From NCBI GenBank assembly GCA_002269645.1, contig NIVC01003234.1:1-64000 (forward strand): a stretch of 64,000 nucleotides of DNA, read 5' to 3'. Positions 1 through 64,000 of this stretch are shown here, piece by piece. This DNA comes from Macrostomum lignano. Its lineage: Eukaryota. The notes under the pieces were generated by a model. The model ran no database searches. It worked only from the letters and a program-made list of their open reading frames with translations, and had not been told where the DNA came from. The translations under genes and the position numbers were made by a program. Within the stretch, counting starts at the first letter, position 1; each line of letters starts with the position of its first letter.

Positions 1-204
1 GCCAAATAGAACTCATATTTTATTTATTGAATTAATAACCGTCTTTTTTGAATCAGTCCGAACTGCAGTCGTGAAACGCATTGTCAAGTTAGTGATCAAT
101 TTTATTTTTCTTGATCCAATCTTCGAAAATCCACTGAGTTTCCTCGGCAAACTCCAGTGCGAACTGTGCCATCTGGTACATAGAATCAGGACCTCCGTGA
201 TTTT

Positions 205-3200
205 TCAGTTTGGTTTTGATTTCTTCTTGTAATCACTTGCCTTCATCTGATTGCGCCTGTGCACCATGTTGCCGTAATGCGTCCAAAGGAACAGCAGGCT
301 CCTTGCTTGCGCCATGTAAACGCCTCGCGTTGTGCAAGGAAACTCAAAATGTCGTCAGTAAGCTTTATGTTGGCCTTCTGTTGAAGGGACTTTCCCTTTG
401 TGAAGAGTGTTTTGGCCAGCTGAGTTGCCTCTTCATGAGAAATTTCGCGGGCTTCTTGGCTGAACTCGGGTTTTCTTTCAAGAGGCTTTTCTTTTCCTAT
501 CCACTCCACCACGGGTTCCAGCCTGCTGGGTGTCTGAAGTACCGTCCAGTTTTCATTTGTCAATTTCAATCCATCGTTTCTGCTGGCGTGAAAATAGTTT
601 GCTGTCGCATCTTTACCATCTACCGTTGGCAGCAGTTCAACCAATCCGTCCAAGTGCTCCTTTGCCCTCTTCAATAAGTCGATTTCAAACTGAGCGGTTT
701 GGCTGCTGCTCTCTGCTGACTTGCTCGCAGCAGTGAGGGCCCTCCGTGACAGTTTCAGCCGCATTTCTCGCATAACGACGCCGCGGTCAACTGATCTCTT
801 GGACTGCTCTATGCCCAAAAACTCTTCGATTTGCTTTTTCAAGTAACTGGCAAATTTTGCATCAGACTTGATTCGCTGCTTGCCCCCCTCACCCACAGCA
901 AGGGGCAGTGACTGCAGGTAAAACCGCTGTCTTCAGAATCAGCGCAGTTCAACATCTTTGCGCACAACTCATAAGCAGCTGTGCTGAAAGGGACTCGGAA
1001 GTCCAGCTGCTCCGGATCGTCTGTCTCGTACCGCTCCGTGGTCGGGTATTTCGGCTTACCCTTTATCAGGTAGTCGAGAATTTTTAGGAAAATGTCCTTG
1101 CAGCCGAGAGACACGAACTCCTGCAAGTTTTCAATGTTCAACTCATTTTCTTGACCCAAAATCTGCGTTAGTATCCACTCAGCCTTCACGCGCTTCTCTG
1201 GCAGCGAAGCGTTTTCATTCACGAGGTCAAGAAAATACCGTTTCGAGTCGTGAGGGACTTCAGTCTTGCGGTCAAGCAGCGACCTGCACAGATGGAAGCG
1301 GGCAAATCGCCCGTGTTCTGCGCTGAACTCAGTGGCATCTGGATTCAAAAGAGCTTTTTCGTAGACATTCTCAAATTCTTGTCGAATTCGCATCAAAGCT
1401 TTAGGTTTCAACTGAGATTTGAAGTATTTCCATTCGTCACTGCGGTCATTTATTTTATTTCTTAAGTAATTCGGTGTTTCAATTCGCCAGAAAAGGGTCT
1501 CAACTCTCTTCTTAGGTTCATTTGGTCTTGGTGAGTGGTGTAGGAACCAGAATGCGAGACTCTCGTCGGTCTTGATGCTAAAAGTCTGCCAGAACCAAGC
1601 AAGTTGAAGCTCGTCCAGATTTTTTTCATCTTTTGCAGCTGCGACCTTCGATTCAATATAGTTAATCTCCATTGGGTAAAACTTATGAGTGCAGTCTGGG
1701 TGAAGTTCCACCGCTCTGTAAAGTGTCCGCCATCCTTCCAGTGGCTTTTTGGCGAAGCAAATTTGATAGTGGCCTTTCCGAACAAGAACTTCAGCCATAA
1801 CAGATATTTTTTGGCTAAATCTCGTTGCGCTTTCATCGTACAACCGCTCGATGAAATCAGCATTATCATCGCCATCAATTTTGCTTTCCAAGTTAATGAT
1901 TTTAATCAATAGAAACTCCGACATCCAATTTCTCTGCCCGTCGGGCAATTCCTTCAATTTGCTTTTGGCGGCTGCAAATTTCTCTTTTGCTTCATCATGA
2001 CGTTTTTCCCCTTTCAATTCTTTTGCCTCAGTAAATAGCTGATCCGCTTCCATGTAATAATTTTTGCTTGCGTCTTTCAGAGCTTCCTTCACTTCATCTG
2101 CATTGTCAGTCAATCCAAGATTACGAAATACTCTTTGACAGAGATCGAATGCCTTTTTCACAGATTCGATATCGACTTCGCCTTTCATAGAAAAGGCTTC
2201 TTTAGCCAGTCGGTAGCTAAGATGCGGACGACCTGCAGTTTTGGGATTCTGAAATTCTCCAGCCTCACTTTCATCATCATCTTCCATTCCGGAGTGAGAA
2301 TCCTCTGTTTTCTGCTTTCCGTCGCGGCGAATTTCTGCCCAGATTTTTTCGGCCTCTTTCCCATTGCTTTCCTCTGCAGTGAAATTGATGAGAGCGAAGG
2401 CACAGCTGGCTAGAAAGTGGCACCTGGTGACTGGATCAGCTGGTCGAAGTCCATAAGCCAGCGCCCACAAGCGGATCTCGTACTGGTTTGGCTTCATAAT
2501 AAAGCGAGTGTCTCGCCTGATTATCGCCACTGCGTTGGCTTCGCCGAACAGAGCGGAGAGATTCTTGTTTCCGGTGAGTTTATTTGCTTTTCTACATACA
2601 GCAGCAGCCTTCTGGAGAAATTTGCGACCGAAATGGCGGTAGGACAGCGCCTCCACAATCCAGCTGTGGACCAACATTCGCTCGGACTCTGCATCCTCAG
2701 TCGCTGTCTTTTGAGCTCCTTTTGAGCTTTCTTGCTTCTTTTCACTAGCCCTCCTCATAGCATCGGTCCACTTGTGATGAAGCGCGAACCACTCTTCACT
2801 CAACTCCCTCATCGGACAGCCGCGCTGCCGGCGGATCCACAGTCGCAGAGCATCAACGATAAATTTGCAATCGAGAATTTCGTCAACCGGTTGATTCACT
2901 TCAGCTGAGGTGTCACTGCCGCTGCTGCTGCCGCAGTCAATTTGCATGCCTTCGTACTGATCTTCCTCTGCGGACGCAGCTGTTTCTGAAGGACTCTCTT
3001 GACTTCTGGAACAAATTTGTTCAGCAAGTTTCAGATGTTCTTCTGCTTTTTTGTAATCGACTTTAAAGGTCGGCCGCGTGTATAAATAAGCGATGATGGT
3101 GTGATATGCTGATCTGTTGAGCGGGTCGGATTTGATTTTCTCCTCGGCAGTTTCAATATAGCCTGCGCACTTCTCCGGGCTGATAAATTCCTCGCTCAGC

Positions 3201-3237
3201 CACAAAAACTGGCACTGAAGCTCTGGCAGCGATTCGT
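205..3237 (-). CDS. IFIT-like TPR protein, main large exon (~1010 codons); apparent 1-nt deletions at ~930 and ~317 join ORFs 839..3205, 243..896 and a final frame ending at TGA 205-207
   Basis: Reading upstream of the ORF call gives ESLPELQCQFLW, then YHTIIAYLY..YKKAEEHLKLAEQI, EALSYRHFGRKFLQKAAAVCRKA and LAYGLRPADPVTRCHFLA. These are collinear with the IFIT5-type motifs LELECHFTW, YNLLAYVK..ALECLEQAEEII, KGWALLKFGGKYYQKAKAAFEKA and AVTLNPDNSYIKVFLA (recalled, aligned by eye). Pyrimidine-rich acceptor ttttctgcttccag ends at 3238. Confidence 0.7.
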
Positions 3238-3350
3238 CTGGAAGCAGAAAATGTTGTTTGTTTATTGTTTGTAGTTTGTAAATGCGATTTAATGCTTGCT
3301 TGCATGACCAGGATTACAGGGTTACCGCCTCCATTTTTTGGGGCGGTGCC

Positions 3351-3890
3351 TACATAGGGCTGGCTGTGGGATCAGTGACTGCATGGGGCTGGCTGTGGGA
3401 TCAGTGACTGCATGGGGCTGGCTGTGGGATCAGTGACTGCATGGGGCTGGCTGTGGGATCAGTGACTGCATGGGGCTGGCTGTGGGATCAGTGACTACAT
3501 AGGGCTGGCTGTGGGATCAGTGACTACATAGGGCTGGCTGTGGGATCAGTGACTGCATGGGGCTGGCTGTGGGATCAGTGACTGCATCGGGCTGGCTGTG
3601 GGATCAGTGACTGCATGGGGCTGACTGTGGGATCAGTGACTGCATGGGGCCGGCTGTGGGATCAGTGACTGCATGGGGCTGGCTGTGGGATCATTGACTG
3701 CATGGGGCTGGCTGTGGGATCATTGACTGCATGGGGCTGGCTGTGGGATCATTGACTGCATGGGGCTGGCTGTGGGATCAGTGACTGCATGGGGCTGGCT
3801 GTGGGATCATTGACTGCATGGGGCTGGCTGTGGGATCATTGACTGCATGGGGCTGGCTGTGGGATCAGTGACTGCATTGGGCTGGCTGTG
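3351..3890. repeat. 29-bp tandem repeat (ggggctggctgtgggatcagtgactgcat), intronic in the IFIT-like gene
   Basis: About 18 visible copies. Confidence 0.95.
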
Positions 3891-3932
3891 CATGGAAGTA
3901 AAGCAGGATAAAAAAGAAAATTGAGAACTTAC

Positions 3933-4621
3933 AGCTGAACTCATTGATGCTAACTTTGCTTTTCGTGTCGATATGGATTTCTTTCTTCTCGGTATTCTCA
4001 ACATTGCTCTCTACCTTGAATGGTGTGCAGAAAGTTGAAGTTGAGAGCCTTTCAAATGTACATTGGGGCCATACATGAATAATGTGACAAGATCTAGCTC
4101 GTTCAATGTCAGTGTTGCGGATTGAATGTCTGTTTTCTGTAGTTCTAGCTCTTTTGTATAAGCTGATAGTCGACGTGTCAAATTGCATACGCCAACCAAT
4201 GGGATATTTACAACGATGATTTGGCAGCTTTTAGGATGACTCATAGGGGAGTTCCCCTTTTGAGAGGCTGTGCGGAAGTTCCCTTTTTCTGAGAACAATG
4301 GAGACTGTATGCGGGTTTTTCCCTGAACCCTGAACCCTGAACCCTGAACCCTGAACAATCAGGGTATGAAAGTTCTGAATTAGTCAGCCTCCTCTTCAAT
4401 TCTCTTCAGTACTCTCAAAATCACTATTGTTCTGCTCTGAATCTACACTCCTCTCTTCCCAATCTTCATCATTTAAATATTCGGCGATGGATACTACGAT
4501 TTCTCCATATTCTTCTTTTAGCTCACAAATATCATCAATTTCTAGGGGGGGGGGGATAACTTGACTTCGGTTTTATCTGAAATGGCAATTCTCTAGAAAT
4601 AGTATCAAGAGAGTCGGTCAT
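3933..4621 (-). CDS. Candidate upstream coding exon of the IFIT-like gene (several apparent indels)
   Basis: Strong donor T|GTAAGT at 3933/3932 is phase 1, matching the phase-1 acceptor at 3238 (T+AC=Tyr). ORF pieces 3865..4188 and 4011..4358 and upstream pieces (MTDSLDTISRELPFQ.., IAEYLNDEDWEER..) can be chained with 1-nt corrections. ATG at 4621. Confidence 0.4.
4321..4355. repeat. (CCCTGAA)5 heptamer microsatellite
   Basis: Five perfect copies. Confidence 0.9.
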
Positions 4622-6007
4622 TTTGAATATTTAGAATTTTTTTATTTAAAAAAAAAAAATTTTGCCATTTTTATGAAATTATTTCGATATTTTTTACACA
4701 CTGATAATGAGTTTTACAAAATCCTGGAAAAGTTTTACACGTTGAAAATGAGTTTTACAAATAATCGATACTCATTAACATGCTTCAAGAGGGGGGGTTA
4801 AGGTTATAGAAAAACTCTCCAGAATTTTTCAGTGAGTCTGCGTCAGGAGTCAGGTGACGTTACCAAAGTCCCTATGAAAATTTTTGACCCTGAAAATGTT
4901 CGACACATCAAAAAATAACTCTTTATTTAATGATTGGAATTTAAGGTTCTTAGTGGTGGCAGTGGCAGTGGCACTACCATTTGTCAAAGTAGTTGGGTTT
5001 TTATTAATGATTGGAATTTAAGGTTTTCAAGGGTAGCTGAGATCGCTACCTAGAAAATAGGGCTATTTACAAAATCAGAATAGTTTGGAAACTGCCAGTG
5101 CCACTGCCACATCTGCCACACACCTTGGGCTGCCCAAGAGTGTGTTATGGTCAGCTTCAATATATACCAATACTACTCAGGATGATGTAGAGATCAAAAG
5201 ACCTTATGAAAGACTCATTGCTAAGCAGACTGATGCGTTGGGTAAATGAACAGAGGAACATCGAATCAATGCTTTTTCTATAATCTCACCTCAAGGTTCA
5301 AGCTGTCCACATATTCCATCTATCCTGCCGACCGGACAGGAATTCTGCAGGTGCGCAAGATTAGGACTCCTAGAAAGTCAGCTCTATATAAAAATACAGC
5401 ATAGGTGTGGTGTCCTGGCATGCACTCACCTACGCCTTCTTTGTGGATGTTGGCAGTCTGGTATTAAAAAGTTTCAGACGATCCGGTGGCTCGAGATGTC
5501 ATCAAAACCAGCAGCCACGGTAAATGAAAAAGCTACGCTGCAGCGAGCGGGGCGCGTGGTTCCTTTTGTCTACTTTAGGGGCTGACACAGCAGAGACTCC
5601 AATGTAATGTAGTAAAGCAAGATGGCGAGAAGCACTTACGAGCGCTTCTTACGGGGGTCTTTCTTGCTTTGCTCTCGGCTGAGAACGAACAGAGGAGCGA
5701 CCACTGACGGAGCATAAGTCAAGGGTTTTAAAGCTAACCGCCAACCCCCCGCCCCACACCGAAGTCAGCCGCAACCCCTAGCACACATTGCACGCGGCCT
5801 ATAGCCTACAGCCGCCCACAAAGCAACACTAAACAGACGGTAATCCTCGGTGAGTCAGATGCTACATTGTTCCTTATAAACTTTCAGTTCCATGCGCCAT
5901 GGACGACTTTGATTTAAGCAACGGGACAGGAAACGAAACTATAATTATTTTATTTCTGTAACAACATGGGGCGAACTCTTACAATCGCTGGACACGCATT
6001 TTATATA

Positions 6008-6659
6008 TACTCAGCAACAGCTAAACCCCCCCAAACTCACGCTGTCACACGGCCCAAAAGTTTTGTATGCCATCGGTGACTCAGAAATGTGTGAAGGCTG
6101 CCGCCGCCAGACGCGAGCGCAAAGTGCGGCATGGGGGATTTGGGGAGGGTGTGGCGCAACTCAACCCACTGGTGGCTGCATTGCGCAATGGTAAACCATC
6201 AGAGCTACAGCTACAGCAGCAGTTTCTGCCATTTGCTACGACAACCTTTGGCGGCCCGCAGAACTGCATTCTTCAAGACGACAACGCTGCGCCACATCGA
6301 GCAGCACACGTGCAGCTGCTGAAGGAGCAGCTCGGCATTCGCACATTGAACTGGCCGTCAAAGTCTCCAGACATGAACCCCATCGAGCATGTCTGGGACT
6401 TTGTAAAGCGAAGAGTTCAGCAGGATGCCCCACAGAATGCTGAACAGTTGCGACTGGCGGTGCTGAATGTCTGGCAGCAGCTGCCCAAGAGTTCATCAAC
6501 CGGCTGGTGATCAGGATGCCACGAGCCCACGACGAGTCACGGCACTTTTGCATGCTCGTGGTTCCTACACACGATACTGAGACTAGAATTAAAGACATTG
6601 CTTAACTGTTGTGCCCGTGTGACAGCGTGAGTTGGGGGGGGGTTAGCTGTTGCTGAGTA
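6008..6659 (+). mobile_element. Tc1/mariner (DD34E) internally deleted element
   Basis: TIRs tactcagcaacagctaa...ttagctgttgctgagta with flanking TA. The remnant encodes QDDNAAPH..WPSKSPDMNPIEHVW, with 34 residues between D and E. Confidence 0.92.
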
Positions 6660-7397
6660 TATTTTGGAGTTACAATAGAATTGGGGTGACGGAATTGGGG
6701 TGGCGGAATTGGGGTGGCGGCATCCAACCCCACTCCGCAGCCAATCAGACCGCCCGGGTGTACCACTGGGCTATCATACCATGCGTACGCACACTGCATA
6801 ATCGAGCGGACGGCACAGCAGGACTCACCTGTCACGGCTATCTTCTGCTGGACCCTGAGCTACTAAGTGAAAATAAGCAAATCCAAGGAAATATTTCGAA
6901 TCAACCAAGAATTCGAGAATCTGCTCCGTGCATTTCGACCCAACAGACTTTGTAGAGGCTTGCTGGACACAAGTCCGAGGCGAAAGAGGACAATAAAAAA
7001 TTGTCCAAGCGCCACTTAAAGGCAGGAGCGATTCCGTCTTTTCCCAATGCTCAATGATTAAATTTAAACTGAAATAATTCGAAATGATTCGAATTAATAA
7101 TTAGCACTGGTTTAACGCGAATAAACTCGAGCAGTTAAATCTTAATGAATAATTAAGATGATACATTGAGGAATGATTGAGTTAGTCAGAGGGAGACGAA
7201 GATAAGTCTTCCCTGAGGCTGGCCTACATCCCAAGTCCTACTCTCGGAAGCTGAGGACGCTCACTGATTGACAGTGAAGACTCGACCAAATCCTATCAAG
7301 TCTACATGGGTTTCACCTTCGAGTGAAACACCGCCCGGGGTCCTCGGTGACGTGGTCGAGTACCGTGTGCCAACTTTCAGAGATTGAGCTTCTATTT

Positions 7398-7566
7398 CTA
7401 GACCACAGATACTAAATACCGATATCTAGTAGCGATTGGCTGCTGATAAAAATTAGGGATTTCAGCATTAAATTCAGCATTGCGCTTTCGTGCCTACTAA
7501 AAGTAGCTTTAAAAAAGGAAATTTACAAGCGACGAGTACAGCGTGTATTTAGTATCTGTGATCTAG
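7398..7566. mobile_element. MITE-like element with 22-bp terminal inverted repeats
   Basis: ctagaccacagatactaaatac (7398-7419) versus gtatttagtatctgtgatctag (7545-7566), one mismatch. Confidence 0.6.
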
Positions 7567-9651
7567 GCAGCGATACTCGAAACAAACCGCCGAAGAACGT
7601 TACGCTGGCAAGACTACTGCGGTCTGGCAGGGTAAGCGCAGGCATTCCGGGGCGGAGTCAACGCGCTTTCAATGCGCGGAACGTCGCCTAATGAGGTGGA
7701 TTGAAAAACGGGAGATTGAAAAGAAGACAGGAGAGAGGAAGAGGAGAAACCCCCTCCAAGCCCGTTGCATGGTGGGTTGGCTGGCCTTGCCCGATCTGTA
7801 ACTCCGATTGCACTGGACCCACAACGCTCTCAGCCCTTATAAGCTAGATTTCGCTCTTCAGCCGTGCCACGTGCTCGAGGGCTTCTGCATGATTGGTCGG
7901 CTGATTTAAAGTCGGGGTAAACTTTAGTGGGGTGCAGACCGCGTGACCCTTCGCTGGGCCAAGCCGGTTTTCTGAAGTCGCATTTTGACCAATTCACTGA
8001 CATGTACCCTTTGTCTTAAGCTCTTAGTCTGACCTTAAAAAAAGAACAAAATATCAATAACTAATATCAAATAACAAATAGCAACAAATGATAACAAATT
8101 GCGCAAGATGCTGACACTACATACTGTACGTCCTCACATCCTTTATATAATAGTACACATGTGGGTACGTCCCAAAACTTTCATGTACGTGTAGGTCTAG
8201 TCAATATAATGCAACTCGATTTTCTATTTGGTTCCTTCTCATAACGTGAATTTTAGCTTTATCTCTGCACATCTGTATCCAGTGCTCAATTCTAATGAGT
8301 TTTACGATCAAAATACAATTTAGAGAATAGTCATGTAACTGCATTATATCGGCGGTAAGCTAGCTGGTGGTGTTATGGTGGTGATTATTAACAGTGTGAT
8401 GATTAAGGTTTAGGAGTCAAATTGAACAGAATTGTATTGAAGCTTCTTTGGGTACACTTTTATTAATGTATGTTAATATTTAAAGAAGCAAATAGGATGG
8501 ATTTTTAAGAGGAACATCGATTGAGAGGACTGGCGAATCCGAGATTGGGATGACGAATCTTACTAATCCTAAACTTTCTGAAGTCAAACCTACTGTATAT
8601 CTATATCTAGAATTTTTAAATAATAAATTTAATGTAATCTATAATACAACTTTTTACGAACTTTGGAAGTCTCTATACTATACTGTAATTAATTGTTTTA
8701 ACGATCAAATTGAGTCCGTAGTTTATTATCCGTTTTAAATGTAAATTTTTGCTCAATTATTTAAGTCAATTTTATTATGAAACCTCGTTAAATAAAACAA
8801 TAAGCTTTTACGACAATTATTATATGAGCTATATATATTAGTGGATCGACTAACACTATTCAATGTTTTATTTAGTTACATATAACAGTATTTTATCATT
8901 ATTGCTCAGGATCTTGAGTTGATCCAGAAAGGTATCAAGTTAATGGACTATAGATGCGTTTGATATTGGATCTTAGATTTATGTGTATAACATTTATATT
9001 TAATTTAATATCGGTTATATTTTTAAACAATTGTACGTGTCTGTTTATATTGTGTTGAAAAGTCAATCATTATCACACAATAATATTTACATTCAAGGTA
9101 AATCTATATCCAGCCTTCTGAAGTGTATAAAATGTATAGAAAAATCGAAATTATACATTTGTCTTATGCAAAAATCAATTCAGTTAATATTATATTAAAA
9201 ACACAAAAATTCAACCTAATTTATCCTGTTTAAGTTTTCAACCTCCAAACAACTGTTACTAAGTGAAGAAGGCATTTATATTAAATTTCTTATCAAAAGC
9301 TTATAAAGTGGAGCTTCATTTTGATAATATCTGAATGAGTGTGTTAATAATGACCAGCTCAAATTGTAGCCAGTGAGAACCATAAATGATAGTTGAAAGC
9401 ATCCATGATGTTGATTTTTCGTTTAATTCTTAAGTCATGATGCAGATTGGCCTTAAAAGTATTAGTATTTTTTAATTTGAATTTTGTTGTATCAAGTGTT
9501 AATAAATAATTTATTAACTATCAATTTTATTAATTTACACACTATATTTTAACAAAATAATTGTGCAGCATTGCTTATTTTTGCAAATTGTGTTTTATGT
9601 TCAAGGCTGTATAATTAATGGCACTATGATGCCTTAACTTACCTGCATGCA

Positions 9652-11839
9652 ATGGCCACAGAAGATGAGATTGAAGATGGGCCTGGAGCCGCCTACCAGG
9701 TCTTCCTCAACATGGAAGCAGTGCTTGACAACCTAAAGCTATTGGACTATGACAGGGAATATTGCAAGTAAGCAAAAAAACAGCCATATTGGAGCCAGAC
9801 TGCAGTTCATATCTGAGTCCATGAGCATTTTTCAATTGAATTTAGCAGCAATTTCACTACAAGTCACCCCTGATTTTTATAAACAGGCAGCTGCACCACA
9901 AACCCATCTCGCGGCACTACTTCGCCATGGCAACCAACTCGGGCGAGCAGTTCCACGCCTTCGGCTGCCTGGCCTCCTGGCTGGTCCGGATGGGCGGCAA
10001 AGACATGGAGGAGCCGCAGGAGTACGACGACCCCAACGCCATCGTCAGCGGCATTCTGGACGCCGTGCGCAGTCTTGGGCACAGCATCGACTTTCCGCCG
10101 AGCAAGCTGAAGTCCGGCTCGGGACCGCAGGTGGTGTACGTGCTGCTCAAGCTCTCAGAGGAGGCTCTTCAGGTGAGCGTGATCTTTTATAGCGTGAAAT
10201 AAATCGATAACTAAATCTATCAGATATAACAATCAACGCGTTTGATTCTGGCGCCGGGACCCCTAGTTTCGTGCGCGGTCGCATTAATTTGGGGCTTGTG
10301 TGCACGAAAAGATTTACACCCATGAGGGAGTTGAGCAATGGGCAGAATTGCCTCACCGCTCGCTAGCTGTGGGACGGTGTCGTCGAAGGCGTTGCGTCTG
10401 GGGCCTACAAACCTGCAATTAGTATTTTTAATAACACTTAATATTTTCTTGACTTACAAAAATGTAAAACGAGGTTACATTCTGCAGGGTAGCCAGCGAT
10501 TCTCTCTCTAGCTAAACTATGTGCGGAGAAAAACAGCAGCTATCGCTTATTTATACACCTTAGAAGCATTGAGCCAAGCTTCGAACTTCAGACAGAAGGA
10601 ACTTCCTTTCATTCAGAAATTTCATGCCTAACAGCTTTTCAGTCTTTCTGTCGGTAGATCCGGCTGCAGAGTTTCCAACCCCACCCACCCACCTGTCGCA
10701 GGTGCGCCGGTTCGTGTTCGACAAGCCGCGCTACCCGACTGACGCCGGCGAGGACCACGTCGATGTCATCGAGGACGAGTCGGAGTCGGCGGTGAAGACT
10801 CTGGACGACCAGGGCGGCGTGGCCGACGAGTTCTCCGACGACGACTTCATCGAGGATGAGGACAACGTGCCGGACGTGGACGGCCTGGCCAAGATGGCCG
10901 CCGCAGCGTCCGCGGCCGCCGGAGGCTCCCAGGGCGACGCCGTGCTGAAGCCGGAGGTGATCCTGGAGTCCAACACCGACTCCACCGAATGGATGCTGGA
11001 GGTGGAGCGGGTGCAGCCGCAGCTCAAAGTTGTTCTGCGCGCCGAGGGCAAGGACTGGCGGGTGCACCTGGACTCCATGCACCAGTATCAGAAGGCTATC
11101 GGAGACTGCTATGGACAGGTTGGTGGCCTGTCTGCCTCCGCCCCGCTCTCCCCCTCTGCTGTTCTTCTGTTCCACCGCGTCGTTTTGTCATCTTCATGGC
11201 CACATCTGACTCCATTGACTCACTGGCGCTCTTGGTCTCCTTGACCTTCACTGCCCTCCGTGCCTACCTCCCTGACTCTCCCATCACTGACACCCCAATC
11301 GCTGACTCCTCAATCGCTGACTTCTCAACCGCTGACTCCTCCATCTATGACTCCCCCATCTGTGACCCCCCATCTCTGAATCCGCAACGCTCACTCCTCG
11401 ATGCCAGGTCCAGCAGCAGCTGAAGCGCATGGAGGAGGACATCGGACGCAGTCTGGAGAAGCTGGGCAGCAGAGAGAAGTATCTCAACAGCCAGGTGGAA
11501 GGCGCGCTAAGGGAGCTCCGGGCCGCGCAGGACCGCCTGGCCGAGGCCCGCGAGCGCTACAAGCAGGCCTCCGGGGGCATCAACGACCGCGGCCGGCAGC
11601 TGCAGGAGATCTCCGAGGAGCTGGAGCGAGTGAAATCCGAGATGGAGGAGCGCGGAAACTCAATGACGGACGGCTCGCCGCTGATGCGAATCAAGAAGGC
11701 CCTGCAGCGGTTGAAGAACGAGCTCAAGGAGATGGACATCCGGGCCGGGGTCCTTCAGCACATCCTGCTGCAGACCAAACTGCGGGAGAAGACGCTGCGG
11801 GGTGCCATGGCAACCGAAGAGGCTGGCTACCTGTTCTGA
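9652..11839 (+). CDS. IFT57: Intraflagellar transport protein 57 (HIPPI); exons 9652-9767, 9887-10172, 10702-11118, 11408-11839
   Basis: GPGAAYQVF, SRHYFAM.TNSGEQF, QEYDDPNA, DFPPSKLKSG, EWMLEVERVQPQLKV, KDWRVHLDSM, LEKLGSREKYLN and SMTDGSPL match IFT57. All introns are GT-AG with consistent phases. Confidence 0.95.
10250..10415 (+). mobile_element. Diverged relative of the SINE at 17328, in IFT57 intron 2
   Basis: Shares the blocks cattaatttggggct (10282-10296) and aatgggcag..gcctc (10337-10354) with the full SINE. Confidence 0.4.
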
Positions 11840-12784
11840 CCTGGGGTTCGGACTGCGGATCTCAGTTGGGGTGGGACAGTTCCAGCCTTTGCATATGCTG
11901 CACCAAAGTACGGTTCTTTTGGCATCTGAAAATGACTGGTAAAACTGTGTCTAAGATTTCTGTCACACAAAATACATTCCTTACAGTGTTTGCTCGTCTT
12001 TTTACAATAATATTTATTGCGGCTTAAGTCTGCGGCTTTGTCAGTCGCATTAAAAAGCTAATTAAAATTTTGCAGCTTGTTTATTTTCAAGCTGCATGCA
12101 TAAGTTGCCGTCAAATGCACTTTAAGTTCCTGTCAGGATGTCATGCTTGAAGAAGACTGCAGAAAATTCGTCTCAGCCAAAGAAGTTCCAAACTTTTGCT
12201 AGAGCAAAGGGATAATCTTCTCTGCATGATTTCAATATTCAGGCGGCACTGTACATATTCCAATGGCAGCTAAAATAGCTTTCATGTGCATGTGGCCTGC
12301 GCGCTGTGTCAACTTTACGCTTGAGGGGCGCAGCTTAACAGTGTCTTTAGTGTCAAGTTCGAGGTACGCACAAATGAAATATTCGACGCAAGTTGAGACA
12401 CTTTCACATTTTGCCATGAAGAAGTTGAGCCCCGAAAAGCTTAGAGAAGGCAGTGTACAGCATGACTGAACTGAGAGTCGTGAATGATAGCCGGCCTTGT
12501 TTACACCGCCAACAATTGTTGGCCATCAATGCAAATCACACCAATGGTGTACATGGTGAACCAGCCGTGACGAAAAAGTATGTACATGTACAAGCCATGT
12601 GATCGCTTAAAATAGGTCTCATTTGATGGCGGCGTATGAGTAAACGAGCCTTGACTCCCTTAAGAGATGGAGTGCTCGACAGGGCCGAAAAATGAAGTGC
12701 CAAACGTACATAAATCAATCAGATAACTGTAGGAGGGTTGCCGGACGCTCGATCTCGGCGACATCGTCCAACTATTACCAGCGC

Positions 12785-12935
12785 TGAGGCAGTTCTGCCC
12801 ATTCCGCTGAGTCCTGAGCACATACAATCGCGCGGATACTGTACGCAGGCACTCCCTCATACACACACGCTCACGCAGTGTGTACAGCAGCCCTGACTTT
12901 CTAATTGTCAGGCATATTCACCCTAGTGCGCCTGG
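12785..12935 (-). mobile_element. SINE body fragment (same family as 17328..17688)
   Basis: The reverse complement aligns with ~17490-17615 (atgcct.acaatt..aagt.agggc.gctgtacac..gtatccgcgcg.ttgtatg..ctcagg..gcggaatgggcag). Confidence 0.7.
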
Positions 12936-12973
12936 CCAATTTTTAGTGACAGTAGCTCGCGAGAATATGTATA

Positions 12974-13435
12974 TACTCAGCAACAGCTAAACCCCCCCCC
13001 AACTCACGCTGTCACACGGCCCAAAAGTTTTGTATGCCATCGGTGCAGACTCAGAAATGTGTGAAGGCTGCCGCCGCCAGACGCGAGCGCAAAGTGCGGC
13101 ATGGGGGATTTGGGGAGGGGGTGGCGCAACTCAAAGTCTCCAGACATGAACCCCATCGAGCATGTCTGGGACTTTGTAAAGCGAAGAGTTCAGCAGGATG
13201 CCCCACAGAATGCTGAACAGTTGCGACTGGCGGTGCTGAATGCCTGGCAGCAGCTGCCCCAAGAGTTCATCAACCGGCTGGTGATCAGGATGCCACGACG
13301 AGTCACGGCACTTTTGCATGCTCGTGGTTCCTACACACGATACTGAGACTAGAATTAAAGACATTGCTTAACTTTTGTGCCCGTGTGACAGCGTGAGTTG
13401 GGGCCGGGGGGGGGGGGTTTAGCTGTTGCTGAGTA
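12974..13435 (+). mobile_element. Second, shorter Tc1 deletion derivative of the same family as 6008..6659
   Basis: Same TIRs, TA flanks and near-identical internal sequence. It lacks the ~240-bp segment between caactcaa and agtctccag. Confidence 0.92.
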
Positions 13436-13860
13436 TATATAGTCAAGACAAGAACTTGACCTCTTTTGACTACTCAAAGTCTATAGTGATAGTGGTGGGG
13501 ATATATGCACTATGGGCAAAAGCTTGATCATATTTGGCCTTAGTAAAAACCTGCCACCCCCAAATTTGCCGTGTCTGGACTTTGTATATATAATAAAGAG
13601 AGTATTTTAATTAATTAATTAATTTTTGGCTTATCTGGGCTAATTTTAAGAAAACCTGAAAAGTTGCATGAGCCAATATGCCTATACATTAATAATCCTG
13701 AATCCGCCACTGGTTTTCGGAATCGGAATCACCAACATCTATTTTCTATAGTGAAGTGCTTCCAAGTTGTACTGCAGACTAAGAACGTTTGATTTTAGTT
13801 TTTTGGTTTTGTTTTGAAATTGAAATTCAAAGTTCTCGTTTCATAGAAACACTTTTTATA

Positions 13861-14120
13861 GGGCCTTTTCATATTACCAATTCCAGAACCAGAATCGGTT
13901 CGGAATTCCAAGAAAAACAGCTGTATAACTATTAAACTCTGTTAATATTTGACTGCCTTAACAACCTAACTTAGCACAATTTTTCACTTTCTTCTTGGCG
14001 ATTGTCATTCAATAATAAAAACTTTATAGCACGTATCTCCCTCTAGTTATGGAGACAAAAAGTTATACTTCACAAATTGGTTCTGGTTCTGGAACCAGAG
14101 CAAGCAATATGAAAAGGCCC
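13861..14120. mobile_element. 260-bp MITE, PIF/Harbinger-like ends
   Basis: TIR gggccttttcatatt...aatatgaaaaggccc with ATA on both flanks. Confidence 0.65.
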
Positions 14121-14807
14121 ATACACTACATTGTATACTACTACATTACACAGGTCACAAGACCGACAAAAAAGGTTTCTATAATCTACAGACTACAGTA
14201 ATGAGTAATTATACATTAGAAGTCATCAGATCAAATAAAGATGGAGCAATCCAAAATCATGGCAATGCATAGGCTGGGCAAAGCCATAAGCATAGGACCT
14301 TAAATTTTTTGAAAGTATAAATCAATGAAATCGTCAATGTTAGGAAAAAATTAAAATGTCAGATTGATTAGAAATAAATATTTGAAATTTTAGTAGTCAT
14401 ATTAAGTAGTCATATTAGAAAACATAGTATATATTTTATACATCAACATACTGCTAGGCTAGAGGTAGAATAGGACCATACATAGACAATTTCAAAATCC
14501 TAGAAACCCAGTTAGGCTGATTTGTGATTAGTAGGGATCTTAATTGGTTAAACCTATATATATTGGAGTATATAGAATCCTATATATTTATTATATAGTC
14601 TAAATATATATATGATCCTAAACTTTAAATCCTAGGGGCCTATCCAATTTTTAAGCATGCACATTTTATATTGGGCCCTATTGATGCCTTTTTGTATGAA
14701 TGGCACATTATAAGGGTTAGGACCTAAACTTTTAGTAAATACTTTCTTTTCTAGCATTTTATTGTTTATATTATAAATATCAACTAGGCCTATCAACGAT
14801 AGAACAA

Positions 14808-15510
14808 GGAAGTGCTTATCCCCCTTGGTCCTATGCTAATAATTCTAATTTTATTCACACAGAGCTATTTCAATAATTTTCAGCTTATCTCCACAGCAGC
14901 TTATTGAAATTTATTGAAATCTATATGATCACTTAGTCATGTTGGCAGCTAAGCAGATATTTAAAATTCATCATTTTAATGACATTTAAGTTTTAACAAA
15001 GTACTCTATACTATTCAGTAGTTTATTCAGAAGATTTGTAAAATAATGAAAACAATAAGATAGTTTTTGCAAGCAAGTTTTGTTTAGAATAAAAAAATGA
15101 ACACATATTTAGATAGATATAGTCATATGTCATATGGATATATTAATATATGATGAACACTTAAGATAAAAAATACAATAGTAGATTTTTAATTAAAATT
15201 ACAAATATAAAACTATATAGGCCTAGAGCATGCTAATAAACTATATGTAAATACCAGATGCAGAAGGACCTCTAGGGTCCTTGAGCAGATTTATTTGAGG
15301 CTACTCTATTCCAGTAAGCTGCTATGCCATAGAGATAAACTGCAAATTATTGACATTGATCCATGTAGATAAAATTGGAATTTTTGACATGGCCTAGACT
15401 TGAATGGTGGCAGCAATAAGCTGCAGTGGGGATAACTAAAAATTATTTACATGGATCTAAATGAATAAAATTGGAATTATTGGCATAAGACCATGGGGAT
15501 AAACACTTCC
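14808..15510. mobile_element. Non-autonomous Mutator-like (MULE) element
   Basis: About 100-bp degenerate TIRs (ggaagtgcttatcccc.. / ..ggggataaacacttcc) and an exact 9-bp direct repeat atagaacaa at 14799-14807 and 15511-15519. Confidence 0.8.
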
Positions 15511-16607
15511 ATAGAACAAATATCAACTATACCAACTATCACCTATGCAACCTACTTGCCAATGGCATTTATTGTAATAGGAAAGCTCATATTGCATTGA
15601 CTATTTGATAAAACCATGATAATATAGGAAGGCAATTAAAAGGGTGTAGTCATTTTGTTTGCCATCTTTATCTATTTGTCTACTAGAAAACAAATTGACT
15701 ATTTATTCAGTTGTAGTGGCTCTAATTATTCTATTTAGCAATTAAATAAATTTAGTAGTTCATTATTTGATTACTTAATTGCATAATTGGTTTCAAAGTG
15801 TATTTTTATAGATTGTTTTAGGCTAGCCTTTAGGCATTATTTTCTTGTTCATGCTATAAGTATAAGAAAACATCACAGAGTAGGTTGAAGCATTCATAAA
15901 AACTTAATTTATTATAAGTTATAATTATTTCAAATAATATAGTATAGGCCTATTAGGCTTTTTGCATATGCCAAGCCTAGGAAGTATATCTAAAACTAAA
16001 TGTATTATTTTCAAGTGTCATTTTTATATATGCACTTATATTTCTAAGAAGAACTTGCTTATATATAAAGCAATTATTAGTCATTTGTAAAACTTCAATT
16101 TATAAGTCATAATTCATAATTGACTGCTACTTTGGAAGTAGACATAATATTATTAAATGATAAAACAATTAAATTGATGAATTGGCTATACATTCTATAA
16201 TTACATTTTCACCTAGATTTAGTTGCCTAAATGTGACAGTTAGTTGCCTAACTCATTATTTAACTAGAACATATAGGGAAATAATGATTACCTTGTGAAA
16301 ACACATGATTAACTTAACCTATAAGAATTTAAAATGAAAATAGATAAGTTCAATCTATCATAACTTGATAGCTTGATAAAATAGCAAGTGCCACTTTGCC
16401 TATACAGTCCATATAGATAAATACAATTAATTCACAAAGGACTATTGAGTATAAGTGCTTCCTTTTTCACTACCCAGTGGGTCAATAATTTTGTTTCCAT
16501 TTTAATAGCATAAATAGCTAATATAACTGGATAGACAGCCAGTTTGTTTCTGTGCCACTACCATGTACTTTTGATTTTTCTATTGAACTGGCACCAATCA
16601 GGTTAAT

Positions 16608-16817
16608 GTAAATGCCAGGTGTAATCCAATTGGGTTAGTGTAAATGCCAGGTGTAATCCAATTGGGTCAGTGTAAATGCCAGGTGTAATCCAATGGGGTT
16701 AGTGTAAATGCCAGGTGTAATTCAATTGGGTCAGTGTAAATGCCAAGTGTAATCCAATTTGGTCAGTGTAAATGCCAGGTGTAATCCAATTTGGTCAGTG
16801 TAAATGCCAGGTGTAAT
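16608..16817. repeat. 32-bp tandem repeat (gtaaatgccaggtgtaatccaattgggtcagt)
   Basis: About 6.5 copies ending just before the acceptor of the RMDN exon. Confidence 0.9.
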
Positions 16818-16834
16818 CCTACCTGTTGCTGCAG

Positions 16835-18917
16835 CCGCGTGGTATTCGAGTCAGCTGGCGCTGGGTCCTGCTGTGGCTGGCGGCCCCGCTGGCCGCTGGC
16901 ACCTGGCTGGGCGTCCTGCTTGAGCACTGCCGCTGCGCCGGCCGGCAGGAGGCCCTGCTGTCCGAGCTGATTGGCCGGCTCAGCCAGCTGGAAGCGGAGC
17001 TGCGCCAGCTGCGGCTGAAGCTGCGCGCCCGCCGGCTGCGTGGCGGCGCCAGCACCGCCGCCTCGACCGCCTTCTTCTACGACGCTATCGGCGGCGGCGG
17101 CGCCAGCAGCGGCTCGGACGAGTTCTTCGACGCCGAGTCCGAGGCTGGGAACGCGTCCGCGGTGATGTTCAGCCTGGCCGACTCTTCGGCCGTTCCGATT
17201 GAGGACGCGGCCGAGCTGCTGGACAAAGTGGACGGCCTGCTGGAGAGCGGCGAGGACGGCCACAGGGAGGCACACAGCATTCTGCGCGACCGGCTCAAGA
17301 AAGACCGGAGATTGGCCAACCAGCCAGGGGGCCGTAGCCCAGCGGTAGCGCAGCTGCTCTGGTGTGCCGCGACCCAGGCTCGATTCCAAGTGCAGCCACA
17401 TTAATTTGGGGCTGGATTGGAATCTTGGCTTGGCTCGCTTGTGCAATTAACGGCCTTGAGAGCCAACCCCCCCAAGGCGCAGTGAAGTGTACATGCCTAA
17501 CAATTGATAAAGTTAGGGCCGCTGTACACTCCTGTGTGAGTGCGTGCCTGCGTAACGTATCCGCGCGCTTGTATGCCTGCTCAGGGGAGTCGGCGGAATG
17601 GGCAGTAATGCCTCTCGCCGGTTGTGTGCCTATGACGCTTAAATTGCGCCAGGGTGCACACAACCCCCCTGCCTCTAATAAAAAAAAATGGCCAACCAGC
17701 CAGAGGTTGCTATGGGGACGCTTGCCAATACACTTCTGGTTGCTATGGGGACGCTTGTCAATTCACTTGAAGTTGTTATGGGGACGCTTGCTAACGAACC
17801 TCTGGTTGCTATGGAAACTCGGACAGTAGTAAACCTTTAGTAGTTATGGGAGATCAGAGAATGATAAACCTCTAGCTGCTATGGGAGATCTGACGATAAT
17901 AAGCCCGTGGTTGCCATGGGAACTCTGACAACAATAAACCTCTGGTGGCTATGGGAAAACTGTAGCAAAGCCATAACCGAGCTACGTCTTCAATACTGAC
18001 TCAGGTTTTACTTCGCTGGGCCAAGGCCTGTCTGCAGCTGCACTTTGTTGAAGCGTCTCCCGGCGGCAACGCCTCGGTTGCTAGGGACCTGCTTGGCCAG
18101 GCTGACGCCGCGGCCGCGCAGGCGCTGGAGCTGGACACTGGCTCCGCAGAGTGCCACGCCGTGCGAGCGCGCACGCTGGGTCTGATGATCCGCAACCTGG
18201 GCATCAAAGACAAGGTGAACTTCCGCGATTACTTGTGGGACATTCACTTGACCCAATTTAGTTGTATGGGGAAGATCTTGACCTTGTCGTCCTACAACCA
18301 GCGCCCATTCCGCTGACTCCCGAGTACAGACAAGGGCGCCAATACTGCACTCAGGCACGCACTCAGACACGCGCTCACACGGGGTGTACAGCGGCCCTGA
18401 CTTTCTAGTCGTCAGGCATGTACACTCTCTGTGGCTTGGGGGCCTATGGGCACAATCTTGACCTTATTTGACCTCTGTACTTACCTTTTTCGTGACCCGC
18501 GTCCAGGTGAGCGGCGGCGTGAAGTTCCGGCAGCTGGTGGATCGCGGCCTGGAGCTGGAGCCGGAGCACGCGGACCTGCTGGAGCTGAAGGCCTGCTTCC
18601 TGTACGAGGTGAGCCGCGTCAGCTGGCTGGAGCGGCGCACGGCCGCCTACCTGTTCGGGCCGGACTGCCTGCCCGAGGCCAAGCTGGAGGACGCCCAGCG
18701 CCTGATGGACCGCGCCCTGGCCCTGCGCCCCGGCAGCGTCACCGCGCTGTACTGGGCGGCCCGCTGCCGCCTGGAGTCTGGGCAGGGCGACCGCGGCGGC
18801 GCCGACGTCACCGAGGCCCTCCGGCTGCTCCACCAGGCCAAGGAGGCCCGCGTCAACGGCGTCGAGGATCGGCGACTGCGCGATGAAGCCGAGAAGCTGC
18901 TGAATGCCTACGCCTGA
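16835..18917 (+). CDS. RMDN: Regulator of microtubule dynamics (RMDN/FAM82, RMDN2/3-like: TM, coiled coil, FFAT, TPR-like domain); exons 16835-17327 (SINE-interrupted), 18005-18214, 18507-18917; start exon not located
   Basis: N-terminal TM segment, coiled coil, DEFFDAESE, VLLRWAKAC, ALELDTGSAECH, FRQLVDRGLELEP and LYEVSRVSWLERRTAAYLF match the RMDN C-terminal domain. Confidence 0.85.
17328..17688 (+). mobile_element. Full-length tRNA-derived SINE with poly(A) tail and 15-bp TSD
   Basis: A box tagcccagcgg 17335-17345, B box ggctcgattcc 17377-17387, A-tail to 17688. TSD tggccaaccagccag at 17313-17327 and 17689-17703. Confidence 0.88.
17706..17958. repeat. Degenerate 33-35-bp tandem array carrying X-box-like 14-mers
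   Basis: Eight units at 17706, 17739, 17772, 17805, 17840, 17875, 17910 and 17945. Confidence 0.75.
18300..18435 (-). mobile_element. Antisense SINE body fragment in an RMDN intron
   Basis: gcccattccgctgactcc..gtgtacagcggccctgactttct..caggcatgtacac is the reverse complement of the SINE body. Confidence 0.7.
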
Positions 18918-19444
18918 AGCAGCACCGGCCGCTGGTGCGAGCAAAGCAGAGAGGCTTCCGCGACCTTCAAGTGACCCCGGTGGGATTGCAGGCAACCTTC
19001 CGACACATCGATTGCGTAACTTGCCGACCCTGGGCACCTGTGGCGTCGCTTTGTATAGTTGCTTATTGTTTTTGTTCCTGTCATGCGGACACCTCAGCTT
19101 GCTGAAGAGGAACAATGCGAGCATTTTTGTGCCGCCCCCTCCCCCATTCTCTGCCGTGTTTATGGCCTGAATTTGTGTTTGCTTGTGTTTCATACTTCAT
19201 TTATTTGATATTATCAATTCATTTTGTACGGCCGCGCTGCCCTTGAATGCTGAGCCGGCTGGGCCCACCTGAGCGATGCATTCCTCACTTCGCGATGAGC
19301 ACTGAGTGGAAAGCATTGACAGCTCCGTTCGGTTGAGTTTTGGCTCAGTGTAGGCGGATTTGAATTGGCGCGCATTTTTGTTTGACTGCTTTTTCTTGTG
19401 ACCGCGAGTTTTAGTCGTGCACTTTGTCTTGCTTGTTTTTGTCT

Positions 19445-20030
19445 AGATCCCTGGGGATAATCCGGCCTAAGATCCCTGGGGATAATCCGGCCTAAGATCC
19501 CTGGGGATAATCCGGCCTAAGATCCCTGGGGATATCCGGCCTAAGATCCCTGGGATATCCGGCCTAAGGTCCTTGGGTTGATGATCCTATCTAAGATCCC
19601 TGAAAATAATTCCAGTCTAAAATCCTTGGGGATAATTTCAGTCTAAGATCCTTGGGGATAATTCCGATCTAAAATCCCTGGGATAATTCTAGTCTAAGAT
19701 CCTTGGGTCGGGATAATTCCAATCGAAGATCCCTGGGTTGGGATAATTCCGGTCTAAGATCCCTGGGTTGGGATAATTCCGGTCTAAGATCTCTGGCTTG
19801 GGATAATTCCGGTCTAAGATCTCTGGGTTGGGATAATTCCGGTCTAAGATCCCTGGGTTGGGATATTCCAGTCTAAGATCCCTGGGTTGGGATAATTCCG
19901 GTCTAAGATCTCTGGCTTGGGATAATTCCGGTCTAAGATCTCTGGGTTGGGATAATTCCGGTCTAAGATCCCTGGGTTGGGATATTCCAGTCTAAGATCC
20001 CTGGGTTGGGATAATTCCGGTCTAAGATCT
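19445..20030. repeat. 25- to 30-bp tandem repeat (ctaagatccctgggttgggataattccggt)
   Basis: About 20 copies, with the unit lengthening along the array. Confidence 0.9.
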
Positions 20031-20105
20031 ATTAGTTTTATAAAAAATTAGGGATAATTTGAATGCCCTAATTCAAGCCACCGGCCTCACTTCCACTTCC
20101 AGCGC

Positions 20106-20537
20106 ATGGCCTCTTCCCTGCCGACCGCGCCGCCGCCGCCCTACAGGCCAACGGAGGAGCCGGACGTGCCTCTGCTGGGCAAGGAGGAGCCGCCCGCCGC
20201 CTCCAATGCCCCTGGCAGCCAGCAGCAGCAGCCGCCGCCGTACTCTGACGCTGCCGGGCCCCCTGCTGTGGTTGTGTCCCAGCCGCAGATGGTCGTGCTG
20301 CACTCGCCGCTGGGCATGGATCCCGGCACGGCGCTGTGCCCCGCCTGCCAGCAGTTCGTGCCCACCGAGGTGAACTTTGAGACCGGCACCCTCACCTGGC
20401 TGGTGTGCGCCAGCATGTGCCTGCTGGGCCTGAACCTCGGCTGCTGCTTCATTCCGTTCTGCATCGACACCTGCAAGGACGCCGTGCACAAGTGCCCGCA
20501 CTGCGGCTCCGTGCTGCACCGCCACAGCCGCGTCTGA
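20106..20537 (+). CDS. LITAF/CDIP1-domain protein, 143 aa, single coding exon
   Basis: Two PPxY motifs, CPAC and CPHC zinc knuckles flanking a hydrophobic segment (GTLTWLVCASMCLLGL..GCCFIPFCID.CKDAVHKCPHC). Acceptor cttccag just before the ATG. Confidence 0.93.
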   Translation: MASSLPTAPPPPYRPTEEPDVPLLGKEEPPAASNAPGSQQQQPPPYSDAAGPPAVVVSQPQMVVLHSPLGMDPGTALCPACQQFVPTEVNFETGTLTWLVCASMCLLGLNLGCCFIPFCIDTCKDAVHKCPHCGSVLHRHSRV

Positions 20538-20574
20538 ACCGTGCAGGCTGGTTTTAACTGAATCCTTCACTTTA

Positions 20575-21465
20575 GAGACTTGATGAATCACTTTAGACTT
20601 GATGCATCACTTTAGACTTGATGCATAACTTCAGAAACTTGACGCATCTTTTCAGACTTGATACATCACCTCAGAGACTTGATGAATCACTTTAGACTTG
20701 ATGCATAACTTCAGAAACTTGACGCATCTTTTCAGACTTGATACATCACCTCAGAGACTTGATGCATCACTTCAGAAACTTGATGCATCACTTTAGAGAC
20801 TTGATGCATCACTTCAGAGACTTGATGCATCACTTCAAAGACTTGATGCATCACTTCAGAGACTTGATGCATCACTTCAGAGACTTGATGCATCACTTCA
20901 GAGACTTGATGCATCACTTCAGAAACTTGATGCATCACTTCAGAGACTTGATGCATCACTTCAGAGACTTGATGCATCACTTCAGAGACTTGATGCATCA
21001 CTTCAGAAACTTGATGCATCACTTCAGAGACTTGATGCATCACTTCAGAGACTTGATGCATCACTTCAGAGACTTGATGCATCACTTCAGAAACTTGATG
21101 CATCACTTCAGAGACTTGATGCATCACTTCAGAAACTTGATGCATCACTTCAGAGACTTGATGCATCACTTCAGAGACTTGATGCATCACTTCAGAGACT
21201 TGATGCATCACTTCAGAAACTTGATGCATCACTTCAGAGACTTGATGCATCACTTCAGAGACTTGATGCATCACTTCAGAGACTTGATGCATCACTTCAG
21301 AAACTTGATGCATCACTTCAGAGACTTGATGCATCACTTCAGAGACTTGATGCATCACTTCAGAGACTTGATGCATCACTTCAGAAACTTGATGCATCAC
21401 TTCAGAGACTTGATGCATCACTTCAGAGACTTGATGCATCACTTCAGAGACTTGATGCATCACTT
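20575..21465. repeat. 21-bp tandem repeat (acttgatgcatcacttcagag)
   Basis: About 40 copies; source of spurious ORFs 20732.. and 20738.. Confidence 0.97.
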
Positions 21466-22204
21466 TGGAACTGGGGCAGATTGTATTGAAGACTGTCCAT
21501 TTTTGTCCTAAAATATCTTTAGCAATAGACTTGAATAGCTGGTGCGCATGTCGCACAACTCATTTGTTAATTTTTGGTCTGAAGTGCAAAAATTTTCTGT
21601 AAAGTAAAAGTCATGATAGAGTCTTTTTTTCACTTTTTTAGAATCTTTGTTGTCAAACTCTATTTTTGCTACTTCTGAGTAGGCAACTATGGAATAAATG
21701 TGTTAGTTAGTCTATCTTGATGCGCAAAACCAACTAAGCACACGTGTTTTTATCATTTTTCTTTTGTCAGTAGATGAGTATGAATGAATTAAAATATTCC
21801 TGTGACGTTTAGAGGTATTTTTTTATGCAATACCTTCAAAAAACATTTTTTGAAAATATATTTTTTAAAAATATTATTCAAAACATTTTTACGTGTCGTC
21901 CGGATGCATAAAAATCTTTATATTATTCTGTCCATATTAATTATTTTTTATAAAAGTACGCTACGTACTATCAATAGTTTTTATTGGATTCCTGTATTTG
22001 GTAACCAAGATTTTTTCTCTTAAATACCCTTTGTCCCGCTGGATTTATCAAAGTGTGTCCGCTTATTTTATTTATGCAGCTTGTTACATTCTAGAATTGA
22101 AAAGCAGCACAATTAACAACCACCTTTGCTTAACTATAAACTGTCAATATTAAACGGTTTCACTTTAACCTTGCTTTTCGAGGCTTACTTTTTTGTAGTA
22201 TGAC

Positions 22205-24170
22205 CACTATGACCATTATGACCAGGCTGATATCTGAACTATGACCAGTATGACCAGGCTGATATCTGAACTATGACCAGGCTGATATCTGAACTATGAC
22301 CAGTATGACCAGGCTGACCAGGCTGATATCTGAAGGCTATGACCAGTATGACCAGGCCAGGCTAATATCTGAACTATGACCAGGCTGATATCTGAACTAT
22401 GACCAGTATGACCAGGCTGATATCTGAACTATGACCAGTATGACCAGGCTATATCTGAACTATGACCAGTATGACCAGGCTGATATCTGAACTATGACCA
22501 GGCTAATATCTGAACTATGACCAGGCTGATGACCAGGCTGAACTATGACCAGGCTGATATCTGAACTATGACCAGTATGACCAGGCTGATATCTTAACTA
22601 TGACCAGTATGACCAGGCTAATATCTGAACTATGACCAGTATGACCAGGCTGATATCTGAACTATGACCAGTATGACCAGGCTAATATCTGAACTATGAC
22701 CAGGCTGATATCTGAACTATGACCAGTATGACCAGGCTGATATCTGAACTATGACCAGTATGACCAGGCTAATATCTGAACTATGACCAGTATGACCAGG
22801 CTGATATCTGAACTATGACCAGTATGACCAGTCTGATATCTGAACTATGACCATTATGACCAGGCTGATATCTGAACTATGACCAGGCTGATATCTGAAC
22901 TATGACCAGCGTGACCAGGCTGATATCTGAACTATGACCAGTATGGCCAGGCTAATATCTGAACTATGACCAGGCTGATATCTGAACTATGACCAGTATG
23001 ACCAGGCTGATATCTGAACTATGACCAGGCTAATATCTGAACTATGACCAGGCTAATATCTGAACTATGACCAGCATGACCAGGCTGATATCTGAACTAT
23101 GACCAGTATGACCAGGCTGATATCTTAACTATGACCAGTATGACCAGGCTGATATCTGAACTATGACCAGTATGACCAGGCTAATATCTGAACTATGACC
23201 AGGCTGATATCTGAACTATGACCAGGCTGATATCTGAACTATGACCAGTATGACCAGGCTGATATCTGAACTATGACCAGGCTGATATCTGAACTATGAC
23301 CAGGCTGATATCTGAACTATGACCAGTATGGCCAGGCTAATATCTGAACTATGACCAGGCTGATATCTGAACTATGACCAGTATGACCAGGCTGATATCT
23401 GAACTATGACCAGGCTAATATCTGAACTATGACCAGGCTAATATCTGAACTATGACCAGCATGACCAGGCTGATATCTGAACTATGACCAGTATGACCAG
23501 GCTGATATCTGAACTATGACCAGTATGACCAGGCTGATATCTGAACTATGACCAGTATGACCAGGCTAATATCTGAACTATGACCAGGCTGATATCTGAA
23601 CTATGACCAGGCTGATATCTGAACTATGACCAGTATGACCAGGCTGATATCTGAACTATGACCAGTATGACCAGGCTGATATCTGAACTATGACCAGTAT
23701 GACCAGGCTGATATCTGAACTATGACCAGGCTGATATCTGAACTATGACCAGTATGACCAGGCTGATATCTGAACTATGACCAGTATGACCAGGCTGATA
23801 TCTGAACTATGACCAGGCTGATATCTGAACTATGACCAGGCTGATATCTGAACTATGACCAGGCTGATATCTGAACTATGACCAGTATGACCAGGCTGAT
23901 ATCTGAACTATGACCAGTATAACCAGGCTGATATCTGAACTATGACCAGTATGACCAGGCTGATATCTGAACTATGACCAGTATGACCAGGCTAATATCT
24001 GAACTATGACCAGTATGACCAGGCTGATATCTGAACTATGACCAGTATGACCAGGCTGATATCTGAACTATGACCAGTATTGACCAGCCTGATATCTGAA
24101 CTATGACCAGTATGACCCTGTTGATAAATTCACAATGACCAGTATGGCCAGGCTGATATCTGAAGCATGA
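22205..24170. repeat. 32/23-bp tandem repeat (atgaccaggctgatatctgaact +/- atgaccagt)
   Basis: About 2 kb of interleaved 32-bp and 23-bp units. Confidence 0.97.
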
Positions 24171-25539
24171 GCAGCATGACTGATTTATAAGCCATAAGTT
24201 GAGCAGACTGATAAGGTTGCATGGCAAACTTCTGACCTAAACGGGGATCCAAACTCAAAGCATCCTCAATCAAACTCACCGCCAGGTGGCCAAGGCGGCA
24301 GCCTCACTGAGCAACCTCTCGAATGCCGCAGACCGCCGCTCAAGCTGCTGGTCCCGTCTGGGCGGCAGCTGCTCAGCCTGCTGTGCCGCCGCTATCATCA
24401 GCGCCAACTGCTGCTGCGGCTGCATCTTCAGCATCCTCAGCATTCTCAGCTTCTTCAGCTTCATCATAAGCGTTGCCCCAGCCCGAAGCTGCTGCTGGCC
24501 TGCTCCCTCTCCAGCTGCCAGTGGCCTTCCAGCCGCCTGGTTGCGCCGCCGCCAGCTGCTGCGCACTTGAGGTCGCTGGTTCGCGCCTGGCATCAGTGCG
24601 CCGAGAGCTTGCTGCTCTGTCAGGACAGCCAGAAGCAGCAACAGCAGAAGCAGAATGAACAGAGCGGCTCTTCCAGCGACGGCGGCAAAGACGAGGGCGA
24701 AAAGCAAAAACAGGACGAGAACGAAAAGAACAATGAGTTCACCACCCGCATGATGCTGCTGCTGCTCGCCCAGTGGATTGTCATGGCCATGTTCAGCTCG
24801 CATTGGTCTGACCGCCTCGCCGCCTCCATCAGGTGCGGCCTGTGACCTTTCTGACAGATTTCCAAGGCTTCCAGGTCCCAAATATCACTCTCCGTATCTC
24901 TCTTCCCTGTCTCCCAAATCCCCTTTTCCTCTCTTCATTTTTCCAAATCCTATTTTCCTCTCCTCACTCTCCCAAATCCCATTTCCCACTCCTCACTCTC
25001 CCAAATCCCATTTCCCACTCCTCACTCCCAAATCCCATTTCCTACTCCTCACTCTCCAAAATCCCATTTCCCAACCCTCCACCAGAGCGACCTCGCCGCC
25101 GCGCCTGCTGCTGAGCTGGCAGGACGCGTGCGCCCTGCTCGCGGCCGGCGAGGTGTCCAGCATCGTCCTGCGCAGCGACCTCGGCCTGGCGCAGCTGCAG
25201 CTGCAGCCGGGCGCCTGCTGGCGGGCGAGCCGGTGGAGCGGGCACCAGCGCGCTGCTCTGTCTGAACCGCAGCGTGGCCAGCAAAGTCGGCCAGCTGCTC
25301 GGCCTGCCGCCCGAGGCGATGCGCGACTTCCTCAGCCGTTCAAAATTCTTCAGCGAATCCGCGCCCTGCTAGTTCAAGCGGCAGGAGCTGTTCGCGCTGT
25401 ACTTGGGCCAGTACAAGCTGGCGGCGCTGCCGGAGTCCAGCCAGGTGAGCTGCAGGGATGCCAGGGGCTGGAGATATGCCATGCTGAGCAGGGCTGGCCA
25501 GGCTGCTCAGGCGGCTGAGCAGGCCGAGCCGGCCGGCTG

Positions 25540-26105
25540 TGATAGCCAGGGTGGCAGCCCAGGCTGAGCAGGGAATGCCAGACTGAGCAGGGATATGCCA
25601 GGCTGAGCAGGATATGCCAGCTGAGCAGGGATATGCCAGGCTGAGCAGGGATATGCCAGGCTGCTGAGCAGGATATGCCAGGCTGAGCTGTGATATGCCA
25701 TATGGCTGAGCAGGGATATGCCAGGCTGAGCAGGATATCCCAGCTGAGCAGGATATGCCAGAGTGCTGCTGTGATATGCCAGGCTGAGCAGGGATATGCC
25801 AGGCTGAGCTGTGATATGCCACTGAGCAGTAGGTATGCCAGGCTGAGCTGTGATATGCCAGGCTGAGCAGGGATGCCAGGCTGAGCAGGGATATGCCAGC
25901 CAGGGATATGCCAGGCTGAGCTGTGCCAGGCTGAGCAGGGATATGCCAGGCTGAGCTGTGATATGCCAGACTGAGCTGTGATATGCCAGGCTGAGCAGGG
26001 ATATGCCAGGCTGAGCTGTGATATGCCAGACTGAGCTGTGATATGCCAGGCTGAGCAGGGATATGCCAGGCTGAGCAGGGATATGCCAGGCTGAGCAGGA
26101 ATATG
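25540..26105. repeat. Degenerate 20-bp tandem repeat (ggctgagcagggatatgcca), SPG7-like intron
   Basis: Visible periodicity. Confidence 0.9.
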
Positions 26106-26434
26106 CCATCTTCACCTTCACATCATCAACGCCCACCCCAGCAAGCGGCTGGCCGCGCTGACCCCCGGCGCGGGCGCAGAACATCGCCAACTGCGAGGCG
26201 GCGCTGATTGCGCTGCCATGCCAAGTCGCCGTTGAAGCCGCCGATTTTGAGCCGCGCTGGAGCGGGCGGCGCCTAGAAGCCGCCCGGCCGGCCCCATGAC
26301 CAAGGAGGAGCGGGAGCGCACCGCCTACAGCGAGGCCGGCAAGGCCTGGTGCCTGGATGCTGGAGACCCCCGCCCGTGGTTCGAGTCAGCATTGTCCGAA
26401 GGCGCGGTGGTGCCGGAGCCGGTCTGCAGCGACT

Positions 26435-26895
26435 AAGCACAGACAGGTGAGCTGGGGGAGTCTAGTAGCTGCTCTGAGCACAGACAGGTGAGCTGGGGAG
26501 TCTAGTAGCTGCTCTGAGCACGGACAGGTGAGCTGGGGGAGTCTAGTAGCTGCTCTGAGCACGGACAGGTGAGCTGGGGGAGTCTAGTAGCTGGTCTGAG
26601 CACGGACAGGTGAGCTGGGGGAGTCTAGTAGCTGGTCTGAGCACGGACAGGTGAGCTGGGGGGAGTCAGTAGCTGCTCTGAGCACGGACAGGTGAGCTGG
26701 GGGAGTCTAGTAGCTGCTCTGAGCACGGACAGGTGAGCTGGGGGAGTCAGTAGCTGCTCTGAGCACGGACAGGTGAGCTGGGGAGTCTAGTAGCTGCTCT
26801 GAGCACGGACAGGTGAGCTGGGGGAGTCAGTAGCTGCTCTGAGCACGGACAGGTGAGCTGGGAGTCTAGTAGCTGCTCTGAGCACGGACAGGTGA
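26435..26895. repeat. 41-bp tandem repeat containing the exon end and 5' splice donor
   Basis: About 11-12 copies of gagcacggacaggtgagctgggggagtctagtagctgctct. Confidence 0.95.
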
Positions 26896-27224
26896 ACTGG
26901 AACTCCGTCCACAGAAAGCTGTACACCCGCCAGGCCCTGCTGGAGGCCATCGCCTGCATGCTGGCCGGCCGGGCCGCTGAGACGGTCGCCTTCAACACGG
27001 TGAGCAGCGGCGGCAGCGATGAGCAGCGGGCAGCCACCGACTTGGCTTACAGGCTGGTGCGCGAGCTGGGCATGTCCGACCGCATCGGCCACCTCAGCTT
27101 CGACCAGGAGTCCGCCTCCGTGAACTCGCCAGTTCGCCCCTTCTCGCGCCGGACCGAAGCCCTGTTCGACAGCGAGGCCCAGGCAGTGCTGGGCCAGGCT
27201 TTCCGGCTGGCCAGGTGAGACTCC

Positions 27225-27760
27225 CCCCCTCCCCCAGTGCGGTCACCGACCTCCCCAGTGCGATCACCGACCTCCCCCAGTGCGATCACCGACCTCCCCC
27301 AGTGCGATCACCGACCTCCCCCAGTGCGATCACCGACCTCCCCCAGTGCGATCACCGACCTCCCCCAGTGCGATCACCGACCTCCCCCAGTGCGATCACC
27401 GACCTCCCCCAGTGCGATCACCGACCTCCCCCAGTGCGATCACCGACCTCCCCCAGTGCGGTCACCGACCTCCCCCAGTGCGATCACCGACCTCCCCCAG
27501 TGCGATCACCGACCTCCCCCAGTGCGATCACCGACCTCCCCCAGTGCGATCACCGACCTCCCCCAGTGCGATCACCGACCTCCCCCAGTGCGATCACCGA
27601 CCTCCCCAGTGCGATCACCGACCTCCCCCAGTGCGATCACCGACCTCCCCCAGTGCGATCACCGACCTCCCCCAGTGCGATCACCGACCTCCCCCAGTGC
27701 GATCACCGACCTCCCCCAGTGCGATCACCGACCTCCCCAGTGCAATCACGACCTCCCCCA
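27225..27760. repeat. 22-bp tandem repeat (ctcccccagtgcgatcaccgac)
   Basis: About 24 copies filling the last SPG7-like intron. Confidence 0.95.
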
Positions 27761-28419
27761 GTCCTACTCATTCTAACAAAGCGTCTCGTCCCTGCCCCAA
27801 TCCGAGCAGGGAGGTTCTGGCCAGCAACCGGGGCCGTCTGGACCGGGTGGCCCGCGCCCTGCTCGCCAAGGAGGAGCTCGGGCACGAGCAGCTGCTAGAG
27901 CTGCTGGGCACATCGCCGCACCCGAAGCCGGAGCTGGCCGAGCTGCTAGACCTCGCCAAGGATTGAAGCCGGCTCAGTGCCCAGTGACCCAGAAAGTTTC
28001 ATCATGCTAAAAGTCCACTATCTCCCCAAAATCAGAGAATTCAGTGAATCCCCTCTCACCTCTGCAGGTGTACCAACGAGTGCACCTTCAATTTCCCAAT
28101 TAGTAGTGCATTTTGTACTTTTTATTGTCTGCCGCTCGATTAAGGTAAAATAGACTTTAATTTGTCACCTGGCTGACATCACGTAATTCTGACTAGCTTT
28201 ACTGCTTTTTTCGGCCATAGGTTCTATACCTGCGTAAGCTGTTTAGCCGCACCTTAATTAATGCGCCTAAGTTACTACTGACTGACTACTTATTACAGAA
28301 GATGCTAATCCTGGTTTAAAATTATATTCAGTCAAGTTTCGGTGCTTGAATTGTTCGCAGTTTCTTGACAGCTTTTTTTTGCCGTTTTCTGCAGTCAGCC
28401 AAGGAACATTTGGAACTAA

Positions 28420-28825
28420 GGTGTGAACTGCGGAGACTGAGGTGTGAACTGCGGAGACTGAGGTGTGAACTGCGGAGACTGAGGTGTGAACTGCGGAGAC
28501 TGGGGTGTGAACTGTGGAGACTGAGATCTGAACTGTGGAGACTGAGGTGTGAACTGCGGAGACTGAGGTGTGAACTGTGGAGACTGATGTCTGAACTGTG
28601 GAGACTGAGGTGTGAACTGTGGAGACTGAGGTGTGAACTATTGAGACTGAGGTGTGAACTGTGGAGACAGGTGTGAACTATTGAGACTGAGGTGTGAACT
28701 GTGGAGACAGGTGTGAACTGCGGAGACTGAGGTTTGAACTGTGGAGACTGAGGTGTGAACTGTGGAGACTGAGGTGTGAACTGCGGAGACTGAGGTGTGA
28801 ACTGTGGAGACTGAGGTGTGAACTG
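28420..28825. repeat. 21-bp tandem repeat (gaggtgtgaactgcggagact)
   Basis: About 19 copies. Confidence 0.93.
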
Positions 28826-28884
28826 TGCAAACTGCAGCGTGAACTCTACAGCATTGATTTTTCTATCATTACTTTTTGAGACGG

Positions 28885-30374
28885 ATGCGTCGCTTTCACT
28901 CCCAGTTCCAGCCACGCCAGCCCGACTTCGGACACAGCGCTGGGCCGCCGCCCCATCAGCCGTGCTGCCGCTGCACCAGCCTCGTGGCCGCCAACGTCGC
29001 CTCCCAGGCGGCCGAGCTGGCCGCGCTGTCCGCCTCGCACGAGCGGCTCCTGGCTGACAATGGCGTCGCCGCGGGCGTCCGCTCCGCCGTGCTGGTCTGC
29101 CTTGCCTGCGACTGTCCGAGGCCCGGGGAGGCGGGCGGCGGGCAACCGGCCCAGGCGGAGTCGCTGTCCCCGAATCCGCGGGTGCTGCTCACCAAGCGTT
29201 CGACGCGACTGACGTCATTCTCAGGACAGGTAGGCCTTCATTTGTTGGGTTTTCTGCCCTAAAATAGTTTTTTGCGCTACATATCGGCGCTTGGTATCAG
29301 TACTCTTTTATTGAAATTCTACCCTTAGCAGCCGACTTTTGTTCTGATGTATTATTATTGTAGTAACACTGATTACGCTACATATCGGTTAATCCAAACT
29401 TATTCCTAGAGATCATTAATGAAACGGTTTACGCTACATATCGGCAGTCTAAACTCATTTGTGGAGAGAATTAGTAAAACTGATTACGCTACATATCGGC
29501 AGTCCAAACTTCCTAGAGATACATGTAATTAGTGAAACTGTTTACGCTGCATATCGGCAGTCTAAACTCATTTGTGGAGAGAATTAGTAAAACTGATTAC
29601 GCTACATATCGGCAGTCCAAACTTCCTAGAGATACATGTAATTAGTGAAACTGTTTACGCTGCATATCGGCAGTCTAAACTCATTTGTGGAGAGAATTAG
29701 TAAAACTGATTACGCTACATATCGGCAGTCCAAACTTATTTCTAGAGATAATGAGTGAAACTGTTTACGCTACATATCGGCAGTTGATCTAGTTCAGAAA
29801 TACGACAGGGCTTTGAAATCTCTCTTCTTTCATCTCGCAGGTGTCGTTCCCGGGCGGCAAGTCGGACCCGGGCGCCGATGCCGGCCCGGTGGCCACAGCG
29901 CTCCGCGAAGCCGCTGAAGAGATCGGCCTGTCTCCCAGCTTGGTCCGCGTGCTCGCCGTGCTGCCCGTGATGCCGCTTGGCCGGCACCTCGTGACCCCGG
30001 TGCTCGCCTACCTGGCGCCCAGGCTCAGCCGGGTCCGCCTCGCGCCAAATCCCGATGAGGTCGACGAGCTGCTGACGCCGCCGCTGCGCTGGGCTCTGCC
30101 AGACGGCGGTGCCCCGGCCGCTGGCCGCCTCGAGTTCCGCAGCCGCCGCGTGGGGCGCTGGCTGGATTGCGACATCCCCGTGCTGTCGCTGCGGCCCGGC
30201 CTGGCCGTGTTCGGCTTCACCTGCCACCTGCTGGTGCTGGCCGCCTGCATCTGCCACCGCCGCTACCCGCTGTACCCGCTGGAGCCCTTCTGCCACGGCC
30301 TGCTGCTGCTGGGCCTGTTGGTTGGCCAGGGCCTCCTGCTGCCCGACCCTGAGCGGCTCATCAGCCGGCTCTGA
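28885..30374 (+). CDS. NUDT7: Peroxisomal CoA diphosphatase, NUDT7/PCD1-like Nudix hydrolase; exons 28885-29229, 29841-30374
   Basis: SAVLVCL, LLTKRSTRL..SGQ|VSFPGGK.DP (CoA-Nudix motif), Nudix box ATALREAAEEIGL, PNPDEV and a C-terminal SRL (PTS1). Phase-0 GT-AG intron. Confidence 0.85.
29370..29780. repeat. Degenerate ~60/121-bp tandem repeat in the NUDT7-like intron
   Basis: Recurring tacgctacatatcggcagtc..aaact block. Confidence 0.8.
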
Positions 30375-30399
30375 CCTGCCTGCATTGGATTCGGGTCAG

Positions 30400-31175
30400 A
30401 GATATGAGTCATGAGTCTGATCACTCAGAGATATGAGTCACTAGTCTGATCACTCAGAGATATGAGTCACGAGTCTGATCACTCAGATATGAGTCATGAG
30501 TCTGATCACTCAGAGATATGAGTCATGAGTCTGATCACTCAGAGATATGAGTCATGAGTCTGATCACTCAGAGATATGAGTCATGAGTCTGATCACTCAG
30601 ATATGAGTCATGAGTCTGATCACTCAGAGATATGAGTCATGAGTCTGATCACTCAGAGATATGAGTCATGAGTCTGATCACTCAGATATGAGTCATGAGT
30701 CTGATCACTCAGAGATATGAGTCATGAGTCTGATCGCTCAGAGATATGAGTCATGAGTCTGATCACTCAGAGATGAGTCATGAGTCTGATCACTCAGAGA
30801 TGAGTCATGAGTCTGATCACTCAGAGATATGAGTCATGAGTCTGATCACTCAGAGATGAGTCATGAGTCTGATCGCTCAGAGATATGAGTCATGAGTCTG
30901 ATCACTCAGAGATGAGTCATGAGTCTGATCACTCAGAGATGAGTCATGAGTCTGATCACTCAGAGATGAGTCATGAGTCTGATCGCTCAGAGATATGAGT
31001 CATGAGTCTGATCACTCAGAGATGAGTCATGAGTCTGATCACTCAGAGATGAGTCATGAGTCTGATCGCTCAGAGATATGAATCACGAGTCTGATCACTC
31101 AGAGATGAGTCACGAGTCTGATCACTCAGAGATGAGTCACGAGTCTGATCACTCAGAGATGAGTCACGAGTCTGA
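30400..31175. repeat. 27-29-bp tandem repeat (gatatgagtcatgagtctgatcactcaga)
   Basis: About 27 copies. Confidence 0.95.
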
Positions 31176-31869
31176 TAGTAAACAGAACGGTGACTCGCTC
31201 ATATTTTATTGCTTACATTTCCAACGTCTTCTACCAACTGTTTAGTTTTGTACTTTTTACTAATCGATAAAGACCCTAAGATACTACTTAGCACTTGTTG
31301 TGATATTGATTTTTGTTTAGCTTTCTTGATTTCAACAATACTATCGTCTACTGTAAGTAGATGTGCATGATTTTTAGCCATAATTTGCATTTTTGATTGG
31401 CCGACAGTCCGTCGCGTTAAAAAAAGCAAGATAAGAGAGCCGGAGCTGTGCCGCATGGGACTGTCTTTGTCGCTTTACGAGCGTAGTCTTTATTTTGTTC
31501 AATAAGAATGTAAATTGATATATATTGGAACGTTGGCACATTGTTGGGGCTCTGCTGCTTGCCGTAGCTGATACAAAACCAAACCCGACACCCTGAAATA
31601 CGGGACGGCAATGGCGGATAATTTATGGCGCCTCTCGGCCTCCCCTTTTCCCTTTTTCCCTTCAGCCGTGCCCAGTCTGTTTTTTTGTCTCGAAATTTGT
31701 TAGCGCCGTCTTCTCTTTCTGGCGAGCTCCTTCTTGATTCCGGTTTCAGGGGGGGGGGGGGGGTTGGGACCTCTCGTTCGAGTGTTGCTTTGCGGGCACT
31801 GAAGCTGTGCTTATTATTGCTGTGTACTTTAGAGTGCGCGCTCTGGGAGCCAACAGTAGTATGTAGAGC

Positions 31870-32201
31870 GGACAGACAGACCGACAGTGTGACAGACAGA
31901 CAGACAGACCAACAGTGTGACAGACAGACAGACAGACCAACAGTGTGACAGACAGACAGACCGACAGTGTGACAGACAGACAGACAGACCGACAGTGTGA
32001 CAGACAGACAGACAGACCAACAGTGTGACAGACAGACAGACAGACCAACAGTGTGACAGACAGACCGACAGTGTGACAGACAGACAGACAGACCAACAGT
32101 GTGACAGACAGACCGACAGTGTGACAGACAGACAGACAGACCAACAGTGTGACAGACAGACAGACCGACAGTGTGACAGACAGACAGACAGACAGACAGA
32201 C

Positions 32202-32234
<33 letters not shown>

Positions 32235-32256
32235 GCAGGCAGGCAGGCAGACAGAC

Positions 32257-32289
<33 letters not shown>

Positions 32290-32311
32290 GCAGGCAGGCA
32301 GGCAGACAGAC

Positions 32312-32393
<82 letters not shown>

Positions 32394-32481
32394 TAGGCAG
32401 GCAGGCAGGCATGCTTGCAGGTAGACAGACAGACAGACAGACGACCGACCGACAGACAGACAGGCAGACAGACGACCGACC

Positions 32482-32529
<48 letters not shown>

Positions 32530-32530
32530 G
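31870..32530. repeat. Compound (GACA)n/(GGCA)n microsatellite with acagtgt interruptions
   Basis: Direct inspection. Confidence 0.95.
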
Positions 32531-33786
32531 GGCTCAGTCCGCCGCTCCTTTCGGCGTCTTCAAAGCAGCTGTGGCAGCCGGGCCGGCCGCATTAATAATT
32601 GATTGAAATCGATCTGGCGAGCGGCCCGGTTGTTCCACAAGCCTGACAAACCAAGTGAGGCGTATAAGAAACAGATCCTAACAGAGTTAAAGCTTCCTTT
32701 TTTGAGTGGCCCATCTGTCTCGGCTGGCCAGTATTGATCAGCCTGAAGGTTCGATTCCCTTTGTGGGGAGTTGCTCCCGCCAGGCTGAATCAGCTGGGCA
32801 GGTCGGGCTCGGCTGTCTGCTGCCGGGGTGCTCAGGGCAGTGCTCACTATTCTCACTCGGCAATTCGCCAGGCTGTCCGGGAATCTTGTCCCAAAACAGG
32901 AAGCAGCAGCAACAGGGATCGGAGATTAAGTCTCGCAAATCGCTCCGCTCTGTTTGCGGGAGGAGGGGGCAGATCGGATCCCCGCGAATTCCCCTCTGTC
33001 TGTCTGGGGATTCTCCCGATTCCATTGGGAAAACGATTTGTTATATTCCTTCCTTGTTATATTCCTTCCCCCTGCTATCCCGCCCCGTGTCTCTTTCGCT
33101 CTCGATTTCCCAATCTCCGAATTGCCCCACCCAGCCAAGCTCTCCGCTTCTGCCCCCAGGAGAAGTCGCCGGAAAGCTGATTGATGACTCCCGGCCTCTT
33201 CGACTCTCCTCTCTCTCTCTCTCTTGCACTTTCTCTCGCCTCTGCTTTTAGTCGCTCGGCTCGCAAACTGCATAGGTAGAAGAGAGAGAGAGAAAGAGAT
33301 CAGTTCTTTCTTCACACCGCTGCCCTAACTGATAAGGAAAGCGTGAAAAGAAGGCTCGGCTCGTATAGCAGATAGACAGCGGCGCGCGGTGAGCGAGTCG
33401 GGGGGATCAGTCGGAGTGAAATGAAAATTCGGCACAGCTGTGGGGCTGCAGCATTTTTGCTGAGCTGAGAGAGTATTAGTGTGGGGACCGAGGCTTTTGC
33501 CCTCTCCGCTGGACTCTTGTCTGTTTAGTGCAGTGCTCCGCGTTTATTCCAGCAGCTGCGCAGACCAGCGAGGACTGCCCTGGCTGCCTGCCGATCTCTC
33601 AGCCCAGCTGCCGCGCTTCTCCCCCTCCTGCCCCTCCGGCAGTCTCCCGGGCCGATTGGCCAGCAGGCGAGGGAGAGCAGCGGACGAGAGGGTCAGCCGG
33701 TCGCGGCTGTCGCGCGGACTTTTTTTTAAATAACAAGAATTCGGTTCGAATTTCGAGGCAGATCCGGACTGACTGACTGACGCGCC

Positions 33787-36700
33787 ATGTCTGCCGCTGT
33801 TTCGCCAGCTCAGCCGCCGACGCAGCAGCAGGCGACTCTCTACGCCGGCTACGACGAGGACCTGTCCGAGAATCCGTTCTTTCAGCGGCTCAAGACCGAG
33901 GCCGCCTCCATCTATAATAGCGCTGCTGCCAAGGGCTGGCTGGTGAGGCCGTGGCTGAAATTCTGTCTGGTTCAGGCTGTCTGCCTGCTGCAGGGATCTG
34001 TCTGGTTCAGGGTGTCTGCCTGCTGCAGGGATCTGTCTGGTTCAGGCTGTCTGCCTGCTGCAGGGATCTGTCTGGTTCAGGCTGTCTGCCTGCTGCAGGG
34101 ATCTGTCTGGTTCAGGCTGTCTGCCTGCTGCAGGGCTCTGTCTGGTTCAGGCTGTCTGCCTGCTGCAGGGCTCTGTCTGGTTCAGGCTGTCTGCCTGCTG
34201 CAGGGATCTGTCTGGTTCAGGCTGTCTGCCTGCTGCAGGGATCTGTCTGGTTCAGGCTGTCTGCCTGCTGCAGGGCTCTGTCTGGTTCAGGCTGTCTGCC
34301 TGCTGCAGGGATCTGTCTGGTTCAGGCTGTCTGCCTGCTGCAGGGATCTGTCTGGTTCAGGCTGTCTGCCTGCTGCGGGGATCTGTCTGGTTCAGGCTGT
34401 CTGCCTGCTGCAGGGATCTGTCTGGTTCAGTGTGTTCTGCCTGCTGCAGGGATCTGTCTGGTTCAGGCTGTCTGCCTGCTGCAGGGATCTGTCTGGTTCA
34501 GGCTGTCTGCCTGCTGCAGGGATCTGTCTGGTTCAGGCTGTCTGCCTGCTGCAGGGCTCTGTCTGGTTCAGGCTGTCTGCCTGCTGCAGGGATCTGTCTG
34601 GTTCAGGTTGTCTGCCTGATGCAGGGATCTGTCTGGTTCAGGCTGTCTGCCTGCTGCAGGGATCTGTCTGGTTCAGGCTGTCTGCCTGATGCAGGGATCC
34701 GTCTGGTTCAGGCTGTCTACCTGATCCAGGGATCTGTCTGGTTCAGGGTGTTCTGCCTGATGCAGGGATCTGTCTGGTTCAGGCTGTCTGCCTGCTGCAG
34801 GGATCTGTCTGGTTTAGGGTGTCTGCCTGATGCAGGGATCTGTCTGGTTATGAGTGTTTTTGTGTCTAGGTGACCGATTCCATGTGCCCGAGTGTGTCTG
34901 TTGCATTGTGTCTGAGTGTCCGATTCTGAGTGTGTACATGAATTGTTCAAGGAGTCTGGGTGTTCGTCTGTCTGACTGGTGTCTGCTTATCATTGGTTCA
35001 GATGTCTGGGTCAGTGGGTGAGGTGTCTGTGGGTCACTCTTCGTGCACCTGTCTACCTGTCGCTCCCGCCTGCCCGCCCCGCAGGTGGCCGTACCCCGGC
35101 TGGGCAGCTACGCTGAGGACTCGCCGCCGGACGAAAGTGAATTCCTCAGCCACGTCCTGGTGGCCGTGAGCGCCGACGACGGCTCGTACAAGACCCTGAA
35201 GAACCAGGTGAGGCGCTGGGCTGGGAGTCGGGGTGAGCCAGCCAAGCTTGGCGATTGGTGATACCAGGTAGGAATGCGTGACAATCTGTGAGAAAGTGTG
35301 CAGGATTGAGTGAGCTAAGTGAGACTGAGTGTGAGAGATGGGTGAGAGTAAGTGTGAGAGATGAATGAGAGTGAGAGATGAGTGAGACTGAAAGATGAGT
35401 GAGTGTAAAAGATGAGTGAGTGTGAGAGTTGAGTGAGACTGAGAGATGAGTGAGTGTGAGAGTAAGTGTGAAAGATGAGTGAGAGTGAGAGATAAGTGAA
35501 AGTAAGATATGAGTGAGAGTGAGAGATGAGTGAGAGTGAGAGATGAGTGAGAGTGAGAGATGAGTGAGAGTGAGAGATGAGTGAGAGTGAGAGATGAGTG
35601 AGAGTGAGAGATGAGTGAGAGTGAGAGATGAGTGAGAGTGAGAGATGAGTGAGAGTGAGAGATGAGTGAGTGTGAGAAATCAGTGAGAGTGAGAGTGAGA
35701 GATGAGTGAGTGTGAGAAATCAGTGAGAGTGAGAGTGAGAGATGAGTGAGAGTTAGAGTTTAAGATGATCAGTGAGGCAGCCGCAAAAGTCTGTCTGAGA
35801 TACGAGTACTCGATGAGCAACGGCCCGCTCGCCCCACCCGCCCGCCACATTAGCGAGTGCAGCAGGTTGGCCGCGCCCTGCGCACCGGCGAAGGCTTCGA
35901 GCACGCCAAGGAGGTGCTGATTCTATTCGACGAGCTGTTCGTGCTGGACTCGGGCAACCGGCACCGCGTGCTGTGCCTGAGCGAGCCGCTGACCGGGCCG
36001 CCCGCCGAGCCCGCCACCCGGTGGCCGGCGGGCCGGAGCCGTGGGGCAGCGGGCCGGTGTTCACTCTGTCCAGCCTGGAAGACTGCGCCGAGCTGCTGTT
36101 CGGCCGGGCCTCCCGGGAGACGCGGCTGCGGCACCGGCTGGACTCGGCCATCGCCGCCTTCTGCCACGGGCTCGGCTGCACAGACTTTGAGAATGTGGAC
36201 CAGTGCGTCCGGGCTGTGCAGGACTTGTACTCCTCCTGTCTGCACTCGGCGCTCAAGGACTCTAGGATTGTGAGTGCACTGGTTTGTGTGATCGGATCAA
36301 TCAGTTCAAACTCCTTAGAGTGCTCAGACCAATATCCCAGGTGTGCTCAGACCAATATCCCAGGTGTGCTCAGACCAATATCCCAGGTGTGCTCAGACCA
36401 ATATCCCAGGTGTGCTCAGACCAATATCCCAGGTGTGCTCAGACCGATATCCCAGGTGTGCTCAGACCAATATCCCAGGTGTGCTCAGACCAATATCCCA
36501 GGTGTGCTCAGACCAATATCCCAGGTGTGCTCAGACCAATATCCCAGGTGTGCTCAGACCAATATCCCAGGTGTGCTCAGACCAATATCCCAGGTGTGCT
36601 CAGACCAATATCCCAGGTGTGCTCAGACCAATATCCCAGGTGTGCTCAGACCAATATCCCAGGTGTGCTCAAACCAATATCCCAGGTGTGCTCAGACCAA

Positions 36701-39700
36701 TATCCCAGGTGTGCTCAGACCAATATCCCAGGTGTGCTCAGACTAATATCCCAGGTGTGCTCAAACCAATATCCCAGATGTGCTCAGACCAATATCCCAG
36801 GTGTGCTCAGACCAATATCCCAGGTGTGCTCAGACCAATATCCCAGGTGTGCTCAGACCAATATGCCAGGTGTGCTCAGACCAATATCCCAGGTGTGCTC
36901 AGACCAATATCCCAGGTGTGCTCAGACCAATATCCCAGGTGTGCTCAGACCAATATCCCAGGTGTGCTCAGACCAATATCCCTGCTCCGCTTGCACCTTC
37001 GCCAAGTGAACTCAAAGTTTCCCATCTATTCAGCAGGCATAATTCCAGTTCTGCTTACCTACTAGTGAGCCCTTTCTTTATTTAATTTTTGCACCTGTGC
37101 GTCGAGTTACTCGGCTTTGTCGCTGTCTGTTTACAGCCTCTCGGGTCTGAATAAAAAACACTAAATAGAATTATTCCATTCTGGCTGCGCTCCACTGATC
37201 TTATTTACCGAGTTGGGGCTTCTTAGCTCATACAGAACTCAGCTTTTACGGCTCAGAAAGGTGGATGCTCAAGGCATAAAGGCAGATGCTTTTGTGAGAT
37301 AGGACTTGTTCCTAAATTGAATTTTCCTCATCTCTTTGCTGCATCTCAAATCAGCTGTTTTGTCAAGCAAGAATTTCCTTTCTTCAAAGCGTTCAAGTCG
37401 TGTTGAGCTTTCAGTCTGTTTGATTTAGTAGGCCACAGAATATTAACTCTGAGTAATAGTCTTGCAGGCAGCATAATTCCGTTCTTAAAGAATTTATTTA
37501 GAAATTTCGCGTGGCACGCTTTATAATTGATTTTTAGTATAGGTGGATATCGCGAGTGTCGTGTTGAATCCAAATATCTACTCAGGCAATCCAAGCTCAG
37601 CAATAGGAAAATTGAAAGAATTCTGATCAGCATCAATGCCAATCCGAATCAGCATAGAGGGAAATCACAATCAATATCAGCATCAGGATCAAGGGAAATC
37701 CCCATCAGTATCAAGGGAAATCCCAATCAGTATCAAGGGAAATCCCAATTCAGCATCAAGGGAAGTCCCAATTTAGCATCAAGAGAATGCCAGTCAACTT
37801 TTGCCCCTCCCCGCAGCGCGAGCAGGTGAAGGCGAACTCGGTGTTCCTGGACTGCGTCAAGCTGGCCCTGGAGACCCTGGTGCTCAGCCGGGCCCACAGC
37901 CGCCTGTTCCCGGCGCTGCGCGACCTCTGCGAGTCCCGCGATGCCGCCATCAACCGGGCCGCCCGGCGCAGCCTCTACGGCTTGTCCCCGGCCAGTCTGG
38001 GCATCCGGCCGGCCATGGCCGACAATCTACCGAAGGCCCGACGCCAGCTGTCCGCCCTGGCCGGCCTCACCACCCCACTGGGCAAGTGCTCCTGCCTGCG
38101 CCGCGCTGTGCTCGCCCTGGCCGGCGAGACCGGATCTTCAGCCTCGGCGTCGGCTTCAGCTTCGTCAGCGCCGATGACAGCCGACGACCTGCTGCCGTGC
38201 CTGGTGTTCCTGCTGGCCCGCTCCGAGCAGCCGGACTGGGCCGCACACATGGCCTACATGCGCCGCTTCCGGTTCGCCCGGCCGCGGAATCACGACGAGT
38301 TCGACTATTTCCTCAGCTCTCTGGAGGCCGCCATGGATTACCTGGCCACCACCTGGGCCAGCGGGCCGCCGCCGCCGCCGCCAGCGCCAACCCCGAGCGG
38401 CGGGCGTCTCAACGACGCCGACAGCCTGTGGGTGGCCGTTCGCGAAGGCGACGTGGCTCGAGCGCGCGATCTGCTGAGCCGCTGGCGCGCCTCCCGCAGC
38501 ATCGAGGCCGAGCTGGCTTCTCCAGCATCCGATGAGTCGCCTCTGGGCGGCCTGCCCGCGCTCTGCCACCCGCTGTGCCGCTGCGCCAAGTGCGAGGCCG
38601 CCCTGGCCGCCGCTCGGCTGGCCCGCCTCGGTGACGCCGAGACCGCGGCCAGCGTTGAGCAGCGGAACGAGCGGAACTGGACTCGTGAGTCCCCCGGACT
38701 GGGCAGGGAGAACTATAAGGGTCTAGAAATTCCTTGAGCTCTTCAGACACCTTCAGATTCCTGACGCTTACTGAGTTGTGGGATCTGGGGACCTTCGGAT
38801 TCTTCCTTCTATTCTAACTTCGTGTGCTGAATAGCAATTTCCCTTGAGCTGCATCCTGATGAGCACTTTAGCTCGATTGGCTTTCCTTTCGACTGTCTGT
38901 TCTGAACTCCCCAGCAGCTAATTGCGCTGGCCGCATTGCAATTAGCGCTTTTGTGGTCACGCACAGCCTCCGATCCACGTATAGGCCATAGTTTTTCATA
39001 ATCCGTTTTTTGTTTCCGTTTTCTGGCAAGCCAAAAATTCCATATTCAACCAATAATTTCAAATGTTTAGAACATGCACGTGCCTAATAACACCGGAAAA
39101 TCTGTCGTTTATAACTTGTTTAATGAAGATGATCAATTTTTTCAGGCGGCGATTTTTTCAATTTCCTGTTTCAATCTAACAGCTTCATCAAATTACTTGT
39201 AAATTTGTAGCTTCTAGCCTCGGGAGTGGCATGTAGATATTTAATTATTTTGTTATAACGGGATTTAGTTTCTAGGAAATACAGGTTCGGGAGTCGATGG
39301 TTTTTTTCTAGTTTTTTTTGTCCGTCTTGAATTAAATTTAATTAGAGTAGCTTTATTGCGTTCTGCTAAACAGACAACAGGTCGCAATATTGTGGAATAC
39401 GAATTGCCTCTCTGTGAAGTCTGTGACCGAGTTTCCCGGTTTTTTATTGCTATCCACCCGTAATTATATATTGTCCCACTCCCGGGGGACTCTTTGTTTA
39501 TCCGAGTTCGTTGGCGTTTGGCAATATTTGCGCAATGCAGTTTATTGCTGCCAGTGCGTCTGCAACGCGAGTTAGGAAGAAGCCAAAAAATGCCGTCTAA
39601 TTGGATTAGCGGTTGGCGGCTGCTTCCCAGGCTGGCAGTGGCAGCAGGCAAACCGCCAGTTCGAGCCCCAGACACATAAAATGGCTATTCGGCGCTGGCA

Positions 39701-42483
39701 ATTCTCGAGTCAGGATGGCCGAGTGGTCTAAGGCGCTGCGTTCAGGTCGCAGTCCTCTTCTGAGGGCGTGGGTTCGAATCCCACTTCTGACAAGATTTTT
39801 TTCTCTTTTTAATTAATTTTTCTACAAAAAATTTAATTAACGCCGACATATTTGCAAAGAACGTATCAAAAATTTCTTTGTTTTCAGCATCATTTTAAGA
39901 GATTTTCCAATTTTATTCATTTTTTAGCAAAATGTGTATTTGAAGCCATTTTAATAAACAATTTTTTGGTGCCAGCCGATATGTTTCGAAAATTACATTA
40001 TAGAGCGGGAATTTGTATATGCAAGAAAATATTGGAAATAACTTCCAATCAACTCCCACCCATGATTCACAGCGCTGCACTGCGCCGCATTCTATGGCCA
40101 TCTCGAGGTCGTGCAGCTGCTGCTGGACTCCGGCGCCGACCCCTGCGCCCTGGACTTCTCAGGCGCCACCGGCCTTCACCTGGCCGCCATGAACGGCCAC
40201 CACGAGGTTTGCCTGCTGCTGCTTCACAGCGGCTGCGACCTCTCGCTGCTGGACTGCGAAGGCATGGCGCCGCTGCACTACGGCGCAGACCGCGGCAGTC
40301 TGGAGGTGGCCCAGGCCCTGGCCTTCAACCCCAGCTGCAACGTGAGCATCCGCACTGCCGTCACCGAGGACACCCCGCTGCACATGGCGGCCAGGTGGAG
40401 CTACCGCCAGATCGTCGCCTTCCTGGTCTCCTGCGGCGCCGATCCGCGCACCGTCAATCGGCGCGGCCAGGCGCCGTCCGGCGTAGCCGCCAGCCCGCAC
40501 GTGGTCGAACTCCTGGCCACCGCAGCGGCCAACGCCGCCAACAGCCGACGACCGAAGGCGGCTTCGCAGGCAGCGGCGACGCCAACGGTCGCTAAAAAAC
40601 CCGAGGCCGAGCGGCCGCCGCGGCCGCCATCGCCGGCTCCGGTCCAGCCGAAACAGCCGACGTCGCCGCGTCGCCCTTCGTCTCTGTCGTCGTCCAGGAT
40701 GTCGGCGCCGCCGCAGTCTGAGCCCGCCGGCCTCCAGCAGCAGCAGCAGCGCGTGGAGAAGATGCTCCGCGCGGCTGCCGACGGCGACATCCAGCTGGTG
40801 CGGCACTACCTCGGCCTGCCGCCTGGCGGCGCGGACAACGAAGCCGACGAGGACGTCGACGCCGATCTGGACGGAGCGTCGTCGGCGACGGCCACCGAGG
40901 CCTCGGAAGAGGCGGTGGCTCCGTCACCCAGCAGCCTGTGCCACCCGCTGTGCCAGTGCCACCGCTGCGCCCCACTGCAGACCGCCGCAGCCGCTTCCTC
41001 GCCGTTCGACGCCAGCGGCCGCAGCTCCGCCGCCCCGGCGCCGCCCGCACTGACGGTGAATTCGGCCAGCAGCGACGGCTTCACCCTGCTGCACGTGGCC
41101 GCCATCCACGGCCACACCCGGCTGGCCGGCTTTGCGCTGGACCGCCGGGCCGCCCCGGACTGCCGCACCCGCGCCGGCGGCTTCACGCCCGTCCACTTCG
41201 CCTGCCAGCACAGCCGGCCGCAGGCGCTGCGCTTCCTGCTGCACCGGGGCTGCGACCCGGCCGCCAGGGACAACCAGGGCAACACGCCGCTGCATTTGTG
41301 CGCCATGAAGGGCCACGTGGACTGCGCCAGCGTCATCTTGGAGGTGAGCAGACTGCTCATTGCTTTGCCTCTGCTTTATAGTACACATTGTACTTTTCCC
41401 GTTCAACCTAGACAGCCACTGTTCAATCTAGAGGCAGCCACTGTTCAATCTAGAGACAGCCACTGTTCAAACTAGAGACAGCCACTGTTCAAACTAGAGA
41501 CAGCCACTGTTCAATCTAGAGACAGCCACTGTTCAATCTAGAGACAGCCACTGTTCAATCTAGAGACAGCCACTGTTCAATCTAGAGACAGCCACTGTTC
41601 AATCTAGAGACAGCCACTGTTGAATCTAGAGACAGCCACTGTTCAATCTAGAGACAGCCACTGTTCAATCTAGAGACAGCCACTGTTCAATCTAGAGACA
41701 GCCACTGTTCAATCTAGAGACAGCCACTGTTCAAACTAGAGACAGCCACTGTTCAATCTAGAGACAGCCACTGTTCAATCTAGAGACAGCCACTGTTCAA
41801 TCTAGAGGCAGCCGCTGTTCAATTTAGACAGTTTTATCAAAATTGAGCAAAAAATGCCTATCAATTTTCGTCAGTAGTATGAATCGCGTGTTAATTTTAT
41901 TTATTCCCCCCACCGCCGCCGCCCAGACCGGGCCGGCCTGGCTGGTGAACTCGGTGAACGGCCGCGGCAACAGCCCGCTGCACGAGGCTGCCCGCGCTGC
42001 TACCCGGCCATGTGCGACCTGCTGCTGCGCCACGGCGCCACGCCCGACCAGCGCAACCGCCAGCAGCTGGCGCCCTATCAGCTGACCGGCGATCCGCAGG
42101 TCCTCGGCATGCTGCGCCGCCGTCCGGAAGCTGCGCCAGCCTCGCCGACGCTGCGAGCACAGCTGGCAGGCGCTGCGGCTGCCGCAGACCTGGAGACCGA
42201 GGCCCGCAGCTCTTCCGGTGTGGGCCCGAGCCCGCCCTCCTCCCTGCTCGACTTCACCCTCACGCCGTCCTCCTCGCTGCTCACCGACCAGCCGCTGCCG
42301 CCGCCGCGGTCGCAGGATGACGAATCGTCCGTGTCGGGCAACGCCGAGGACGACGGCGACGCCAATGGCGACGAGGACGGCGGCGAGAAGCGGCGCTCAG
42401 CGGCGGAGCTGTGCCGGCCGCGGCCAGCCGACTACAAGCTGACGTTCTCGTCCGACTGCGACAGCCCGCAGCACGCGGCCTGA
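33787..42483 (+). CDS. ANKRD27: ANKRD27/VARP (VPS9 domain plus ankyrin repeats); exons 33787-33942, 35085-35207, 35854-36269, 37817-38684, 40073-41343, 41927-42483; apparent 1-nt deletions at ~36018 and ~41998
   Basis: YDEDLSENPFF N-terminus, VPS9 motifs ADDLLPCLVFLL and YFLSSLEAAMDY, two Zn 'fingernail' motifs CHPLCRCAKC and CHPLCQCHRC, and two ankyrin blocks. Splice phases are consistent. Confidence 0.92.
33960..34850. repeat. 35-bp tandem repeat (gggatctgtctggttcaggctgtctgcctgctgca), ANKRD27 intron 1
   Basis: About 25 copies starting right after the donor. Confidence 0.95.
35320..35755. repeat. GA-rich 17-bp repeat (gatgagtgagagtgaga), ANKRD27 intron 2
   Basis: Direct inspection. Confidence 0.9.
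36320..36982. repeat. 23-bp tandem repeat (agaccaatatcccaggtgtgctc), ANKRD27 intron 3
   Basis: About 28 copies. Confidence 0.95.
39709..39792 (+). tRNA. tRNA-Leu(CAG), in ANKRD27 intron 4
   Basis: GTCAGGATGGCCGAGTGGTCTAAGGCGCTGCGTTCAGGTCGCAG..GCGTGGGTTCGAATCCCACTTCTGACA: class II cloverleaf, anticodon loop ttCAGgt, and a T-run terminator just downstream. Confidence 0.97.
41405..41825. repeat. 22-bp tandem repeat (agagacagccactgttcaatct), ANKRD27 intron 5
   Basis: About 19 copies. Confidence 0.95.
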
Positions 42484-42989
42484 GTGGGGGGGGGGCAGGC
42501 TGGGCTGATCTCCATCCAATCCTGCACTTCAGCGCCTTGTTTTGCATGCCATGATCGCTTATATTGTCAATAATTCGATGCTTTCACTAAGATCTACTTA
42601 GATTCTGTCCTATAAGTAGTATTTGAAACAATTTTTCTTCCTATTTACTTGGTACGCGGATAAAATTAATTTCAACGCCTAATATTGAACTTGATTACAT
42701 AATGCGAGTGCTGAGCTCTCCATGCTCAGCTTGGTGTACTTATTCAGAGCTGATCACGTGACCCTGCCATTCGATTTTAATCCTTTGTTTGATTTGTTTC
42801 TTTCAATTTCATTAGGGATGCTTTGAGTTAACGGCTTGAGTTTGGGCTTACTATTGCTCTCTCTCTCTCTCTTTGTCGTTTGCCTGACATTGCAGGCTGG
42901 GATTGTCTGCGGAACTTGTCAGACATCAACATCTTGTCAGGAGCTGGTCAGATAGTATCAATAAGCCAGGCAGTCAATATGCCGCGCTT

Positions 42990-43280
42990 GTCTGGTAATA
43001 TCTGGAACTTGTCAGACTATATCGGGAACTTGTCAGTCAGAAGATATCTGGAACTTGTCAGACTATATCGGGAACTTGTCAGTCAGAAGATATCTGGAAC
43101 TTGTCAGACTATATCGGGAACTTGTCAGTCAGAAGATATCTGAAACTTGTCAGACGATATCTGGAACTTGTCAGACGATATCTGGAACTTGTCAGACGAT
43201 ATCTGGAACTTGTCAGACGATATCTGGAACTTGTCAGACGATATCTGGAACTTGTCAGGCGATATCTGGAACTTGTCAGA
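42990..43280. repeat. 21-bp repeat (gacgatatctggaacttgtca) with a longer dimeric variant
   Basis: Direct inspection. Confidence 0.9.
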
Positions 43281-44519
43281 CGCGAAGCTCAGAAACTTGT
43301 CGAGAAATTCCATGAGCTTTATAAAACTGATACAAATGAACTTGTCAGACAGGAGGGATTTGCTGCTGCTTCGTCGTGTGCAGGCGGTGGCCGATCGGCT
43401 GCCTGACTCGATCCCATTTAACGTTTTTCGCTCTCCTCTCTGCCTACACGCTGCAGTCATTCCGAAAGCAAGCCATTTGCTTTGATTGTCTTTTTGGCCA
43501 AGTTTTTGCTCAACACCTCTGCAGGTGGCTGAGTTTGCCCTGCCGAGAGCATGCGGCTTAATGCAGGCCAATTATCTGCCACAGTGTCTGAGCTGGGAAT
43601 TCCCGAGCGCCTGTCTGCCCGCGTTCCAAAGCGGTTGAACAATTTCTCCAAAAATTGAATAAAGCAGTGCAGAGCAGCAGAGAAAAAGTTGTGCCAGATT
43701 TTGTACCCGCTTTGCAGAGCCGAGCCTCTCTCCCGATCGCTCCATGTTTTCAATTGGTATTCTCGCGCGCGAGCTTGAAGAAAATTATTTCTCCGAGCAA
43801 AAGGAACACTTCTTCTTGGGTGCGAGGATCTGGGAGGGGAGGAGGGCGCGGCTCGGATGGCGAAGCCGAGGCAGGAAGGGGCGGCGCCCCGGCAACAGTC
43901 ATAAAAGGCCCGCGCTGCGGCGCCGGCAGAAACACGAAAGCCCTCGAGAGGAACTTGGGAGACAAGTGCTGCAAGTTAATTTGAAAAGTCTTCAATAATT
44001 TATCGCCTTTAGCAGTTTTTCCCTTCTTTTTTCTCCGTCTTTGCGAGTCGGAGGTGGCCGACTGTTAATCTGATCTCTCCCAGCCTCTCATGCGCTGCAT
44101 AATTAAAATAAACTGCGAGCCCGGGCCCGGGTTTCGGTTCGGAAAAGTTTAAATTATTCACCGCCTCTCGCTGCTCATCCCAGTCGGTGTCCCCCCCCCG
44201 ACTCTCGGCGTCTCCGCCTCCCTGCCCGCATCGGCTGGCAGAAACTTCTTGTGCGCCCGGCAATTAGCGGGCCGGCACCTGCAGCCTCTCCTTCGACATC
44301 TCCGACAGCTTTCCGATCGGCATTGAAGAATTTATCGGGCGGGATTTCTGCGCTGCTCAGGCGGGCCGGATGTGCGCTGAGACTTCTCAAGTCTGCAGGG
44401 CCACTCGTTTCTGTCACTGCTTTTGCAAGGCGTTGCTTGTGCGGGATGAGGGGAATTTCAGTGACTTGTAGGATGAGCGCCATCAGTTGCTGGGACTGGG
44501 TGACGGTGCTATTAGTGAC

Positions 44520-47500
44520 AGTCAGTGCCGGGAGTGACAGTTCATGCTAGGAGTGACAGTTCATGCTAGGAGTGACAGTCCATGCTAGGAGTGACAGTCC
44601 ATGCTCGGAGTGACAGTTCATGCTAGGAGTGACAGTTCATGCTAGGAGTGACAGTTCATGCTAGGAGTGACAGTTCATGCTATGAGTGACAGTCAGTGCC
44701 AGGAGTGACAGTTCATGCTCGGAGTGACAGTCCATGCTAGGAGTGGCAGTCCATGCTAGGAGTGACAGTACATGCTCGGAGTGACGTTCATGCTAGGAGT
44801 GACAGTCCATCCTGTCCATGCTAGGAGTGAAAATTCATGCTAGGAGTGACAATTCATGCTAGGAGTGGCAGTCCATGCTAGGAGTGACAGTCCATGCTCG
44901 GAGTGACGTTCATGCTAGGAGTGACAGTCCATGCTCGGAGTGACGTTCATGCTAGGAGTGACAGTCCATCCTGTCCATGCTAGGAGTGACAGTTCATGCT
45001 AGGAGTGACAGTCCATGCTAGAAGTGACAGTCCATGCTAGGAGTGACAGTCCATGCTAGGAGTGACAGTCCATCCTGTCCATGCTAGGAGTGACAATTCA
45101 TCCTAGGATTGACAGTCCATGCTAGAAGTGACAGTCCATGCTAGGAGTGACAGCCCATGCTAGGAGTGACAGTCCATGCTAGGAGTGACAGTCCATGCTA
45201 GGAGTGACAGTCCATCCTGTCCATGCTCGGAGTGACGTTCATGCTAGGAGTGACAGTCCATGCTCGGAGTGACGTTCATGCTAGGAGTGACAGTCCATCC
45301 TGTCCATGCTAGGAGTGACAGTTCATGCTAGGAGTGACAGTCCATGCTAGAAGTGACAGTCCATGCTAGGAGTGACAGTCCATGCTAGGAGTGACAGTCC
45401 ATCCTGTCCATGCTAGGAGTGACAATTCATCCTAGGATTGACAGTCCATGCTAGAAGTGACAGTCCATGCTAGGAGTGACAGCCCATGCTAGGAGTGACA
45501 GTCCATGCTCGGAGTGACAATTCATGCTAGGAGTGACAGTCCATCCTGTCCATGCTAGGAGTGGCAGTTCATGCTAGGAGTGACGTTCATGCTAGGAGTG
45601 ACAGTTTATGCTAGGAGTGACAGTCCATGCTAGGAGTGACAGTCCATGCTAGCAGTGACAGTCCATGCTAGTAGTGACAGCCCATGCTAGAAGTGACAGT
45701 CCATGCTAGGAGTGACAGTCCATGCTAGGAGTGACAGTCCATCCTGTCCATGCTCGGAGTGACGTTCATGCTAGGAGTGACAGTCCATGCTCGGAGTGAC
45801 GTTCATGCTAGGAGTGACAGTCCATCCTGTCCATGCTAGGAGTGACAGTTCATGCTAGGAGTGACAGTCCATGCTAGAAGTGACAGTCCATGCTAGGAGT
45901 GACAGTCCATGCTAGGAGTGACAGTCCATCCTGTCCATGCTAGGAGTGACAATTCATCCTAGGATTGACAGTCCATGCTAGAAGTGACAGTCCATGCTAG
46001 GAGTGACAGCCCATGCTAGGAGTGACAGTCCATGCTCGGAGTGACAATTCATGCTAGGAGTGACAGTCCATCCTGTCCATGCTAGGAGTGGCAGTTCATG
46101 CTAGGAGTGACGTTCATGCTAGGAGTGACAGTTTATGCTAGGAGTGACAGTCCATGCTAGGAGTGACAGTCCATGCTAGCAGTGACAGTCCATGCTAGTA
46201 GTGACAGCCCATGCTAGAAGTGACAGTCCATGCTAGGAGTGACAATTCATTCTAGTAGTGACAGTCCATGCTAGGAGTGACAGTCAATGCTAGGAGTGAC
46301 AGTCCATGCTAGGAGTGACAGTCAATGCTAGGAGTGACGGTCCATGCTAGGAGTGACAGTCCATCCTGTCCATGCTCGGAGTGACGTTCATGCTAGGAGT
46401 GACAGTCCATGCTCGGAGTGACAATTCATGCTAGGAGTGACAGTCCATCCTGTCCATGCTAGGAGTGGCAGTTCATGCTAGGAGTGACGTTCATGCTAGG
46501 AGTGACAGTTTATGCTAGGAGTGACAGTCCATGCTAGGAGTGACAGTCCATGCTAGCAGTGACAGTCCATGCTAGTAGTGACAGCCCATGCTAGAAGTGA
46601 CAGTCCATGCTAGGAGTGACAATTCATTCTAGTAGTGACAGTCCATGCTAGGAGTGACAGTCCATGCTAGTAGTGACAGCCCATGCTAGAAGTGACAGTC
46701 CATGCTAGGAGTGACAGTCCATGCTAGGAGTGACAGTCCATCCTGTCCATGCTCGGAGTGACGTTCATGCTAGGAGTGACAGTCCATGCTCGGAGTGACG
46801 TTCATGCTAGGAGTGACAGTCCATCCTGTCCATGCTAGGAGTGACAGTTCATGCTAGGAGTGACAGTCCATGCTAGAAGTGACAGTCCATGCTAGGAGTG
46901 ACAGTCCATGCTAGGAGTGACAGTCCATCCTGTCCATGCTAGGAGTGACAATTCATCCTAGGATTGACAGTCCATGCTAGAAGTGACAGTCCATGCTAGG
47001 AGTGACAGCCCATGCTAGGAGTGACAGTCCATGCTCGGAGTGACAATTCATGCTAGGAGTGACAGTCCATCCTGTCCATGCTAGGAGTGGCAGTTCATGC
47101 TAGGAGTGACGTTCATGCTAGGAGTGACAGTTTATGCTAGGAGTGACAGTCCATGCTAGGAGTGACAGTCCATGCTAGCAGTGACAGTCCATGCTAGTAG
47201 TGACAGCCCATGCTAGAAGTGACAGTCCATGCTAGGAGTGACAATTCATTCTAGTAGTGACAGTCCATGCTAGGAGTGACAGTCAATGCTAGGAGTGACA
47301 GTCCATGCTAGGAGTGACAGTCAATGCTAGGAGTGACGGTCCATGCCAGGGGTGACAGTCCATGCCAGGGGTGACAGTCAATGCTAGGAGTGACGGTCAG
47401 TGCCAGGGGTGACAGTCAATGCTAGGAGTGACGGTCCATGCCAGGGGTGACAGTCAATGCTAGGAGTGACGGTCAGTGCCAGGGGTGACAGTCAATGCTA

Positions 47501-47560
47501 GGAGTGACGGTCCATGCCAGGGGTGACAGTCAATGCTAGGAGTGACGGTCAGTGTCGGGG
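44520..47560. repeat. 3-kb 19-bp satellite (gtgacagtccatgctagga) with higher-order blocks
   Basis: About 160 units with recurring variant strings. Confidence 0.97.
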
Positions 47561-49009
47561 TTGACGGTCAGTGCAAGGGTGACCAATTAGCAGTCAATTA
47601 AAGCTGTGACTAAGAGGCTGGGCAGCCCAATGCCCGGGGGACTTACTCTGAATGAATGCCCTGACTCGATTTCCCATCCATTCACTCAGGCGAAGGCTCT
47701 CGGGGGGGCAGCGCAGAGAATTCTGCAGTAAACTCGAACTCAGCTCTAAACCCCCCAGACTTATAGCGCGCTGGCTGGCTCAAGAGCTCAGCTCGAGGAA
47801 GCTGCGGATCTCACTTGATGAAGATCCGGACTTGGCGGAGGCTGGACCGGCTGGGGCTCGAGCCTGGGACCCAGATGTGATTGAAGGGCAAAAAGTGTGA
47901 AAGTTTTGCCAGCAACACTGGGAGAATCTCCGGGCTCAGATGGGGCACTCGAGTGTGTCGGCCCAGCCTCCCCGCACATTGATGCAACTTCGATCCTTTC
48001 TGAAATCCCGGACCTGAACTTTCAATACCTGGCCACGGAGCCTCGCTTCCCCTCTGCCCCCCCCCCCCGCCTCACCTCTCGCTTCCCATGGCATCGGAAG
48101 TAAGGGAGGCTCTGCGGCCCAAAGTTCAGCCAGCGCCACTCCCCAGCGGCTGAGTGGCCGCTGCAATTCAATGAACGGCTCGGGTAGCCTCGAGCAACAG
48201 GCGCCATGCAGCAGCCCTCAGCAACTCTTTTGTGTCCACAAAATCTTCGCTACACAGCAGCTTCCAGCCATGCCAGGCCGCTCAGCTCCCGCTTTTTTCT
48301 GCAATGCAGCTGCATGACAGCCGGCTGGCAACTTGGCCCAGCCTCTCCAACCTGCTGCATCAGGAGCTGGTGCTCCGGCACAGAACAAAGCATTCGGGCT
48401 GGGAGCTGGGAATAGATTTTTGAAAGGCCTGAGTTTAGCAGACCGAACCGATGGGGCGATGCGTTCAGCCTCTTCAGGTGGTCCGGGGACAAAGCGGGGC
48501 TTGTGCGCGACCCCGGCGTGATTAGCGCAGCATCACTTAGGGAGCCGAGCGGCTGAGACTCCTGCCCGAAAAAACTGTTCCGCTCTGCTTTCTGTCTGAG
48601 TCAAAACTCCAGCAGTAGCTTTTTTATCCCCGGGAGAGGCTTTTAAAACAAAACAAAATGCGAAAGAGAAAAGAGGCCCCACTTAAGCTCGCATCACTCT
48701 GGGGATAATAATAACTGAGTGGAATTTCAAAAGCGGAATTGAACTGCAGTCACTTTAGAGACGCGCCATCATCCTCCCCAGTCTCCGCTATTGAGAGCAG
48801 ATGCTCACAGCTTAGCGTTACCGAGCTGTCTTCTTGATTGCGTCCGCCACCTCCGCGACTGCGCAGCCGTGCAGGCAGGCAGCGCCTCTGAGTGACTGCG
48901 GGCTGCATAACTTGCAGCACCGCTGCCTTCGTGCTGCGCCAGGTTGAATTCGACTTTGACCAGCTCCGCCAGCTGCTGTGGTGCTGGTGGGAGAGCCGCC
49001 TCATCTGCG

Positions 49010-49115
49010 CTGACTACCCTGCGCCACCCTGACTACCCTGGCGCCACCCTGACTACCCTGGCGCCACCCTGACTACCCTGGTGCCACTCTGACCACCCTG
49101 GTGTCACTCTGACTA
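49010..49115. repeat. 20-bp tandem repeat (ccctgactaccctggcgcca)
   Basis: About 5 copies. Confidence 0.85.
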
Positions 49116-49669
49116 CTAGGCCAACTTCATTGTCTAACCAATCTGAATGCAGAGGATTATTAACAGCGGGATGAGCGAGTCTTGGGGGGGCCTTCAACAT
49201 TTTCCCGAGCGCGACCCTCCCGCAGTCATTAAAAATTCCGTGTCGTACCGGCCGCTCCCTTTGTGACTCGAATTGACTCGGCCAGGCCATGCGGAATGGC
49301 GCGGATAACAAAAGGTAATTAGAGGCGAATTGGGAGGCTGGGCCGCTGCCTTCCTGGCCCTCGAGGGCTGCTCGGAGATCGAGAAGGCCTGGCATCCCAG
49401 CCTCCGCACGCAACTCCAGCTTCTCAGCTTCATCTGTTTGACTGGAAATGAGACTGCAGAATCTTTTGAACTGCTTGATATGCCAATCTAGTTTTTAGAT
49501 TTTGCTAACAAAGCTAAAGAAAATATTAACCATCATTCTAATTGCCGCCGTGCCGTGTGGAGGCGAGCCATCGCGCTTCGGCTTGTTGCAAATCTGCTTG
49601 TCTTCTCGGTTGGATGGAGAGGCATCAGCTTCCAGCTCCCTTGGCAGCTGCCTCATCCCCTCACCGCGC

Positions 49670-49935
49670 CCCTTCCCTCTCCTTGCGGCACCCCTTCCCT
49701 CTCCTCACCGCGCCCCTTCCCTCTCCTTGCGGCGCCCCTTCCCTCTCCTCACCGCGCCCCTTCCCTCTCCCTGCGGCGCCCCTTCCCTCTCCCTGCGGCG
49801 CCCCTTCCCTCTCCCTGCGGCGCCCCTTCCCTCTCCCTGCGGCGCCCCTTCCCTCTCCCTGCGGCGCCCCTTCCCTCTCCCTGCGGCGCCCCTTCCCTCT
49901 CCCTGCGGCGCCCCTTCCCTCTCCCTGCGGCGCCC
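49670..49935. repeat. 22-bp pyrimidine-rich repeat (gcgccccttccctctccctgcg)
   Basis: About 12 copies. Confidence 0.92.
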
Positions 49936-50894
49936 CTCATCTTTCAACCGCTCGCCGGGCCCTCTCCACACGGGACCAGCGCAGTTCCTATCAATTCTTC
50001 AGAGGCAAACAAAGCCGCTGCCGCCACCGCCCACTTTCTTTAATTCCTTTGGCTTTCCCGCCTCCGCCCTGCAGTCTCTCGGGCTCTCGGATTTCGCTGC
50101 ACGGCTGATGCGCGGGCAGCCGCTGGGATCAATCAGCGGGCGCCAGCCGGAATCTGGCACAGCTCAGCACAGCTCAGCTCAGCTCGGCTGTCACTTGAGA
50201 CTCCCGGCGGTAACTTTTCCTCTTCAAGCAGCAAGTGTCGCGCGGTGTCGAGTAGCTTGAAAATCTCCCAAAAAGAAGAAACAGAGAAGTGAGCAGGGGG
50301 GGGGGGGTAAAAGGAATGCCGAAGATCGGCAGGGATCAGCCCTTCAATCAACTCCGCTACGGCCCGAGCTCCATCTGCCTATAGAATTTCCTCAGCCCCG
50401 ACACCCTGCTAGAAGTGTCGGCTCTCACCAGGCACTCAACAGCGAAACAGATGAAAGGAAACAAGCGATGAGGCGCTCCCAGCCTCCAGTTGCCACGCCC
50501 GAGCGAGCATGGATAGCGGAGCAATTTTTCATTGCAATTTTTTAGTTTGTTTTCGCATTCGAGCCTCAGCCAGTCACCCTCCCGGCTGGCAAGTGTGGAA
50601 CAGGTGGCGGAGCGCATCTCGGGGCCCTTCAAACCGGCAGATCGCTATCGCTAAAAATTTTGCAGATTTTTTAAATTGTTAAAATCTCAGCAAACTGAAC
50701 AATGGGAGCCCCCGGATTGCTGCATCAAGTGAATTACTTTGCTCCGAGGATGAGTGCGCTGAGCAGCGCCCGCATCTGATGCGGGAAATTTTTCATTCTT
50801 TGTCTGACAGCCTCCCGCCCCGCAATTTCATCGCGTCAATGACGGCTCGGCGCTCAATAGCGAGCCAAGCCTTTGCTCACAGCGATGGCAGGCT

Positions 50895-51255
50895 ATGGCA
50901 GTTTGTCCTCAGGTCTGAGCTAAGAATATGGCAGTTTGTCCTCTGATCTGAGCTGAGACAATGGCAGTTTGTCCTCTGATCTGAGCTGAGACAATGGCAG
51001 TTTGTCCTCAGGTCTGAGCTGAGACTATGGCAGTTTGTCCTCTGGTCTGAGCTGAGACTATGGCAGTTTGTCCTCTGATCTGAGCTGAGACTATGGCAGT
51101 TTGTCCTCTGGTCTGAGCTAAGACTATGGCAGTTTGTCTTCTAGTCTGAGCTAAGAATATGGCAGTTTGTCCTCTGGTCTGAGCTGAGCCTATGGCAGTT
51201 TGTCTTCTGGTCTGAGCTAAGACTATGGCAGTTTGTCCTCTGGTCTGAGCTGAGG
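50895..51255. repeat. 33-bp tandem repeat (tatggcagtttgtcctctggtctgagctgagac)
   Basis: About 11 copies. Confidence 0.92.
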
Positions 51256-52716
51256 CAGCGTCACTGCTCTCTCCATCCCAGCGCACTGGCAGACCTGCGA
51301 TGGCTGCATCAGCCCCAGCAGATGCTGCGCTCCGTCACTTCTAATCGGTTTGTCACCTCACACTGGGAGTCGAAATTAGGAGATTTATGACCCCAGCTCA
51401 ACAGACGGCCGTCCCCAGAAACCGTTCTCAGCACGGTTGGCCCCCTGGGTGCAGCTCGGCCTGGGCACCGGCCTGGCCGCTCTCATTGGTCCCGGCTGGC
51501 CAGGGGCGGGGAGGCGATGAGGTGGCTGTCGGGCTGTCCCGGCCCGAAACTCGTGTCTGAGCTGCTGCCCCCTCCGCCCCAAGCCAGAAGTCTTCATAAA
51601 GCTGCAGCAGCAGGGGCTCAACAGTTTGCCGTCGCGTCCTCAACTTTGCAGTTTCTGTTCTCCCGACGATCTTCTCTCTACACTTCTGCCAAACTCTCGG
51701 CTCAAGGCGCAAGGTGAGTGAGCAGGGTGAGTGGTTTCCTCATTAGCTGAACACGTGTTGCGCGAGACTCTTTGATCCCCGGGCCTGAATTTGATGGGCG
51801 GGGCTCCCAGCGGGCCGCAAACTTGGAGAAGGAGGGCATCCGCGGAGCCTGGGAGACAAGGCAGGACGAGTTTGAAGAGGGGAGTGGGAAAGAGTTTGAA
51901 GCCAAGATGAAGAGGCTTCTGGGATCTTGGCATTGTACAGGGGGAATATTACTGGGATCAAATTACCTCCTTTCAGAAAGAAAAAACCCTGCCAGCCCGA
52001 GCTGCCCTCCCCGTCTCTGGGAGGAGTTTGTTGAAGGGGCTGAAACAACTTTCTCCGCGGGTGGGGATCAACTTTTCCACTCCAGCGATGCCTGCATCCC
52101 AAACACAGCAGCTGCAGGTCGCCTCCCATTTGTTGTCAGTCTGCATTTATCCAGCAACTCCAGCGCCTCCTTCTCCCCTGAGCCGCTCCCCCCGTAGCTC
52201 AGGAAATTTCCCAGCCCAGAAGCAATTCTGCTGAGTGGGAGCTCGCGATCCAGCAGTTATTACCTGAGCAAAATCTTGTTACGGTTTTGACAGCAGAGAG
52301 GTAGGGAATGAGGATAAGTTGCAGGCTCTGCTCCATCAATTTTTTTCATTTCTTCTCAAACTTTCCTCTGTCACGGGCTCGAAGGAAATGGAAAGGAGAG
52401 GGGGAAGTGGAGGGGTAGGGACTGCAGGGCGCAGGAAGCTGGAGAGGAAGACCCTGTTTCCGCCGGGAGAGAAGGGATCTAGGAGACAAGGAGACCTGTA
52501 TGCGCCTCAGAAGAGGCTGGGAAAGGTGAAACGCGAAGCGGATGAGGCAGCGGCCGAGAAGCCATGAGCAGATTTCGTGCAGTGCCATCGCTCATAAATC
52601 AGCGGCCGGCCCGACCGTTGACTTGGCCGGCCGAAGTTGCTCAGATCCCCTTCGTTTTAACTTATCCTTCATCTGTTCCCTGTCTCCCGCTGTCTTTCAG
52701 TTCATTCGGAGCAAAA

Positions 52717-55700
52717 ATGCTGAAGGCCGAAGAATCGCAGCAGCAGCCGCCGCCGGAGTCTCCCGCGGTGCCGCCCGTTCCATCGCCGCATCTAGGCGAA
52801 ATCAAGGTTGAGGCCGAGCTGGGTGATGAGGCTGAGCCGGATGCTGAAGCTGAGTCGGATGATGAGGCTGGGCTGGTTGATGAGGCTGAACCGAGAAACG
52901 AGCTGCTCGTCAATGATGCGCGGAGTCAGCTGCCGTTTCCTTTGTCGGAGGTGAAACCGGCGTCTAAGAGCGGGGGAACTCGGCCCAGTTCTTGGGGCTC
53001 GGCAGATGGTGAGTGCCCGGTGAGGGAGAGTCGGTGAGGGAGAGTCGGTGAGGGAGAGTCGGTGAGGGAGAGTCGGTGAGGGAGAGTCGGTGAGGGAGAG
53101 TCGGTGAGGGAGAGTCGGTGAGGGAGAGTCGGTGAGGGAGAGTCGGTGAGGGAGAGTCGGTGAGGGAGAGTCGGTGAGGGAGAGTCGGTGAGGGAGAGTC
53201 GGTGAGGGAGAGTCGGTGAGGGAGAGTCGGTGAGGGAGAGTCGGTGAGGGAGAGTCGGTGAGGGAGAGTCGGTGAGGGAGAGTCGGTGAGGGAGAGTCGG
53301 TGAGGGAGAGTCGGTGAGGGAGAGTCGGTGAGGGAGAGTCGGTGAGGGAGAGTCGGTGAGGGAGAGTCGGTGAGGGAGAGTCGGTGAGGGAGAGTCGGTG
53401 AGGGAGAGTCGGTGAGGGAGAGTCGGTGAGGGAGAGTCGGTGAGGGAGAGTCGGTGAGGGAGAGTCGGTGAGGGAGAGTCGGTGAGGGAGAGTCGGTGAG
53501 GGAGAGTCGGTGAGGGAGAGTCGGTGAGGGAGAGTCGGTGAGGGAGAGTCGGTGAGGGAGAGTCGGTGAGGGAGAGTCGGTGAGGGAGAGTCGGTGAGGG
53601 AGAGTCGGTGAGGGAGAGTCGGTGAGGGAGAGTCGGTGAGGGAGAGTCGGTGAGGGAGAGTCGGTGAGGGAGAGTCGGTGAGGGAGAGTCGGTGAGGGAG
53701 AGTCGGTGAGGGAGAGTCGGTGAGGGAGAGTCGGTGAGGGAGAGTCGGTGAGGGAGAGTCGGTGAGGGAGAGTCGGTGAGGGAGAGTCGGTGAGGGAGAG
53801 TCGGTGAGGAGAGTCGGTGAGGGAGAGTCGGTGAGGGAGAGTCGGTGAGGGAGAGTCGGTGAGGGAGAGTCGGAGAGTCGGTGAGGGAGTCGGTGAGGGA
53901 GAGTCGGTGAGGGAGAGTCGGTGAGGGAGAGTCGGTGAGGGAGAGTCGGTGAGGGAGAGTCGGTGAGGGAGAGTCGGTGAGGGAGAGTCGGTGAGGGAGA
54001 GTCGGTGAGGGAGAGTCGGTGAGGGAGAGTCGGTGAGGGAGAGTCGGTGAGGGAGAGTCGGTGAGGGAGAGTCGGTGAGGGAGAGTCGGTGAGGGAGAGT
54101 CGGTGAGGGAGAGTCGGTGAGGGAGAGTCGGTGAGGGAGAGTCGGTGAGGGAGAGTCGGTGAGGGAGAGTCGGTGAGGGAGAGTCGGTGAGGGAGAGTCG
54201 GTGAGGAGAGTCGGTGAGGGAGAGTCGGTGAGGGAGAGTCGGTGAGGGAGAGTCGGTGAGGGAGAGTCGGTGAGGGAGAGTCGGTGAGGGAGAGTCGGTG
54301 AAGGAGAGTCGGTGAAGGAGGTGCAGTGAATCCAGTATTCAGTGAATGTGTTTCTGAGTTTTTGAGCCATCAACAAAGCAATTGTTGTGCAGCGGCACCT
54401 CACAGCCGAATGCCTCTTTAAAAAAGCAGGTTTCTCCAAGCCTTTACTCTGACATTCCGTGAGTTTACGAGCCGCAGTTGTCGGATATCTGTGGGGTATC
54501 TGGAACGGGGAGGCGGTCTGAGAATTGCGCACCCCAGGCACCGGAGCTGCTGTAGGTCGTCCGACCGCAGCCCGCGTGGTTTCAATTTTTAAACACACAG
54601 AGAAAGTGGCGGAGAAAAAAAAGTAAAATTTAAACAGGACGGATTACTAGCCCGGGAGTGAGCAAAGCCGAGACAAGAAAATTAACAAATTTACGTAGCA
54701 AGTTGACTGAGGCGAATTCCGAGACAAGTTTTTCGCGCCTGTTAGGTTTTTTGTTTCTGTCATGCCTGCTTGAGTGTGGAACCATTTTTTTCTGAAATCT
54801 TTTTAAATAAGCAATTGCGCACCTCGGCAGAACTGAGCTCAGGTCCCCCGGCTGGCCAGTGCTGCAGTCAAGCTGATGCTGCGGTGCCTCTGAACTGCGA
54901 TGCGGAGAACTTGGGGAGTCAGGATTTGTTTGTAGGCTGAGTCAATCCGCAGTCAGGAGTGAGTCTCTGCCCACCCCTGTCTGTCCCCGATCTGTCAGTC
55001 TGTCACCCCTGTCTGTCCCCGATCTGTCAGTCTGTTACCCCTGTCTGTCCCCGATCTGTCAGTCTGTCACCCCTGTCTGTCCCCGATCTGTCAGTCTGTT
55101 ACCCCTGTCTGTCCCCGATCTGTCAGTCTGTTACCCCTGTCTGTCCCGATCTGTCAGTCTGTCACCCCTGTCTGTCCCCGATCTGTCAGTCTGTCACCCC
55201 TGTCTGTCCCCGATCTGTCAGTCTGTTACCCCTGTCTGTCCCCGATCTGTCAGTCTGTCACCCCTGTCTGTCCCCGATCTGTCAGTCTGTTACCCCTGTC
55301 TGTCCCCGATCTGTCAGTCTGTTACCCCTGTCTGTCCCCGATCTGTCAGTCTGTCACCCCTGTCTGTCCCCGATCTGTCAGTCTGTCACCCCTGTCTGTC
55401 CCCGATCTGTCAGTCTGTTACCCCTGTCTGTCCCCGATCTGTCAGTCTGTCACCCCTGTCTGTCCCCGATCTGTCAGTCTGTTACCCCTGTCTGTCCTTC
55501 ATCTACAAGTTTGTCTCTGTCCCTGCCTGTAGATTGTCTGCCCCTGTCTGTAATCTGTCTGCCCCTGCCTATAATCTGTCTGCCCCTGCCTGTAATCTGT
55601 CTGCCTCTACCTGTTATCTGTCTGTCCCTGTCTGTCATCTGTCTGCCCCTACCTGTAGTCTGCCTACATCCAGTCAGTCCCCACCTGTAGTATCAATTAC

Positions 55701-58700
55701 GCGACCCCCTATCTGAGTCATGTCCGCTCCTCATCTAGAACAGGGAGTGAGTTTTGAGTCGCGGGCCAGTGAACTTTGAGTATCAGTTTGCAGGAATTGC
55801 AAAAGCCTCAGACTGGGGCTGCGAACGGGATCAAATTTAAAAAAAATTTCTATCTTATCGCCACTGAGGATGGCGCGTTTTTATTTGTCTTTTATCTTCA
55901 CTGGCCTCGGGGAAAAAATTCTGCGTTTCTCATCCGCAGACGCTGGCGGCCCGGCCGCATCGGACCGGCTTCCTAGCTCGTATCCTTGAGCAAAACTTTT
56001 TGCCTCTCTAGCCGCATTTCATCCCAGGTTGCGGGCCAGGAGGGGGCTTTTATCCCCCAGCGGCTGCTTTCACTTTCCCCCTGCCTCCGCGGCCATTGTT
56101 TGGCGCGGCCTGGGCCGCTTTTTGCTCCTGTCCCGATTTTTTTCTGGGAACGAAGGGAGAAGCCAGCAGGGACTAAGAAATATTTTTGAAAAAAAAACAA
56201 CTTTGTTCCTGCTCGATGAACGAGAACGGACTGGAGGGCCCACCGAGTCTGTCCTGTGGGAGGCAGGCGGGGGATGCGAAATGCGGGGATAAAAGTGGCA
56301 TCCATCGGCAAAAATGTTAATTGTGTTTGCCAGCAGCGGCTCAAACAGGCATTTGGGACCGCAACAACTTCAGAGGCCGCGCTCGCTGTGTGTGTGGGGG
56401 GGGGTCAAAGCGCGGCCGGGGGGGGCCGCCTCGCCTTTTACGTCCAGAACGGCAGGCGGGCGGCGAAGTTGCGTCGGACGCTAAATAATTGCCCGGCCGT
56501 GGCCGCCGCTACGGCCGCCTGTTTTTAAAATCTCCCATGAGAATCCGCTGGATGGCGGGCAGGGCAGGGGTGGGCGGCCCAAGTTTACCAACCCCCCTCC
56601 TGAGATGATACAGCTCACCGATGCCGCTTCTCAACTGCCAACCCCCCCGCTCTCCCGCCGCAGACTGCAGCCTCAGCGGCGCCGACTCGAAGTGCCCGAA
56701 CCCGGCGTGCGACGGCTCGGGCCACTCCACCGGCCTCTACTCCCGGCACAGGAGGTGAGTCCTGCTTCATCTATTATGCTTCCCAACAGCGCTGCTGCTT
56801 CAAGTGGACCGTGGCCAATCTGCAACGATTGGGGAAATGTTTTTCGATAATTCTTTGAGGAGATCTCACAGCCCCGCTCTCTGCTGCATTGAAGAGGAAT
56901 CCGAAATTCATGCATTTCAACAAAGCCGAGCGGCTCACGAATAGGCGCAGGGGAGGCCGGGCATGCGGGCCATTTGAATTGAATTACATTTTTTGCTTAT
57001 CAATCTCGCACAGGTTGGCTGTGGCTCAACTGATGGGTTTTATTAACCTGCCGAGCTTTCACTTCCGAGATGCCGAGAAGATATGGGAGCTGCAGGAGGA
57101 GCTGAGGCCTCTTCTCCCTTTTCCCGATTAGTTCTGTCCCAGCTCCGCGGGGAAGAGGGGCAGATGCTGGAGTTGGTTTTGAAAAAAGCAACATCAATTC
57201 AATTCCTGTGAGAGCTCGGGGGGATTTCTGCCGGCGCTAAAAAGTAGCTTGGCAGGCCGGGGCTGACACCGCGGCGCGGGGGAGTCGGGGAGCACAGATT
57301 GCGAGGCTGAAGAGGGAATTGAAAAAGCAGAGATCCGCAATGCTGGTATCCCACAGATACTTGTTGCGATTGTCAACTTGGGACAGGGAAATATGCTGGC
57401 CTTTTAATGCAGTTTTATCAAAAGCCCCCGGCTCAGGTTCCCCCAGCCAACTCTCCCTGCTTCTGTTTTTCTTTTCATTTTTTGCGTCTGCCCGGCCCAG
57501 CAGTTTCTGCAGCCCATCCCTTCGCTGATGGGGAACAGAAACGGATAAGTAGGAGGCTGGGGCATTGTGCCTGAAGAGGCCTGAGTCTCAACTGCCTCTG
57601 AGAGCTTTGAGCGCTGGGACTTTTGTTCAAAAGCCGAATTTTCCCCATCTTCCTCTTGGGGATTTTCTCCTGCGGGTGTTTTTGCTGGCCCGAGAATTGC
57701 AGATTCCCGAAAGCCCGCAGGGGAGGCGCTCCCATGGGGAGAGCACCCTGAGCTGGAAAACTGAGGCCGGTCGTGAAAGCCGATGCGCCCCCGTAATGGC
57801 CGCAGAGTCCCCGGCTCGGACCCCCGATCTCTGATCTCTGATCTCCGTCTGATCTCTTCTCATCTCCGATCTCTCATCTCTCATCTCCGGTCTCTGATCT
57901 CTTCTCATCTCCGATCTCTAATCTCTCATCTCCGGTCTCTGATCTCCGATCTCTGATCTCCGATCTCTGATCTCCGATCTCTCATCTATTCTCATCTCCG
58001 ATCTTTGATCTCTTCTCATCTCTTATCTTTGATCTCTTATCTCCGGTCTCTGATCTCTCATATCTCATGTCTCATGTCTCATCTCCGATCTGTCATCTCT
58101 GATCTCTTCTCATCTCTCATCTCCGATCTCTCATCTCTGATCTCTTCTCATCTCCGATCTCTAATCTCTCATCTCCGGTCTCTGATCTCCGATCTCTCAT
58201 CACCGATCTCTCATCTATTCTCATCTCCGATCTTTGATCTCTTCTCCTCTCTTATCTTTGATCTCTTATCTCCGGTCTCTGATCTCTCATATCTCATGTC
58301 TCATGTCTCATCTCCGATCTGTCATCTCTGATCTCTTCTCATCTCTCATCTCCGATCTCTCATCTCTGATCTCTTCTCATCTCTGATCTCTGATCTCTGA
58401 TCTCTGATCTCCGGTCTCTGATCTCTGATCTCTGATCTCTGATCTCTGATCTCTGATCTCTGATCTCTGATCTCTCAGCTCTGATCCCTGATCTCTCGTC
58501 TCTCATCTCCGATCTTTGATATCTTCTCAACCCTGCTCTCTGTTCTCTCTCAGATCTCTCTCGCATTTTTTCTAATCTGCATCTCAGTTCTCTTATACCC
58601 CTGATTTCTGATCCCAGAGCTCTAATCCATCTCAACTTTCCTCCCCTCTCATTCTCGTCCGCTCTCCTCACCTTATTTTCCCTCAATTAATTTTCACTCA

Positions 58701-60345
58701 AGTGCTCATCTTTTCCAATTCCACGGAGCATTCAAGCTGAAAAGGAGCAAATCGTCAGCCACCCCTGCTGGCTCATTGTGCGGCCCGGTGCCCGAAACTC
58801 AACAGGCTGTTGGTGAAGTTTTTACAACATCAGCGGGAGATTACCGAGGACTTCGGGGGGCTCTGCAGCTCCGCACAGAAGCAGAATCCGTTTAGAGCCG
58901 GGCAATAAACCCCAGCTCGATGAGATACGACTCCTGTCGCCAGTCCAGTTCACAAACAAAAACAGAAGATGCTGACTATTGATGAGGCCGGTCATAAACT
59001 GCTCAAGAAGGCTTAAAAGCTTCCTGCAGCCCAGATTGGCCAAGTTGGGGCTCAGCAGTCCTGCCGGGCCGCTGCTGCAGTCCCAGGTGTTTTATGAGCA
59101 CAGCAGCTCGGCCACCGCATTTGCCTGACAGGAGCGGAAGCCCGCAGGGTGGGGGATGACAGACTCAAACTTGACCAACTGGGTCTCTGCCCTGTCAGCG
59201 AGGGTCACACATTATTCCAAATCTATTCCCCACTCTGTTGCAGCTTATCCGGCTGTCCCAGAAAAGACAAGTCTGTAATTCAAGGTGAGTTGCCATTTGC
59301 CTATATGCTTTTTAGTTCGACTGTGTGTTTCTGCGCGCTGCTGCTCTCTGCTCCTGTTTGCTGGAGTTCGCTGCCATCCGCTGTCCCGACCTCCCATTTC
59401 TGCTTGCCCCCCCCCCTGCTGCAGTGAAGTTGTAAAATTCCTGGCGGAAGTCAACTTTCTGGCCAGCTGCCCTCCTCCCTCCGCGCTGCTGCGCTGACCG
59501 CCGCCTGTCAGAGCCGCCTGCCCGCCGCGGTCCGGGCCTTCCTGTCCCACTTCTTGTCCTCCTGCCGCTTCTTCTACTGATTTTTATTTTCCTGAATTTC
59601 TTTCTCTGCTGTTGAGTTGTTGCAGTTGTTTTCTTTGAGTCACAGTGAGTGCTGCAGATGTCCCGGTTTCAGCGGTGCGGTCTGAATTAATTGAGATTTT
59701 AAACCCACTCGGTGGTGAGCAATCGGTGAGATAAGGTGTGCAATCGGTGAGATAAGGTGTGCAATCGGTGAGATAAGGTGTGCAATCGGTGAGATAAGGT
59801 GTGCAATCGGTGAGATAAGGTGTGCAATCGGTGAGATAAGGTGTGCAATCGGTGAGATAAGGTGTGCAATCGGTGAGATAAGGTGTGCAATCGGTGAGAT
59901 AAGGTGTGCAATCGGTGAGATAAGGTGTGCAATCGGTGAGATAAGGTGTGCAATCGGTGAGATAAGGTGTGCAATCGGTGAGATAAGGTGTGCAATCGGT
60001 GAGATAAGGTGTGCAATCGGTGAGATAAGGGGTGCAATCAGTGAGATAGTGTGCAATCGGTGAGATAAGGTGGGCAATCGGTGAGATAAGGTGTGCAATC
60101 GGTGAGATAAGGGGTGCAATCAGTGAGATAGTGTGCAATCGGTGAGATAAGGTGGGCAATCGGTGAGATAAGGTGGGCAATCGGTGAGATAAGGTGTGCA
60201 ATCAGTGAGATAAGGTGTGCAATCGGTGAGATAAGGTGTGCAATCCGCCCGCAGGTCTGCAGAGCAGCGCCCAGAGCACCAAGTGCCCCACCGAGGGCTG
60301 CCAGGGCAAGGGCCACGTGAACGGCCGCCGCAGTCACCACAGGAG
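52717..60345 (+). CDS. MYT1: MYT1/MYT1L/ST18-family CCHHC zinc-finger transcription factor, 5' part; exons 52717-53008, 56664-56754, 59244-59284, 60255-60345; likely continues downstream
   Basis: The spliced product reads KCPNPACDGSGHSTGLYSRHRS|LSGCPRKDKSVIQG|LQSSAQSTKCPTEGCQGKGHVNGRRSHHRS, a tandem CCHHC finger pair typical of MYT1. Phases 1, 2, 1 fit. The acidic first exon contains IKVE. Confidence 0.85.
53020..54320. repeat. 14-bp tandem repeat (tcggtgagggagag), MYT1-like intron
   Basis: About 90 copies starting immediately after the donor; source of spurious ORF 52964..54598. Confidence 0.97.
54975..55500. repeat. 32-bp tandem repeat (gtcacccctgtctgtccccgatctgtcagtct)
   Basis: About 16 copies. 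Confidence 0.93.
57830..58600. repeat. Degenerate TC-rich repeat built on tctgatc/tctcatc heptamers
   Basis: Direct inspection. Confidence 0.88.
59716..60243. repeat. 21-bp tandem repeat (gcaatcggtgagataaggtgt) ending at the acceptor of the second zinc-finger exon
   Basis: About 25 copies. Confidence 0.95.
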
Positions 60346-62044
60346 GTGAGTGAAGCGGAGTCTCAGAAATGCCTGTCGTTTTTGCTTCTTTTACAAGAAG
60401 ATTTTAGCGACAAAGCCTCGAAATTCGAAGTCGCAGCAGTTTCATTCTGTGTCCCCATCCAGCCAGTGAGTACGGTGCTCATTATGCAAATGGTGCTGGC
60501 GTTGATGGGCAAGTTTTATGACTCAAGCAATCAGCAGCACCGATTTCTGCTGTTAATGCCTGCGCGCCCGCCCCCCCCCTCCCCCAGGCGACTTTGACAG
60601 TTTATGCAAATAATTGCCTGTTGCAACTTATCTTCCGCAAATCCCCGGGAGCCAGAAATCCCTTCTCAGCCTCGTCCCCGCTATTTCCCCTCCCCTCTTT
60701 CCCCCACTTCTCCGTCCCTAAGCTCTGGGCCGTGTCTTTTAAAAAACACAGGCCATGGTAACAAATTGTGGAGTGCTGCATCTGTCGAGTATTGCTGAGA
60801 GGCCGCGGCCCGGCCACTTGTGGCTGCTGAAAGTTGCAGCGACGAGTTGGCAAACAGCCTCGGACCCCGGCCGGGCGCGCAGTCTGTTTATCCACAGCCC
60901 CGCTCTCAACATCTGTCAGAAGCTTTCTGCCATCGATTCCCGACTTTCAACTTGGCCTTGAGAAGCCCCAGAGCCCGCAAAACTGTCTCCTAGCGGGCCT
61001 GCAGCTTCTCCGCCTGGCCCGTTCATTCTCCATCATCTTCGGCGCACCTCGCAGCCCGCGGACCCCTTGGGAGCAGCGGTGGGGGAGACGGCAGCAAGGA
61101 TGGCCACTGGAACACCGGGACAAAGTGAGGAGTGGCTGAGGACAGAGGAAGATATGAGGCAGAGAGGCAGAGGGTGGACAGGCAACTTGGGGCGGGCGTC
61201 ACTCTGGAGTCTTGTTTGCCGTGAGTTATCAGTTTTATTTAAAGAGAGTCAGTAATTTCCGCCTCTAACAAATTTTCCCATAATTATCCCCGGACAGCGC
61301 CCAGCTCTGCCCCTCCTAGTCACCTGGGATAAGCCGAGCTCTCAGGACTCACCATTATTACAGAGTCCCCCCCGGTCGCAGCACTCAGCCTCCGCCTTTG
61401 CCTGCGTCTTCCCTTTTCCTTTCCTTCCTCTCCATCCCCAGCATCTCCCGTCTTCATCAACTCCCGTCTCTGTTTCCCCCTGATGGCTGCTGGGTAAAGT
61501 TTGAGTTGTCACCGGCACACCGGGCTGTAATCTGTCAATTTCATCAGCACCTCCTTGCCGTCCCCCGCCTCTTTCGGCCCTCCCAGCCTCCCTGGGCCTC
61601 ATCAGCAGTGCCGAGCTGTCGTGTCCGCATTCTGGGCTGCCCTCACCGGAGCAGCCCGGCATGTGCGGCCGAGAGGCAGGCCGGGAAAGCGGGCCAGCCA
61701 CCCCAGATAAAAGTTAATTAAATCTCTGAGCTGACAAACTTTGCAGCCTCCGGTGTCAGGCAGATGTAGCGAGCGGCCTTAATCCCCTGCTGCACCCGTC
61801 AATGGCCTGTCTTGAGCAGGCTTCCCAGCTTCCTAGCTTTTCCCTGAAATCCCGCCATTTTGGAGGCTGGTCCCGGGGCTCGAATCGCTACTTGCTCCCC
61901 GCGTTTCTCTGCTCGTCGGACTGGGAGGATTCTCCCAAGATTTTTCTCCTCACTTATTTTTACACAGCTGTCGCGGAGTTGCAGCGCTCTGAGATTTTTG
62001 TCTTTCTGCCTGGCAGCGTCGGATTGGGAATGCTGAGTGGCTGG

Positions 62045-63500
62045 GGAGGTGGCTGAAACAACTGGCATTGTGGAAACTGCAGAGTGGCTGGGGAGGTGGC
62101 TGAAACGACTGGCATTGTGGAAACTGCAGAGTGGCACTTGTTGGCATGGCAACTGGCATTATGGAAACTGCAGAGTGGCACTGTTGGCATGGCAACTGGC
62201 ATTATGGAAACTGCAGAGTGGCACTTGTTGGCATGGCAACTGGCATTATGGAAACTGCAGAGTGGCACTTGTTGGCATGGCAACTGGCATTATGGAAACT
62301 GCAGAGTGGCACTCGTTGGCATGACAACTGGCATTATGAAAACTGCAGAGTGGCACTTGTTGGCATGGCAACTGGCATTATGAAAACTGCAGAGTGGCAC
62401 TTGTTGGCATGGCAACTGGCATTATGAAAACTGCAGAGTGGCACTTGTTGGCATGGCAACTGGCATTATGAAAACTGCAGAGTGGCACTTGTTGGCATGG
62501 CAACTGGCATTATGGAAACTGCAGAGTGGCACTTGTTGGCATGGCAACTGGCATTATGAAAACTGCAGAGCGGCACTTGTTGGCATGACAACTGGCATTA
62601 TGGAAACTGCAGAGTGGCACTTTTTGGCATGGCAACTGGCATTATGAAAACTGCAGAGTGGCACTTGTTCGCATGACAACTGGCATTATGGAAACTGCAG
62701 AGTGGCACCTGTTGGCATGGCAACTGGCATTATGGAAACTGTACAGTGGCACTTGTTCGCATGACAACTGGCATTATGGAAACTGCAGAGTGGCACTTGT
62801 TGGCATGGCAACTGGCATTATGGAAACTGTACAGTGGCACTTGTTGGCATGGCAACTGGCATTATGGAAACTGCAGAGTGGCACTTGTTGGCATGGCAAC
62901 TGGCATTATGGAAACTGTACAGTGGCACTTGTTGGCATGGCAACTGGCATTATGGAAACTGTACAGTGGCACTTGTTCGCATGACAACTGGCATTATGGA
63001 AACTGCAGAGTGGCACTTGTTGGCATGGCAACTGGCATTATGAAAACTGCAGAGCGGCACTTGTTGGCATGACAACTGGCATTATGGAAACTGCAGAGTG
63101 GCACTTTTTGGCATGGCAACTGGCATTATGAAAACTGCAGAGTGGCACTTGTTCGCATGACAACTGGCATTATGGAAACTGCAGAGTGGCACCTGTTGGC
63201 ATGGCAACTGGCATTATGGAAACTGTACAGTGGCACTTGTTCGCATGACAACTGGCATTATGGAAACTGCAGAGTGGCACTTGTTGGCATGGCAACTGGC
63301 ATTATGGAAACTGTACAGTGGCACTTGTTGGCATGGCAACTGGCATTATGGAAACTGCAGAGTGGCACTTGTTGGCATGGCAACTGGCATTATGGAAACT
63401 GTACAGTGGCACTTGTTGGCATGGCAACTGGCATTATGGAAACTGTACAGTGGCACTTGTTCGCATGACAACTGGCATTATGGAAACTGCAGAGTGGCAC
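62045..63500. repeat. 44-bp tandem repeat (ggcacttgttggcatggcaactggcattatggaaactgcagagt) with a 484-bp higher-order duplication
   Basis: About 33 units. ORFs 62658..62984 and 63142..63468 are identical and 484 bp (11 units) apart. Confidence 0.96.
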
Positions 63501-64000
63501 CTGTTTGTGAGACCAGTAGCACAGAGCCAGCGCAATTAACAAGAATGTCAACCTGAGTTTTCAAAATGCTTCGATCAAAACTGTGAAGGGACAAAACTTT
63601 AAGTTCTCAATCTCGAAAGCAGAAATCTGCTTCTCGGGGAGAGGGGGCCAGAAGACAGCGAGCAAGCAGCCATGAAACTCATCTGTTGCAGTTTCCTCTC
63701 AAGGAGGCGATGATGAATCAGGCCCCCAGCACTCATAAGCCTGCAGGTGAGCTTCCTCCCCAGCTCTCTCCTAGAGTGGCCCATATTTTATGGCTTAATG
63801 CTGCACTCCCCCAAAACAAGGCTGCAATGAAAAGCCGGGAGCGCAGATTTCTCGGATGGGATCCGGCGCCCCCCTCCCCCCCTTATTTTTCCCAGTTCCC
63901 GGCCAGGCTGCCGTTCTCAGCACCGAGAGTGATGGGGAAGAGGCGAGGCTGGGAGAGGCTCGGGATCAGAAGTTCTGAGCAGGCTGCGAGAGTGATTAGA

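What the first reader, a model, noticed from the sequence alone, without database searches (positions are those of the whole stretch)
205..3237. Giant IFIT-like protein in an invertebrate genome
Seen: the first ~300 aa carry four collinear motifs matching IFIT N-terminal TPRs (LQCQFLW vs LECHFTW; YHTIIAYLY vs YNLLAYV; FGRKFLQKA vs FGGKYYQKA; LRPADP..HFLA vs LNPDN..VFLA), with acidic insertions between them. Almost the whole CDS lies in one large exon, as in vertebrate IFITs. Established: IFITs are interferon-induced binders of 5'-ppp/cap0 viral RNA, classically described in jawed vertebrates and ~450-490 aa long. Inference: this is a roughly double-length IFIT-family RNA sensor in an invertebrate, hinting at an uncharacterised antiviral pathway.
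Basis: partly seen in the sequence, partly recalled or inferred. Interest (0 to 1): 0.8.

Follow-up and report, generated by a model that had tools for sequence, protein, structure and literature searches.

The report
Flatworm giant protein with IFIT-like head
This is an intact Macrostomum lignano (flatworm) gene for a 1,085-residue all-helical protein; its N-terminal half belongs to a small flatworm family distantly related to vertebrate IFIT antiviral RNA-binding proteins, which are thought to exist only in jawed vertebrates, but this copy lacks the RNA-binding residues and its function is untested.

Summary
The window is Macrostomum lignano contig NIVC01003234.1:1-64000. The gene lies on the minus strand (89-5319). 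It has three coding exons, and 97% of the CDS is in the last one (3237-89).

Its three frameshifts are one-base homopolymer differences from an otherwise identical copy (0 substitutions in 1,641 nt). They are most likely assembly errors, so the gene is probably intact (1,085 aa, PAA53315.1).

On its own, the window protein shows no significant similarity to IFITs and no Pfam TPR hit. It is, however, the most divergent of four M. lignano paralog groups. The other three start with a literal LECHFTW, the signature invariant in IFITs.
- A family profile aligns in register with an IFIT profile (P=2.5e-9 over residues 5-173). Off-register alignments are not significant.
- An IFIT HMM finds two paralogs at E~4e-5 on a proteome scale.
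- An AF2 model of paralog P0002 (pLDDT 75) has IFIT5 and IFIT1 as its top PDB matches, but TM is only ~0.4.

The RNA-binding residues are mostly not conserved (K150, Y250, R253, R260, H287, Q288). A ~350-aa family-specific C-terminal domain is added. No ISRE is present.

Verdict: a distant IFIT relationship is supported for the family. The RNA-sensor role is not supported. This is a new variant of a known kind.

The parts
5290..5319 (-). Coding exon 1 (MEYVDSLNLE), followed by a GTGAGA donor
   Evidence: Translation and junction sequence. Matches residues 1-10 of P0001/P0005.
3933..4014 (-). Coding exon 2 (VESNVENTEKKEIHIDTKSKVSINEFS plus 1 nt), with a CAG acceptor and GTAAGT donor
   Evidence: tblastn of P0001 residues 9-37; junctions read.
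3346..3890 (.). 29-bp minisatellite (18.8 copies, 96% matches) inside intron 2 (3932-3238)
   Evidence: Tandem Repeats Finder.
89..3237 (-). Coding exon 3: residues 38-1085 plus the stop codon TAA (91-89). In this assembly copy it is read in three frames because of three one-base indels.
   Evidence: The acceptor is ttctgcttccag|AC at 3237.
1130..3237 (-). N-terminal IFIT-like, TPR-type helical region (P0005 residues 38-740), interrupted by lineage-specific insertions
   Evidence: Collinear with the paralogs' residues 1-500. The paralogs have Pfam TPR hits above cutoff. hhalign against IFIT. All-helical prediction.
3200..3220 (-). LQCQFLW, the diverged counterpart of the IFIT L-x-CHFTW signature (C, F and W kept; H->Q, T->L)
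   Evidence: CHFTW is invariant in 103 of 105 IFITs, with gaps in the other two, and is described as invariant in PMC11462223.
3080..3106 (-). YHTIIAYLY, aligned with IFIT5 LYNLLAYV (first TPR helix)
2606..2632 (-). FGRKFLQKA, aligned with IFIT5 helix alpha7 F151-G152-G-K-Y-Y156. The preceding His (2635-2633) takes the place of IFIT5 K150.
   Evidence: Paralog P0014 alone aligns 137-188 to IFIT 136-187 at P=4.8e-5.
2408..2449 (-). LRPADPVTRCHFLA, aligned with IFIT5 LNPDNSYIKVFLA (low-confidence part of the alignment)
2855..3013 (-). Acidic Ser-rich insertion (residues 113-165, net charge -10), absent from the paralogs and from IFITs
   Evidence: Alignment A4; charge; pLDDT <50.
89..1129 (-). 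C-terminal family-specific helical domain (residues ~741-1085; conserved YELCA, DRG..MR, EFAEET motifs) with no counterpart in IFITs
   Evidence: Alignments A1 and A3. No PDB or Pfam match for the window protein.
924..925 (-). Frameshift site 1: GG here, GGG in the otherwise identical copy L003
   Evidence: DNA alignment A5; coordinates.
295..295 (-). Frameshift site 2: G here, GG in L003
229..229 (-). Frameshift site 3: C here, CC in L003

Best explanation
The locus is the M. lignano gene Mlig010163, in the copy on contig NIVC01003234.1. It is most likely an intact gene whose three apparent frameshifts are long-read homopolymer assembly errors. It encodes a 1,085-aa all-alpha protein with two parts.

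(1) An N-terminal TPR-type solenoid of about 700 aa. This is a diverged, insertion-bearing version of a ~500-aa module found in four M. lignano paralog groups (Mlig010163, Mlig030191, Mlig006963, Mlig031348). The first ~175-200 residues of that module are homologous to vertebrate IFIT subdomain I and the start of subdomain II. The homologous stretch includes the CHFTW loop and helix alpha7, which that loop is reported to contact in IFITs.

(2) A ~350-aa helical C-terminal domain that is specific to the flatworm family.

Inferred mechanism: the IFIT-like 'latch' (the CHFTW loop packing on the F-G-x-x-x-Y helix) holds the N-terminal helices against the solenoid and so forms a ligand groove. The C-terminal domain adds a family-specific partner or effector function. 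The groove's IFIT-type RNA 5'-end contacts are largely replaced, most completely in this copy. I therefore expect this paralog to act as a TPR scaffold or ligand clamp with a specificity different from the ppp/cap0-RNA binding of IFITs.

Shown: the gene model, the intactness argument, family membership, and the in-register profile and fold similarity to IFITs. Inferred: common ancestry with IFITs, the latch/groove architecture, and the ligand type.
For: Source and gene model.

Intactness: 0 substitutions and only one-base homopolymer indels across 1,641 nt against copy L003.

Family:
- Exhaustive phmmer against 1.84e9 representatives finds only M. lignano proteins.
- Cluster members and names. 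Collinear full-length alignments.
- tblastn of P0002 residues 5-87 against window 3235-2996 gives 40% identity, E=1e-9.

TPR nature: P0002 scores TPR_2 38.6 bits, with TPR_14 and TPR_19 also above cutoff; P0014 has TPR_1 and TPR_19.

IFIT relationship:
- hhalign of the family against 105 IFITs gives Prob 94.7, P=5.7e-8, with 5-476 aligned to 11-475.
- Residues 1-175 alone give P=2.5e-9 in register, and every off-register alternative has P>0.01.
- With CHFTW masked, the best alignment is still in register (score 24.5, against column shuffles of 15.2+-2.5, maximum 21.1). P0014 alone gives P=4.8e-5 for 137-188 against 136-187.
- IFIT HMM at Z=50,000: P0014 E=4.3e-5 and P0002 E=4.6e-5, spanning HMM positions 12-198.
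- The AF2 model of P0002 1-501 used an MSA of flatworm paralogs only (pLDDT 75, pTM 0.65). Its top five PDB hits out of 350,542 chains are IFIT5 and IFIT1 (E=4.4e-7 to 2.9e-6). The CHFTW segment itself is low-confidence in that model, so this ranking does not depend on the motif.
- CHFTW is invariant in IFITs and is reported to contact alpha7 (PMC11462223).
Against: - The window protein alone shows no significant similarity to IFITs and no Pfam TPR hit. Its IFIT link is transitive, through its paralogs.
- Beyond about residue 200 the sequence signal is at generic TPR background (P~0.01-0.02).
- Fold-match TM-scores are only 0.39-0.44, and generic TPR proteins follow within 10-100 fold in E-value.
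- The window protein's own model is unusable (pLDDT 42).
- The profile is built from only four sequences.
- Most IFIT5 RNA-contact residues are not conserved.
- No relatives were found outside M. lignano, so the phylogenetic path to IFITs is unknown. Ancient inheritance with loss, transfer, and motif convergence cannot be told apart.
Confidence: 0.68

Rival explanations
1. Functional IFIT analogue. The flatworm family, possibly including this copy, binds the 5' ends of non-self RNA (ppp or unmethylated cap) in a TPR clamp and acts in interferon-independent antiviral defence.
For: - In-register homology to the IFIT N-terminal module, which forms one wall of the RNA pocket.
- IFIT5 Y156 and R186 equivalents are retained in three paralogs, and F337 and D334 equivalents in all four.
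- R186/D188 align as conserved in the window protein under alignments A1 and A2.
- Paralog P0002 carries a C-terminal RGG/GRGGSEHFR repeat tail, a motif type common in RNA-binding proteins (that last point is from my own knowledge).
- IFIT5 and IFIT1 are the top fold matches.
Against: - K150, invariant in all 105 IFITs and the strongest ppp contact, is Cys in the paralogs and His here.
- Q41, Y250, R253, Y254, R260, H287 and Q288 are not conserved or fall in gaps (residue list from PMC9677429).
- The window copy also loses H and T of CHFTW, and Y156.
- No ISRE in the window.
- No induction or binding data exist, and no literature mentions these genes.
Confidence: 0.17
2. Generic TPR scaffold unrelated to IFITs. 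On this view the CHFTW-like string and the other motifs are chance or convergence on a helical-repeat background.
For: - The window protein alone is not significantly similar to IFITs.
- TPR proteins often cross-match, and generic TPRs (TTC7B, CTPR, SPINDLY, OGT, Tom71) are close behind IFITs in Foldseek E-value, with similar TM.
- Liu et al. 2013 found that the invertebrate 'IFIT-like' BLAST hits were generic TPR proteins (PMC3688568).
Against: - An exact 8-residue match (ELECHFTW), rich in rare residues, sits at the same N-terminal position in P0002 and IFIT5. P0013 and P0014 share LECHFTW.
- A second, independent in-register segment gives P=4.8e-5.
- Motif spacing is almost the same: 10/53/151 against 16/58/151.
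- Off-register alignments are not significant, which is the opposite of what generic repeat similarity predicts.
- Column shuffles reach at most 21, against an observed score of 68.
Confidence: 0.1
3. This particular copy is a decaying pseudogene, and the frameshifts are real.
For: The deposited assembly has three frame-breaking one-base deletions, and NCBI annotated only a truncated 601-aa product, P0006.
Against: - There are zero substitutions against copy L003 across 1,641 nt, including the 3' UTR.
- All the differences are homopolymer length changes.
- L003 has an indel of the same kind of its own near the stop codon.
- This pattern is what long-read consensus error produces, not decay.
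Confidence: 0.05

Closest known systems
Vertebrate IFIT5 / IFIT1 (PDB 4HOR, 4HOQ, 5UDK, 5W5I)
   Same: - N-terminal L-x-C-H-F-T-W signature: literal in three paralogs, CQFLW here.
- The L-A-Y helix and the F-G-x-x-x-Y alpha7 helix follow at nearly identical spacing.
- Both are all-alpha TPR solenoids of about 480-500 residues.
- IFIT5 and IFIT1 are the best PDB fold matches for the paralog model.
- Most of the CDS is in one exon.
   Different: - Only ~15-17% identity.
- Sequence signal is confined to the first ~200 residues.
- The RNA-contact residues K150, Q41, Y250, R253, Y254, R260, H287 and Q288 are not conserved.
- An extra ~350-aa C-terminal domain and internal acidic insertions bring the length to 1,085 aa, against 450-490.
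- The exon structure is different.
- The host has no known interferon system (established knowledge), and no ISRE is present.
Generic TPR scaffolds (OGT/SPINDLY TPR domains, TTC7B, Tom70/71, APC/C subunits, Ctr9)
   Same: Helical-repeat solenoid. Pfam TPR_1/2/8/14/19 hits occur in the paralogs at residues ~308-500. These proteins are the next-best fold matches.
   Different: They have no N-terminal CHFTW module. In the profile comparison only the in-register IFIT alignment is significant. The window protein itself has no Pfam TPR hit.
Zebrafish IFIT5A (an IFIT with a long, non-conserved C-terminal extension, residues 509-773, per Liu et al. 2013)
   Same: It is a precedent for an IFIT core followed by a long extra C-terminal region (PMC3688568).
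   Different: It is a bona fide vertebrate IFIT. Its extension was not compared with the flatworm C-terminal domain here.

Membership tests
[quoted passage not shown] | Invariant CHFTW pentapeptide in loop L1 near the N-terminus | tested here: not met
   The window protein has C-Q-F-L-W, 3 of 5. Paralogs P0002, P0013 and P0014 have the exact CHFTW. The motif is invariant in 103 of 105 IFITs, with gaps in the other two, and is described as invariant in PMC11462223.
[quoted passage not shown] | Significant sequence or profile similarity to IFITs | tested here: inconclusive
   Window protein alone: none. Its family: hhalign P=2.5e-9 for 5-173 against 11-173, and IFIT HMM E~4e-5 at Z=50,000 for two paralogs. 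The signal is limited to about the first 200 residues.
[quoted passage not shown] | Clamp of three TPR subdomains around a central RNA channel | tested here: inconclusive
   The P0002 model (pLDDT 75) has IFIT5 and IFIT1 as top PDB hits over ~520 columns, but TM is 0.39-0.44 and rmsd ~12 A. The window protein model has pLDDT 42. No coordinates were available to inspect a channel.
[quoted passage not shown] | Conserved RNA 5'-end contact residues (IFIT5 Q41, K150, Y156, R186, Y250, R253, Y254, R260, H287, Q288) | tested here: not met
   In the order P0002/P0013/P0014/window: K150 -> C/C/C/H; Q41 -> V/V/V/Y; Y156 -> Y/Y/Y/L; R186 -> R/R/R, and alignment-dependent in the window copy (I, R under A1 and A2). 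Y250, R253, Y254, R260, H287 and Q288 are not conserved or fall in gaps, in a low-confidence part of the alignment. Residue list from PMC9677429.
[quoted passage not shown] | Size ~450-490 aa, consisting of the TPR array only | tested here: not met
   1,085 aa, with insertions and a ~350-aa extra C-terminal domain.
[quoted passage not shown] | Two-exon gene: exon 1 is ATG plus 2 nt, exon 2 is the rest | tested here: not met
   Three coding exons (30 nt, 82 nt, 3,149 nt including the stop). The introns follow codon 10 and lie within codon 38. Paralog P0002 has a single coding exon. Only the 'one giant exon' aspect is shared (PMC3688568).
[quoted passage not shown] | Interferon or virus inducibility through ISRE promoter elements | tested here: not met
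   There are 0 matches to GAAANNGAAAST in the whole 64-kb window. Actual induction cannot be tested with these tools.
[quoted passage not shown] | Phylogenetic placement within the IFIT clade (jawed vertebrates) | not tested
   No tree was built; at ~16% identity and with no intermediate taxa it would not be informative. The host is a platyhelminth.
TPR superfamily (Pfam TPR_1/2/8/14/19) | Matches to TPR repeat models above the curated cutoffs | tested here: inconclusive
   Window protein: no TPR hit even at E<=10. The collinear paralogs P0002 and P0014 have several hits above cutoff at residues ~308-498. The prediction is all-helical.
Macrostomum lignano Mlig010163 / 030191 / 006963 / 031348 paralog family (uncharacterised) | Collinear full-length similarity, including the N-terminal L-x-C-x-F-x-W...AYL...FG module and the C-terminal YELCA...DRG..MR...EFAEET domain | tested here: met
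   phmmer of P0001 against P0002 gives E=1.2e-17. See alignments A1, A3 and A4 with their invariant columns, and tblastn of the paralogs against the window.

The most novel reading that the evidence does not exclude
IFIT-type proteins did not arise with interferon in jawed vertebrates. On this reading the flatworm family is a surviving protostome branch of an ancient IFIT lineage. Its CHFTW-bearing members bind non-self RNA 5' ends in an interferon-independent antiviral pathway, and the C-terminal domain acts as a built-in effector or signalling module.
Probability: 0.15. Interest if true: 0.85.

Novelty: new variant of a known kind. Interest (0 to 1): 0.6.

Why it matters
IFITs are textbook interferon effectors. 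They are held to have arisen together with interferon in jawed vertebrates and have not been reported in lower animals (PMC3688568; PMC11462223).

A flatworm family carries the literal CHFTW signature, shows in-register profile similarity, and has IFIT5 and IFIT1 as best fold matches. That points to one of two things. Either the N-terminal IFIT module is much older than interferon, or it was acquired or re-invented in a protostome.

Either way the question becomes testable in a tractable model, because M. lignano has RNAi and transgenesis (my own knowledge). The question is what an IFIT-like clamp does in an animal without interferon, and what the appended C-terminal domain adds.

For this particular gene the claim is more modest. 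It is the most diverged paralog, and probably not an RNA 5'-end binder of the IFIT type.

Tried and rejected
- **Pfam on the window protein and on intact P0001/P0005:** nothing above cutoff and no TPR hit. The UniRef name 'Suf domain-containing protein' could not be reproduced.
- **PDB sequence searches:** phmmer with the window protein returned only a chance FF-domain hit at E=0.018. hmmsearch with a 3-sequence family profile returned nothing and no IFIT. HMMER is not sensitive enough in this direction.
- **blastp against verified IFIT1:** not significant.
- **Homologs outside M. lignano:** exhaustive phmmer of P0001, a k-mer/HMM search with the N-terminal alignment and a JGI metagenome scan found none.
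- **AF2 of the full-length window protein:** pLDDT 42. Its Foldseek list is not meaningful (Ctr9 first, IFIT5 at rank 5, TM ~0.1).
- **BFVD viral fold library:** only generic giant-virus TPR/Sel1 proteins, so nothing suggests a viral origin.
- **Net charge and pI of the domains:** not discriminating.
- **ISRE scan:** no sites.
- **Literature:** no paper mentions these gene IDs or IFIT-like genes in flatworms or molluscs. One broad search was uninformative.
- **Pfam as a test of 'IFIT versus generic TPR':** Pfam has no IFIT-specific model, since IFIT5 itself matches only generic TPR families. It therefore cannot rank the two.
- **Sandbox access to L003:** the locus was not available to scripts. 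Only the 3' 1.6 kb was compared, using DNA alignment.
Full report
**What is in the sequence**

The finding lies on the minus strand. A six-frame translation of window 1-4200 shows one long reading frame from about 3270 down to 839. It then continues in two other frames down to about 90.

The only close database match is Macrostomum lignano A0A1I8HQL3 (P0001, 1,075 aa, 97% identity). A look-up of the truncated product P0006 placed it on GCA_002269645.1 contig NIVC01003234.1 at 839-2644. Those are the window's own coordinates, so the window is that contig's first 64 kb.

tblastn and junction reading give the gene model:
- Exon 1: 5319-5290, encoding MEYVDSLNLE.
- Exon 2: 4014-3933.
- Intron 2: 695 nt, containing a 29-bp x 18.8 minisatellite.
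- Exon 3: 3237-89, which holds 1,048 of the 1,085 codons.

I verified my recalled IFIT1 and IFIT5 sequences as 100% identical to PDB 5W5H and to P0015.

**The frameshifts are assembly errors, not decay**

I aligned window 60-1700 with the copy that encodes the intact 1,085-aa protein P0005 (L003, contig NIVC01003103.1). There were no substitutions in 1,641 nt. The only differences were four one-base homopolymer-length changes. Three are in the window (GG/GGG at 924-925, G/GG at 295, C/CC at 229). One is in L003 near the stop codon.

That pattern is typical of long-read consensus error. The frames that P0001 and P0005 join are also the ones conserved in the paralogs.

**The window protein alone does not look like an IFIT**

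- Pfam gives no TPR hit or any other hit above cutoff.
- phmmer against all PDB sequences gives no IFIT.
- blastp against IFIT1 gives E=1.9 for the collinear N-terminal alignment.
- hhalign of the single sequence against 105 IFITs gives P=0.15.
- An IFIT HMM gives E=810.

**The paralogs change the picture**

An exhaustive phmmer search of 1.84 billion representatives found only M. lignano proteins. The cluster look-up and a second search defined four paralog groups:
- Mlig010163, the window gene.
- Mlig030191 (P0002, 1,062 aa).
- Mlig006963 (P0013, 877 aa).
- Mlig031348 (P0014, 921 aa).

They are collinear over their full length. The window's N-terminus matches P0002 residues 5-87 at 40% identity, E=1e-9.

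The other three groups begin M-x-x-L-x-x-L-(E/D)-(E/Q)-L-E-C-H-F-T-W. P0002 shares the eight residues ELECHFTW with IFIT5, and P0013 and P0014 share LECHFTW. CHFTW is described as invariant in all IFITs, sitting in loop L1 and contacting helix alpha7 (PMC11462223). It is invariant in my 105-sequence IFIT alignment, apart from two gapped sequences.

The spacing of L-x-C-x-F-x-W, A-Y-L and F-G is 10/53/151 in P0002 and 16/58/151 in IFIT5. P0002 and P0014 also have Pfam TPR hits above the curated cutoffs at residues ~308-498.

**Statistical tests of the IFIT relationship**

A profile of the four N-terminal halves against a profile of 105 amniote IFITs gave Prob 94.7 and P=5.7e-8. Query 5-476 aligned to IFIT5 11-475.

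The signal is N-terminal and in register:
- Residues 1-100 give P=2e-8.
- Residues 1-175 give P=2.5e-9, with 5-173 aligned to 11-173.
- Residues 176-520 alone give P=0.017.
- Every off-register alternative has P>0.01.

Generic repeat-to-repeat similarity would produce good off-register alignments. It does not here.

With the CHFTW segment removed, the best alignment is still the in-register one (44-173 against 49-173). It scores 24.5, against column shuffles of 15.2+-2.5 with a maximum of 21.1. P0014 alone aligns 137-188 to IFIT 136-187 at P=4.8e-5, a second segment that does not depend on the motif.

In the reverse direction, an IFIT HMM with filters off and Z=50,000 finds P0014 at E=4.3e-5 and P0002 at E=4.6e-5. 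Single domains span HMM positions 12-198. P0013 scores E=0.91.

**Structure**

AF2 on the full-length window protein with a 4-sequence MSA failed (pLDDT 42). It shows only that the protein is all-helical with disordered insertions. Its fold matches are not meaningful.

AF2 on P0002 1-501, using only flatworm paralogs in the MSA, gave pLDDT 75 and pTM 0.65. Against 350,542 PDB chains the top five hits were IFIT5 (4HOR, 4HOQ, 4HOT) and IFIT1 (5UDK, 5W5I), at E=4.4e-7 to 2.9e-6 over ~520 columns. Behind them came TTC7B, consensus TPRs, SPINDLY, OGT, Tom71 and APC/C subunits.

Residues 1-24, which include CHFTW, are low-confidence in this model, so the ranking does not rest on the motif. TM-scores are only 0.39-0.44, however. 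The IFIT clamp cannot be claimed.

The viral structure library gave only generic giant-virus TPR proteins.

**Function**

I took the mutationally defined IFIT5 RNA-contact residues from PMC9677429, Table 5, and mapped them through the profile alignment:
- K150, invariant in 105 of 105 IFITs, is Cys in the three CHFTW paralogs and His in the window protein.
- Q41 is Val in the paralogs and Tyr in the window protein.
- Y156 is kept in the paralogs but is Leu here.
- R186 is kept in the paralogs. In the window protein it depends on the alignment (Ile; Arg under A1 and A2).
- Y250, R253, Y254, R260, H287 and Q288 are not conserved or fall in gaps. That part of the alignment is unreliable.

There is no ISRE anywhere in the window. 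The C-terminal ~350 residues form a domain conserved in the family (YELCA, DRG..MR, EFAEET motifs). The window protein's version has no PDB or Pfam match. P0014 has a DUF1722 hit there at 29 bits.

What is conserved, then, is the structural 'latch' of IFITs: the CHFTW loop plus the alpha7 F-G helix. The ligand-contact chemistry is not conserved.

My best reading is a TPR clamp or scaffold that shares ancestry with the IFIT N-terminal module but has a different specificity, or at least an unproven one. The window gene is the most diverged member: CQFLW, three or more insertions, and Y156 lost. IFIT-type RNA 5'-end binding remains possible for the CHFTW paralogs, and P0002 also has an RGG-repeat tail. 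It is unlikely for this copy.

**Comparison with what is known, and novelty**

Liu et al. 2013 found IFITs only in jawed vertebrates and showed that invertebrate BLAST hits were generic TPR proteins (PMC3688568). A 2024 paper states that IFITs have not been reported from lower animals (PMC11462223). I found no paper on these M. lignano genes or on IFIT-like genes in flatworms or molluscs. Pfam has no IFIT-specific model.

The family fails several IFIT-defining features: size, exon structure, RNA-contact residues, and for this copy the literal motif. I therefore do not file the gene as an IFIT. I file it as a new variant of a known kind: an IFIT-related N-terminal module in a double-length protostome protein.

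**Limits**

- The family profile has four sequences.
- P0002 and P0014 could not be searched exhaustively.
- No intermediate taxa are known.
- No coordinates were available to inspect a channel.
- All functional statements are inferences.

Noticed in passing
window 3346-3890: A 29-bp minisatellite (consensus GTGACTGCATGGGGCTGGCTGTGGGATCA, 18.8 copies, 96% matches) fills most of intron 2 of the gene.
   Followed up: partly
P0002 residues ~960-1040 (L001 ~8900-9378); P0014 C-terminus: Paralog P0002 ends in an RGG-rich tail with about six tandem GRGGSEHFR repeats, a motif type common in RNA-binding proteins. P0014 ends in GEATGVQA repeats. The window gene has neither tail.
   Followed up: no
P0014 residues 649-734; P0013 residues 670-740 (equivalent to about window 600-900): The family's C-terminal domain hits Pfam DUF1722 (a prokaryotic domain of unknown function) at 29.2 bits in P0014, above the 22.5 cutoff, and at 17.4 bits in P0013. 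It does not hit in the window protein or in P0002.
   Followed up: no
L003 (NIVC01003103.1), about 8205-8215, equivalent to window ~100: The 'intact' copy has its own homopolymer indel (A5 against A4) just before the stop codon. The annotated P0005 therefore ends KKNKN, whereas the window, P0001 and P0007 end KKNKIDH.
   Followed up: yes
UniRef cluster of P0001, and cluster members P0008, P0010, P0011: Database names attached to this family look unreliable. 'Suf domain-containing protein' is not reproduced by Pfam. A 4,203-aa 'AMP deaminase' and a 'BTB/POZ' protein sit in the same 90% clusters and are probably fused or mis-clustered gene models.
   Followed up: partly
window 1-89: The gene's stop codon is only 89 nt from the start of the contig. 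The 3' UTR and any downstream neighbour are therefore cut off by the assembly.
   Followed up: no
window 10624-11244 (+); 37787-41475 (+): Neighbouring coding sequence includes an IFT57 exon (84.5 bits) and a gene with a VPS9 domain followed by ankyrin repeats (Ank_2, 134 bits). No immune-type genes were seen nearby.
   Followed up: partly
window 20732-21556 and 52964-54598: Long ORFs on both strands hit dozens of unrelated Pfam coiled-coil or low-complexity families, so they look like repetitive, compositionally biased sequence. GC content swings from 29% to 66% across the window.
   Followed up: no
window 4321-4356: A perfect 7-bp tandem repeat (CCCTGAA x 5.1) lies in intron 1 of the gene.
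   Followed up: no

What the first reader, a model, noticed from the sequence alone, without database searches (positions are those of the whole stretch)
17313..17707. SINE inserted into the last codons of an RMDN exon, displacing the native splice donor and offering a new in-frame one
Seen: removing the SINE and one TSD restores ..AAC CAG CCA GAG|GTTGCT, which splices in phase 0 to VLLRWAK (giving NQPE-VLLRW, fitting RMDN). With the SINE present, the old donor sits 376 nt downstream (17706), and read-through hits TAA at 17402-17404. The SINE's own A-box region offers GCG|GTAGCG at 17344/17345, in phase 0, which would replace E with GGRSPA. Inference: either a fresh null allele or immediate rescue by exonisation of 17 nt of SINE.
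Basis: partly seen in the sequence, partly recalled or inferred. Interest (0 to 1): 0.7.

Follow-up and report, generated by a model that had tools for sequence, protein, structure and literature searches.

The report
SINE in exon, rescued by splicing

Summary
The window is the first 64 kb of Macrostomum lignano contig NIVC01003234.1 (Mlig_3_7 assembly).

- **The insertion.** A 361-bp SINE (17328-17688) has pol III A and B boxes, an AATAAA signal and an A9 tail. It is flanked by perfect 15-bp target-site duplications. It lies in sense orientation, 2 nt upstream of the exon 2 donor of an RMD1-3 (RMDN3/PTPIP51-like) gene.
- **The empty site.** A paralogous contig (NIVC01000735.1) lacks exactly 17313-17688 and carries the 15-mer once. 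Its model, PAA77566.1, reads NQPE|VLLRW from the donor GAG|GTTGCT.
- **The filled site.** The window and a second contig that matches it at every gap-free aligned site are annotated with a protein reading NQPGGRSPA|VLLRW (PAA52479.1 / PAA54249.1). Window exons 16844-17344, 18005-18214 and 18507-18917 translate exactly to it.
- **Nature of the evidence.** That annotation was built only from RNA-seq and assembled transcripts, so the junction has indirect RNA support. I could not inspect reads.
- **What is not shown.** Frame rescue is shown; functional rescue is not. The change removes a Glu that is acidic in about 71% of relatives and lengthens a turn that almost never varies in length.

This is a clean new example of a known kind of event, TE-derived 5' splice-site use.

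The parts
16835..17327 (+). Native part of the coding exon ('exon 2') of the RMDN3-like gene. The acceptor AG is at 16833-16834 and the GenBank CDS is 5'-partial from 16844. The exon encodes an N-terminal hydrophobic helix, a coiled-coil-like stretch and an FFAT-like EFFDAESE motif (17120-17143).
   Evidence: Open frame seen. The exon set translates exactly to P0002. Pfam RMD1-3 hit.
17313..17327 (.). 5' copy of the 15-bp target-site duplication TGGCCAACCAGCCAG.
   Evidence: The 15-mer is present once in empty-site contig L001.
17328..17688 (+). SINE of 361 bp, in sense orientation to the gene. A box TAGCCCAGCGG at 17335-17345; B box GGCTCGATTCC at 17377-17387. Body shared with related elements at about 17469-17615. 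AATAAA at 17677-17682 and A9 tail at 17680-17688.
   Evidence: The A+B box pattern occurs only here and at the true tRNA-Leu in the window, against 0.005 expected per shuffle. Related core copies at 12786-12933 and 18303-18442. The element is absent from L001 and identical in L002.
17328..17344 (+). The 17 nt of the SINE head that are part of the annotated CDS. With the preceding G they encode GGRSPA in place of E.
   Evidence: Window 16844-17344 + 18005-18214 + 18507-18917 translates exactly to P0002 (PAA52479.1/PAA54249.1).
17345..18004 (+). New 660-nt GT-AG intron. Its donor GCG|GTAGCG is formed by the last G of the A box plus the D-loop-like TAGCG. It contains the remaining 344 nt of the SINE, the 3' TSD, the old last 2 exon bases and the old 299-nt intron. 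The acceptor is unchanged (CTCAG|GTTTTA).
   Evidence: The annotation pipeline is RNA-only.
17402..17404 (+). In-frame TAA reached if the SINE donor is not used.
17389..17391 (+). Second in-frame candidate donor inside the SINE (CAA|GTGCAG, GT at 17390-17391). It is not used in the annotated model.
17689..17703 (.). 3' copy of the target-site duplication.
17704..17711 (+). Displaced ancestral exon end (AG) and donor (GTTGCT, GT at 17706-17707). The donor is now 376 nt further downstream, in phase 1 and beyond the stop.
   Evidence: The same site is the donor in use in L001, where GAG|GTTGCT starts a 299-nt intron and the model equals P0001.
18005..18214 (+). Next coding exon (VLLRWAKAC...GIKDK), phase 0 at both ends.
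18507..18917 (+). Last coding exon, with stop TGA at 18915-18917. It is intact.

Best explanation
In one of the duplicated copies of an RMDN3/PTPIP51-like gene of Macrostomum lignano, a SINE with tRNA-type pol III promoter boxes retroposed in sense orientation into the target TGGCCAACCAGCCAG. This put it 2 nt upstream of the exon-intron boundary and created a 15-bp duplication (shown).

The insertion pushed the native donor GAG|GTTGCT 376 nt downstream, out of frame and behind an in-frame TAA (shown). The spliceosome instead uses the GT at SINE positions 18-19 (GCG|GTAGCG, the 3' edge of the A box) together with the unchanged acceptor at 18004. The rest of the SINE is removed as part of an enlarged 660-nt intron, and 17 SINE bases stay in the mRNA. 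This step is supported indirectly, by the RNA-derived GenBank gene model.

The frame is kept. One Glu is replaced by Gly-Gly-Arg-Ser-Pro-Ala, a net gain of 5 residues, in the turn before the conserved xLWRLAKA helix of the TPR-like domain (shown by translation). Whether the altered protein works is not known (inferred, open).

The uninserted copy of the gene in the same neopolyploid genome keeps the original junction. This redundancy would have let the insertion persist.
For: - **Identity of the window.** It is 100% identical to NIVC01003234.1 at the same coordinates.
- **TSD and empty site.** L001 lacks exactly 17313-17688 and holds the 15-mer once.
- **SINE-bearing second contig.** L002 matches the window at every gap-free aligned column between about 7.5 and 20 kb, SINE included.
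- **Filled-copy model.** P0002 reads NQPGGRSPAVLLRW and equals the translation of window exons that use donor 17344|17345.
- **Empty-copy model.** P0001 reads NQPEVLLRW and equals the translation of the L001 exons.
- **Source of the annotation.** The Mlig_3_7 GenBank annotation came only from STAR/StringTie RNA-seq assemblies and BLAT-mapped de novo transcripts. These were merged with TACO (isoform-frac 0.75) and given ORFs by TransDecoder; no ab initio predictor was used (PMC5730564). Reads from the empty paralog lack the 17 SINE bases, so they cannot create this junction.
- **Donor quality.** The native donor was itself off-consensus. GTTGC compares with the species motif GT[G/A]AG, found at about 65% of donors (PMC8629364). 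The SINE donor GTAGC is therefore not clearly weaker.
- **Downstream exons.** They are intact.
- **Family membership.** Pfam RMD1-3 E 1.8e-13; PDB 7cc7 RMDN3 E 2.9e-13.
- **Position in the protein.** The model places the insert mainly in the loop 159-165 between helices 137-158 and 166-184, with its last two residues at the start of the next helix. Local pLDDT is about 71-73.
Against: - I could not inspect reads or junction counts. No transcript-derived protein from this species other than the GenBank models is in the searched collections.
- The two filled contigs match at every gap-free aligned site in the gene. An intact downstream ORF therefore says nothing about selection.
- Isoforms using other GTs would carry the TAA and could be abundant but degraded or filtered out. 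An example is the consensus-like TGT|GTGAGT at 17536.
- The replaced Glu is E or D in 106 of 149 family representatives. The turn has no length variation in 55 of 56 carefully aligned relatives. The protein may therefore be impaired.
- The tRNA ancestry of the SINE head is weak. Rfam's tRNA model does not hit it, and ARAGORN finds a cloverleaf only at a 70% threshold.
Confidence: 0.82

Rival explanations
1. Effectively a null or hypomorphic copy. Most transcripts of the SINE-bearing copy read through into the TAA or use out-of-frame or post-stop donors and are degraded. The in-frame model is then a minor isoform or encodes a non-functional protein, and the copy is tolerated only because the empty paralog supplies the function.
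For: - In-frame TAA 58 nt past the SINE donor.
- A consensus-like GTGAGT at 17536, and several other GTs.
- The SINE donor matches only GT and +3A of the species motif GT[G/A]AG.
- The replaced Glu and the turn length are conserved across the family.
- A redundant empty copy exists.
- No time has passed for decay, so an intact ORF is uninformative.
Against: - The only model retained by an RNA-driven pipeline is the in-frame one. That pipeline drops isoforms below 0.75 of the major isoform.
- The native donor was no closer to consensus, yet it is used in the empty copy.
Confidence: 0.25
2. The SINE-bearing state is ancestral and the 'empty' contig arose by precise deletion between the two 15-bp repeats.
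For: Direct repeats can mediate precise deletion. The three copies show a mosaic pattern of differences, which suggests exchange between copies.
Against: - The deleted segment would have to be exactly one retroposon with an A-tail plus one repeat copy.
- The empty-site junction xx-PE-(F/L/V)LWR matches the motif and spacing of RMD-family proteins from distant organisms. The filled one does not.
- TSD-flanked retroposon insertion is the standard derived state (established knowledge).
Confidence: 0.03
3. Assembly or annotation artefact: the SINE or the junction is not real.
For: Mlig_3_7 is a redundant, repeat-rich draft. RNA-seq was mapped allowing up to 1000 multi-mapping positions.
Against: - The SINE with identical flanks is on two separate contigs.
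- The TSD and empty site are exact.
- The junction is a canonical GT-AG intron.
- A model with 15 extra coding bases cannot be produced by reads from the empty copy.
Confidence: 0.04

Closest known systems
TE exonisation through a TE-borne alternative 5' splice site (Alu, MIR, B1 and zebrafish HE1 cases; Sela, Kim & Ast 2010, PMC2911107)
   Same: SINE-derived bases enter the mature mRNA because a GT inside the element pairs with a pre-existing acceptor. The frame is preserved.
   Different: Classical cases start from intronic insertions, mostly antisense, and give alternatively spliced cassette exons. Here the SINE hit the coding exon itself, in sense orientation, and its donor replaces the constitutive one. 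Sela et al. found no TE insertions in mammalian internal coding exons, three in Drosophila, and very little exonisation in invertebrates.
Maize Ds/dSpm insertions in exons that are largely spliced out from donor sites in the element ends (wx and adh1 alleles; from my own knowledge, not checked here)
   Same: An exonic transposon insertion is removed from the mRNA by splicing. This leaves a short footprint of element sequence and a partly functional, in-frame product.
   Different: Those are DNA transposons, often using both element-borne donor and acceptor sites. Here a retroposon supplies only the donor and the old intron's acceptor is reused.
Canine SINEC_Cf insertions at or in exons that disturb splicing (for example LAMA3, PMC13500218; ATP2A2, PMC7291265; titles and abstracts seen)
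   Same: A recent tRNA-type SINE with TSD inserts at an exon or exon-intron boundary and changes splice-site choice.
   Different: The listed cases are disease alleles. Here the annotated outcome keeps the frame, and an intact duplicate gene is present.
Transposon-generated introns ('introners'; from my own knowledge, not checked here)
   Same: Mobile-element sequence ends up being removed as intron sequence, with splice signals partly supplied by the element.
   Different: No new intron is created here. An existing intron is extended 5'-ward by 361 nt and the exon end is remodelled.

Membership tests
SINE (pol III, tRNA-type retroposon) | Short non-coding element with internal A and B boxes at the 5' end in tRNA-like spacing | tested here: met
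   TAGCCCAGCGG at 17335-17345 and GGCTCGATTCC at 17377-17387. The combined pattern is found only here and at the real tRNA-Leu, against 0.005 expected per shuffle.
SINE (pol III, tRNA-type retroposon) | Head recognisably derived from a tRNA (cloverleaf) | tested here: inconclusive
   No Rfam tRNA match even at E<=10. ARAGORN reports a degenerate cloverleaf only at a 70% threshold.
SINE (pol III, tRNA-type retroposon) | A-rich 3' tail and target-site duplication, with an empty site elsewhere | tested here: met
   A9 tail and perfect 15-bp TSD. A precise empty site is present in L001.
SINE (pol III, tRNA-type retroposon) | Many dispersed copies in the genome; a partner LINE | not testable with these tools
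   Only two diverged relatives of the body (about 74%) lie in the window. No searchable M. lignano genome or repeat library was at hand. No paper on M. lignano SINEs was found.
Known SINE superfamilies (CORE, V, Deu, Ceph, Meta) | Shared central domain sequence | not testable with these tools
TE exonisation with a TE-derived 5' splice site | TE bases inside an annotated or observed mature transcript, bounded by a canonical GT-AG intron | tested here: met
   Exons using GT at 17345 and AG at 18004 translate exactly to the GenBank protein P0002. The annotation is RNA-derived.
TE exonisation with a TE-derived 5' splice site | Direct read or cDNA evidence and usage level of the junction | not testable with these tools
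   No reads or transcripts were accessible. Protein searches found only the GenBank models.
RMD1-3 / RMDN family (RMDN3/PTPIP51-like) | Match to the family profile above its curated cut-off | tested here: met
   PF21033 scores 50.7 bits against a cut-off of 26.7, E 1.8e-13. Human RMDN3 TPR domain 7cc7 scores E 2.9e-13. 360 relatives were found by phmmer.
RMD1-3 / RMDN family (RMDN3/PTPIP51-like) | RMDN3-type architecture: N-terminal membrane anchor, coiled coil, FFAT motif, C-terminal TPR-like domain | tested here: inconclusive
   Read from the sequence: WRWVLLWLAAPLAAGTWLGVLL, LSELIGRLSQLEAELRQLRLKL and EFFDAESE. The model has a long N-terminal helix. No dedicated predictor was run.

The most novel reading that the evidence does not exclude
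The tRNA-like head of this SINE family may regularly act as a ready-made 5' splice site, formed by the A-box end plus D-loop (GCG|GTAGCG). Sense insertions into exons upstream of an acceptor would then be largely spliced out at once. In a neopolyploid with spare gene copies, this could be a recurrent route to 5'-ward intron extension and exon-end remodelling in M. lignano, rather than a one-off lucky event.
Probability: 0.1. Interest if true: 0.65.

Novelty: new member of a known kind. Interest (0 to 1): 0.4.

Why it matters
TE insertions inside internal coding exons that survive are rare (none in mammals and three in Drosophila in the survey read). TE exonisation is also reported as very low in invertebrates.

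Here both the 'before' and 'after' states sit in one genome, each with an RNA-derived gene model. The case therefore shows directly how a retroposon can shift an exon end and enlarge an intron in a single step without breaking the frame. It also shows how recent genome duplication can shelter such an event. It is a tidy natural test case for splice-site choice in a transgenesis-capable flatworm.

It does not reveal a new mechanism. The gene models themselves are already public, although I found no description of the event.

Tried and rejected
- **Independent transcript evidence.** Two searches of the 5.8-billion-protein collection, one with the junction-spanning region, returned only the GenBank models plus one distant TPR protein. 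No RNA-seq-derived fragments turned up.
- **Papers naming the genes.** A search for Mlig022151 or Mlig000730 found nothing.
- **tRNA origin of the SINE head.** Rfam at E<=10 gave only a sub-threshold mir-788-like hairpin and a tmRNA fragment match. ARAGORN at default, -ps and -ps80 settings found nothing.
- **RNA structure as the reason 17345 is chosen over 17390.** Both candidate donors lie in predicted stems, and the fold is only z = -2.1 against shuffles. I dropped this idea.
- **TSD significance by counting 15-mers.** The count was swamped by the window's many tandem repeats. I replaced it with the empty-site comparison.
- **Turn-length statistic.** A fast MAFFT alignment of 151 sequences (149 relatives plus the two M. 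lignano proteins) gave an unreliable turn-length figure. I rely on the L-INS-i alignment of 56 relatives instead.
- **Polarising the 4 amino-acid differences between copies.** This was not possible. The nearest outgroup is only about 33% identical.
- **Homeolog versus allele.** This could not be settled. Differences from the empty copy are clustered at 15-20 kb, with almost none at 10-15 kb, a mosaic pattern.

Full report
**What is in the sequence**

- The 15-mer TGGCCAACCAGCCAG lies at 17313-17327 and again at 17689-17703.
- The 361 bases between the copies begin GGGGCCGTAGCCCAGCGGTAGCGCAGC and end CCTCTAATAAAAAAAAA.
- The coding frame of the upstream exon (...LKKDRRLANQP) runs into the element and stops at TAA 17402-17404.
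- Removing the element and one repeat gives AAC CAG CCA GAG|GTTGCT.

Downstream, the frame continues in exon 18005-18214 (VLLRWAKAC...GIKDK). The last exon is 18507-18917 and ends in TGA.

**Where the window comes from**

A protein search with the conceptual 'empty-site' protein returned one cluster from Macrostomum lignano. The cluster has two member sequences:

- PAA77566.1 (P0001, 368 aa), which reads ...ANQPEVLLRWAK...
- PAA52479.1 / PAA54249.1 (P0002, 373 aa), which reads ...ANQPGGRSPAVLLRWAK...

Their contigs were fetched. L003 (NIVC01003234.1) is 100% identical to the window at the same coordinates. The window is therefore the first 64 kb of that contig of the Mlig_3_7 assembly of the inbred DV1 line.

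**The empty site**

L001 (NIVC01000735.1) aligns to the window up to 17327 and resumes at 17689. The two matches share the same 15 bases of L001. In a three-way alignment the only large gap is exactly 17313-17688, which is one repeat plus the element.

L002 (NIVC01002944.1) carries the element. It matches the window at every gap-free aligned column from about 7.5 to 20 kb. L001 differs at 90 sites, clustered between 15 and 20 kb.

The 15-bp repeats are therefore a genuine target-site duplication. The assembly holds a filled state on two contigs and an empty state on one. [quoted passage not shown] The mosaic pattern of differences does not let me say whether filled and empty copies are homeologs or alleles.

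**The element**

- It has an A box (TAGCCCAGCGG, 17335-17345) and a B box (GGCTCGATTCC, 17377-17387).
- The combined pattern occurs only here and in the real tRNA-Leu at 39709. Block shuffles give 0.005 expected.
- It has an AATAAA signal, an A9 tail and a TSD.
- Its body (about 17469-17615) is shared at about 74% identity with two other elements in the window. One is at 12786-12933. The other is at 18303-18442, antisense inside the next intron.

This fits a pol III SINE. Its tRNA ancestry is weak. Rfam's tRNA model does not match, and ARAGORN finds a degenerate cloverleaf only at a 70% threshold. I found no paper describing M. lignano SINEs. I could not compare the element with the known SINE superfamilies.

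**What happens to splicing**

Window segments 16844-17344, 18005-18214 and 18507-18917 translate exactly to P0002. The same holds for L002. L001 segments 10001-10486, 10786-10995 and 11287-11697 translate exactly to P0001.

- The public model of the empty copy uses GAG|GTTGCT, with a 299-nt intron.
- The public model of the filled copies uses GCG|GTAGCG at 17344|17345, with a 660-nt GT-AG intron that ends at the same acceptor.

The Mlig_3_7 GenBank annotation was made only from RNA (PMC5730564):

- RNA-seq was mapped with STAR and assembled with StringTie.
- A de novo transcriptome was mapped with BLAT.
- The two were merged with TACO at isoform-frac 0.75.
- Transcript boundaries came from trans-splicing and poly(A) reads.
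- ORFs were called by TransDecoder.

Reads from the empty paralog lack the 17 SINE bases and cannot produce this junction. The model is therefore indirect but real RNA evidence. I could not see the reads, and no other transcript-derived sequence turned up.

**Alternatives inside the element**

The GTs before the stop are at 17334 (phase 1), 17345 (phase 0), 17362 (phase 2), 17364 (phase 1) and 17390 (phase 0). A consensus-like TGT|GTGAGT lies at 17536, beyond the stop. The displaced native donor at 17706 is now in phase 1.

The species' donor motif is GT[G/A]AG at about 65% of sites (PMC8629364). Neither the native GTTGC nor the SINE's GTAGC fits it well, so the replacement donor is not obviously weaker than the one lost. 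RNA folding did not discriminate between 17345 and 17390.

**The gene and the protein change**

Both proteins match Pfam RMD1-3 above its cut-off (E about 1e-13). Both match the solved TPR domain of human RMDN3/PTPIP51, 7cc7 (E 2.9e-13). The exon also encodes an N-terminal hydrophobic helix, a coiled-coil-like stretch and EFFDAESE (17120-17143). From my own knowledge, EFFDAESE looks like a canonical FFAT motif, which would give an RMDN3-like architecture.

The SINE-derived codons GGG GGC CGT AGC CCA GCG replace GAG. Glu162 becomes GGRSPA, a net gain of 5 residues. The last two new codons (Pro-Ala) mimic the native Pro-Glu.

A structure model built from a 3-sequence alignment has mean pLDDT 66.8 and about 71-73 locally. 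It puts the insert mainly in the loop 159-165 between helices 137-158 and 166-184, with its last two residues (Pro166, Ala167) at the start of the next helix.

The spot is nevertheless constrained.

- Among 56 relatives aligned with L-INS-i, all but one have no residues in the insertion columns. They share the spacing x-[PAVC]-[ED]-[FLV]-L-W-R.
- Across 149 representatives the replaced position is E or D in 106.

Frame rescue is therefore shown, but functional rescue is not. The two filled contigs match at every gap-free aligned site in the gene, so the intact downstream ORF carries no information about selection.

**Verdict**

The 'immediate rescue' branch is backed by the existing RNA-derived gene models. 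The 'null allele' branch remains possible only in the weaker sense of a hypomorphic or partly unproductive copy.

The event belongs to a known kind, in which a TE-borne 5' splice site leads to partial exonisation and removal of an exonic insertion by splicing. It is an unusually clean instance in a group where such events are reported to be rare (PMC2911107).

Noticed in passing
window 16829-16846: The exon's acceptor CTGCAG|CCG (16834|16835) fits the M. lignano spliced-leader trans-splice acceptor motif [T/C]TNCAG. The 35-nt SL ends in ATG (PMC8629364). Joined here, that ATG would be in frame (M-PRGIRVSW...), directly before the hydrophobic N-terminal helix. This would explain why GenBank calls the CDS 5'-partial, starting at 16844. 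I did not verify it with reads, and the annotated start 9 nt further in is unexplained.
   Followed up: partly
window 16607-16819 and 17704-17962: A 32-bp tandem repeat (6.7 copies) runs right up to the exon's acceptor region. The intron after the SINE is made almost wholly of 33-35-bp tandem repeats. The first unit carries the native donor G|GTTGCT, and later units repeat GGTTGCTATGG, so the intron contains a series of donor-like copies.
   Followed up: no
window 18303-18442 (minus strand) and 12786-12933 (minus strand): These are diverged relatives (about 74%) of the SINE's central body. The first fills much of the 292-nt intron 3 in antisense orientation and is present in the empty-site paralog too, so it is older.
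   Followed up: partly
window 17369-17438: An imperfect hairpin is formed by the B-box/3' part of the SINE head and the following bases. It gives a sub-threshold mir-788-like Rfam match (21 bits against a gathering score of 90, E 0.049). This is most likely a chance match to a hairpin.
   Followed up: partly
window about 24300-28000; L001 16035-21697; L002 17704-22074: The downstream AAA/Peptidase_M41 (FtsH-like) gene is annotated as an 833-aa product in L001 and L002. In the window's contig only a 178-aa Peptidase_M41 piece is annotated. L002 additionally has a zf-LITAF-like gene between the two. The copies differ by tandem-repeat expansions here.
   Followed up: no
window 7500-20000 versus L001: Differences between the empty and filled copies are strongly clustered. 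There are 0 differences in 10-15 kb, 4 in the 9-kb bin, and 86 of the 90 between 15 and 20 kb. This suggests recombination or gene conversion between the duplicated copies.
   Followed up: partly
window 39709-39792: An intact tRNA-Leu(CAG) gene: 56 bits in Rfam, also called by ARAGORN.
   Followed up: no
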